The notes beneath the pieces were generated by a model, which was not told where the DNA came from, did no database searches, and saw only the letters and a list, made by a program, of their open reading frames with translations. This document shows, one piece after another, positions 1 to 64,000 of a DNA stretch of 64,000 nt. The stretch lies in assembly GCA_043228905.1 (NCBI GenBank), contig JBHGNT010000003.1, positions 25,172,001 through 25,236,000 of the forward strand, given 5' to 3'. The stretch's first letter is position 1, and each line of letters opens with the position of its first letter. The DNA comes from Azolla caroliniana (lineage: Eukaryota; Plantae; Polypodiophyta). The position numbers and the translations under genes were made by a program.

Positions 1-786
1 ACTATCAAGCTTGCTTGATGACCACCTCTTCAGCCCCCTCGACCATGACCTCTAGTTTGTCCACGTCCTCCATATTCTCTCTCCTTAGATGGTTTAGGGC
101 AAGTATTCTTTAAATGACCAGCTTCACCACAATTGTAGCATTTTCGATTTTCACTTCCACTTGAATTTGGACCATTAGTGCCGATCGTACCCTGGGAAGT
201 CTGGTAATGTCAAAGAGCAGCTTCATTCTACTCTCCTCTTGTATCATAGTCGCAATTGCCTCATCAAGTGTGGGAATTTCAGCCTTGGCTAGAAGAACTG
301 CCCTTCTTTGATCAAACGACGGGTTGAGATGTTTCAAAAATTGCATGGTTCTTCGTTGAGCAGAAATTTCCTTGCTCTTACATTGAGGATCATTGCACAT
401 GTCACAGGCGAGAAATGATCGTATTCTGCCCATAGACGCTCCAGCTCTATGGCATATTCCTGAATCATCCTATCTCCCTATCAAACAACATCTATCTCTT
501 GCTCAATTTGAAATACTCTCATGTTGTTTCCCCCTTTCCTCTCTTGGATGCTAGGACAGTGCTGTTCCAATCTCTGTCATACCAGCAGAAGAATGGATCT
601 AGGGTTTTGCAAAGGGCTGATCTAGGGTTTTGCAAAGGGGCGGATCTATGCTCTGATACCATAAAGAAAAATGAGAAGGCACATCTGTGCAGTAATATAC
701 ATTGGTATGTCACAATAGGAGGGAGAAAATACAGAGATCGCTCATATTTACATGAGGAGAAAGTTCCTCTTTATAAAGGCAAAGAT
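1..786 (-). mobile_element. Ty1/Copia element, 5' part (partial LTR, PBS, gag fragment) in inverted orientation
   Basis: GCTCTGATACCA at 650-661 is the reverse complement of the tRNA-Met(i) PBS TGGTATCAGAGC. 662-786 is the reverse complement of LTR sequence at 2737-2862. ORF 110-433(-) reads QFLKHLNPSFDQRRAVLLAKAEIPTLDEAIATMIQEESR, a Copia gag-like segment. Confidence 0.85.
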
Positions 787-789
787 CTG

Positions 790-2862
790 CCCGTTTTTTA
801 AACATTCTCAACAAAAAGAGGAACCTATATGTGTTGGGACTCAAGCTGAGGGGGAGCTAAAGGTGTATACACGGAAGAGGAGGCTTAAAAATGGAAATAT
901 GAAAACGTCTTCAGTGCCACTTGTGCCATCAAGTTCCATGTCTCGACCTGCCTCGACTTCTGAAATACATATAGAACTCTGAAACCCAGAAATCACAGGT
1001 GATATGATTTCCTCTCCTTCTCCTATAGAGGTTAGGAGGACCTCTCGTAGTAATGCAAGAGTCCCTCCTGATCGTTATGGTTTTCCTCATGAAATTGCTC
1101 AAATTATCTCTTATTCTAACATATCAGCTACATATAGAGCATTCATTGCACAATTAGACTCTGTCACTTTACCCAAGTGTTGGCAGGTTGCTAAAGAAGG
1201 TCCAAAGTGGAAAGCAACCATGCAAGAAGAAGTCGGAGCTCTTGAGAAGAACAAAACTTGGGAGATTGTATCACTACCACCAGGAAAGAAGGCGGTTGGG
1301 TGCAAATGGGTGTTTACAATAAAACAGACCCCAGAGGGAACAATAGATCGATACAAGGCACAATTAGTGGCTAAGGGATATAGTCAAACATATAGCATTG
1401 ATTATGATGAGACTTTTGCACTTGTAGTGAAGATGAACACTAATAGAACGCTTATTTCCTTAGCAATGGATAAGGATTGGAAATTACATCAATTAGATGT
1501 AAAAAATGCATTCCTTCATGGAGAGTTGATGGAGGAAGTGTACATGGATATCCCCCGGGTTTTGGTATAATTCAAACAATAGGTAAGGTTTGCAGACTAA
1601 GGAAGTTGCTTTATGGACTAAAGCAATCTCCTTGAGCCTTGTTCGACAGGTTAAGAAGGGCTATGGTGGGTATGGGATACCAACAGACGAATGCAGACCA
1701 TATAGTGTTTTTTTGACAACACAAGGAGCATACTACATTACTTACTGTGTATGTGGATGATATAATTATCACGGGTAACGATGAAGGAGAAATTGCTCAA
1801 CTAAAGGTGCAATTGGGTAAAGAGTTTGAGGTGAAGGATCTAGTATTGCTAAGATACTTTCTTGGAATTGAGGTAGCTCGTGGAGCAGAAGGAGTTGTTC
1901 TATCTCAGCGAAAATATGTATTACATCTTCTCACAGAAACTGGAATGTTGGGTTTAGGCCCGTAGCTTCTCCAATCGACCAAAAGATCAAGCTAATTGAA
2001 CTTGAAGGAGAGAAAGTTGATCGTGAAAGGTATCAAAGATTGGTAGGTGGGCTGTTTTATTTGACTCACACCCGTCCAGATATTTCATTTGCAATAAGTG
2101 TGGTAAGTCGTTGCATGCATGATCCGAGGAAAGATCATATGGATGCAGTGTACCATATTCTAAAATATCTCAAAGGTGCCCCGGGGAAGGGATTAATCTT
2201 TAGAAAACATGGTCATTTTAACATTGAGGGCTATTGTGATTCTGATTGGGCCAGTTGTGCTGATGATAGGAAATCCACATCAGGATACTGTATGTTTGTT
2301 AGAGGCAATCTGGTCTCTTGGAAGAGTAAGAAACAGTCAGTAGTAGCAAGGTCAACAGCCGAAGCAGAGTATAGAGCTATTGCTATAGGAGTTGCGGAGA
2401 TGTTATGCCTGAGAACTCTACTAGTAGAACTAAAGGTGAATCAAGAAAATCAGATGATGTTGTGGTGTGACAATAAGTCAGCAATCAACATTGCCAACAA
2501 TCCGATACAGCATGATAGGACCAAGCACATTGAAATCGACAGATACTTTATCAAGGAGAAGCTTGATAATGGAATATTAAAATTGAGTCATGTTTCTACT
2601 GAACATCAAGTAGCAGATTGTCTTACAAAGGGACTTGGGCCAGTAAGTCTTACTAGATTGTGTGACAAGATGGGCTTAGTAGATTAAAAGTTATAACGGC
2701 TAGTCAGCTCCAACAGCTAGTTAGCCCATTGGCTATATCTTGGCCTTTATAAAGAGGAACTTTCTCCTCATGTAAAGATGAGCGATATCTGTATTTTCTC
2801 CCTCCTGTTGTGACATACCAATGTTTATTATTAAACAAATTTGCTTTCTCATTTTTCTATTA
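790..2862 (+). mobile_element. Ty1/Copia element, 3' part (post-integrase linker, RT, RNase H, 3' LTR), disrupted
   Basis: ORFs carry Copia RT motifs (KKAVGCKWVF, YKAQLVAKGYSQ, LHQLDVKNAFLHG, YVDDIII) and RNase H motifs (YCDSDWA, ARSTAEAEYRA, CDNKSAI, RTKHIEID, QVADCLTK), split by frameshifts and stops. LTR-like sequence ~2690-2862 follows the RNase H stop with no recognisable PPT. Confidence 0.93.
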
Positions 2863-4083
2863 GTGGTATTTGACTTGTGCACATGCACCTCAGGGATGAT
2901 TTGTAGTTCAGAAGTATAGCAGATGGGGCTTCAAAATATGTCGCTACCCATGCCGTTGTGGGAGGCCAAAACTGTGTCGCCCTATCGAACCACCGTTGAC
3001 CTTTAATAAGGACGTTTGACAAATGACAGACAGCATATGGCCGATCTGTAACCCTTCATATATGGCTGATCTGTTTTGGCTCAGACAACCTCTTGGGTTT
3101 GTGTATCATAGTGGCTGCTGTTAGCTTCTTGAGTACTTGCCAGCTGGCTGCTGAATTTGTGTGCGCCTTTGGGAGTAAGGGTAGGCATGTGAGTGCAATT
3201 TCTGGCAGTTGAGCTCGTTTAGTGGACCCAAAATTAGGCAAGTTCAAGGGTGGTTGTTTCATGGTTTATCTCAAGCCTTGTTCCAAAAGTTCTCACACAA
3301 CGGCTTCTGGCTTGGGAAAATACACCATTTGGGCACTCAGCACGATCATACACTTGCTTGCTGGAGCTCAAAGTGTCTATCATACTCTTGAGCTTTTTGT
3401 CACCCAGATTTGACCTTGCATTCGTGTTGCTGAATTACTATTCAGCATGTTTCAAGGCACAGCCATTGGAAAAGATGGCTCAAGACAGTCAGATGGTACT
3501 ATCGGATGGGATATCAGATTCAAAGATTCAAAGATGTTCCAATGCTATCGCCCTGATAGAAAGAATATAATTGTGATAGGTCTGATTCTACTGTGATTCT
3601 GTCATGACTGGAGATGCAGATGACCGGAAATTGGTATCTAGCTACTATTCTATTGACATCCAGAGAGTTCTCCGGTTCATCTCTTTCATGAATGGAAGCG
3701 GAATAGGGAGGTGATCGGCTGAGGCTATTAACCGAAGTATTGAGTGATTCCAGATAATTATGCAAATCTGCTCATGAAACAGTTTGGTTAGTTTCTGTAA
3801 CAACCTCCATGCATGCCCTAAGTGAATAAAAATGGAAAGCCCCCTTTCTCAACAGGGGGCTGGGGCATTAGCTCAATTCATATTTCTTTTGGTTCCTATT
3901 GATATCCCATATTTGGGTTGCCTAGGCTTAATATGGGAGAAAATCATATGGTCGATTTGAATTCTCTTAAAAAGTATTTATAATCCTTCTCATAACTTAT
4001 AACATCGATGTTTGTATGATCACGTTTCAAAATCATCATTTTCCACATACATTTTCTAATGGAATTCTGTGTTAACATTCTAG

Positions 4084-7000
4084 TTTGCAGATAACACCTG
4101 CATGCAATCTTCCTCTCAAATGCATCCGAGCAGGTGGAAAGATGGTCATTGTTAACCTTCAGGTACGTCTAAACCTGGAAGGGATGTTTACAGATTGATT
4201 TTATCATTGTCCTAGGAAGGTGGAAATGTGCTTGGATCATAAAGAAATTGTGTAAGCAAGGACATATGCTCTTAGTGCGATAACTCATTTCTACATCTGT
4301 TGACTGGTAGGGTGGTGTCATCAGGGGGAATGCCTTCACAAGCTATATAGGTAGGCATCTTTTTGGCACTTCACATATCAGGGCCTGGCGCCAATGAGAA
4401 ACTAGGATCCCTTGAAAGTCTCCTAAGACATGTTTTGCAGTGTTTTCTTGGCTGACTCTTACGCTTGTTTACCATGATCTGTTTATCTACTTCACTTTGG
4501 AGCTACTTATCAAACTATCATAATTAATAAAATGGGCATCAAGTCAACATAGAAGAAAGGTTTTTGAGTGATGTGAACGAGGATCATACTGCAGGACATA
4601 CACTTCTGCAACCTCACAATATGGGAGATGATAGAAATTGTATTTAAGAATTTGTGCATATGGGTAGTACTAGTCCAGTACATTATGCCATTTTCTTGTA
4701 CGGTATAATGTTTTTATGTTGATGCATTTCGTGACGTTTGGTACAGGCAACTCCAAAGGACAAGAAAGCATCCCTTGTTATACATGCTCGTGTTGATGAA
4801 GTAAGTGTGCTGGAAAGTTAAAAATTACGAGTTTAACACAAATTACTTCAGCAAATGCTGTGTTAGAAACATGCAGGACACACACATCCTGCTTTAATAG
4901 CAGAGTTATACTACTGGTCGAAATATCTGCATGATATCAATATGGTCACGATATCCTTCAACTATAAAGGATAAAATTAAAGAGAATGAATATTCTGTTC
5001 AATAAGAATATGCTGTTCAATAACATAAGGATCATCAAAAGGATATGGAAATTTGCTATGCACGATCATCATTATATTCCTCTCCATTAGAATACACAGA
5101 ATGAATTATGAGACTATGTAGAATGCCTCTTAAAATTTTACTTGAATTCGTATCAAAATTCATGAAGCTATGGTCATAATTCTGCATGTAGATCGAGAGA
5201 CAACACCTTCCACTGTGTGGTCTCCCCATGTGGCTTATCTATGCAGTGTTCTACAAAATAAGCTAATGACAAAAACATCATTATGGCCAAAAGTAGTCTA
5301 TAGCCTTAAAACTTATTACACCAAAAATAAAAGTTTCTTACTCTTGGGTTTGAAATTTTAGATATTGAGTGTTAGATTCAGAAAGCTCTTTTCTTGCAGG
5401 TTATTTATGGAGTTATGAATCAATTATGCTTACCGATTCCTCCCTTCGTTCGCATTGACCATGTTATGATAAACTGTGTTTTTGCACAACAATCAAGTAG
5501 ATTTTAAAACATGTTCAGATTCTGTTTACATCTTTTCTTGTGTTCTTTATCTTAATTATGGAGTCATTACAGGGAACCATACTGTACATTGGACACTACA
5601 TGTTAGCAGCTCACATGACAGAAGAGCTCCACTTCCATTTATTGATTCAGTTGAGGTAAAAATGTTGCAAATGGTTACAGATAAATTAGTTTTAGTTTCA
5701 TTTATCATGTTTACGTTTTCAGGTATTATTTCCTGATCGACCAGATCTAACGAGTGCTGTAATCAAAGAGCAGCCTTTTATTTTGAGAAGGTGATCCTCT
5801 GTTCATATCATGGATAAGACCATCCAGAGATTCCATGCTTTGGATGGCAAGTTCACGTATTACTAATTAAGTTTTACTTTGTGCTTTCTATGCTGTAGAA
5901 GTACCATGAAATGTGAGAACTTTGATGTTCTTGTAAAGTTGCAGTTCGGAGATGGTTGCATGTGCAGCCCTGTCACTATACGGCATCCCATGAAATTAGG
6001 GGTGCGTATTTTATTTATAAACTGTGCATTTGTAAACATCAAAATTCTCACATTTCATGTTGTTGACTATGGGTTTGATATAAATGCCTGTATGCGATTT
6101 GTGAAACTGTACATTTCTTAGGCATGCATGTAGTTGTTGGCATTCCTAAGCATTTCATTATGCGATGTTGTCTCCTGAAACATGTTTCAAATTTTCCACA
6201 CACAGTAGCTCTCTTTGGTTAGGTACAAATTGTTTTTTGCTTTATTTTACCAGATTTAAACAGAACACCGTGGATATAACTTTTGGTTTAACATAACATT
6301 ATATTATTTCATTTTCCTCTCTTAAAAACAAGATGATGCAAATTCACAATCAGAGAATGAATAAATAAAAACTATTTATGTATTATGTATATCAAATATG
6401 CCTTATAAAGGCATTTACACATTGCTAATATCCCTTGATATCTTGACTTCATAAGTTCAAACGTTCCGCCATATAAATGTCTTTATGAGTCAAGATACCG
6501 AGATCAAGTACGATCATTTCAAAAATTCACAATGGATTCCGGGCAGTCATATGGATGTAATATTAGTCTTAGGCCACTTTTTCGTTTTCAAAACATGATG
6601 GGTAACCTGGGTAGATTTGCAAAGTAATAATTTTTTTTAATGGAAACACAATTGCTAAGTGAGCTATTTTATGCGATAGTAGAAAAGCTCATTTTCTGAA
6701 GCTCAAGTTGTACATTTGTCAGAAAAGGCAATGTGTCTAAGTTGTGCTTTGCATGTTACATCTTGTGATTTCTCTAAGTTACCTCAAGTTTTGGTAACCT
6801 TTTCCAGGATTTTGTAAGGTTATCTCATAAGGATAAGACAACCAAGGCTTGCGGAGGTGTAAATGAAGAAAATGTGGTGAGAGCGTATATGCTGCATTCA
6901 ATCTAATTGTGTTGGAACTCTCAACTACTCACATAGTCTTCAGGAGTGTACAATTACATGCTAAAAGGAAAAGCATTGCCTCTTTGATGAATTAGTCAAA

Positions 7001-8682
7001 AGCAACCAATGATGAATGAATATATGCAACTTTGAATAGGTTCTCTCAACAAATAAAAAAGCACAAACTGAAGAGCAGGTAGAACCAGAGATGGACAAAC
7101 TTGAGGTGTTTATATACTGGATTATCCTTTTTTTCCACCAAATTCAGTTCAGGTTTGCTTGATTGATTGAGTCATATACAGGCTCTTCAAAGAACACCTA
7201 TCTCCAATGAGGATGAACTGGTCAAAGTTCCTGCAAATGTGAAGGAAGAAAATTTGGTAAGAGATTGCTTACCCTTCATCCTCAATCCAGCTGGATGTAA
7301 TATTTTGTCGTTTACATTTGCGTTATTATTAAATCTTTTGTGCATTATGTTTTCCATGCACAAATATACATCTACACCATACTAAGGCTCTCAAATAGGA
7401 AGATTGTATGATAGTTACAGAAAAATCTTGAAACTAGTTATAGGTAAAATATGAGTAGCTGTCAGCAATGGTTTGATTCAGTTTGGTAGTCTCAAATTCA
7501 ACTGTTCCAAACTAAATAGTTTTAAAATTCTGAAATTTAAACCGAACGATGAAACTGTTTCAGGGATTTCCAAGCTCAAACCAAACAGTTCAAGAGATTT
7601 ACAAACCGTTAAGCCACAGTTTTGCACAAACAATTATTTTGTGATAACTTTTGCAAGATTCTTTGACAAAGAGTTCTCCAACCAAAAATCTCAAATTCTC
7701 TAACAAATAGTTTGTTTATAAAGTGAGGAAAAAGAAAATATTGGATCTAAAGTGTTATAACTTATTATGTTAATAGGCAATGAACCAAATAGATATTGCA
7801 AAAGCCTCTTCCTTGAAATAGATATGAGAATCAATACCAAGAGTTATTACCATAATTCATAGGCTAAGAGCTAAACTATGTCATGGCATAATATGTGAAA
7901 CCTTGTATTGCCTGAAATATTTGTGCTTGCACCTGAATATGAGATATTTGCATCGAATGAGATTTCCCCTCCTTGCAAGGGACAGCTTGGAACTGTTAAG
8001 TATAATCCTTAGGATAGATGCATTAAATTAGGTCAGTTTCCAGTTTTGTTCCTTTCGTTTTTTTCTGATAAATAAATCAGATGGAAAAGATCTTGGTAAC
8101 AAACTGTTTAAATATTTGAAACTTCAAAATGTTTTCATATTGAAATTTAGGATGCATATGAAACATTGGATTAGTTGGATCTTCAAAGCAGCTAAGCTCA
8201 GGCATTATGATTAACTAACCCATTTGAATCTTTTTTGAAAATCAATGTGTTTTCATCGTTTTTGCATGCTTGGATATGCATTTGAGACATTGTTTTGTAT
8301 GTTGTTTCTATCCATTCTGGTTTTAAGTGTTTTAAGGATAAAGGATTTTTGTTTTCATTGTTTAACTTAAGAGACTATTTTCAAGGAGTGTGATGACAAT
8401 AGCAAAGAGGATAAATTGGATATCTTGAGGAAGCGTGCAATCGAAGATGATGTACTAGGGACAATAGTTCCTTTAAGCTGTATGGAAAATAGAGCAGCCT
8501 GTGCCATGGAAACGGAGTATGCTATTGTAACATGCATTTTGAGATACAGAAATCCACTCCAAAGTGATGCTATGACAACTGGAAGTCAAAGTATAAAACG
8601 TTGCGGCGATGAAGGGGAAGAAATTCATGAAGAAAGTAAAAGAAGAAAGAAGATGAAAAAATCATCTTACAAGAACAAATAA
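4084..8682 (+). CDS. SRT1: NAD-dependent deacetylase sirtuin SRT1 (SIRT6/7 class), 3' exons only; 5' exons are left of the window
   Basis: GT-AG exons with consistent phase: 4084-4162 (LQITPACNLPLKCIRAGGKMVIVNLQ), 4747-4800 (ATPKDKKASLVIHARVDE), 5400-5496 (VIYGVMNQLCLPIPPFVRID), 5573-5655 (VHWTLHVSSSHDRRAPLPFIDSVE), 5723-5790 (VLFPDRPDLTSAVIKEQPFILR), 5899-6001 (FGDGCMC), probable 7182-7256, terminal 8386-8682 (YAIVTCILRY, basic C-terminus, TAA). Matches my recollection of plant SRT1. The last two exons are less certain. Confidence 0.88.
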
Positions 8683-11600
8683 GAGAAAATGAAAGAATAC
8701 ATTGCATATGCTATTTATACATTTTGCCCATAGTTATGCATTTGCTCCCAAACCTTAACTAATTACTTCCACTCTTTTTCTTGTGGTCATTGACTTTTTG
8801 TAACCCTTTGGCTGGTTGTCGTTGACATTCTTGTACCACTAGGCATTATACCCTGTATACCATTTGATGATACTCTACGTTAATTTGAAGCTTATGTATT
8901 TTTGTATGTTAACTGAAGATTTGTACCTATATTTTCCAATAACATGCATTAAGTCATCAAAAAATCTAAAATTTTTGCTAGACATGATGCATGCTGATAA
9001 TTTATGAATACATATCCATAAAAATCTCATATGGTTGATGTCAAAATTATTCTTTGAATACAACAAATTGTATATAAGTGTCCAAGAAGAGTTAGCTTGG
9101 CTGTTGTACATATGGTGGTTCTAAGAAGTTCAAGCATTTCATCTTTAGCAACCAATGCAAGGGGTGTTCTCGAAATAAGAGAGATGAAAACAAATAAAGA
9201 ACATGAGCAAAGCTTTATGTAGATTGTGGGGCCCTTATTGTTCTATATGCACTAGTAACTACATTTTAAACAAGTGTACGATTTGAAGCAATTTACCATT
9301 CGTATATACCCATCTTTGCACATGTCACACCAATCCATGGCAAACCCAGCCTAGTTAAGATCAATTCACATGTTAAACATTGACCTTGTACACTATTGAT
9401 TTCCTTGACCACTAGCATTAGCCCATCACAAATTGTGAGGAAATCTTAGGTCCTTGTTCTATATGCTATAGACCCAAAGATCAACTTGAGTTCTCATCCT
9501 TGATTGCTACATCATTATCCTTTTTTATTATTGAAGGTACTTTGCAATATAGATAGGCGAACATGTATAAAGATTTTGGCTTTTTGTATGAACACTAACA
9601 TTTCGGTTGTCAAAACATATATTCTTATTCTTGTGTCCAATGGAAGAAACTAGAATATTATTTATGATAGTGTTGGCTCTTTATGCTTTTATTTTTACAC
9701 ATCAAGCTTTAGGTTCAAACCATGGCCCTCGTTATCTTCTTCACCATGTAAATCATCAAATTTGACATCACTCATAATTGTTATCATTATCAGTAAACGA
9801 TCATTTACACTATGTTTAGTTAATATATTGCACATACATCTTAAAGGTTGTTTTCTTCTCCATAGGAAACAACCATGAATCTTTGTTGAATCTTTGTTTA
9901 CATGTTTAAAATATACAATGACTCACCACCCATCTCTTATGGCCATGTTTGAACATACATAATTACTTGTCAATATCCCCCTCTATGTTAGATATGGCAT
10001 GACTTTTTGTCTATCACATTGCTAGCTTAGACTACAATATGGTTTACAATCAAACAATAAGAGCAATGTTTTTTCTTTGATTTCATATTTACCTAGCTTA
10101 TTTTAGACATTTTGACATTGGCAATGGTAAAAATATTTGTGCATGTGAGATTTATCATTGTAAATCTTATGTATTGTTACTTAGGGGATAGATGAGGGAT
10201 ATGAAAACATGTGCATACACACAATTTTTTACATTCAATCACATGAAAACAAAGGTTTCTTGTGCATGGTGGAGTTTACAAAAAATAAGGTATTTTGGAA
10301 TTTCACGCAGTGGTTAAGACATTAACAAGGAAAAAGATTATTGATATTTCTCATGAGTGGACACACCAAAACGGAATCATTACTTGATACAATTATCTGT
10401 AAGGTGTGAAAGTTGGAATCTTTTGAGTATATGCACATGGATATCTCAGTAAAGTATGGTATCTCGTGAGCTCTTTGAGGAAACATTGCACACAAGCAAT
10501 GTGAAAAGCTTGCACACAATTCAAGGTTTTCATGTATTGGTATGTGAAATGCTTTGGTTGGATTACCGTTGAATTAGATTAAAAACTAGTTCCAATTTGT
10601 TTGTACCTACAATAAAAAGTTTTAAGTGTGCACATGTAAATTGCACATAGACGTTAGAGGCAAAATGCATTATGTTGCATTGTCTTTGTCATGCTTGGAA
10701 AAAAATTATATCATAAACGAAGTGGTCTTCAACTGATAAATTCAATTGAGCCAAAATATCCAATTACATGGTCTATAAATGAAATATTTCTTTTTCCTTG
10801 ATCAAACAGATTAAATCACTCTTGAAACATAAGCTAATTCAGATGTAACTTTTTCTAAGTAAGTTTCTTGAAAACAATAGATCGTAAAAGAAATGTGAAG
10901 TGATGGGAACATAGAAGTGGGTGAGACGGAATGAATCTAATGACATGGAGACGAAGAATCTATAATTGTCTTCCCCATAAAAGCTTAGAAATGGGTGTAA
11001 TTAAGGAGTAAAGACTTAGATAGAAGGAAAGGTGAAAATGGCTTTGTGTGAGAATATGGGTGATGAAGAATTAACTAAAGGTCAAGCAATCAAACCCAAA
11101 TATTTGTGTGATCCTCAAGAACATTAGAGCATTGAAATTATAATTGTCATAATTTACATCACCGCTAACATAGTTGTAACTCGTACATATAGAATCCGAG
11201 GCAAATACACGATGCAACATGATAGTGTATTTGAGAGAGATGGTATTTAATAAACTCGTATGCCTCCATGGTCAGGTTGAGATATTCATGATGTCTTTGG
11301 TGATTATTTTACGTGTTCAAATTGTTTAACAATGCATTATATGGTTGGCTTTCTTATTAAACATGAATCAATATGATCATGTGTGTGTGTCGTAGTCATG
11401 TTGCTCATTACAATGATTTCATCTATCCACCTACTTCATTAGATACATTGCAATTTTTCATAAAACTCGTCGCCTACTTATGCAATTGGTGAATTTACGT
11501 CACTTTAAGAAATGGCATTGAAAATCCTAAGACATTTTTTAATCGAGTGTCATTTTTATATGTTTCGTAGCCACCAAATGTGTTACTACAGTAGTATCTT

Positions 11601-11949
11601 GGAGGATGGCTATGAATACTACAGGAGAAGACCCTGGGATTATGCACACATTAGTGTGAATATATCATGATAGCTAATACTTAATAAGCAATAAAGCAAA
11701 TAGGGGGCAAAGTAGCTCTATGTGAAAGTCCAAGGTCACAATTGGGAGTTGAGTTGCATATATGTTTCCAATGCTAGCACAATTATTGATGTTGCATTAT
11801 TAGGGCCAACCTATAGACAAGCTCAATATTCACGGGGTTTGCGGTTGGAATGAATTTGTGTATCAGATTATTAAACAATAATCAAATAATATCATAATGT
11901 TATCAAGCATGTCTTGAAACATATGAAATAGACACAAAAAAACAATAAT

Positions 11950-12900
11950 TGAATAAAATACAAACATTGTCTATAATCCTACAACCCCAAAAAATTGTTC
12001 AATACGAGTTCGAGCAACCATAATTATCAACAATGGATCATTTAATATGTGCTCCACTCCAAAACGGGGGAATTGCATAACATATGATTCATCCTCCAAA
12101 TTACAATGAAGTAGTTGCAATTCAGATTGATGCATGTGGCTACCATGAGAATTTATGAATGTAATGCATGTGGTTGACATACATGGGAGAGAACAAGTGT
12201 CACTCCATAGTCAATCTCAAGCTTTGGACATTACAGATTTAATAGATATTGATGTTAATTGGACTATGTGAAACTGTAGTGGCCAATGTCATCTGTTCGA
12301 TTCATTTCACATGTATATTTTGTAATAGTGGACCATGGTTTAGTGGAGGTGGTTATTTAAGAGCTTGGTTATTTTAATAGGCAACTAGGACACCTAGGAA
12401 GCTCCTTACTTGAGAGCTTATTCTATTCACAAGTGCTAGTTTCTAGTTGCATGATTCCCAATCCAAAAGTTATTGTATTCTCAAATACATAACATGATGT
12501 TTTGGCATCAACGACATGGATATGTGAATTCAATATTTTTATTCTCGAACAGACAAATCAAAATATATAATGAAAATTCTAACGTTGCTCGCCCACTTGA
12601 GTTAGGATTCACTGTGAGTAGATCACATGTGCTTCTAAGAAAAGTGGAAATTAGCTTTATTTCGCAATGTTTACATAAAATTTACCGTCTCCCCAAAGGT
12701 TTCATCAAGATAATGTGAACTATGATAACAATAAAAATCAACACAATCGTTGTGAATTTTGTACATGAGATTGAATGAGAGCAACCCAACGGTCTTGCCG
12801 AAAATCAATTCGTATTATGAACTTACTTCTATAGTTGTTTGAGGAATATGTACCTGTCAGCTTTCTCTACACCCTATCATGTTGCTAATAAGTGTGTACA
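11950..12900. mobile_element. Highly degenerate Copia-like pol remnants
   Basis: ORF 11971-12180(-) contains MHQSELQLLHCNLEDESYVMQFPRF, resembling the Copia RT segment HQMDVxTAFLxGxLEEEVYMxQPxGF. On +, ARPLEL (~12585) and QPNGLAE (~12780) resemble integrase motifs. Confidence 0.35.
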
Positions 12901-15650
12901 AAGTATCTGAGTACGAATGTGTTTGAAAGTAGTGTTAGGTTGACCAACCTTTTAGAACCCTGTCCACTAAAAATGTTAGTGATGGACGTTCAACTCTAAT
13001 GTCATCACATATACATCATACACATTAACAATATCCTCCTAAAAAGCCGAATTTGCAAGAATACCCTGGTCATTATCACAAAGATTAGAACATATGTGTA
13101 CAAGGAAAAGGAATTGGTAGTAAATGATGACGACTTGAAATAATATGATATGAGATGCATCCTTTCATATGTTAGTAGGCTTGATATCAATTGACCATCT
13201 CATTGGATATTGAAACAACCATGTGACACATCACCCAACTAAGTGTGCATGTTACTATTGCATGCAAGGTCATATGTGTGGTACATGCATAACCGCATAT
13301 AGTTCTTCGTGTTTTTGGTGTTACGTGTACAATGATATTCAAGAGAGGACACTAAACTATGGCCATTTGTATCTGTAATGATGAGAGTGTAAGCGGCTTG
13401 TACATAGCTCGTAAAGACATCATGGAAATATGGTGCATGTACTCTTTTAAGTTCATTCTAGCACAACAATTTGTATAGAAAGTGTATATTTAGTCATGTC
13501 TCCATCTTCCGCATTTTATATCATCCAAGCATTTCATCGAGCTAGAAAAAAATAAAATTGAGCTAAAGAAATTAGTTCACTAGAATATACTTTGTGTCCA
13601 AACATTATTAATGCGTTGACGATGCCTTGCATTAACGTGTATGGCGATGTCTTGCATTATCATTTTCAGCTTAAATGATCTCACTTTTAGAGAAGTTGGT
13701 GCCGTAAATTTCTAGAATAAACTTTGGTTGGATTACTATACTCTAGATCAACAATTGTGAGCATGTCTCGTTGCTAATGGGAATAATCAAAGACAACCAA
13801 ATTTCGCATTATAGTAAAATCAATCTCTACACTCTTAATGATCAGTGTGCACAATTATGTTTTTCAATAAAAATAAAAGAATGTGATTGTGGGTGTGCAA
13901 TCTAAAGCTTTTGTATTGATCTTTGCAATTTTAATGTATAAGCCTTTTATGCAGCATTGATTTCATAATTTGTCCCATGTGCTACTACATCTCAAGTACG
14001 ACATTAGAAGTTAAGAATGTATATCTACAATGAGTTTCATTAATGTATTGAAGCTGGTTTAACATAGAGAAAGAGAGAGAGCTTTGTTAGTCTATTTGTA
14101 TTCTAAGCATAAATCTGGTTACATCTAATAAAGATCCTCCTTAAAATATAGCCATAACCATATGTACTTATATTTAGATTAGAGATAATGTTATAGGTAT
14201 CTCATTCACAATGTAATGTATTAGAGACATGCAATCAATCGTGTCTTTCACCCTTGCTCAAATATACGAATTGAGTGCCGACTTCATGTCCCAATTAAAA
14301 ACCCATTGTGTGGGGAGTGCATCTTATTGTGTTTTAAACATGACGCCTTCAATAAAGTTAATAAATAATCTTCTACGTGCATAACAAATAAGCATAAAAT
14401 CAAGGGAAACCATGACCAAGGGCAATATAAGTATGAGGGCTACTTCTTTGGTGTTTTCCCATAGAGTAAGTTTAAACAAATGACTCCCGTAGCTCTAGAA
14501 GAGAGCATAATTTAAACTCCACATATTTAGCCACAACAAAAAACACACTGAACCTCGGCTTAATAGGACAACAAATTGCTTCGTTAGGGGTGATTCAAAC
14601 AATCAATATAGGCACAAAGTCGGAAAAGGCTCACATGCGTGACTGGTCAAACCAGCCTTTTAAAGCCATCACATTAGAAGGCAAAGGTCTAAAAATAAAA
14701 GCCACGGTCAAAATAAATGGAGATGGGGGAGTTTTTTTTTTTTCCAAAAAAACACTACTTCGCATTAGTTAGCAAACAAAATTACATCATAGAACACCCA
14801 AAGTTCTTCTCACCAGCCCTCACTCTGGCCTTCCCACCAAAGTGGACATAGTCCCCACCTCATTTTCAACAAACGTATCCAAAGATGGGGGAGTTGTAAG
14901 TGAAGGGGCCAAAATATGTCACAAAAAACACTTGCCATTTTTTCAAAATCTTGAGATACTCTCACAAAGTCATGTTTTATTAGCAGTACATAGTCCATCA
15001 GGGGGTGTACCGAATGGTATGAGTGAGATAAATGCATAGGATGACCTCTAGGATATGATGAGACTCGCACCACGTTCCATCATGCAACTTGTAGACAGGC
15101 TACATTTTACCGTCTTCATCGTCGTCACTTACGGGCACAAACCGCCCTTCACTGTCACCATTTTTGCGTCGTCGTTGTCGTGTGAGTTGTAGCCTTCGGG
15201 CGAGCCAAAGATAAAAAATACTAAAGTAGTATAAACAAATAAGAAAATAAAATAAAATCTTGAGATACTCTCCTCTTCTCTCTTTACGCGACATTTTTTC
15301 AAAATCTTGAGACACTCTGCTCATCTCTCTTTACGGATTGTGTGTGTGTGTCTCTCTATCTAGAAATCGTATTCTCTAGAGACACACCTTATTCCTTATA
15401 AAAGACATACGAAAGAGAGAACTTTTGAGTATTTTTTTTTCGTTTGAAGGTCATGCACGATACAACATACATACGTGCAATTTGTCGGGCTTGGGATTCT
15501 TCTGAAAAGAGAAGCAAACATAAGGCGAATCGGACAATGGATTTCATTGTTCGTTCCGAGGCACAAAGGAAGGCATGCAATGCCAATGCCACCCTTACTC
15601 AATCAACTTCACTTCATGATGCAGAAAGCCGAAGCTCGACCGAGCACAAA

Positions 15651-15651
<1 letters not shown>

Positions 15652-15707
<56 letters not shown>

Positions 15708-15795
15708 GATGGCATTCGAGAGGCAGACATTCCGACCGATGGGGGGGCGGTTCGGGAAACATGGAAAGTATCCCACAAACACAAACACACACACA

Positions 15796-15846
<51 letters not shown>

Positions 15847-15984
15847 CAAACTATGAGATGCTAAAAAGAAGGAAAGAAAAACCTCACTACATTTTCAAAC
15901 ACAAACTACTAGTACTCAGAGTACCCCCCCATTCACTCATCAGTGTTTGAATGAAACACACACACACACACACACACACTCTCT

Positions 15985-16015
<31 letters not shown>

Positions 16016-16051
16016 CTCTCTCTCTCTCTCTTATACACACACACACACATA

Positions 16052-16082
<31 letters not shown>

Positions 16083-16452
16083 TCTCTCTCTCTCTCTTAT
16101 ACACACACACACACATACATTCATTCATTGCTCTGTTTCTCTTCTCTCACCACTACTCTGTTTCCATTGAGTGCCTGCCACTCACTCTCTCCTCCCCTGT
16201 TCCTTGCTACTACATACAATACTCTGTTTCTTGCCTCTCTTTTATTGATCACTTGATCTTCTTCTTCTTCTCCTTCTTCTCCTTCTTCTTCCTCTTCTTT
16301 CTTCTGTTTGTTGTAGTAGTAGTAGTAGTAGTAGTAGGAGGAGGAGGAGGAGGAGGAGGAGGAAGAAAACAGGCGAGAGAAAGGGTTGTAATATATACCA
16401 TATACATACATACATACATATACATATACATATACATACATATATATATATT
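15652..16452. repeat. Compound microsatellite block upstream of the NAT gene: (CA)n, (GA)n, (CT)n, (CTT)n, (GTA)n, (GGA)n, (TA/TACA)n
   Basis: Directly visible simple repeats. 15955-16115 is a higher-order repeat of (CA)n(CT)nTTA units. Confidence 0.95.
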
Positions 16453-19400
16453 ATGGCACCCAAAGCAGAGGATATATCACATCCACCTTCAGATCAGCTC
16501 GTGGGTCTTGACTACTGCATCGACTCTAATCCTCCTTGGGGTAAAAGAAACTCCCCCTCCTCCCCAGAAAACACTAATTTAAAAGTCTAGAGACACAGGG
16601 AGAGAGAGACAGAGACAGAGACAATGTGTGTGTGTGTGGTTGCATAGGGAGGGAGAGAATGTAGGGGGCTGTGATTCTTCTTCTTTTCCTCTATTTCTAC
16701 TTCTTAAAACCATTTTTGGGGTTTTAAATGGGGTTTTAGGGAGATATCCATGATTTTCCTTTTAATTGCCAAAAATCTCCTCCACTTCGAGGTGAGAAAG
16801 AGCTTATGGTTCCATTTACCCCTCAAATGTTTCTGTTGTTTTTCTGTTTCACTTCGTGTTTTTATGCTTTTCTTTTGTATACATATGTACGATTTTGGAA
16901 GACAAAATCGTGAAAGTTTATTGCTAGTGTTTATTGTTTTTTGTCGTTAATCCATTGAAGTGCAGCTGCCTTTTTCTGTTTTGTCATTTACTTCGCAAAT
17001 CTCCTTTTTTGGTGTTCACTCATAGAGAGAAACGATTTCCTTTCTTCTTTTTTATTTTCACCTTTCAAAATCCTTTTGTTCAAAAGTTTTTATGTTTGCT
17101 TCTTCTTCTGCTGAATCAATTGAACATCAGATTGGTTTGTCTGATTGTTTCCCTTACCTCTTCAAAATGTGATTGTTTTTACGTCAATCCATTTAAAAAG
17201 TGGGTAAACTATTCAAGTGAAACCCCATCTTTGTTTAAAAATCAAGTAAGAGACAACAAGTTCTCATGGCTGTCATCGCATTACACATAGCTATGGAGTC
17301 TGCTTTTTATAATTGTAATGACTCTTTAACGTTATCGTATTTCTGTTGGATTTCCTCCTAAAGTCCTACAAACGTCACCATGAGGATGAATATAAATCCT
17401 TTTACTTTTTACTTTAGAAAACGTTTTTGATCTTTTTTGTGTTCTCTGTTGCCAAGCGTTTGCTCCTTTAATCTTCAAATATATTATATGTCTGAACGCA
17501 TGTCCGTATTATGTGTGGTTTAAAACACACGTATGTTTGTGTACTGCAATACGTATGTATAATTGTATGTATGTATGTCTACAAAATAATTGTATTTATG
17601 TATGTCTACAAAATAATTGTATGTATGTATGTCTACAAAATAATTGTATGTATGTATGTCTACAAAATAATTGTATGTACGTATATAAGTAAATAAAAAA
17701 TCTGAATTTGTATAATGGGATGATCCCATCAACAATCTTTTTTGTTTTCTTTTTCTTTCAGGTGAAGCAATCCTTTTAGGGTTTCAGCATTATATACTGA
17801 TGCTAGGAACTGCTGTCATGATCCCCACTTTATTGGTTCCACGAATGGGTGGTGATGATGTGAGTACATATCCAACTTACCTTGTGTGTAATGAATCTTT
17901 CCTGGCCATGCGATAAGATCTCTTTACTTTAGTGTATGCTTTTTTTGTACGTGTGTCAAAACTTCCTCTATGGTTTTGGATTGTAAATCTTTAAATGTAT
18001 ACGGAAAAGGATAACCAAATCTGTAAATGTATAGGAAACTGGTCAAGGAATGCAGTAACAACTTTTTTATACGTATCCCCCAAAACGGGTCAAGCATATA
18101 CATAACATAAAGCAATTTATAGATATGTTAATTATTTATTTCTAAACCTGTGATAAATAATGAAATGCATACAAAAGCAAAACTGGAGTATGAGCCTGTA
18201 GTGTTGAAAATTTCCCTGGTCATATGTATGATTATGTCTTTAAAAGAATGTGTTGTGAGCGTTTCATACAAAAGCAAAACTGGAGTATGAGCCTGTAGTG
18301 ATAAAACTTTCCCTGGTCATATGTATGATTATGTCTTTAAAAGAATGTGTCGTGAGTGTTTCATGTAAATTTGAATTTAAGAAATGAATCTCTGATGCTA
18401 TGTTTTCAATCCATCATGATTCAATTACGAACACGGGATGAAATATATGTTTTTTTCATATTTTTATCGCAGAATGACAAGGTCAGGGTTGTCCAAACCC
18501 TGATTTTTGTAACAGGACTTAGTACTTTATTGCAAACTCTCTTTGGCACACGCTTGCCTGCAGTCATGGGTGGTTCCTATGCATTCCTTATTCCAGCTTT
18601 TACAATCATTAACTCATCATCCTTACAAAGTATCCAGGATGATAGGGAGGTAAATATCCCCTACCCCAAAGAACAAATAAATGTCATACATTCCAAAATT
18701 ACGCTTGATTTTGGGAAATTTCCAAAACTATCCTTCATATGAGACTGTCATTATTAAACTATATACCCATGGGCTATGCTTTTGCACAACAAATAGAGCC
18801 CATGGCCACAGGATTTGATAATTATACACTATACATATCATATGTGATCCCGTTTTTGTTTTTTCTATGGCTTTATGTGATGTGTGTGGGTCTCATGTAT
18901 GCTTCTCAGAGGTTTCTTCATACCATGCGTGCAATACAAGGTGCAGTGATAGCATCTTCAAGTTTGCAAATAATCCTTGGTTTTAGTGGACTTTGGGGGA
19001 TACTCTCCAGGTTAGCGAAACTTTGTTTATCTTTTATACATTTTTCAATATACATATTGTATATATGTATATATTTTTTAGGTTTCCTTTTCCATTCAAA
19101 ACTGAACTCAAAAGGAGGTAATAACAACAGGTTTCTGAGTCCATTGGGGGCTGCCCCGTCAATTGCATTAGTTGGCCTGGGGTTATTTGAGCTCGGTTTT
19201 CCTGGGGTAATTTGTTTCAGATTTGATAAAAATCTCTTTAGAAATTGAAAATGTGTGTTTTCACGCATTCACCATCTCATATGCATATGTATAAAGCTTC
19301 ATCATCATGCATATAGCATTGATCACTTACTTTTAATCTTTCTTGTTAACTCAGGTAGCAAAGTGTATCGAAATTGGTATATTGGAATTAATAGCACTTG

Positions 19401-22400
19401 TCATCATTTGTTTGGTATGGGTTCGTTTGTCTTTAAATTGGGTTTCTCAATTTGGTTATACTTATTCTTAGTTTCTATAAGCCATGTCTTAAAAAACATA
19501 AGAAGTTACTTTTTGTGTATCAGTATTTACGCCATTTGAAGCTGCTGAAGCTTCCTCTGTTTGAGCGTTATCCAATCATACTTTCGATTGTTGTCATCTG
19601 GCCGTTTGCTTACCTTTTAACTGTGGGTGGGGCTTACAGCCATGTCTCTGTGAAAACACAAATACATTGTCGAGTAGACAAAGCAGGCCTCATACACGCT
19701 GCTCCATGGTAACTTATAACTCTCTCTCTCTCTCTCTCTCAATCAGATCTATCACACATTCATGTATATCTATACTTGTACTTATGTATATGTATATAGT
19801 ATATGTATATGTATATGCATGCATATAGCCATAGAATGAACCATACGTATCATACATGCATTTGCATTCGAGAATGATTAAATCAAACGTGTGGTAAATC
19901 ATCTCAAAGTTGGATTGGATTGACTAGGCTCTATATTATATATTGATTCACTCTCAATCCTAATAAGTGGACTCTAATCCATTGTGAACCACCAACATAA
20001 GTATGGTTGCAATATTTGCATTGTATCACATGCATACTTTTGGGATGCAAATCAAGATATCTCTATCATCCTCACTTTAGAACTTTACAAAAAAATGAGT
20101 ATGAACTATAGAGATTGAATCAAAATATGTCATTATAAATTATAATCAAACGTTCAAAAACTCATAAAACATATATTCGAGAATATGAAGAAAACATGAC
20201 ATAGGCAGTATTAGCATAATAACTTACCACTAGGGTGACTTAATTTCTAATTACAAAGAAAGAAAGAAAGAAAGAAAAAGAAACATGGCACTAACATAAA
20301 CTTTTGCCATGACATAGGCAGTAGTAGCATAACAACTTACCACTCAGGTGAGCTAATTTCTAATAACAAAGAAAGAAAGAAAAAGAAAAAAAAAGGAACA
20401 TGACACTAACATAAAAATTTGCCATGACACTAACAAGAGGATATGCGAAAGTTGGGAATTGAGCCCAAGACACAAGTAATAGTAGCACAACAACTTACCA
20501 CTAGGTTGTGCTTAGTTGTAATAATAAAAAAATAAAAGAAAAAAAGTATTATAACACTAACATAAAATTTTGCTATGACATGGTACTAATGAGCGAGAGA
20601 AAGAGATGAGAAAAATGGGAATTGAACCCAAGACATAGACAACAATAGCATGACTCCTTACCACTAGGGTGAGCTAAATTGTAATGATAATAAATGAAAA
20701 AAAAGAAAAAAGAAAAGGATCATGTATTTTTCCCATTTCAAACGTGTTCGTTTCCAAATGTTTCCAAATGTTGGAATGCTTGCACGAACACGAATATTAC
20801 GTTCTATGCATATAGCAATGGTTCTGGTTATCAGCTTGCTCATCATGCATTCTACACGTACATATCTATATATGTATACACACATACATATCTATATGTG
20901 TATGCACACATGCACATTATATCTTTGATGACTAAGGTAGTCCAAACGTTATACTTTACATTCATATGAAGGTTTTTGTATCAAAATGTAAGCTCTCATA
21001 GAATAGAACAGTTTTTTTATTGGTCACAAGGAAGCCAATTTTGACCTATGAATCCAAATAAACAGATCACCTTGGATATGACTTCTTCATAAGAAGTGAG
21101 GTTACTACTGTGTAAATAAAACTCTCAATGTGTATGGGAGGACAGTCAATCAGGGTCATCTCATTATTTGGTTTAGTATTGCTGAATGATTATGTAGTAT
21201 TTTTATATAGATATGTGAACAGAGATGCACTAGTTTTTTTCAAATCAGAAGATATAAAAAACAAGAACATTCTATTTTATAAGCTTGTGCGTTGAAATCA
21301 CCTAATTTTCAGATCACTGGTTATATTAATTCTGTTGGTTCTTTCTTATTTAGGATCAGAGTTCCTTACCCTCTTGAATGGGGAGCACCATCATTCAACG
21401 CCGGACATGCGTTTGCAATGATGGCCTCAGCCTTTGTTGCCTTGGTGGAGGTAGTTCATATATAAATATGTATTCATCTTCATCAACTACATGCATTTAT
21501 ATCATTACACGGAAAGCAAGAAATAATTGTTGAAAAGTGCACAAGAATTGTCAATTTCTGTTTGACACTGGTTTTGTATTGTAAATGTGATGCTAGTCGA
21601 CTGGGGGATTCATAGCCGTTTCTCGATTGGCAAGTGCTACCCCGCCACCCGCATTTGTATTGAGCCGAGGAGTTGGATGGCAGGTGAAATATTTATGTTT
21701 CAGATTCACCTAGGCAGGCACCTGCGTTCGCATACGCATTCATGGTGCCGGTGCCCATACATGTACACATAGACACATCCCCATCTCATGCACACACATA
21801 CCTACATGCATAGTTATCTGGTGAAAAGCATGCTTCACATCCACAAATATATTCATATCCACTTGCACACACATTACACAGTAATCTTGTAATACGCATG
21901 CTTCACATCCACAAACAAATCCAGCTCCACTTGCACACATACATTCAAATCTATATCCACTTGCACACATACATACATCCATATCTATATCCACTTGCAC
22001 ACATACATACATCCACATCTATATCCACTTGCACACATACATACGCATCTATATCTACTTGCACACACATATGCAATTATCTTGTGAAATGCATGTCCAA
22101 CATCCACAAACGCAGCCATTTCCACTTGTACCCATGCATCCAAATCTACATCCAATTGAGCCCGCCGTATGCACACACACGAAACATTTCATGCCCACAT
22201 ACATCTCATGAAATGCATGGTTTGGAATCAATAACGTGTTTGCTCCATATATTTACAACCTTATATTTTACTTTTGTCTCAGGGTGTCGGTATCTTATTG
22301 AATGGCATGTTTGGAAGTTTGACTGGGGCAACAGTGTCGATGTAAGCATTTTTTTCAAATGGCAAAATTAAATAATTTCTTTTTGGGAACTCTTGGCACC

Positions 22401-23551
22401 TGATTTTTGTTCTGATTCTATGCCAGAGAAAATGCGGGGCTTCTCGGAATAACTCGTGTAGGGAGTCGGAGAGTGGTTCAGATCTCATCTGGGTTTATGA
22501 TATTTTTCTCCATTCTTGGTTAGTTTCGTAAATCTCTCTACTGCAATGATCCATCCATCCTTTATACATTGTATCTGAGACCTAACTATCACTGAATTAA
22601 ATTTTTATATAGTTATTGCTAAGACCTAAATTAGGCTAGATTAAGATTTGATGTAGTTATTTTTTTGCTCTTGTCAAAATGCCATATTTTTATATGTACA
22701 GGGAAGTTCGGCGCACTTTTTGCTTCCATTCCTTTCCCTATATTCGCCGCAATTTATTGCATTCTATTTGGCATAGTCAGTAAGTCATCAGTTGCATAGA
22801 CATAGTTTTTTTTTGCTATATATATGATACAAATTTACATGTAAATGTAAAACTGATTTTGGCCAAAGAAGTTAAAACTTACGTCAAAATGCAGCTGCAA
22901 CCGGAGTATCTTTCCTTCAGTTCACAAATATGAATTCATTACGAACGATGTTTATAGCTGGGCTTTCGTTGTTTTTGGGCCTATCAATACCTCAATACTT
23001 TGATGAATATACTGCCACTGCTGGATACGGCCCTGTTCGTACCAATGCTAGATGGGTAAGGGTTTTGCTCATATGCAAACAAACAATAATTTGATGCATA
23101 ATTGATAAAATCATAATACAATGCAAACATTGTGCTTGATGCATATGATAATAAAACAATGCTAGATGGGTAAGGGTTTTGCTCATATGCAAACAAACAA
23201 TAATTTGATGCATAATTGATCAAATCATAATACAATGCAAACATTGTGCATGATGCATATGATAATAAAACAATGTGGTTCATTTTTATACACATGCTGT
23301 CGAAAGAATCAACCTGATGTTCATTATGTTTTGTTTAGTTCAATGACATTCTCGACACACTTTTCTCTTCACCAGCAACTGTGGCTCTCATTGTTGGTGT
23401 CTTTCTCGACAACACGTATGATGTGAAGGACTCTAAGAAAGATAGGGGCATGCCGTGGTGGTCCAACTTTCGTACATTCAAGGGTGATAGTCGCAACGAA
23501 GAGTTTTATTCACTACCATTCAACCTCCACAAGTTTTTCCCACCCACCTAA
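16453..23551 (+). CDS. Nucleobase-ascorbate transporter (NAT/NCS2 family, NAT1/NAT2-like), 14 exons, 523 aa
   Basis: Exons 16453-16540, 17762-17859, 18473-18649, 18910-19010, 19131-19206, 19355-19414, 19524-19708, 21354-21450, 21597-21683, 22283-22341, 22427-22518, 22702-22779, 22895-23055, 23339-23551. All introns are GT-AG; total 1572 nt, open frame. Starts MAPKAEDISHPPSDQLVGLDYCIDSNPPW, contains GFQHY, NAT signature ENAGLLGITRVGSRRVVQIS, ends DRGMPWW...RNEEFYSLPFNLHKFFPPT*. Confidence 0.96.
17560..17679. repeat. 27-bp minisatellite (~4.4 copies) in NAT intron 1
   Basis: Unit TAATTGTATGTATGTATGTCTACAAAA starts at 17560, 17587, 17614, 17641 and partially at 17668. Confidence 0.9.
18168..18364. 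repeat. 97-bp tandem duplication in NAT intron 2
   Basis: CATACAAAAGCAAAACTGGAGTATGAGCC... starts at 18168 and 18265, nearly identical. Confidence 0.9.
19830..20808. mobile_element. Non-autonomous hAT-like DNA transposon, copy 1, in NAT intron 7
   Basis: Termini CATAGAA...TTCTATG (short TIR). Perfect 8-bp TSD CATATAGC at 19822-19829 and 20809-20816. Near-identical inverted copy at 41507-42584. No transposase ORF. Confidence 0.88.
21760..22150. repeat. Degenerate tandem repeat (ATCCACTTGCACACATACATAC-like) in NAT intron 9
   Basis: The motif (T/A)CCACTTGCACAC recurs at least five times at irregular spacing. Confidence 0.7.
23043..23275. repeat. 114-bp tandem duplication spanning the NAT exon 13 splice donor
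   Basis: CAATGCTAGATGGGTAAGGG... at 23043 and 23157, with a third CAATG at 23271 (period 114). Confidence 0.92.
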
Positions 23552-26419
23552 AAACAAAAAACACCAATACACATCCACATACATACATAATACACATACA
23601 TATACATTATTTGATTTTTATTCCTAGTATATAAATTATGCAAGAGAAATCCCTCTAAATCGCCATCATTGTCACTCTTTTGATAAATGAGAGAATATTT
23701 TGTGATCCTCCAACAGAAATTGACCAATTTATATATACAAAGTTATTAATTTTTTGAGATCTAGAAGATGTTAATAGACCTACAAAAAGCCATTATAGAG
23801 CTCTTTCTCTTTGTTATGCGAAAGGTGGCTACAAGAACATTGATGCATATACATTTTGACACCCTTTGCTTCTAATCAATTGTTCTAAATTTGAGGAAGA
23901 AAATTTTCCATTAAAGACTATGGAAACTGATATGGCTAGTACAATTTGGATTGTTCTTGGTGTTCCAATACTTGTTTTGTGGTATTTGTTTGGCTTAAGG
24001 CATTTCAATCGTGATATATCTTATAGTAAAGGCTTTTTTTGTAGCCAGTTTGTAATTACTTATATTGAATATCCTGATTGATTATAGAGCAATTTCCTAA
24101 AAATTTGTTCATGTTTGTTACTTGTTAACTCATTATCTCACATTTCTCCTTTTTCTATTCCCACTCCCTCTATGAGCCATATATTCAAAAACTATATATG
24201 TACATACACACACACATAGAGAGAGGAATGAATGCTTTGACTATTTCCAGAAATGTGGGGTGTAATGGAAATTTTGGAAAGTAAGAGTTGTCAGTTGGGA
24301 ATGTCATGAAGATTTAGGTATATTTAGTTATGAGTGATGTTCTTAATTGCATGAAGGTAGAAAATGATAACAATTGATTTGCCAAGAAGAGTGGCGCTTT
24401 GTTTGTCTATTTGTGAAGAGGGATGTGCCATAAAGGATTAGCTTACTTGGCATTCATCAAATGTTAACAAGGCTTGGGTATTATGATATATACTTGTGGA
24501 GATGAAACAATATTATATACTATTTGTATACTACCTCTGGCCTTTTATTAATACCAATGGAGCATATGTTTTATGGAAAAAAAGAGAGGCTTGGGTATTA
24601 TGAGCTCTAGTGCATCATATGGATTACACATGGTCTCCGAATTTTGGCTTCATAATTTGCATATCTCAACACTTAATGTGCTTTGTAAACCAGAACCCAA
24701 CGGCCGAAATATGAGGTTCTCCAAATTTTGAAACACCATTTTGTGTCATTGGGATCCATCCTCCAAATCACCTTAAAATGTTTATGACAACCGTATATGA
24801 ACATTTTAAGTGACGCCATTCCAAAAACAAGTGCGTGCATGCACATAAAGAGAACTTGGCCTTTATAAAATATCATATGTGGTAGGATGTTTTGTGATAA
24901 TATATGTATATCTATCAAAGATGTGTCGTCTTTGAGATACATTTGAAACTAAGATGTGGACGGTGACAAGTGCGTGTCTAAAACATAGAATTATATAATG
25001 AGTCAAAAGGTTAGTGAGGCACGACTTTTAGGATTCATTCATAACCAATGTTGAAGGATTCACATGCCTCTTAGATTAATTCATGGCCAATCATTATGGA
25101 TTGACATTCATGGATCAAAAAGAGAGAGAAGAGAGTTTAATGGATTAGAAAGATTGTTGGACGAAAAGGGAGAATGAAATCTACATTTAATTACTGAATA
25201 AGAATAATTATATTATTTTCCATGAATGAATACCCTAGAATGCTCCTGATTTTAGAGAGAAACACAAGTGTCTTGTGACTTTAGATAGACAAAAACAATT
25301 TAAGAGTTGTGACAACGAAACATATGAGTTGTGGGTGAAGTAGAAAGAGAATTTGATCGATTGAATACATTAACTCTTTTTTAGGAAGGATGAGGTCGAT
25401 CTTTTCAATATTTTATTGTTGAGAGAATTGAGATTAGCATTATGAAGCAATTGAGATAGTTTTTTTTAAATGATCCTTCTGATTTTTTGCATAAAAACAC
25501 TACATGGTCTAATGGCACGAACTTTGGACACAAAGAATAAGCGGCCGAAGCCATGAAAGAGAAAAGGTTACAAATAATAGAAAGAGGAAAGGCTAGGAAT
25601 GCTATGAGAGAACAGAGAAAGGATATGTTTGTTCTCCTATCTAGCATGAAACCCTTTTCACCTCAACATTGGTTCTCTATATATTTCTAAAGTTGCTTTC
25701 ACTACTCAATGTAGGAGCTCGGAGCATAAAAAACATTGCAATTGTCTTCATCGATTCCTTATAAGAAACTGGTTGTGACCTATATTGATTTGCATTAGGT
25801 GACAAAAAAAGGAACCAAGAGTCGGATGGACTAGAATAAGAAGAATGATCTCCCTCCCATATTCAACATTCAAGAAGTTGTATAAGGATCAATGCATGAA
25901 CTTATGCTGTTAGAAAAATGATTCCCGAACTTTGGAAATGGGTCCTTGGGGATTGTAGGAAAATCACTACAAATCCATCTTGACCATTTTCTCGCTAAGC
26001 CGGCTTCCTTGTGCCAACAATCCTAAGGCCACTTAACTATGTGCAAAGTGTGGCCATGTAGTCAAACAAGGAATACTTGTGCGCTTCCAAAATGCGTCAT
26101 GGGATTGATTGAGGCTCCACGAAAATACACTAAAGACACTATTTCCTCAAGTGGGATAGCTTTTATGCCTACATGTCAATGCACTAGGAGTTTGACAAAG
26201 AAAAGAGTGGTTGGCAAGCACTGTCACTAAACGAATATATGAAGCTTTTGAAAATGGGCCACTGACCGATTGGGGGTTGATCCTAGGCTCATCCCTCTTC
26301 GTGGGTTGGTGGGTATATATATGGGCGGGCGGGCAGTTGGGCCACGATGTCTCGAGGGACACATTGGCATATGCACATGGCATCAACATGGACATTCACA
26401 TGGCCACAAAAACACAAGC

Positions 26420-26481
26420 ACGAGCATGAGCACAAGCATGAGCACGAGCACGAGCACGAGCACGATCACGAGCCCACACAT

Positions 26482-26524
<43 letters not shown>

Positions 26525-26550
26525 ACACCCACAATCTTCACTAAGCCAGC

Positions 26551-26586
<36 letters not shown>

Positions 26587-26720
26587 TACTGGTGGAGCCA
26601 AAATGCGTTTAGACCACATCTTCTTCTTCACGAAACATAACATACATACATACATACATAAAGAAAGAAAGAAAGAAATACATAAATACATACATAAATA
26701 AATAAATAAATAAATAAATA
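26420..26720. repeat. Compound microsatellite block: (GAGCAC)n, (CA)n, (GA)n, (CATA)n, (AAAG)n, (AAAT)n
   Basis: Directly visible simple repeats upstream of the mitochondrial-carrier gene. Confidence 0.93.
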
Positions 26721-26881
26721 TTATGTACATACATATATGTATTTGTACCATTTATTAATAATTTATAGTATATACCATTTATATACAACTCATACATTAC
26801 AATATGTACATACATTCATACCCTAACAAATTCTGGTTTTTGAATTAATTGTGGGGAATATTCTCTCCCTCTCGCTTCCCA

Positions 26882-26923
26882 AGCTTCCATGGCGAAACCC
26901 TAATTTCTCTACTCCTCCTCTGC

Positions 26924-26965
<42 letters not shown>

Positions 26966-27243
26966 AAATTCTGTGCGCATTCTCTTTCTTTCCCCATTCT
27001 CTGCTCCTCCTTCTCAGTTACCCTCCCCATCTCTCCCCGAATCGAAATTCACACTTTTGCTCTTTCTCTTTCTCTTTCTCTTCTCTCGCTCTGCAATTCA
27101 TTCACAACTCGATTGTTTGTCTCGTCTTCTCTCTCATCACGCATTTTCTTTCTTTCTTTCTTTCTCCCGTTCTCTCTCTGGATCACTTTTTCCCCCGTAT
27201 CTCCTGTTCTGCTCGAGCTTCCGTGGCGAAACCCTAACTTCTC
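26882..27243 (+). promoter_or_regulatory. Putative 5' leader of the carrier gene with two telo-box (AAACCCTAA) containing direct repeats
   Basis: AGCTTCCRTGGCGAAACCCTAAYTTCTC at 26882-26909 and 27216-27243 in CT-rich sequence. A candidate 5'-UTR intron runs from GTAAGT at 27411 to CAG at 28453. Site II-like TGGGCC motifs lie at ~26255 and ~26338. Confidence 0.5.
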
Positions 27244-28468
27244 ATCATCATCATCGTCGTCGTCGTCATCATCATCTTCTTCTTCGAGACCCTATCAGAG
27301 GTCTGATAAGCTCAAGGACGTTTTAAAGAGCTATAACGTCCCTTTCGTTTGGACAAGATTTCATTCTACAGTAAATTCTGCCGAGTTTTTATTCTCTCAT
27401 CTCCGATCCCGTAAGTACATTTTGATTATCGAGAAGGGATCTGCGAGATTTAGACTTGAGCTGTCAAGGAGATTTAGCTTATTCATAATATCTAGCGGCG
27501 TATGCACACAAATATGTCTAAATCTGTACATATACAAACCATGACTTCATCTGAAGAAGGATATACACGTATTGAAACCAATCTTCATGATTCTATGATC
27601 GATTCTTCATAGATCTTGTTTGATCGCGGATTTTGCTTCAGCAACAGTATCAGGATTTGTGAATGCTTCTTTCTTCACCTCAAGAAGAGAAAATTTCATG
27701 TCCATAAACAGATCTATATAAACAGGATCTCTTCTTCATACATCTTCTTTCTCTCTCCTGGATCAGACGGTATCAGAATTCGTGGAAATTTTGTTATTTA
27801 TTTGCTTATTCGACAGATGGAAACTCCTTTATAGAACCTATCTCTTGCACAATCATCAGCACCAACGCGTTGTTGAGATTTTATGACTCCATTGATTACG
27901 TCAAGAATTATGAATATTGTGGTAATGTCTTGTCGAATAGATCCTATATGCTCGCCTCTTCTTTGTAGATATGGTTTATCTTCTTCTTCTTCTTCAAAAA
28001 CATCAGAATTGGTGGAGATCTTCACTTCATATCAAGACTCTGACGATATCTGGGGAAGAAGTTTCTTCATAGATCACTATTTCTCTTCTGCTTAAGCAAC
28101 GTCATGATAATTTTGTTTTTTGGAGATCTAAGGAAATGTTGGTTACTTATTAGTAAACTTTTTCTCTTTTAAAAAGGTTTTCTTCATAGATCTACTTCCT
28201 CTATTCTGCTTAATCAGCAACATTAGGATCAATAATTGATTGATTAGTTACACTTATTTCTCATTAAAGAGAGCTATGCACCTCTCTTCTTCCAAATAGT
28301 TTCTCATTGTCTTCTACATGTAGAAAGATTTTAGATCTTTACTTCCTGATGTGTATTTTAGTAACTGCTAATTCGAATTCCTTCGTTTCTGAATAGATCT
28401 ATTCTCCAAGATAGATAGTTACTCTCTCTGTCTCTCTCCACCTTTTTGGTCAGAAAATTCCTTTCAGC

Positions 28469-31400
28469 ATGTCTAGCAACATTTCTTCTACAGGCTACAA
28501 GAAAAACAAAGCTTTAAACTCCATAGCGAAAGATTTCGTATCTTTGTCTTGTCGAGGAGGAGAACAATATCCTTACATTGCAAATTTAGGCAATGAAATT
28601 TCTTTCCTTCCTTCTGTATTCTCATCCCCTTATACGAACTCTTCCGTCTGTAAATTCATCCTTGCATTACCTACATCTAAGGGCCATTATACCCCTATCA
28701 CATCTTCTTTCTCTTCTCTCTCTACTCTCGCATTTCTATCAGTATCAGCTAGCATTAGGTCCAAACATTTACTTATTGATCTTGATGAACAAGGTCGAGT
28801 AACAGATAAAAGGTCTATGGTCTCTGCTTTAGCTTCTACATTGAAATCACTGTCTTCTATAGAGAAACCATCCCTTGAGTTCATCACAAGAGTTGAAGGT
28901 ACATCAAGGATCTCAGCGAAGAAGAAGCTAGAGAAGAAAAAGAAGACGAGAAAGGATCCATTGCAATCAGAAAGACATAAATCTAATCGAACTTTGGTAC
29001 AGAATCAAAATTCCCTAAGCTCAAGTCAGAGTATTAGCTATGTGAATGAAGAAGAAATAGATGAAACTCCTAATCGAATGGGCAATGGGTTAGAGAAAAA
29101 TGGAAAGAATGATCCAAAGAAGATTCAAAGCATTAGTAAGTATTTAGTAGCAGGAGCCATCTCTACTATTATTTCAAGGTAATTCCTTGCTTTACTATTT
29201 AAACAGTAATAAAAATCACATCAAAGAGTATTATAATCATGTTATGCGAGATTTCCTTGGATATGTTTTAAGACATCAATTTACATGTAGTATTGCGATC
29301 ATTCTGCATGAGATGTAAACTAAGTATGTATTTTAAATTTTTAATAGGGAAATTTTGAGTCACATACAAGACTTATTTTGCTTGTAACTGAAATGTTTCG
29401 AGTCACAATTAAGAAGTATTCTGCTCATGCCTCATGATATGTTAATAAGCTTTAGTGTAATTGGATTTGAATGTATGATCTGCTCCTATATGAGTGAACT
29501 ATTACCATGCTATAGCAGTCAGATTTTAATTAGTATTAAACATAAAAGGCCATGCTTTGCTAGATGTCACTGAACATATTTCAAAACCTTGGAAAAAGTA
29601 CCTTATTTAGACTGTATATAATCAAATTTGATTCACAATTTAAAAAGTACAAGCTCAGGCCATGCGAGGCGTCCTTAAATGTATCCTGACATCTTGCACT
29701 GGTTTTGTGGAATCATAGAGCACAGATGCAGATGTTCTGTGTTTTTAACCTCTCAGACTCGTGCAAATTTCTTGAAAGCATCATATTATTTGATAGTGAT
29801 ATATATATATATATATATATATATAAATCTAGCTTTTTGATCTCTGAATTCCGAAGACAAATAAATGTGCATAGGAATATCACAATATAAAGTGTTCGTT
29901 TTCAATTAAAATCTAGAGAGGCTGGCATTATAGATGAAGTATTGACGAAAAATTCTTTGTTAGAACTCTGAACACACCTTCATTGCAGTGTAAAAAGGGG
30001 CCCTGGTTTGGCATGGGCTTTGCAGAAGTTTGTTTGATGGAACTCAATTGTTTAATGAGAGAGGTTTCTAAAATAAGATTTTGGTCTACAAATGCCAAGA
30101 CCATGAAACAGACAAATCCAACATCTTGTGCTTGGGGTTTACCAATGGATGCGAATCCAAGCTATGATTTTGGTTTTCAGATTTCTTTTGTTAAGAATTT
30201 ATTCAATTCTTCACCTACAAGAAGGAAAGATTTTGGCAAAATTGTAATATGTGCACAATTATATTGCAAGAAGGTAGATGTGAATAGGTGGAGAGGATTT
30301 CTAATATAATGAAGATGAAACTCTCTTGCTAAGTAACATATTGCCATCTTGGATAAGCTCAATGCATTATGTCAAAGCAAAATGGATTTTTGTAGCTTTT
30401 GAAAAATGCACATAATAATGATTTTGTGAAACTGGAATTCAGGGTCATTCACGCAGGTGAGGAATGGATTTTGATTTGTTTCTTGTAGAATCAATTGAAA
30501 GCATGGTGCAAGAATCTAGATGCATTGAAACCATTGCTTGATTGTTATTTCTGACTAAAATTTCTTTCTGCCTCGTGTGCATATAGAAAGTTCAATATGA
30601 ACTAGTAGTTTGATATTGGGCCTGTAGTCACTTACGTTCAGGAAACTACATTCTTTTTTCAATTTTCCTAAACCACATAGTGATTTGGACGAAATCTTTT
30701 GCGGTCATTTCCCACCTTTTTTTGCTGTTGGTTTGTCACTATTGCACTCTCTAGCTGTTGGCTGTGGTCTCTGCTGCAACCTCTCTTCCCCTCTCCAATT
30801 ATCCTTCTCTAGTTTGTCAATCACCCATGGTTTACAAATGTGAAGTATGGAAGTTGAAGAGCATATTTATTTGAAATTTGTTATAGGTATGGAACCTCCA
30901 GTGATAAATATATTTTGTTGTAAATGATTCTCATTCTAAATACAAATTAAGGGCAAAATTCAACACATCTGCAGATCCACAAGGTTTAGCAATATGTCAT
31001 ATTTCTGAAACATTCATTATACCTCTGATGTTTGAGATTGTTTTGTTCTTGTAGGACTTCAGTTGCTCCTCTGGAGAGATTAAAGCTTGCATATATAGTT
31101 GGCGGAGCGAAACATAGCTGGGTTCATGTGATACAAGGAATATGGATTACTGAAGGATTGAGTGGATTTTGGAAAGGAAACATTCTAAATCTTCTTAGGA
31201 TGGTCCCATTCAAGTCCATTAACTTCTTGGCTTATGATTTGTTCTGTAAAGACATCCTTGAGAAGCAAGGTAAAAGTGAGGTTACAAATCTTGACCGTCT
31301 TACAGCTGGAGCTGCATCAGGTGCTGCAGCTACGCTGTTATGTTTTCCTCTTGACACGGTATACTTGAACTAAAGAACTATATTGCATTTTGTTTATGGG

Positions 31401-34400
31401 GCGCTAGATATGAATTGAACAGTTATAGCATTGTCTATGAAAGGCCAAAGAGATCTATGAGATTGAATATGGCATCTGTGTGAGTCTTATAGGATGTCTG
31501 GTAAAATTATCTAAAATAGGGTTGACTATGCATGGGTACAATTAGTAAGAGGTATAAACTTGACTTTTATTAAAATACATGGGTATAAAATAAGGGGATA
31601 GAGTATAGAATAAATAAATCTGAAATTGGTAAATTGTGAGTGGATCAGCCCACTAGAGAAGTGCATCTCTATATTACATTTAAGAATGCCCCAAAGTGAA
31701 ATGCTTTATTTAACATAAGGAAGTTTATTTTAAGGGAAATTTTTATCAAGACTCACAGCTTTTCTAGAATTCCCTTGAGATCGTAGGTTCTATATTCTAA
31801 CTTCACATTTCTAATGTTTCAAATGCCAAATTACGCTAAACTTGGGTTTTTTTAAACACGATTTCAGATGAGAACTCGACTCATTGCTCCTGGGGGTGAA
31901 GCTTTAGGCGGAATGCTTGGTTGCTTTAATCAAATGATTCAGAGAGAGGGCTTTCTCTCTTTATACAAGGGTCTTTTTCCAGCTCTTCTAAGCATGGTTC
32001 CCTCTGGTGCAGTTTTTTATGGAGTTTATGACATACTTAAAGCACAATATTTGCAATCACCAAAGGCACAAAGAGAACTACAGAGGCTTATTATGGAAGC
32101 GAGAAGAGAGAAATCAAGTAGCAATACAGATGGTGTTATATCTCATGAAAATAATAATGTTAGCCCTCAACTAGAAGTGGGCCCAATTAGAACTCTTATA
32201 TATGGTGCAATAGCGGGAGCATGTGCAGAGGTTGTTACTTACCCACTTGAGGTTGTAAGAAGACAACTTCAACTTCAGCAATCAACAGCTAAAATAGGAT
32301 TGCTTGCAGCCTTTCAAACGATCGTGGATCGAGATGGATTTGGTGCTCTTTTCTCTGGTGTAACGCCGAGTACCATTCAGGTTTATGTTCAAACATTGAT
32401 TTCACTTCATTTTGTGTTTTGGCTTTTTTGTCTCTCAGAAATTAAAATACCTCATGGATGATCAAGACGTTCAATTTAAGAAAACCATATCTACTGTCCA
32501 TGGTGGTGATCCAAGGCTATTCCAAATCATTATTTGGAATTCTAATGCAAAGATGTTTAATAAAGGAAATTACCCTGTATTTACAATTCTCGATGCTATT
32601 GTATACTCCACTATTATACACAAACTTTCCCAGGCAAATTGGTATTTAGCCAGCTCTCTCCTTCTTAACATATTCACCCTCTTTTCATCCATCCTTCACC
32701 TCAAAGCGTAGATATGCATGATCTGCTGCCAAGCCAATAGGTCTATTAGAGATAGAGAACTCTGTTATTTCGGGTATGAGATGGAGAAACCATTATATAT
32801 CAGAAATCCATGTACACTTCCCAAGGGTAGAAGTATGTGCGATATTTTTGCTACTTCACTCATATCTTGAGGTTGCTGCTTTAGACCAACTTCTTCTGCC
32901 ATGACTTCTCCACACATAGCTTTGCCCACGTCAAACATGGTTGTTTGTTCATCATTATGTTGTGCACTGAAGTCTCCTAATAGTACTAGACTCCCGTAGC
33001 ATCAAATCTGATGATATTATTATATGATGGCAGATATGATGATGTTCCAAGAGGCACAAACCTCGAGTAGGCAGGTGGGAAGTAGCAAGTTGCTCTATGT
33101 AGTTCTCTAAGATTCCCACTTTTGATTTGTATCCACATTATCAATGTCTATTAAAGAAGTGATGACTGGGCTTGGTGTCCAAGGTTGGTTGTTGGTGTGG
33201 TGAAATGAAGTTATGACAAAGTTTATTGAGTGCAGTGATGTCCATGATCTTGTGATGGTATAGCCCATCTGCCTTACATCTTGGTACTCACATCATTTAT
33301 TGAATGGTCGTGGAGTCAGTGTAGAGGGAAGCATACGTCTTTCTGATGTGGTTGAGAACTGGCATCTACTCACAAAACTACATTCAGACTTTTCTTCACA
33401 TAATTTGCAGAATCTTTTAGCTCTAGGTATACAAAGTTCTTGTCCTGCCTCAATCTCTAGTTGGTGAGATGAAACTTTGAGGTTTCCTATTGCTTTGTGA
33501 GCACCCTATGGGGCATGTAGACATCCATGTATTTCGATCTTTGTACAAATCCATCCTCTGAAAAGTTCTTGAAATGATCTTTGTAGTAGGCTACCTTTTG
33601 GGGAAGTCTGAATGCATATAATACATATATTCATGACAAAGAGAGTTTAAATGCAAGGAGTTTTGGTAGGTGACGTTCCCTTGGGACAGAATCCAGCGTT
33701 TGGGGAATAAAGAAAAATAGAGGGTGACTTGTCAGGCACATAGGCCTTGGCCTTGTGGATGACAATCTCATCACCCTCTCGTTGAAAATATCCCGCCATT
33801 ATAGGTAATTTCTTCACTTTAGAGACCTTTCCAGTTTGGATCAACCTAATGCTAGAGATCTTTCAAAGACAAAAACTACAATATATCTAAATTTGAGAAG
33901 CTTACATGCATAGGTGATGAGATTCTTTAGTCACGTCTTAGGCTATTTCTGTTTACCTTTTTGTGTGGTTAAATTAGTTTGGTTTGGTGTTCTCAAACTT
34001 GAGACACCATTTTAAGTGTAATCACTTATTTGGTCTTATATGCCATTTTGGACTCTTAAAAGATGTTAATATCTTTCTTTCTCTCCCAATTAACTCTAGG
34101 TTCAATATTAAGATTTGCATGGATGTTATTTAGTCTCATACGTCACTTACGCATTTTAGAGACACTAACGTAATATTTTCATTTCGTTTTTCTTCAATCA
34201 GCTGTAAGTTTAATAATATTTCTTTGTTCTCTTATGCTGTTGCTCATATTTGAATAGTGTTTTGCATGGCCATCTTTCATTCTTTCCCTTCCATGATATA
34301 GTTTTTGTTTGCTTGTCTTTGTTTCTCTCCCAATCTTCTATCACTAGACTTGTGGGTATGGCATTGAACCACATCACTTTATTTTTTTTCTCTCTCCAAG

Positions 34401-34499
34401 TTAACTTTTGTAATTCCTTGTTAATGCCAGGTTCTACCATCAGCTGCTTTAAGCTACCTTGTATACGAGTCGATGAAATCCATTTTCAAATTATCGTAG
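28469..34499 (+). CDS. Mitochondrial carrier family protein (BTL3-like putative adenine nucleotide transporter), 4 coding exons, 531 aa
   Basis: Exons 28469-29178, 31055-31358, 31868-32380, 34431-34499 (1596 nt, open frame). Three Px[DE]xx[KR] signatures (PLERLK, PLDTMR, PLEVVR), plus GFWKGN, APGGEALGG, PSGAVFYGVYDILK and VLPSAALSYLVYESMK. Long Ser-rich N-terminal extension; the start codon is inferred. Confidence 0.93.
33340..33630 (-). mobile_element. LINE 3'-terminal ORF2 fragment in carrier intron 3
   Basis: Minus strand translates as AHKAIGNLKVSSHQLEIEAGQELCIPRAKRFCKLC, like the SSHxLxIEAGR...R.C..C C-terminus of non-LTR RT proteins. Non-coding 3' sequence probably extends further left. 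Confidence 0.55.
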
Positions 34500-36779
34500 A
34501 AATATAAAAGACATTATTCAGAGATTCAAGAAACAAAAAGCGACGTTTCCTCTCCGAAACGAAGAAAAACTTAGGCCTCGCAAGTTTCATCTTGTTTTTA
34601 TGATGTGCTATTTATTCATTTTGTGCATAGAGGAAAACCAAGTAATCTGTGGGTGTAATATGTATGAACCTATGATATAATAATATATATCATATCTCAC
34701 GTGTGAACAGGTGAAGATGGTTTAGTTTTTGTATCATTTTAATTCAATGGTTTTGACCACTTTCTAGAACTATGTAGGAAGCCTTTCTTGAGAGGTTAAA
34801 ATGCTCTCACTGTAACCCTTAAAATGCTATTTGTTTATATTTTGAGACCACATGGAAAAGCTTCAGTTATGCTTTATGAGTTTCAGGCTTTGCATCACCA
34901 AGCAAGTGTATTTGTATGACAGAAAATATGGGATATTTATCTTTCTTGATACTTGCATGTATCAAAATCTATCTGTTCTTCGATATAAACTGAGAATTTT
35001 CTAGTCTTTTCTTAAAATGTATGGATAGCAAGAAACGTGTTACCAAGTTTTGTGATGTCTCTCTAGATAATTCCTTGTCAAATTTCATACAAATAATTAG
35101 TGGATCAATTATTAATGAAGATCAGGATGATTGATTAATTTGATTGTTTGAAAAATGAGTTTTGTATGAGTGTCCATGCTCATACATACAATTAATGTAA
35201 TATGATGGCTTGGCATGCTAGTGAGAAGCCTTAATGATTTGATAGTAGTGACAATAGCAATGGCTACATTCATTTAAGTTGAAGTAGAGTCCACCTTGAA
35301 GTTGACAAGCACTTTTGGGTTCCTTGGCTGCTTATTGTGGTCCTACACATCAAGCTTCTACACATCCTCTCAACATCCAAGTGAGTGAAGTGGGAGCACA
35401 CAAATCAAAATTGACATTTGTAAACGTCTATACATGAATGTGTCATTAATAAAGTTGGTTGATTTATTAAAGTTGTACTTATGCCATGTTGACATTCGAT
35501 GCAAGCTATCTTGTTGTCCATTTGATCTATTTAGAAATAATAGTTTTCAATGGGCCACATCTCGAGAATTGCCAATGCTCTTTCTAAACCCAAGTATGGT
35601 GGAAAAGGAAGGCACATAAAAGGATTTGACAGAAGCAATAGTTCGCAAGTAGCAACAATTGAGACCATTTGGATCAAACTAGGTAAAATGATGAAAGCTT
35701 TGAGTCCATTCCTATAGGATTCTAGGTATGATAATATATCATAATCCCTTGGGATTCTAGGTATGAAAGACATGCAATTGATTGTGTGCCCATATATCAT
35801 CCAAAGTTGTAGGCCTTGCCCAAAGCCTTCCTACCTACACACAAAATGTCCACAGGTAGATCATTACATTCATTGACTATAGAGGCCCAATAACATCCTA
35901 GAGCCGAAGCATTTGTGGACTAGACATTACTATGCATTGTGCTCCACTGTAGAGCCGCAATTCTCTCTACAACTCTTACACTGAGAACTGACAAAGTGTT
36001 TGTCCTCCCATCAAGGTGACTGAAGCAATCATTGTATTCATGAGAAATGGATTTGCACTTGAGTATGCCTCCTCTCACATAACTACATAACTACATACCT
36101 ACATACATTACATAAATGCTCGAGTCTAACTACTACCAAATATTAAATAGGCCAAGTGAGGGAATCGTGGGCACAAACGGTGCAAGTTGCTCAATTGAGG
36201 GTGCGTGCGATCTACACCGTTCGATGTGGATAAAAAGTTGACAATGTCTGTCATGAGGAGCCCGACTCAAAGCTTGTCGTGTCTAACTTCAAAAAATTAA
36301 CAATAATAAAATGACAAAGTAAAAATATTCTTATTAATAGTGAATGGCCTAGTAGTTAGAGTTATTCTTAAAATGTGATAGGTGCAAAGTTCATAACTTT
36401 TTCTTTGACTTCTTTTTCCTCCAACTTCTTTCTTTTTGGTTTGCTTCTTCTTCGACTTCTTTCTTTTTTAGGGTTTTGACATTTAGTTTTAGGGTATGTA
36501 GTCACTTTACAAATAATTTACAATGAAGGGTACCTAATAGTGGTATTGAATTCAACACCTTAATTATTAAATGTGTTCATTTTTTACATCACAAGTTTGT
36601 AGTTGTAGGCACACAAGTTACACCTCATGGTATTCACTCCCAATCTTAACTCTTAGAGAAGGCTCAATATTATGCTTACAAATTACTAAAGTTTCTCATA
36701 CAAATTTAACGGAAGTTTTTGTTCATCTATTCACATGAACTAAATTGTTTTTGCATGATATATAAAGAACTACACATGG

Positions 36780-37500
36780 ATGGATTTGACCTTGGTGATG
36801 AATGATATAGAGAATTGAAGCCTATTGTAGATGAGGTGCCCTAATAGTCTAAAAGATATATCTTTATATCATGGTGTGCATCCCATAGAATGGTTACATT
36901 TCTACTAAGGTGGCAAATCTTCCTTGTATTTAGAATTGGTTTTTTGGAGAAATAATTAGTTGCAAAAGGTTGTCCTCTAAACACCCTATTGTATGCAATT
37001 ACTTCTCATCCTTTACTTGCTTTATACTTGCAAGGTGTAAATTTGTCATCATCAAACACTTAACCATATGTTGTTGATGATAGCTTTGTGCCCTAATATA
37101 TAACTAAACATTTGCAAACTCTGATTGATGCAATTGAACTTTTTGCTGATGTATTGGAAATTTGTAAGGTGGCCTATGCATGGATTGCTACATATGGTGA
37201 ATCAAATTTTCTTTCATTGATTTCTTAGCCAAGAATGCACATGAGATTTTTAGGTGGAATGCCTTCAAACTATTTTGGCAACATGATACAACCAAAAAGG
37301 TATTTATGTAAACTCAAAAGTGTTATTTATTTAATGCTTGTCTAGTTCAAAATAGCTTGAGTACACATATCCATGACTTTGTTTGGAAAGTGATTTTGTG
37401 GTTCAAAACAATATAATTTGGAAGCAACCACTAGCTAATTTGTGGAAATACAAATCAAAGAATGGTTTCCTTGTCTACACAAGACGGGCTTGGGAATAAA
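36780..37500 (+). mobile_element. Degenerate L1-type LINE reverse-transcriptase remnant
   Basis: KGCPLNTLLYAITSHPLL at ~36965-37018 (the QGCPLSPLLF motif), followed by YVVDDSF at ~37066 (YADD-like). Many stops. Confidence 0.55.
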
Positions 37501-38585
37501 TACTTTGTATGATGTAACTCTTATGACCTTTCTTTATAACTAATGGAAGGACAATTTGTTTTGAAAAAAAGAAAGAATGGTCTCCTTGACATTTTCTTAG
37601 AGCAAAAGAATTAACAATATTGTCATCATTGCCCCCCCCATGCATCCATTGTGATTTGCTCACTCATTGTGATTGAGAATGCATTATTATATTCACTATC
37701 AAATAGACAAGAATGTATGACTTCCGTTTGCCAACTTCACCAAATCAATAGGGACGACACTTGTATGTACTTGTCCTAACACGACTCAATTAATGAATAG
37801 AAGTTGGTAGAGAGTACCATTGTTAATTATGCGTGTTGATCAATTTCAAAGGTAGGTGGTAATCCACATGAAAATTGACAAGAGAGTTCCAACCTTCCAC
37901 CTATAATTCAGAGTTTGGGGACGTCTAGTTGCGAGTTCAGTGTACTTCATCCAAATAGCCATTGAAACGACTCATAAAACAATTCATCCCTCATGTCTGG
38001 CAACGAAGTCATTTGGAGGCTGGAACTTGTCCGAACATGCCAAATCTTGCTCATTTGATTGATCACTATCGTCTAAAACGAAACCCAGAGGCGTGCCATC
38101 GGAACAAGCAGAAACTTAACTTTATCCACATGCTTTTTAGTCCGAGAGACATGAGCAAGTCAATAAACGATTGAAATCATTCATTACATGGGATTAGTCA
38201 GATTAGTAAAAATTTAGATTATTACATGAGAGTACATTGCACAGTATGTATGTAGTGGTGATGATATTGGCATACAATATGTATCTTAATAATAGAATCT
38301 GTAAATCACAAAAGAGTGATTATTGATAGGTATAAACTTATATGTATATATGTTAGATGATCAAAGCAAAAAACTTAAGTAACACCCTAAAACCCTAAAA
38401 CCGTTTGATAGGGTTTCAATTTGTGCAGCCGTCTTCTCTAATTTCCCCACCCTCGCTCAACACAGAAACTAAAATTTCAAATTTCTCTTCATATTATATA
38501 TGGTTCAGAGTCGGCCATCGCCATCGCCATCGCCATCGCCATCGCCATCATCATCATCATTCTCATCATGAAGAAGAAGCTCGGC

Positions 38586-41138
38586 ATGTCTCACTTTGGG
38601 CGCTCAGGACCTCCTGATATCAGCGACACCTACTCTCTCTCTCTCTCTCTCTCTCTCCTTAATCCTCAACATTACCTTCAGTAAGTCATCTCCGCCCCCT
38701 CTTCTCGTTTTCTGTCTTTCTTTCAACCTTCCCTTCCTCCTTTCTTTGTTTCCTGTTTATTTCGTTTCTTTTTTTCAAGCCTTCGGTTTTCCGAAATCCG
38801 TAAAATTTAAATTTTTTTGTTTCGTTTCCATCTTTCTCTCACTCTGTCTGTAAATTACTCTCAATATCATTTCAATGTTTCTTGCAAACTTTTCTATCTC
38901 ATGCCGTTCTCAGAAAAAAAATAAAAATCTTTGTCTTTCAATGTTTTCTTTGCCGTCCCTCTTTCAAGTTTTCTTTCATATATGCACACTATGTATGTAT
39001 GTATATCTTTGGAGTTTACTGAGGATGCACTCACTGTATGTTTGATATTACCATCATCATGAACATGCAAATTATACGAAGCATCTTTCAATGTTTATTT
39101 TCAATTTTCTTTTTCCATTCTTTTATTCAGCTTGTCTTTAAAGTCTCTCTCAATCCTTATTTGAAACTCATACTTCAAACATATATGCATTCCATTTCTT
39201 CCTTCCCTCAGGCAAGTTCTCTTTATTTTAATCTTTCTTCAGTTTTTCTTATGGTTAGACATAGTTTGGTTTATGCATACATTATTTGCTAAATTGGAGC
39301 TTTTCTTCTTCTTTGAATCAGGAATTAGTGCAGATGACCTTTTCCCTCTATTTGATCGATATGGGAAGGTTGTTGATATCTTCATACCTCGTGATAGAAG
39401 GTAAGCAACATTTTTGGCTTATCCCGCATAAAACAATTTGCTACCTACTTTCTCTTTAAACTGTAATCATACACAGGAGTGCTGAATCTTGAGGTTTTGC
39501 GTTTGTTCGGTACAAGTACGTTGAAGAGACTCGGAAGGCAGTTGACCAGTTAGATGGTAACATGACTGTTACAATGCTTAAACACGACTATTACAATACT
39601 TAAACGATGACTATTGCAATAATTAAAAATAATGACTATTTATAGACATATCTCTGAAGTTATCTAGAGGTTGGACTCATTATTGAGGTGTCGACTTTTG
39701 TTATATGGATTTTGATTATATAGGGAAGGTGGTCGATGGTAGAGAGATTATGGTTCAATTTGCAAAATATGGTCCCAATGCGGAATCAATGTGAGCTTAT
39801 ATTTACAGCAATAATGTTTATGTCTTGTGCATACTCCCCATTTTTTCTGTGTTTGGAATTTGGCTTTGTTTGTAAAATTAATTCACTGCCATTGTCTTCC
39901 CAGTCGGCAAGGTCGGAAAAGCGATTCAACCTATAGAAAAAAAAATGGTTGAGGTTTTTGATTCTTTTTTAAATGTTAATTACTTATGCAATAGATACGA
40001 ATTTTATGTTATTTAAAGACATGAATGTTATGTGATTTATATATTGGTGCAGGGATCGAGATGAATATTATCGTCATCATATGCGTAGCCATAGTCGGGA
40101 TAGGGATAGAGATAGGGATAGAGTTAGAGGTAGAGATAGAGATCAATATTGCGACATGGAGAGGCATTCATCAAGGAGATATGCACGGAGTTTTAGTTGT
40201 AGCATGAGTAGTAGTCGGAGCCCAGCTACATATCGTAATAGAACTAGCAGCCAAGTTCAAACGAGGAAAGGTGAAGACTTTCAGAGGCGTGAATTTTACA
40301 CTGAGGAAGAGTCTCCTTATGCTAAAAGGTATGTATAAAAGAAATACCCTCCTTATTATGGGCCGATATCAAGTATGCCCTTCGTCTTACGAAATATCAA
40401 TAAAACCCTTGGACATCTTGATTAAATCAGAGAGTGTGATTGCCAAAGTGTATAAATTGATTAGGTAAGATGGTTTGATTTCTTGTCTGGATAGCTTGAT
40501 ATTTCTTGACTAGATCAGATAGCATGATTGTTTGATTTATTTGGTTGCTTTATTAGAATAGATTCAAATGAGTAGCGTAATTGGCTTTCTTAATTCAAAT
40601 GTTCACAATGAGAGTAGAGACAAACTATGTAGGTCGCAAACTTACTTGGTTGCTTGATATCGGTGAGTATTACTGTAGCCTATGTTTCTTGACTCTGAAT
40701 AGGAGTGGTATAGTGTGATCACAATATTTAAGGAAGAAATAATGAAAATCAAAAGTTAATATATACTACCTTTGTGACCAAGTAATAATAATATGGACAT
40801 TTTTTTGAAAAATGCTGAGGATAAAATTTGCTAATAGACCATGTGTGATAGGTAATTTAGATATTTCCCAAACTCAAACTAGTGATGTGTTTGTTTGGTT
40901 GAAGGTAATGATTATGTATTCAATGAATTCTTTCATCTTTCATTGAAGGACTCATAAATCTAGAGAAAGTAATCTCTTTGTATCTCCTACACGGCCCCGG
41001 AGTACAATTCCAGATAAGGCTCATAGTACATCTCCACGACCGCAAAGCCCCAGGAGCCCATCCCTCAATTGTGTTTCTGCGAGGAGTCATAGCCGAAGCC
41101 CATCTATTGATTCACCTTCACATAGTTCTGATGATTAG
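38586..41138 (+). pseudogene. SC35: SC35 (SRSF2-like) SR splicing factor pseudogene with introns retained
   Basis: Exons 38586-38680 (MSHFGRSGPPDISDTYS...ILNITF), 39322-39400 (ISADDLFPLFDRYGKVVDIFIPRDR), 39477-39556 (ES*GFAFVRYKY), 39724-39790 (VVDGREIMVQFAKYGPNAE), 39904-39953, 40053-40328 (RS/RD-rich), 40949-41138 (SP-rich, TAG). Lesions: frameshift at (TC)n 38634-38657, TGA at 39490-39492, and an A9-run frameshift/stop in exon 5. Confidence 0.88.
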
Positions 41139-41506
41139 GTACGTACTATATATATAACTTTCTCTTCTATCCCTGGTTTTCTATGTATATTTCTTCATGT
41201 AAGTGTGTTCCCCGTTTGTTTGTAAATATTGTGCGTATTTAATGCTACGCAATGGACTTCTCAACCTATATTTTTACCTGGTTCTCTATGTAATGTTGTT
41301 CTCTCTTCAATATTCCTTAGTCTTTATTATATACTTGTTTTGCATTATTGTCAATCTCAGTTCAGGTGTTGGTTGAAGGGGAATTTTATGAGCTCATGCA
41401 AAACAAATACAGGAATTGATGTGCATTCCCCCCAGATGCTGCAATTTGTGAATTCTCTTAAATTAGTTTTTTTCTTATTTTGGCTATGTATGTGCATACA
41501 TACACA

Positions 41507-42584
41507 CATAGAACGTAATATTCATGTTCGTGCAAGCATTCCAACGTTTGGAAACGAACACGTTTGAAATGGGAAAAATACGTGCTCCTTTTTTCTTTCT
41601 TTTTTTTCATTTATTACCATTACAATATAGCTCACCCTAGTGGTAAGGAGTCATGCTATTGCTGTCTACGTCTTGGGTTCGATTCCCAATTTTCTCATCT
41701 CTTTTTCTCTCTCATTAGTACCATGTCATAGCAAAATTTCATACTAGTGTTATAATAGTTTCTTTCTTTTATTTTATTATTATTACAACTAAGCACAACC
41801 TAGTGGTAAGTTGTTGTGCTACTATTATTTGTGACTTGGGTTCAATTCCCAACTTTCTCATATCCTCTTGTTAGTGTCATGGCAAATTTTTATGTTAGTG
41901 TCATGTTCCTTTTTCTTCTTTTTCTTTCTTTCTTTGTTATTAGAAATTAGCTCACCCGAGTGGTAAGTTGTTATGCTACTACTGCCTATGTCATGGCAAA
42001 TTTTTATGTTAGTGTCATGTTCCTTTTTCTTTCTTTCTTTGTTATTAGAAATTAGGTCACCCTAGTGGTAAGTTGTTATGCTACTACTGCCTATGTCATG
42101 TTTTCTTCTTATTCTCGAATATACGTTTTATGAGTTTTTGATCGTTTCTTTTTTTCTTTCTTTGTTATTAGAAATTAGGTCACCCTAGTGGTAAGTTGTT
42201 ATGCTACTACTGCCTATGTCATACGTTTTATGAGTTTTTGAATGTTTGATTATAATTTATAATGACATATTTTGATTCAATCTCTATAGTTCATACTCAT
42301 TTTTTTGTAAAGTTCTAAAGTGAGGATGATAGAGATGTCTTGATTCGCATCCCAAAAGTATGCATGTGATACAATGCAAATATTGCAACCATACTTATGT
42401 TGGTGGTTCACAATGGATTAGAGTCCACTTATTAGGATTGAGAGTGAATCAATATATAATATAGACCCTAGTCAACCCAATCCAACTTGTCAATCCAATC
42501 CAACTTTGAGATGATTTACCATACACGTTTGATTGAATCATTCTCGAATGCGAATGCACGTAGATACGTATGGTTCATTCTATG
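41507..42584. mobile_element. Non-autonomous hAT-like DNA transposon, copy 2 (inverted relative to copy 1)
   Basis: Termini CATAGAA...TTCTATG. TSD CATACACA (41499-41506) vs CACACACA (42585-42592), 7/8 match. Reverse complement of 19830-20808 plus extra internal duplications. Confidence 0.87.
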
Positions 42585-45500
42585 CACACACATATATACT
42601 AAAAACTGTATGATGGCAAGAGAGTGATCACATGAAAATGCTCTGATGAATCGTTTGGATCAATATTTTCCTAGTCTTTTCTAATTTCCAAAGTAATTTG
42701 GTTGTCAAAAGAACTGTTTTTGTGCAAGGTATTAGGTTGTGCTAAGAGTTATGAGTGGGGCTGGTGCTTGTAGAAGGTCATGCTGTGCAGTGAGGATGGT
42801 GATGGTGATGATAAAGAAAAGTTGTGTTTTTACCTGATGATGTTGATGACAATGGTGAGCAAAAGAAAAGTTGGGGTTTTAACTGTTGGTGATGGCAGCG
42901 GTGGCAGTGGCAGTGGCGATGATGATGATGGGATTGTCAGTCATGGTGTTATCGGATGGTGGTGATGATGGCCAGAGGGAAAGTTGTGTTTTTACCGATG
43001 ATGATGATGCTCATTTGCTGTGTTGATGCTCAACAACCAACTGGAGATCTGTCTACATCTATTTCATCATAAAGTGTGCTATAATTTCACATGGTTTTTG
43101 TGTATATGTTTTTTAGTTTGATGCTGTAAACATTCAATGGGTTTTTGTTTTAATATATTTCTCTTTGAATCAATCTTCTAAATTAACTTACGCATTGTGG
43201 TAATGCTGAGGTTGATAATTAGGTTAGCTTCCTGATCAATGTTGATAATGGTCATGGTGAAGAGAGAAGGGTAATTATTATATCCTTGATAAAATTGTGA
43301 TCAATGAAAAACCTAATAATCGTGGAAAAGTTTTCTATGCACATCAAGGTAGTTAGTAGCATATAACGCACAAAATGGATTTATAGTTACATACCATGTT
43401 TAGCAATTTAGGATGGATTGCTTTTATTGTGATCAGATGTATTTTATTATTATTTTTATGTCATCTGCTTTTAATTAGTGCCATTCCCACCCTTCTTTGA
43501 TTGACAGCTTGGAGTGCTTAAAATGTTTGCAACACCTGCTCGATTCACCAGCTTCATTGACACGGTTGTCATATAATTGCTTGTAGTCAAAATTTGCAAA
43601 TTGTGGTTTCAAGTTGAAAAGTTCCTCTCTTGGGTTTTTGATTCAAGCCTTGTCAACATTTTATTGACATGTAGAATCTCAAGTACGATAACATTTTGAA
43701 TCAGCAACAAACTTGCAAGTGAAAGAGATATATTGATGATTTATCTTGCAAATTTGTCTTGCAAAATGGGGATTATTATAACTAGAAATTTGTTTCATCC
43801 ATTGAGCTGAATTAGAACGCATCAATTTTTGTATATTGACTTTTTCTTATAAATGTCTCTCCTCTTTGGAAGTGTTTGTAAATGGATGATGAGACACTTA
43901 TGTTGTTTAGTAAAAAATATGAAGTGAGATAGTGCCACCCCACACTTCCACTCCATAAAAGCAACACTTGAACCACCATAGCAATGAATAACATCAATCT
44001 CACTTACCATCCTTGAGTATATTGCATTGATTCTTGAACATATAATAACTGTTCCAACCAGCTTGAAGTCTAGACTCATAATGTACATTCCACCATTTTG
44101 CCAATGAGATGAAACATAGAGACTATCAATTGAAAATGTGTACATGGATTGCAACTCAATACATGCCTAGATGTATTTTGTAATGATGGGTGGCATATGC
44201 AAATTTCGTTGATTTGGTAGAAACAACCCAAAAGAGCAAGGGATAATTCAAGGCGTCTTCTCTAGGAACACCCATTTACTTGGCAATGTCTACTTGGCGT
44301 GTTGTTACAATCTAAATTCCATGACCATTTGTAGTTGTGAACAAGTGAATGAGCACTTTATTGATCTACTTTAAAATTTTCCCATGTAATACTTTTCATG
44401 TACCAAGTCACCCAATTGTGCTCCTACCCATAATGACCTAGGACACATGATGTTTTGTGAGCGTAAAGGGAACTAGCAACCTTCGCTTAAAGATGTCATT
44501 GATATTCGGTGTGGCAAAGCTCTTTGTATTTTGGATCCATGGTAAGTTGAACTTACAAGGTATAATACCAAGGCCATATTTGCCATTTCAGGATGCACAT
44601 CTCAAGTTTTGGAACCACGGTTAGTCAAGCTTCCAAGGTATAATGTAGCACCAAATTGGGTAGTATGGGTCTTTGGTTTGGGATTTATATTTGTCTCTTG
44701 TCCTTTGCTTAGGAGTGATTAGTGTAGCCAAACATCTTGAATCTATCTTCGTTCTTAACTGTTTAATTAATTGGTCATCGTGAGAATTGATCGTTGATGA
44801 TTTTTTTAATTACCATCCCCCACACATAATTTCTAAACATTCTTTTAGCTTGTCGGCTTTTACAACACAACCTTAAGCCCGTTGTTATCTATAATGCATG
44901 GGTCTAATACTAGGACAATATGAACCATTCACGATCAACCTTATTTATCATTCCCTACTCAATACAAAATAATATTTTTCATGTACCATTCTGTACTCAT
45001 TACTTTCGAAGTTTTGTAAGCTCTTTGGCTTTAAACCGTAGGATCTTGGCCTTTTGTCATTTATTTTGTAAGAGGACAATATAAACTACTCACAACCAAC
45101 AAATTTTTGTGCATTCAACTTAGCATGCAATATTGGCTATTTAGGTGCTTCCTTCAACAATTCTTTTTTGGATGTTTCAACTCCATCGGGGCCGCCCTTG
45201 AGGCCATCATATTGGCTCTTTAGAGGGGCTACAACTTCACTCCATATCTCTTGCATTAACATTATTGGATGGGCGGTTTGGTTGGAGAAGACCTGTCCAC
45301 ACTGATGTTTCTATAGAATCCAAAGAGTTATTGGACTGACCAATCCAAAGAGTTATTGGACTGATTGGATATTGCCGATGGTGGAAAAGAGAACCTCTTG
45401 TGCTTTTATCACCAAAGTCATCCCCTCTTCCTGATGCTCGTACTTGTCAACTGGGGCTTGCCATGATAACCAACATACGTTTCCCCACTTGATTGTGCCT

Positions 45501-48500
45501 TGCACATGCCATAATTGTAATAGGCGGCCAACTCCCCATCATATTATTCGATGGGTCTCTAGGCAGTCCCACAGAACGTGTCGAATTGATTCTAGTTCAT
45601 TTGGGCACACTAAACAAATAGGAGAGCTAAGGTTCCCACGCTACCACACTCCAACCGGTAGTGACTTATATATTAATAGTCATTGGAACGTGGTAATTCT
45701 CCTTGCCTGTTGTTGTTTCCAAATTTTCTGCCAAAACATGGTGATAATTGTGTGAGGAACATGATATGTGTGCCAGACCTTTGCAGTAACCGACTCTCTT
45801 TAGGATTTTGCTTCACTTTGTTTGAGGTTAACACTCATAATGTAAATGCATATCTCAATGTGAGTGTATGTTGGTAAATATATATTGGTAGTAATATTGG
45901 TGGTGTACATATTTGATGTAGGAACATGTTTTTTATATTATAGTGTGTGCATTTATTGTGCCAAGTGTGTGTATTCATTTATTTGTTGTATATGTATGTG
46001 CATGCTAGTCATTGGCATTGTATTCTTAGTATTATGTTTTTTGTCATGTTTATAATCGATGAGGTTCTTTCCTGTTAGTACTTGTAAATGTTACAACAAC
46101 AGATGTAAGGATGTGCCAATCTAATTGTATGTATGTGCACACATGTTCATGCATTGCTAGTACTAATGTACTTTGTATTCTTATTGTTGGGTGTGAGTAT
46201 ACACGAAGAGTTGTAAGGTGTTTTGTTAGTAATGTTTGGGTTATTGTGCATTTGTGCCATACATTAATAACTATGAAGTGCATTGTTTGTATATGTTATT
46301 GTCATGTAAGGTGCACTTTGTGAGTAATGTTGTTAGAAGATCATCATTGTACGGTAGCCATGATATAGGTAAAATCCATGGAGTCATTGCACTACAAAGT
46401 GGGAAATAGTAAAATTGTCTCCTATTTTACGATGGGGTGGTGGATAATGTGGATCTTTGCCTTGCTTTGGGTGCAAAGATAGTTATTCATTGTATATTTG
46501 CGTGTTTATTGACATGCTTTTAAACCCTCAAATTTATTAGTACTTGCGAAATAAGTGGGAAACATGCGGCTAAGCCGGAAGCATGTCTTCGCATAGGACA
46601 CATTGATTGGCTTTCCAATGCTCGAAAGATTTGGATAACAACTTAATAAATGGGCAAAAAATTAACTTTTGAAGTAAATCTTTTAACCCTCATAAAAATG
46701 GTGTAAAACGCTCGTATTTTTAGATAGCGAAAAGTATCGAAACTTGAAATTCAATAACTATGTTAGCCTATCGTTCGTCTAGTAAAGACCCTATTTGGAT
46801 GAAAACTAACATCATACACACACTTTAAAGAGGGATAGTGGAGAAAATTTGATCTTACACGATTTGGATGAACTACTTGAAGAGGGCATTTTGTGAGAAT
46901 TAGATATTCGCTAATTTTGATTCTAATTGAACATTGACCAAGCATATAATACCTTCGATCCCATTTCCCTTTTAAATTAGAGAAGGTAATAAGCCAAACT
47001 CATTAGGCATACAACATTATTTGTGACATCGTCTCTTTCAAACAAATTAGTTGTTGATAAGTTAATTTTGAATGTTCAACTCCAACCAAAGTATTGTTAT
47101 TCTATGATACTAACTTTCAAAATGAGATTACGGAATGAAATAATGTATGCATCCCTTTGACTCAAGATTGCATGAAATGTAGAATAATAAAATTTGGAGA
47201 ATATTAGGATATGAGGAAGTGGTAGGGCCATAGATGTAGAAAAATAAACATATACTATACTAAAGAAAGAGATGATGTGGATGAGGTAGTGGTGCCTTAT
47301 GTTGACCTTCCAAATTATCACAACCTTTTTTGTTGAGACGCACTGGGCAATTTACGTCAGGTATCTAGAAAATAACAAGAAATAGAATTTTTGAATGGGT
47401 GGAGATAATCATTTCATGTCACCCTTGTGTAGAATCGAAACTAAGTCATCATGAAGGATGGTGTACAAATGTAAGAATCCAAAAGAAGTTTAGTTTATTG
47501 GGGTTCTTGTCATATCCACACACACAGGCACGTAAGATATATGTTATATAATATAACCACAATACAAAGAAGACATGATAATGTGGAATGAAACGGTTAC
47601 ATTTTGAATTGTTTCTTCACATGCTCATTTTGCCAACTTGTTATGAGCATTCAATCAACAAGCTTCTATGCCATGAATGGCATTGTAATCTACTAAAACA
47701 TCAAGGACATGCCAAATTTAATAAATTCAAATGCATGCCAACATAGGTCTCATTAATATTAGCTATTATTTTGTTTTGTTCACATTGATATCGTTAAAAT
47801 ATTTCTTTAATGCAAGATTTTATGATGCCATGCAAAATATTATTGGCTTCACCCCTTGCAATCAATCATTGACAATTTTGTGTGGTTCTCGGTCCCATCA
47901 CTCTATTCATGGTAATGTCTACTAGTCTGATTAGGTAATATTATCCAAATCTACCATTCTCTCCATCTTTTCTTTTTTTGTCAATGGAATTGGTAGCAAT
48001 AAGTGATGGTCATTTTCATTAGATGGACTATATTCCTCAAATGGAGGGAAATTTGGTTGGATTTGTGTATACATAGGGACGTTAAGAGTCAAGACTTCAA
48101 TGATTATATTGGTTGAAAAACGGAGCAAGCTATGAAGATGCTAAGAGAAATGCATGTGAAGCAAGCATAAAGCCTAAAGAGACATTGCATTCGCATAAAG
48201 ATGCCTTGCAACGTGTCCGACCACAAAAAATATCTTAAGACACTTACATGGCCTAATTTGCGACACAAGTGGATTTAGACACACGTGTGAACATTGTATA
48301 GGATATTTAATCATTTACTCACTTGTAGTATTTAACTTAATGATTCAAGCATGCATTTAACCTATAATACGCAATTAAGGTAGATCATGAAAATAACTCA
48401 ATCATTTGGTGGTAACTAAGTTATTAACCATTAAGTTAGAGGGAATGAATCATTATCATGAAGAAATGAATAGCCATAACTATAAGACGACTTCAATGAA

Positions 48501-51500
48501 TAAATTGCTTGACATTAAAAAAGAGAAGGGCAACAAGACAAACTCCAGCTCATGTGTGGGTGTGTCCAAGAAGCTTTTTGAGCAGATAATCACGGTTCGG
48601 TTTTATTCATAAGAAATTCTCTTGAGCAAGCTAGAAAAAGTACGAGTCACACATTTCATAAGGCGCCTTGAATACAAGGTACCAACTTAGTACTAGAGGT
48701 TTAACTTAGCCTTCAATAGGTCATAATGTCCTTAAACACACATGACATGTCTCTCATACCTATAAATACAATTACTAAAAATGCGGTAGTAACATTATGG
48801 CATAAATGTATCTTTTTGTAGTTGTCATTCATAATTTGGTCCTCAATCTTGTAAATACTTATGGGTTTCTCCTGATCAACAATCTATCACCTACACCACC
48901 ATCCTTGAGATTACTAAAGAAATCATGAATCCATTGTCGGTGAAAAGCCACAAGTCGCGATGGCTAATTCATCACATGCGATATTTCTAAAGAAGTTTGA
49001 TATTCGAGGGGTACTTTTTGGGAAATTTGGTAGTGTTCTCAACAATAAATACGTCTAGCTTTAGAGAGTAGAGAAAATATCTATGCATTTGCATCTCCCA
49101 AAAACACGAATTGACATCAAACGCTTAGAGTTAACATCTATGCTTGGCTTGAAATAATCACGAGCGTGAAAGATAACACAAAAAGATGTGCAATGATCCC
49201 GCTAGTTCTCATGTCAACAATATTGTAAACAATGTTGTTCGGGTTGAACACTTTGGCAAGAGAGACTATCACAAATCAATCACTATCAATAGCTCAAAAC
49301 CCCCCTCCTGTTACTAGCATCACTGCAATTGCACTCCACCCACCCAGATCTCAACAATACCAGCACAATGCATCCTTTTAAAACACTAACACTTTAAAAA
49401 TTTTCAAAACAAGGAAGGGTTTATGCAATTTTTACTACAAATGAGAAAAACCTTCTTTTCTTTGTATATACTATATATTAAGAGAATTTCTCTTTTCTTC
49501 TTAAGCTCATCTCTCATAAAAATAAAGTTTCAAATAGAAATTAGTCTTATCATACATGACCATATAATTAGTTCCAAAAACATGGGCGTCATGAAGTTTT
49601 GTATAGTGCCTCATACTTGACACAAAGGCAATCAGGGGATAATTACAAGAAATTTTTCTTAGTGATTAGCACCCCCTTTGGGACTAATCAATTACAATTC
49701 TAGTGGACCTGCTAATAATGAGGTAATTAGTGCTAGAGTAAGGAGTGCTTCCGACCATACCCTCCCCTCACCGGGCAATAGGCTTCATGTTGTGTGCCCT
49801 TGTAGTCATGGTTGAAGACATCCCAAATAAACCCATAAAAATAACAAACCCATAGAAAAGACAATACTTTGAATTAAAACAATCTTTTTAAATCAGTGTA
49901 CTAGAGAGAAAAATTTCAAAATTTCCATGCATTAGAGAGAAAAATGAAGAGATGTAAGAAGCTTTTAAGAGGTCATCCTCATCTCTAGAATCATGGTTCA
50001 TAGTGGGTTGCTCAAGGCTCTTTAATTGTGGAGTCAAATCCTATGGTTTTATGACGAACCAATGCTAACTCAACCTCCAATTTAAGTATCATCCAAAGGA
50101 TCCAAAATGAGTATTTTTAGGGTTCATGCTTTTGCAAGTTAACAATGAAATGAATAATAAGAAAATAGACATCGGTTATGAAATCTTTGCCAATGTCTTT
50201 ATGCCATAATTAATGGATCCATCTCCTGGGTCGATAAGAATTTATATCGCATCTCTTCCATATCAGGTCCTAAAAGGATTTTCATCTCTTGAGTCAATCT
50301 GAGATGATAATCCAAGTATGAGCATTTCCCAACATATGCAGCTGGCACACTAATAATAGTCTGAGAAATTTGACAGATAGAGAATTTAGAGGTGTTAGAC
50401 TGACTCATCATGCCATAATTGTAGGCAGAGGAATAGTGATATAAGATCTATTGCTTGCTTGAAACAATTTATGTCTATTATGTTCTTCAATGGAATCACT
50501 ATAAATAATGGGCTCTTTTTCTTTTGAAATCTGTATTTAATTGGCTCCTCAATTATACAACTTGGGCATTACAATATGTACATTGAACTAACGCAATGAA
50601 AAATGAATGGCATTTCCTTTATATGACCATAAGCAATTATAGTGAAAGAGATGTCCAATATATACATATATATAGATATCAATCATTACATAAAAGAATA
50701 TAATTTCTTGAGTAAAAGTTTATGTGGAAAACAAATTTCTCTTGAAATTTGGATCTATGAAATTCACATCGACTGGCTTTCGCGTAAAGACTACGCGGAA
50801 CCCAAATTTTTCGAGTTCTATCGTTTCATAGTCCGATAAGGTAATGAGGTTTTTTTTTCTCTTTTACCAATTTTGGGGACTGTCTATTTCAGAGAAGTGG
50901 TCCCCGAAATGGAAATGGATGGGATGGAGGAAGTGGTGATGGCAAGGCATTTTCTACTAGAAAATATTGATCTCATTGTTGACCCCAATGGTTGCATACT
51001 TGGAGAAGGCAATAATGCCAAGGCATTATGCTAACAAAGGGAAAAAAGGATGATTATACATACATTTGGCTAACTAAATTGATTGTTGAATGAGAAAACC
51101 TCATCTTCATGATTTTTTTAAGTGACAATTGGTTCTTTATATAAAGTTGTACTAAAATCTTATTGTCGACGCAATTCATCGATTATATCTAACATTGAAC
51201 CTTATTGCAACCTGTTCTCAGGATCATGCCCTCATCTAGCCATTGGATGGACTAATGAATGAGCAACCTTTTATAGACCATGTAGTATCATGTTAGTTCA
51301 TGTCCCCCCAAGTAATACTCAAAAATCTCGTTGAGCACCATGTAGTACTATAATGGCTTTAGTTCCTTTACAATGTGGTTGATGAAACTCTCTCATTAGT
51401 CATTGCAACAACTCCAATGGGCATCCAGATCAAAATACGTATCTAGTCCAATAGGAATCTAGCTATCTAACATTATTTTGTTGTGTAGCTCCTTACCTTG

Positions 51501-51778
51501 GATCCACGTTGTCCATTGAAAGAGGAGTTTATCCATAATGTACAATAGTTTTGAGCATGCAAAAAGTCGTACTAGTCTTAAGGATAAAGGACTTGAACCC
51601 ATGACCTCCTCAATGTGGCACACCTTTGGGAAACCATGCTTTTCTAGGACCTTGGGAGGGCTCCAAGTTTGAAGTGTCAAATATCCACAGAATCCAAGTG
51701 GCAAGCATGCATTTTTAAAACTAGGTGGAACGCACAAAGGAGTAGAAATATCAAGGATAACTTGATTCTGACAATATT

Positions 51779-52687
51779 TGTTAGTAATGCATGATTGACA
51801 AGTGGTAGAAATTCGAATCCAAGTGGCAAGCATGCATTAGGTGGCTTGCAAAGAAGACTAGAAATATCTCAGGGCTAACTAGTTGTGAAAACATAATATT
51901 GGCGTGATAGTTATGCATGATTGTTGCTAATCATGCAAAGAACTAGGAATATCAAGGATGTTACTCAACATGATTAGTGTGTGTATATATATAGTCTCGT
52001 ATTGATATGGTCTAATTGCTAAGTGACCTTTTTCGTAGCATAGCTAAGTGACCTTTTTCGTCATTGACATTTTTACCCTTGTGGAAATATTGATATGGTC
52101 TAATTGTTTGGTAGCATAGCTAAGTAGCCTTTTTTGTCTTTGACATTTTTACCCTTGTGGAAATATTGATATGGTCTAATTGTTTGGTAGCATAGCTAAG
52201 TAGCCTTTTTTGTCTTTGACATTTTTACCCTTGTGGAAATATTGATATGGTCTAATTGTTTGGTAGCATAGCTAAGTAGCCTTTTTTGTCTTTGACATTT
52301 TTACCCTTGTGGAAATATTGATATGGTCTAATTGTTTGGTAGCATAGCTAAGTAGCCTTTTTTGTCTTTGACATTTTTACCCTTGTGGAAATATTGATAT
52401 GGTCTAATTGTTTGGTAGCATAGCTAAGTAGCCTTTTTTGTCTTTGACATTTTTACCCTTGTGGAAATGTATAGAGTTTTGTCTTCTCCTTCTACCTTTG
52501 TGAGACTCCTTCCAAACCTTCCCCTTCTCCCTTTTGAAAACATCCCTCCTACTTATTAATCCACCACCCTCCTTGCTTGTATCAATAAACATTTCCACTC
52601 ATCCTTGCTTTTATCAATAATCCTTTCTTGGATTTTCTCTCAATATCCCCATTCTCTTGAAAGAGCACATCATTTTTATGATCCAAC
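51779..52687 (+). mobile_element. Putative LTR (TGTT...AACA) containing a tandem-repeat array
   Basis: Starts TGTTAG and ends CCAACA, followed by ATTTGGTTATGA (degenerate PBS-like). A gag zinc-knuckle-like peptide lies downstream (~54100). No second LTR or TSD found. Confidence 0.35.
52001..52468. repeat. 76-bp minisatellite: 5 identical units plus one degenerate unit
   Basis: Unit ATTGATATGGTCTAATTGTTTGGTAGCATAGCTAAGTAGCCTTTTTTGTCTTTGACATTTTTACCCTTGTGGAAAT; GTGGAAAT recurs at 52081, 52157, 52233, 52309, 52385, 52461. Confidence 0.96.
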
Positions 52688-53949
52688 AATTTGGTTATGA
52701 ACAATGTGCTATAGATATGTAAGATTGTTTTGATTGGGAAATATTTGTTGAATATTGACCTTGATTAGTAATTGGCTCCACCAAAGTTCAAGTATCTAGA
52801 GGATCAACATCCATTGTGCTAGTTTACCTATCATGGAGACCAAGTAGAGTACTAAATTGTGGTCCATATGCAAATAATGATAGCCAACGAGCTAGACTTG
52901 TTCAGATTGTCTCATACCAACCATTGTGTAATAGTTTGGATTAACAAATCATTGCATGTGTGGGTGGAACTAATAGGATATATTTGCAAGGGAGATTGGT
53001 AGCAATATTGGTGTTGTAGTAGTAGAGACTTACATTATGAAAAATCGGCCCAAGTTTATCTCCATTCTCTTCTATTTGAAGGACATGAGTTTTAACATTC
53101 TCATTCTCTCTTTCTTTGCAGAGAGAGAGACACTAGATTATAATGAAGTATAACGATAATATCTATAAAAAATTAGATTACACCCCCCAAAGAGTGAAAA
53201 TGAGATGTATGTAATTTGATTAATGGAGAAAGTATAAAGATCATAGATTCTAAACCTTGAACACCCTCGAGAAAAACCTTAAGCGAACGCCTTTCTCAAT
53301 TGGAGTAATGAAAGCCAGTCATGTTGGTAATGAAAGCCAGTCATGTTGGTAACTTTTCATCATGTGGTAACATATCACATGTTTTTATCTATTTAATTAA
53401 TCTCATGTAAGTGATTTAAGTTATAGAGTGGGTTTAGAGTTTTCTTTAGTAGTTAAGTCTATTGTAAGTGGGTACTTGAGGGTGTCTCACTCCCAACCTC
53501 ACTCATCTTGCCTACAAAGGGGTAGACGATGGTATGTTCTCTCGTATATTGACCTTTTTTGGAGGCGGTTCTTCAAAAGAACTCATGACCAAGAATTGAC
53601 TTCAAATAAGGAACTTTTGGTGAGTATTTTGTAACTATGTATAGACTAAGTAGATGATAAAGAACCACCCCCAACCATTAACCACTATGTTTTTATTTTT
53701 TCATTGTGATTTACATCAATAAATTCGTATTACTAAGATTGTGTGTTCACATCATATAGATTTCACTAACAACTATCATGTTGGGTTTTGAATCTTAACC
53801 AAAACCATATCATGTAGAGCTTATTCTAAACTATAGTGCATAGATATATAATAAACTATTGTAAAAAATTATCATGTGGAAGCAATCAATACAACTCTCA
53901 TTGTGTACCCCTACAATTGTTAAACTATCGAGGATTGTTTCTTGTTGAA

Positions 53950-54400
53950 AGGGGAGCCTTGCAATATCATCATAATAGGACCTATGGCAACGATGATAGT
54001 AAATTCAATCAAGAAAGTGTTCTCACATATCTTATTTATATGTTGAGGAATGCATTGTGCGACCAAAGAAGCATACCAGAGGACCCTATGCATTTACCTA
54101 AAATAAAATGCTTCAATTGTAAAGGTCCCCGCATGACTAGTGAGTGCCCCATAAAGCATGGCTATTTCACTCAAAATGCCAATTGAGCACATACCAACAC
54201 TACCTTCTCCACAACCCACCCACAATTGGGTAACAAGGTTCCAATTCAAGGCTACATGCCCTTGTTGTTGTGGTTGGAACCGTTTAATACCTAATTGACC
54301 TAAGAGGAAAGGGGAGGTGAATGTGCACATTTTATCTATTGTACCTAAAAATTGGGGTACCAAGTAGTTAGACGGCTCAACACATGTCTCAAATCATGAA
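53950..54400 (+). mobile_element. Degenerate LTR-retrotransposon gag remnant (zinc-knuckle-like)
   Basis: ORF 53836-54186 contains IKCFNCKGPRMTSECP, a CX2CX3-4HX4C-like knuckle with H replaced by R. Confidence 0.35.
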
Positions 54401-57400
54401 GAGTACGAATAGGGCTTGTAAACCATCATTATAAAGAGGAAGAACAAACAAATGCGTCACAGTATAGTAAAAAATCCTTCAAACACATAACGTCCATACC
54501 CAACTCCTAGTTTGAGGAATCCCAAAAGAGGAAACACACTCCTTCAATTGACAAATTATTTGAGGAATCCCACAAGCGGAATCACACTCCTTGACAAATT
54601 ATTTGAATGCTTCAACTGAAAGTATGGAAAATACAAAACCTTGTTTGCCTCTTTGTGAGGGGCAACATGTGAGGGACATGATAATTTTTCATCCCTTCAC
54701 AATATACAACCTTGAATACAATCTTATGTTTGTAGTTATTAGATTATTTAAAAATTGGCCTATGATTTCTTGTTAGGATGACCTTTCCTATGTGTACAAG
54801 TGTACACTCAGAATAAGACTTGAAAATGATTTCCTCCACAATGAAAAGGAGAATAAGACTTACCGAGTACAAGTGTACACTCAGAATGTACACAAACAAA
54901 AAGGTAGCCCAATCATGGATGAAAATTCTATAACCATCGAGTTGGAGGAAATTTTACTTGTCATATGAAGTGGATATTGATGAAGATTACCTTCAAGATT
55001 ATTGCTTATGAGTGAACTTCATTCTAGCTCGTCCTCTAAAATGAGCCATACAATTCACTCATGACCTTGATGAATATTCTATCATCAGAATTTACCCCGT
55101 TGGACTCCCATTTTGTGACATGAATGCTCTTATCCTCTATAGCTTCATGGTAGATCCATGTTGTTCTAAACCTAAACCCTTAGACATTAGTACCTCATGT
55201 TAGGCACTAGGGAGTGTACATTCCACACACAACCTAACAAATGTCTAGGATGTAAACCAACTCCTTTTCTTGCCTTGTGAAAGTCCATGGGCATTACTCT
55301 TAAGCTTTAACTCACACAATCGCTAGTGTGACTCTCTTTCACACAAGCATTAGTTGTGATTGATTTGTTGTTCCATTAGGAGAATGCAATGATTGGTGGG
55401 GATTGATGCCACCATATCCAATGTGTAGGGTCACTATTGTGTATAGTGACCACTTACATTAGTAATGCTCATGGACAATAAGGCCTATAGTAATCTTGTC
55501 AGAATTATATATCCCCTAGCAGGATTATTGATAATATACTTTCTAACTAGGGATGGCCTTTAGCAATAACTCTTTGTACATAGTGAAAGCCTTATCTAAT
55601 CACCTTCCCAGGAGATCGTGATGGATGCCAAACCCACATCTTGTCAGAATCATTGTATCTTCTAACGTGATTGATATGACTTAAGCAAAACTTGTCATGT
55701 AAATATTTCTTTAGTGTCATTAGTACCATAGTTGTCTATCTGACACTTACGTTGTCCCCCCCCCCCCCCCCTTTCCAATTTTACATTGTAACCCACATTA
55801 TTTGTTTTTCGTGTCACCAATCATTCCCATTAATTTTTATGGGTTATAGTACATTTGTTTTCACCTATGCTTGTTTTTGTTTCTCTATGTTCTTTTTCTC
55901 CTTTTCCTATTTTCCCTTTATAGAATTCCTTAAACTATTTGTCCCTTATTCTCTTGCTCTTTTCTTCCCTTCGAGAGAGACAAAGACAGAGACAAAGAGA
56001 GCCTAACATGGTAATGGTGTATAAAGGTAATATGTATAAACCTTTAAATACCTTTCCCAAGTGTGAAAAGGACATAAGTATAATTTGGTTACATAGGAAG
56101 TATAAAGGCGGTTTACAAAGGCTCTCCTTAATTGTAAGTTAAGAGCTTATTCATGTATCCATGGATTAATGGAATTGAAGACGTGCTTGTGATTTCTTAT
56201 TGTGTCATTCTTCTATCAAGTTCCCAAGTGTGGTAATGCCTCATATTTTTTCAAGTATCTGATCAATCTCATGCAAGTAATTAAGTTGTAGAGTAAGTTT
56301 AGAGTTTGCTTTAGTTGCTAGTCTAGCATGAGTGGTTGGAGGGTAAATATCGACACTTACCCTTGCTTGTCTCATCAACAAGAGGGTAAATTATGGTACA
56401 CCCCGCATACCAACTCAAGGTGTTTCTCAATAAAAACAATTGAATAAGAAGTAATGTTTAATAAGGATATTGAAAGAATTACATCTTTGGCACCACCGGG
56501 GATCAATGTGTGTATCGGGGGACTCATCAAGGTTTTAGAACAAGAGATACATGGATAAATATGTAAACAAAGACACATCTGAGTGGACAAAGAAAATTTA
56601 ATGCACAATGGTAAACTTAACTAGGAAACATGCCCATTATAACTTTAAGAAAAAAACAATAAGTATACCAGACAATAATACATCAATCGGCAAACCTTTA
56701 CCAAAATATGGTTGTACACCATATGTTCACTTGACATTGGAAACAATAGAGAAAATATAGTTATGGATTGCATTGTTTCTCTACCTCAAATACAAAGATA
56801 TGGGATGGCATTCATTGACTAACATAATTGGTTCCTTGCGTGCAGAAGCTCATAGCCACAATCGGCTCTATCGGATAACAACAGAAATAGAACGAAGGTT
56901 TAATGGAAAGCTTGGAAATATATAGAGAACACAGGAGACACACAAAGAGCAGGACAGTAAAAATTCTATTTCAAAAATCACTCTGTAAACTCTGTACATA
57001 CTAATGTGCTCGAAGAGCACTTTTATACAAGTCCTTAAAAGGACTAACAGAAGTACTGACAAGTACTTCAATGCTTGTACTAGGCTAGGATCGTAGGCCT
57101 CTAACAACCTACCGGTATCACACCGATATGGCTCTTTGATCCGATCCGGGCCTAGCGGACCATTCTTCATCCAATCTGCCTATCGGCTTGTTCACTGCTC
57201 TTGCCCATGTGGAATTTGTCCACTGAACACTCCCTCTGAAGCTCAACTTGAGGTCAGTTCGTTGTGTCAGTCCTTGTCGGTCCTTGCCTACAGCTTCTCC
57301 TGGTGTCTTCACACCTTTCTCGCGCCGCTCAACATGTCCGGTTCCATGCACCTTGACCATCTCGATCGACTTGTTTGCTCAGAAAGCCCATCTCAACTCC

Positions 57401-57799
57401 TTCGTTGTTATGACTCCGGTGCTTCTCGACTCGTCGGCTCCTCCGTGTCAGTGTTGACTTCCGCTACCTTCTTGTCCACTTGGCCTTCAAGTGATTTGGC
57501 TCTTCAGCTGAATTGATTGCCTCCGATTCATTCCGGCTCTTTTCCGAATTAATTGTCTCCAATTCGTCTTCAATCTTGAGGCCCTTCACAACATCAGACC
57601 ATGTTCGAGTTTTGGCCTTTATCTTCGGGTCGGCTCTGTCCTTCTTGACTCTGTTGTGGTTACCACCGCTTTTTCCGACTTTATCGGACGTGCCAAATTC
57701 TTTTTTTTTTTAAACAAAATATCCTTCCATTAGTTTTAGAAAAGGCACATCAGCTACAATGTTATGTTTTCCGTAGAGATTGTGCAACTATTGAAGCCA

Positions 57800-59595
57800 A
57801 TCTATCCCACAACACCTCCATCCATCACAAAATCTAATTTCATTTTTGTATGTACAAATAATTCTCCCATGTTGCCACATGCTTTCAACATACCAAAAAA
57901 TATCATCATATAAGGTAAGAGGAAGCCACAAACATTTGAGGATAAAATTGCATAGCATCCTCATTCTTATCATGCTTAGTATAGCCAAATAACACGGTAG
58001 TCCATGGTACGATATCTCCAACCAACAATAATTCATCAAAGCTTTTGGGCTTCAATTATTGCTCAACAAATGCAAGCATTAACAACGTTGTAGTGACTGT
58101 CGATGTTGATTTGAAGGGCTTGAATAATCCAAAATGCATTAAACAATTGGTTGGTTGGTGGCTCATAGGTTTCACATCCATTGTTTAGCACACCCGAATT
58201 GAAAGATCATTGAATGTTTATTGGGTTATTTCAAGCTCGCCACATTTAGCATACATGTCCACGAAAGCCTTCCCAAGCTCAATATTGTCTTCCAACAGTC
58301 TCGTACTCACGATTTCATTGTGAATTTCTATGTTGTTATCAGCCACCAGTACACTGCCACAAGCCTTTAGCAAACCTACAAGGGTGTTTGCATCCGAAGA
58401 AAGACCATCATTTTGCATTTGTTCAAAAGGATTCCATGCTTCCTATCCAAATCTATGCCGGGAATATCTTGAAATTAGTGCATTCCAAGAAGCCACAACC
58501 CGAACCGGCAGCCCCTTGAGCACTTTTTGTACTTTTCCTCCTTCACCACATTTGACCTACCAAAGCAGTATCTAGTTTCTGAACTTTACCGATCAATCTT
58601 TCACTTACAATTTCACTGTGAATTTGCTCACCTCTATGTAAAGCCCCTATGCTTGAAGAAGCCTTCGATATGCAAATAGAGGTGATTGTATTTGGCAAGC
58701 AGTGATTCCGCTACATCCTCTTGAAATAAGTTTTAGCTTTGCTTCCTTCCCCTTGCGGAACTTATCCAAAGATCAAAACATTCCACAAACACAATGTCAC
58801 GAACACAAAGCTCATCAAACACTTCCTGCGGTTTTCTCTAGCTCACCACATTTTGCATACATATCCACCAACACATTGCCGAGCTCGACATGCTTGTTTA
58901 AGCATTTCATATGGATAATCTCATGGTGGATTTGTTTCCCCCTATCTATTCCACATGCCTTCAAGATGCAAGTGAAAGTGATACCTACCTGTTTGAAACA
59001 CTTCAATGCACCTTCATTGTGGCCATGCTGAGCATATCTTGAGATCAATGAATTCCATGAGACCAAATCTTGAATTGGAAGTTCATCAAACACCAATTGA
59101 GCTTTTTCCAAATCATCGCATTTGGCATATATGTCAACAAAAGTATTATCAAGCATAACATTCTCTTCCAATAAACTTTTACATCACGATGCCAGTAAAC
59201 GTATACAATATCTGCCTTTAGTCTTCGTACTTTCTCAATGTCTCCTAATTAAAATGTACATATTGTTGTTGGTTGATTGGTTTTAGAGACAAATTGCACT
59301 TTGTATTTTGGATTGGATGTATGAGATTCCATGAATTTTTAGCTTCATGTATCCCATTGTATAGTGACACATCTTTGCCCTTCACTAAGGTTATTTATGA
59401 AAACCTTGCCCCTGGGTGATAGTAGTCCAATTACTGCAATAGCATCTTCAAAAATGCCACATTTAGCATATGCATCAACTCCCTTTCAATGATATCATTA
59501 TGGATTTCTTGCCCTCTTCTAATAGCTTTTAGGCTTATGCATGTCTTCAAGGTAAAAATATAGGTCACAAAATTCAGCATAGTCCCTTTCAACTA
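57800..59595 (-). pseudogene. PLS-class pentatricopeptide-repeat (PPR) array, degenerate
   Basis: Repeated motifs such as LGNVLVDMYAKCGELEK, DNTFVDIYAKCDDLEKAQLVFDELPIQDLVSWNSLISRYAQHGHNEGAL, ITFTCILKACG, LVGLLKACGS and DIVPWTTVLFGYTKH. Many frameshifts and stops, no introns, no E/DYW domain seen. Confidence 0.9.
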
Positions 59596-59599
59596 CTCT

Positions 59600-60271
59600 T
59601 AGAGTTCTATAGACCGATGTATGTCCCAAAGCATAAGTAATAATAGTTATACATTGACACATACCTCATGTCAGTGGTGGTTGATACCTCCAACGTATAC
59701 CACCATTAACCATGCAGAATACCTTCATCTTTTCCCATCTCTTCTTAAAAACCTCTTGCTTTCGAAAGACTACATCTGGATCACCTTTGCTAGCACCATA
59801 TTCTCCTTTTAGTGTATGCACTAAGGTCATCCAAATCTCCTTGACTACATCCACAACATTTCATTGAATTTGCTAAAATATCCACAAAACCCATATGATT
59901 ATTGAACTAATCGTCTCCCAAACCAAGCCATTTTGGACTAAATTAATAGGCATATATGGCGACACTTCCTCAACATATCGACCTCTTGTATATAATGCAA
60001 AGTTAACATTTTCTTTTTCATAATCTTGTACCTCACCCTTAATATTAGCTCACATAACTGCCCCCCATTTATATATTCTAGAGCCATAAACCTCATGCAA
60101 GAGACGTAAAAATCTTTTCCAAACCAATTTGGCAGCCATACATGACCAAAATAGCTGATGAAGAGACTCCACTTCTAAACCGCAAAAATTACACATCTTA
60201 TCCACTTCATTACAATACATCCAAGCTATAACAAGAACCGCGTTATTAACAATCAACCGCATAACAGGAAT
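59600..60271 (-). mobile_element. 5'-truncated L1-like LINE (zf-RVT C-terminal region of ORF2)
   Basis: CNFCGLEVESLHQLFWSCMAAKLVWKRF (zf-RVT-like), then IIWVLW and KEIWMTLVHTL. ORF ends ~59666. Confidence 0.8.
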
Positions 60272-63200
60272 TTGGATGTGCCGAATTCTTTAGTCGAATC
60301 GGCTCCGTTTTTCTCAGTTGCTCCTTCGATGCCTTTACCTCTCCTCCCCCTCAAGTGCGGCACGTCGAGATGTTGTAACCCAAGCATCTCTGAAAAGTGT
60401 TGCAACTTGTCGGATCCGAGTGGCTTGGTGAAGATGTCGACAATTTGCCAATCAGTTCGAACATATCAGAGTTCGACTAAACCGTACAGCTACACCCGCT
60501 CGCACACAAAGTGGTAATACACCTCGATGTGGTTTATGCGAGCATGGAACGTGGGGCTCTTTTCAAGCTACATGTTACTCATGTTGTCACAATAGATTGG
60601 GATCGGAATCGGTACTTCGATCCGTAGGTCCTACAACAACCGCCAAAACCATATGGCTTCATCGGTCGCGACGGTAGCTCCTCAGTACTTAGCCTTAGAG
60701 CTTGACGTGGCCATTGTGGGGTGTTTCTTACTCCTCCACACAACAGTCGTGCTACCAAGAGAAAACATAAAGTCAGATGTTGACCGACGATCCGACGCAA
60801 CACCGGCCCAGTTGACATCAGTATAGTTGACTAGTTATTCGTCTACACCGTGTTGGTACAACTGTCCTCGATCCTTAGTGCCGCTTACATATCGCAGTAG
60901 TCGATGCGTGCACAAAAGGTGCTCGATGGTTGGTCACTCCATGAATTGGTTGATCACTCCGATCGGATAGTTGAGTTCGGGTCGGGCTATAGTCAAGTAT
61001 ATGATGAGGCTTCCGACTATCTGTCAGAACCGTTTCTTGTTGCAGGCCACTCCAGAGTCGGGACGTAGCTTGAAATTATGGTCAAGGGGTGTCAAGACCG
61101 GTCAGCAATCCGTCATGACATATCCTTTGGCCACTAATTGGGCCTTGTACTAGTTGACCAAATCGTCGGCATTATATTTTACCTTGTATACCTACCTACA
61201 ACCGATCAGTTTGTAGTGTCGAGGAGGATCAACTAGGTCCCAAGTATCGTTGGCATCAAGTGTCCGGATTTCTTCCTCCATAGCAGCTCACCAATTCGTG
61301 TCTTTTGCTGCTTCTACGTAGCTCTCCGGCTCATGCACTTCCGCCACCTTTGTCATGTACGCGTAATGATGTGCCATATACTCGTTGCACCCGTATCGCA
61401 TCACGAGGTTCTTATGACAGGTAGATTGGTGGAGCTTCTGATTCGCCGATTTTAAGGCGCTTTTGGCCGACTCAGACTTCGTTTCCAAAGATTCTTCTTC
61501 ATTCTTTCCGAAATCAGACTCGCTTCAATATGACTTTTCTTTGTCGATGTCGTATTCCAACATCTTCTTCCGCGTGAATCATCTCCTCGGTTCCTTGTGT
61601 GGGGAGTGCACAGTTGTCGGCTCATCATTTGACTGGTCGTCCAGACTCAATCTCTCATTTGGCCCACTTAGCTGGAATGAGATTGGACTCTCTTCTAGAG
61701 CTCCGATGTCTCCTTCTTCTTCCTCCCAAATCATGTCAGGCTCACTGGCCTTATCCTCAGTGATCGAGTGGTCAGAGTTGTTGGAGGTCAGAGTCGGAGT
61801 CGATAGAGAGTACCATGATGCCGACTCATCGAACTCGACATCTCGGCTTACTCGAACTCGTTTGGTCCGGGGGTTGTAACACTTATACCGCTTTTGTTCA
61901 TGTGAGTAGTCGACCAATATACGACCAAGATGCGTAGTTGTTCCGGTCAAGCTCTTCGGTAGGAAGTGAGCTCGACATGCTTCTGTCCATTTCTCTCTTC
62001 TTCTTGTCTGTTCTTACCAAGTGTTACGGTTTTTCTTACGTAATCGTTTATCGGCAGCAAAGGATTCTCAACGCTCACGCTCTGATACCGTGTAAATTGT
62101 TACGTGCAGAAGCTCGTAGACACAACCGGCTCTATCAAATAGCAACAAAAATAGAACAAAGGTTTAATGGAAAGCAACAGAAAAATACACAGAGAACGCG
62201 GGAGACACATAGAGAGCATAATAGTAAAAAATCTATTTCAAAAATCACTCTATAAACTCTATACATACTAATGTGCTCAGAGAGCACTTTTGTACAAGTC
62301 CTTAAAAGGACTGATAGAAGTACTAACAAGTACTTCAATGCTTGTAGTGAACGACAAACACTAACTACCAAAAAATTGCCTATGTACTAGGCTAGGATCA
62401 TAGGCCTCTAACGGCCTATCGGTATCACACCGATCCGGCTCTCCATTCAGGATATCGATCCGATCGGTCTTCATCCGATCCGGCCCATGTTGAGCTAGTC
62501 CGGTCATTACAAATTAAAACCATGTTAATATCTCTTGAATTGTGTTATCGAACAATGTGCGAGCTATTCTAACTTTACAATTTATTGGTTGAAGAGAACA
62601 AGTCAAGAATTAAAAATTAGGCGAGTGGATTGAGTTGTGTGTGATGTGCTCATGATTATCTGGGTGAAGAAACACATCTTGAAATCTGAGTTCGTTTATT
62701 TTGATTTGTCATTACAAATGTGCTAGTATTATAGGCTACATTACGTGATTATCGACAGCTTGGAAGGTGTAGAGCATCGTAGTCTAGGAGATATGGTATA
62801 CAAATATGCTTGGCTATTGTATATACACATTACATCGGCCATCATGTGGGTCTATGGGATTTCAATGTGGTCTCCATTCCTCCAACTTTTGTACCTCGTT
62901 CTTGTGTTCTTATAATACCAAGGTGTATCTCTAAAGGCTTGTGGGCCTCTAGAGGACCTCCTCAAAATGCAACCACCTCAAACTGAGGACAATGTTATTA
63001 GCATAACCTTATGGGACTCTAAAGGCTAATTCTGATGGTTTGGGTATAGGATGAGTGGAAGTCGATTATCCTGTGACTTTGGACAAACCCATAAATACTT
63101 GTGCCATTTGTGCAATTTGGGATCTGCCAATGGTGCTTTACATTTATCCCTAGAGCAATTGTGGTTAACCACATGAAAACCATTGTTTTAGGTTCTAATG

Positions 63201-64000
63201 TTTTCATGCAATGATCATCGTTAGTCATCGATTAGTTGTGTATTGCCCCCTCCAAGGAAAAATAGAATTCAACCACTTTGGTAATCATGTTTGTTTCATC
63301 AAAGCTTGGCGATTGAGCTTGATGATTAGTGATATTCTAGTAAATGTTGAAACACAATCATTTGGATCCTTGTAATTGTAGAATTTTGTATATGGGATGA
63401 TAATGACTATAACCCGATTAGCACATACATTAAGTTATGTTGATTGTGATCTAATTTTGAGCATAATATAATAGATTCTAATTGGTATTCATTGCAACAT
63501 TGTGAATAACTATGTTCGACAATTAGCTTTGTTTTTAAGTTTCTAGGAGCACAGTGTTCCATCTTCAACCACATTCGATCTTAATTCCAACATTCATTAT
63601 TAAAGTTCTTGAACATCGAGAGAGCCACTCACCAACTAGATACACTACTTTAAACGTTTCATTCTTGGTCAGTACAATTTGGCCTCCCACTACCCTTGTA
63701 AATTATATCTATCTCTCAAATTCAACAATACATTACAACATTCGCATTGGCCCCAACCAACAACTTCTCCAAAATTGATAGATCCTTGAAGTCAACCCAA
63801 CCTTCAATCATTTTCGCACCTTAATTCGAAGCAACTCTTTTAATTGTGAAATGCAATCAGAAACAGCTTGCAACATGGAAAACCCGTAAAATCTAATTGA
63901 TCTTATACCATGAGGCTTTCCACCCATAGCCACATTTGGGCCCTCAGCTTTCCCTAGCTCTTCATTGAATCACACCCCCTCCATAACACTCTCTTGAATA

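What the first reader, a model, noticed from the sequence alone, without database searches (positions are those of the whole stretch)
57684..60291. Apparent LINE-mediated 3' transduction of a PPR array, nested in a Copia element
Seen: the Copia 3' internal region is split, and both ends of the gap carry the same ~20-mer: TCGGACGTGCCAAATTCTTT (57684-57703) and TTGGATGTGCCGAATTCTTT (60272-60291). The three mismatches are all CpG transitions from consensus TCGGACGTGCCGAATTCTTT. A T11 run (57701-57711) abuts the left copy, i.e. a poly(A) tail on the minus strand, and the target ends in CTTT/AG. On the minus strand the ~2.57-kb insert reads: 5'-truncated L1-like zf-RVT region (60271-~59600), ~1.8 kb of same-strand PLS-PPR repeats, poly(A). 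Established: a variable-length TSD, 5' truncation, poly(A) and a T-rich nick site are hallmarks of target-primed reverse transcription; L1 3' transduction is well known in mammals; plant PPR genes are mostly intronless and thought to have expanded by retroposition. Inference: a LINE read through into, or stably carries, PPR sequence and copied it here. That would be a concrete route for spreading RNA-editing-factor repeats in a PPR-rich plant genome.
Basis: partly seen in the sequence, partly recalled or inferred. Interest (0 to 1): 0.85.

Follow-up and report, generated by a model that had tools for sequence, protein, structure and literature searches.

The report
Fern LINE with mRNA-scrap cargo bay
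A fern jumping gene (a LINE) inserted here carries broken pieces of PPR genes inside its own untranslated end, and its relatives carry other gene scraps in the same slot, likely picked up from messenger RNA during copying, a kind of gene capture my searches did not find described for plant LINEs.

Summary
The insertion is real. It is a 5'-truncated L1-like LINE with a 20-bp target-site duplication (17/20 identical) and a poly(A) tail, inside a deleted Copia element. '3' transduction' is the wrong label. The last ~50 nt before poly(A) are the family's own 3' terminus, found twice more in this window as tail-only insertions with their own TSDs. The PPR sequence (three broken pieces plus linkers) lies between the ORF2 stop and that tail, so it is inside the LINE's 3' UTR. 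Among 15 related loci that reach the ORF2 stop, UTRs run from ~150 to ~2,300 nt where a tail is reached. They hold sense-strand gene scraps: mostly PPR, but also Rab-GDI, kinesin-like and RAVE pieces. In L008 (open ORF2) the cargo crosses five junctions where genomic contigs stop and putative RNA contigs continue, and its pieces are out of mRNA order. L009 shares two cargo pieces with the window. Best reading: the family captures mRNA fragments into its 3' UTR by reverse-transcriptase template switching and then propagates them (inferred, ~0.75). The PPR cargo here is non-coding, so a role in PPR family expansion is unshown.

The parts
57684..57703 (.). Target-site duplication, copy at the 3' (poly(A)) end of the LINE
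   Evidence: 17/20 identical to 60272-60291
57701..57711 (-). Poly(A) tail (T11 on +); the first 3 T overlap the TSD
   Evidence: 53-66 contigs per run leave the stretch at 57701 into unrelated flanks (table 7)
57712..57759 (-). Conserved 3' terminus of the LINE family (core AACTAATGGAAGGATA)
   Evidence: 81-85% identical to tails of L002-L005, L008, L012; matches 37527-37578; alignment
57826..58068 (-). Cargo piece C: end of S motif, P motif, part of L motif; 57863-58068 shared with L009 (84%) and 38 nt with L001
58186..59218 (-). Cargo piece B: about three S-P-L triplets plus an S motif, with frame changes, stops and two short deletions; the best named relatives are fern PPR proteins (best identity 55% among the 120 listed)
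   Evidence: motif classes (P, L, S) assigned by eye from recalled consensus
59219..59400 (-). Linker of unknown origin inside the 3' UTR (others at ~58069-58185 and ~57760-57825)
   Evidence: no PPR match; no Pfam match for this one and ~58069-58185; covered by several diverged contigs per run (table 3)
59401..59665 (-). Start of the 3' UTR and cargo piece A (L motif, partial S motif); 59665-59477 shared with L009 at 89%
59666..60271 (-). 5'-truncated LINE ORF2 C-terminus (zinc-binding region to stop at 59668-59666), with 3 internal stops and short in-frame deletions
60272..60291 (.). Target-site duplication at the 5' junction; its last bases also fit the LINE sequence (microhomology)
56826..57234 (-). 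Host Copia 3' LTR, preceded by a purine tract
   Evidence: 86% identical to the 5' LTR, with large indels
57235..57683 (-). Host Copia 3' internal region downstream of the insertion
   Evidence: joints to 60344; the frame reading KEFGTS is open for 79 codons from the left TSD
60292..62089 (-). Host Copia internal region, internally deleted (gag start, integrase SH3, RT ends, RNase H; primer-binding-site-like sequence near 62085)
   Evidence: SH3_retrovirus E 2e-10, RVT_2 E 1e-6; RNase H and PBS read by eye
62090..62511 (-). Host Copia 5' LTR
24470..24603 (+). Tail-only (~100 nt) insertion of a variant of the same LINE terminus, with an exact 17-bp TSD
37457..37590 (+). Tail-only (~96 nt) insertion of the same LINE terminus, with a 19-bp TSD (2 mismatches)

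Best explanation
This is a 5'-truncated copy of a fern L1-like LINE inserted into a Copia element, and its PPR pieces are cargo inside the element's own 3' UTR, likely captured from mRNAs by reverse-transcriptase template switching. SHOWN: the order ORF2 stop, then cargo, then conserved family tail, then poly(A), bounded by a TSD. The tail works as an insertion terminus on its own. Relatives have the same frame with different sense-strand cargo, and part of this cargo is shared with a relative. INFERRED mechanism: ORF2 nicks a T-rich site (TTCTTT/AG), primes on the poly(A) behind the tail and copies the LINE RNA. It sometimes jumps, at short homologies, onto other RNAs (host mRNAs or sister LINE RNAs) and back. 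When a jump back to ORF2 leaves a full-length element, the scraps become a heritable part of the UTR. There they decay neutrally and are reshuffled in later rounds. The copy in the window would be a later, truncated daughter of such a loaded element, perhaps with a further switch of its own. PPR scraps likely dominate because PPR is a very large fern gene family and because cargo already aboard offers homology for further jumps onto PPR mRNAs (inferred, untested).
For: (1) Tail: shared by 6 of the 15 loci that reach the ORF2 stop. Four of these six share one 3' flank and are probably one insertion, so there are three contexts. A variant tail is in L009, a second tail type in 5 loci, and 3 contigs end before any tail. 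Two TSD-flanked tail-only copies lie in the window, and 53-66 contigs per run end at this terminus with diverse flanks. (2) Cargo: PPR by Pfam in L006, L009 and L001 (L001 below cut-off); GDI (E 4e-38 and 6e-18) and Microtub_bd (5e-6) in L008; Rav1p_C (4e-5, below cut-off) in L015. No antisense PPR hit in 13 of 13 UTRs, and no Pfam hit in the minus frames of L008 and L009. In 7 of 12 UTR starts, the sense PPR score beat all 20 shuffles. (3) Spliced origin in L008: low-depth DNA contigs match 3806-3911, 4023-4129, 4444-4540 and 5022-5131 and stop there. Putative RNA contigs run across 3807/8, 3909/10, 4128/9, 4539/40 and ~5021. The first four contexts read AG|G. (4) Scrambling: one 840-nt RNA-run contig carries three GDI pieces in the order 4775-4933, 5274-5363, 3726-3941. 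At 3726 the GDI mRNA and an alternative UTR meet the cargo at a shared CTTG. (5) Propagation: L008 has an open ORF2. Contigs with 0-3 differences tile its cargo in run X11 at depth 134-227, against ~12-27 for diverged donor-like contigs. L008 and L009 ORF2 are 99% identical (aa) yet carry different cargo.
Against: Intron loss cannot be tested on the window's own cargo, because PPR genes are mostly intronless, and no donor PPR gene was found (best 55% aa). The RNA route for this copy therefore rests on analogy with L008. No full-length sibling with the same UTR was found; only two pieces are shared with L009. The loci are short-read metagenome contigs of repeats and may be collapsed or chimeric, L009 especially, which holds a second ORF2 end. 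Run X14 is only guessed to be RNA. The intron letters were not displayed, and contig depth is not copy number. No TSD was found around any of the 8 loci searched, most of which may be 5'-incomplete. The tail shows no stable stem-loop (z 0.0-1.7), so stringent tail recognition is not shown. Five of 12 UTR starts did not beat all shuffles. No genome was available.
Confidence: 0.75

Rival explanations
1. Read-through (3' transduction in the wide sense): a source LINE that had lost its own tail was transcribed through a neighbouring PPR pseudogene and ended at a separate tail-only insertion downstream.
For: Tail-only insertions are common (2 more in this 64 kb). Piece B is a colinear ~1-kb run of motifs, and an intronless PPR gene would look the same as DNA or as RNA.
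Against: The UTR starts exactly as in L009 and, for ~20 nt, as in nearly all relatives. A later piece is shared with L009 and L001. No extra TSD was noticed at the PPR/tail boundary (self-comparison). Cargo in relatives is all sense, scrambled and, in L008, spliced.
Confidence: 0.08
2. One-off chimera: the template switches onto PPR mRNAs happened during this very insertion, and the cargo was never part of a replicating element.
For: Block B and the linkers have no counterpart in the 19 loci. Double template jumps by LINEs are documented (PMC2104539, abstract).
Against: Two pieces are shared with L009 in the same order. Linker positions are covered by several diverged contigs in all four runs (table 3). 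The cargo looks more decayed than ORF2 (a weak point, since no donor is known). This reading may still hold for block B alone.
Confidence: 0.1
3. DNA-level capture: PPR and other fragments entered LINE copies by break repair, gene conversion or a DNA transposon, and were then carried along.
For: Short homologies at junctions also fit DNA repair. PPR pieces cannot tell DNA from RNA.
Against: Five junctions in L008 are crossed by the cargo and by putative RNA contigs but not by genomic contigs, and no antisense cargo was found.
Confidence: 0.05
4. Assembly artefact joining LINE, PPR and Copia repeats.
For: No listed contig bridged the whole insert or its junctions (tables cut).
Against: The TSD with CpG decay, the poly(A), the T-rich nick site and the UTR start shared with an independently assembled locus.
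Confidence: 0.02

Closest known systems
L1 3' transduction (mammals; defined in PMC13317346, passages read)
   Same: LINE machinery moves non-LINE sequence; TSD, poly(A), 5' truncation.
   Different: Transduced DNA is genomic flank downstream of the element's own end. Here the cargo is upstream of the family's terminus, mosaic, and in a relative spliced.
Gene capture by Drosophila telomeric non-LTR elements (TART-nxf2; piwi and aub captures; PMC13534243, passages read)
   Same: A non-LTR family carries and amplifies host-gene fragments inside the element, including its UTRs.
   Different: Those are Jockey-type telomeric elements (clade recalled) with 140-235 bp captures, mostly of piRNA genes. 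Here a dispersed plant L1-like family has up to ~2 kb of multi-gene mosaic that differs between near-identical ORF2s.
LTR-mediated retroposition by microsimilarity template switches (PMC5131818, abstract) and maize Bs1 (PMC13317346, passages)
   Same: mRNA pieces, sometimes from several genes, embedded in a retroelement through template switches at short homologies.
   Different: LTR elements with virus-like particles. Here a non-LTR, target-primed element, with cargo confined to the 3' UTR behind an intact ORF2.
Bi- and tripartite chimeric retrogenes made by LINE template jumps (Magnaporthe, mammals; PMC2104539, abstract)
   Same: LINE RT joins copies of different transcripts in one TSD-flanked insertion.
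   Different: Described as individual chimeric insertions. Here the chimera sits inside a coding-competent element and appears to be inherited and amplified.
L1-like retrocopies in dicots (PMC4838847, passages) and plant L1 with a conserved 3' end (PMC3472496, abstract)
   Same: Plant L1-like machinery copies mRNA; some plant L1 lineages keep a conserved 3' terminus.
   Different: Those retrocopies carry no LINE body. The tail here has no significant stem-loop.
Pack-MULEs, Pack-CACTA and Helitrons (PMC13317346, passages; otherwise recalled)
   Same: Element families loaded with mosaics of host gene fragments.
   Different: DNA-level capture that keeps introns (recalled). Here capture is apparently from spliced RNA.

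Membership tests
L1-like LINE insertion (TPRT) | Variable-length TSD around the insert | tested here: met
   20 bp, 17/20; control 0 of 1,986
L1-like LINE insertion (TPRT) | 3' poly(A), 5' truncation, T-rich nick site | tested here: met
   T11; homology starts at about ORF2 residue 1000 of 1215; target TTCTTT/AG
L1-like LINE insertion (TPRT) | ORF2 with APE endonuclease, RT and C-terminal zinc-binding domain in the family | tested here: met
   Exo_endo_phos in L007; RVT_1 and zf-RVT in L008 and P0004
L1-like LINE insertion (TPRT) | RT phylogeny inside the L1 clade; ORF1 type | not tested
   No reference RT set and no ORF1 recovered; 'L1-like' rests on domain order and poly(A)
3' transduction | Extra sequence lies downstream of the element's own 3' terminus | tested here: not met
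   The family tail follows the PPR pieces
3' transduction | A source element sits upstream of the same sequence in the genome | not testable with these tools
   No genome held
Retroelement gene capture by template switching | Captured piece flanked by element sequence on both sides | tested here: met
   Window, L008, L009 and the L002 group
Retroelement gene capture by template switching | Introns absent from the captured piece | tested here: met
   Met in relative L008 (5 junctions); uninformative for the window's PPR pieces; intron letters not seen
Retroelement gene capture by template switching | Microhomology at junctions | tested here: inconclusive
   One L008 junction (3726) shows ~4 nt shared; no statistics; window donors unknown
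Retroelement gene capture by template switching | Cargo propagated in several copies | tested here: inconclusive
   Shared pieces between the window, L009 and L001; high-depth near-identical contigs for the L008 cargo; no two full copies at distinct sites seen
Functional PLS-PPR retrogene | Open reading frame with start, motif array and C-terminal domain | tested here: not met
   Longest PPR-encoding open stretch 122 codons; stops and frame changes
Stringent-type LINE 3' end | Conserved tail with a stem-loop | tested here: inconclusive
   Sequence conserved; folding no better than shuffles in 6 of 6 copies

The most novel reading that the evidence does not exclude
This is a 'Pack-LINE': a coding-competent plant LINE family whose 3' UTR is a standing cargo bay for spliced mRNA scraps. 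Its PPR cargo acts as a homology handle that hands the reverse transcriptase over to intact PPR mRNAs, making PPR genes preferred retroposition substrates. This would help drive the fern PPR (RNA-editing factor) expansion, leaving PPR retrogenes that end in this LINE tail.
Probability: 0.2. Interest if true: 0.9.

Novelty: new variant of a known kind. Interest (0 to 1): 0.72.

Why it matters
Gene capture in plants is described for DNA transposons and LTR elements. A 2026 review of it (PMC13317346) has no whole-word occurrence of 'LINE' or 'non-LTR' (the plural was not searched). A LINE family that routinely loads, swaps and spreads multi-gene mRNA mosaics behind an intact ORF2 would add a new route for exon shuffling and pseudogene scattering. 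It would also give a natural record of template switching by a plant LINE RT. Ferns have very large PPR families (over 1,700-2,000 in two sequenced species, annotated from ORFs of 300 nt or more; PMC6786969, passages). Retroposition is the usual but unproven explanation for intron-poor PPR genes (PMC7650700, passage). A fixed ~50-nt tail makes the question testable by a simple genome screen. It also warns that some PPR counts may include LINE cargo: the window's 122-codon PPR stretch passes that length filter. Cargo might also seed small RNAs against PPR genes (inference).

Tried and rejected
No genome for the window, so no genome-wide BLAST, source search or direct look at the empty site. No RNA holder listed for the window stretch; this says nothing on expression. 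Tail pattern in viral contigs: 0 matches. ORF2 in prokaryote genomes: none of 52 candidates confirmed. Word search with ORF2 residues 560-830 returned only P0001 among 251 candidates. None of 150 profile-search relatives matched PPR proteins, so spread to other ferns is untested. Donor PPR gene not found among the 120 listed of 449 hits. Two linkers: no Pfam hit in 9 frames. Tail stem-loop: not significant. TSDs around 8 related loci: none convincing. Copia TSD: not seen by eye. I first took the purine run at ~60340-60355 for the polypurine tract and placed the insertion in the LTR; I dropped this once the LTR boundaries were mapped. In run X2 the middle of the L008 cargo was covered only by donor-like contigs; that is no proof of absence. 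Rows dropped: L011, L016, L018 and L019 do not reach the ORF2 stop. L003 and L005, L012 and L004 were left out as near-duplicates of L002. Earlier scan findings: none. Paper searches (listings only) showed no plant LINE family with mRNA-mosaic 3' UTRs. The library lacks most subscription papers, and no supplements were read.


Full report
OBSERVATION. The two 20-mers, the T11 run and the split Copia are as described. The match is 17/20, with three CpG-type transitions; none of 1,986 random 70-nt segments of the window reached 16/20. The minus-strand stretch 60271-59666 is the end of a LINE ORF2. It is 70% identical to P0001 and 95% identical at aligned bases to locus L008, whose frame is open for 1,215 codons with RT and zinc-binding domains. 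Relative L007 adds an APE endonuclease. The host is an internally deleted Copia (SH3 and RVT_2 hits) with LTRs at ~62511-62090 and ~57234-56826, 86% alike. Contigs of other family members join 57650/57652 to 60344 in 4 of 4 runs, so the two halves belong together, although a single 20-mer at the empty site was not seen directly. The best named relatives of the PPR piece are from the ferns Adiantum and Ceratopteris; I did not determine the species.

The last ~50 nt before poly(A) match window 37527-37578 at 85%. That copy, and a variant at 24.5 kb, are ~100-nt insertions made of tail plus A-run, each with its own TSD: 19 bp with 2 mismatches, and 17 bp exact. In public DNA runs, 53-66 contigs per run leave the stretch at 57701 into unrelated flanks. 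So this is the family's true 3' terminus, and the PPR sequence lies between the ORF2 stop and the terminus. The three TSDs begin AAAG, AAAG and AGG on the element strand, in line with an L1-type preference (recalled). The PPR part is three broken pieces with linkers of no known origin, with stops, frame changes and deletions.

THE FAMILY. A metagenome scan gave 19 loci, of which 15 reach the ORF2 stop. Six end in the window's tail (four share one flank and are probably one insertion), one in a variant of it, five in a second tail type, and three contigs end first. Where a tail is reached, UTR length ranges from ~150 to ~2,300 nt. L009 shares the first 190 nt (89%) and a 209-nt P-L piece (84%) with the window; PPR repeats within the window match each other at only 70-79%. 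L001, L006 and L009 have PPR mosaics; L008 has Rab-GDI and kinesin-like pieces; L015 has a weak RAVE hit. No antisense PPR match was found in 13 UTRs. Even the short UTRs look PPR-derived: 7 of 12 UTR starts beat all 20 shuffles and 5 did not. L008 and L009 have 99% identical ORF2 but unrelated cargo.

RNA ORIGIN. PPR genes are mostly intronless, so I tested L008. Low-depth DNA contigs match the cargo in blocks (3806-3911, 4023-4129, 4444-4540, 5022-5131) and then continue in other sequence; two joints are reported as 'skips 0' with unknown letters between. Contigs from a run guessed to be RNA cross five of these boundaries (3726-3946, 4023-4203, 4444-4566, 4949-5091). Four boundaries read AG|G, as expected for GT-AG introns; the intron letters were not displayed. 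One RNA-run contig holds three GDI pieces in an order different from the cargo. At 3726 the GDI mRNA and another UTR variant meet the cargo at a shared CTTG. Near-identical contigs tile this cargo in run X11 at roughly 6-15 times the depth of donor-like contigs. That fits amplification, but depth is not copy number.

MECHANISM. Shown: TPRT hallmarks, cargo inside the UTR, sense orientation, cargo pieces shared between lineages, and apparent intron loss and scrambling in a relative. Inferred: the RT starts at the tail's poly(A), jumps at short homologies to host mRNAs or sister LINE RNAs and back, and loaded full-length copies pass the mosaic on. The window copy is a truncated daughter. PPR dominance would follow from family size plus homology with cargo already aboard (untested). 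Confidence 0.75. Rivals: a one-off chimera (0.10; it may hold for block B), read-through to a separate tail (0.08), DNA-level capture (0.05), artefact (0.02). Main weaknesses: no genome, no donor gene, no full sibling, and short-read repeat contigs that may be collapsed or chimeric.

COMPARISON. It is not a 3' transduction: the defining feature was tested and not met. It works like LTR-mediated mRNA capture (PMC5131818, abstract; Bs1 in PMC13317346, passages) and LINE template-jump chimeras (PMC2104539, abstract). As a family-level trait it is closest to Drosophila telomeric element captures (PMC13534243, passages). Nine searches (listings only) showed no plant LINE with such UTRs. The passages read in a 2026 review and in a gymnosperm capture study (PMC13477047) describe none. 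The library is incomplete and supplements were not read. Also read: PMC6786969 (passages), PMC3472496 (abstract), PMC4838847 (passages), PMC7650700 (passages).

VERDICT. A real feature with a revised interpretation: a new variant of retroelement gene capture. The link to PPR family growth is an attractive but unshown extension, since this cargo is non-coding. Interest 0.72.

Noticed in passing
window 24470-24603 and 37457-37590: Two ~100-nt tail-only LINE insertions with TSDs; with the main insert that is three copies of this terminus in 64 kb.
   Followed up: yes
window ~36750-37450 (+): Heavily decayed RT-like remnant (read by eye; no relevant Pfam hit, no match to this family's ORF2) into which the 37.5-kb tail copy inserted.
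   Followed up: partly
window 45787-45146 (-): Older LINE ORF2 3' end (zf-RVT E 7e-5; about 30% aa identity to this family).
   Followed up: partly
window 56826-62511 (-): The host Copia is internally deleted (gag start joined to the integrase C-terminus; RT core missing). Its LTRs differ by 14% plus 12-40-nt indels and no TSD was seen, so it may be old or recombinant. Its pol frame seems to extend about 100 codons past RNase H.
   Followed up: partly
L009:3040-3220: A second ORF2 3' end plus UTR of another subfamily (94% to the L001 UTR start) sits inside the 3' UTR: a LINE-to-LINE switch or an assembly chimera.
   Followed up: partly
L008 cargo, joints to 5274: Contigs join 4819, 4856 or 4938 to 5274 with short stretches between. 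Some reflect the donor GDI mRNA order; others may be variant cargo arrangements.
   Followed up: no
L017:1500-1570: The second tail type ends in (CAAAAA)n repeats instead of plain poly(A).
   Followed up: no
L001:1013-1058: An inverted copy of the variant tail with a possible 10-11 bp TSD, upstream of the ORF2 fragment.
   Followed up: partly
window ~16500-23550 (+), ~28400-32500 (+), ~650-2870: An intron-rich nucleobase-ascorbate-transporter-like gene, a mitochondrial-carrier-like gene and a second Copia element (named by eye from translations, not by a library).
   Followed up: no
window 19830-20808 / 41507-42584 and 52000-52468: An inverted-orientation repeat pair (78-92%) with internal repeats, and a tandem array of about 76-88 bp period.
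   Followed up: no
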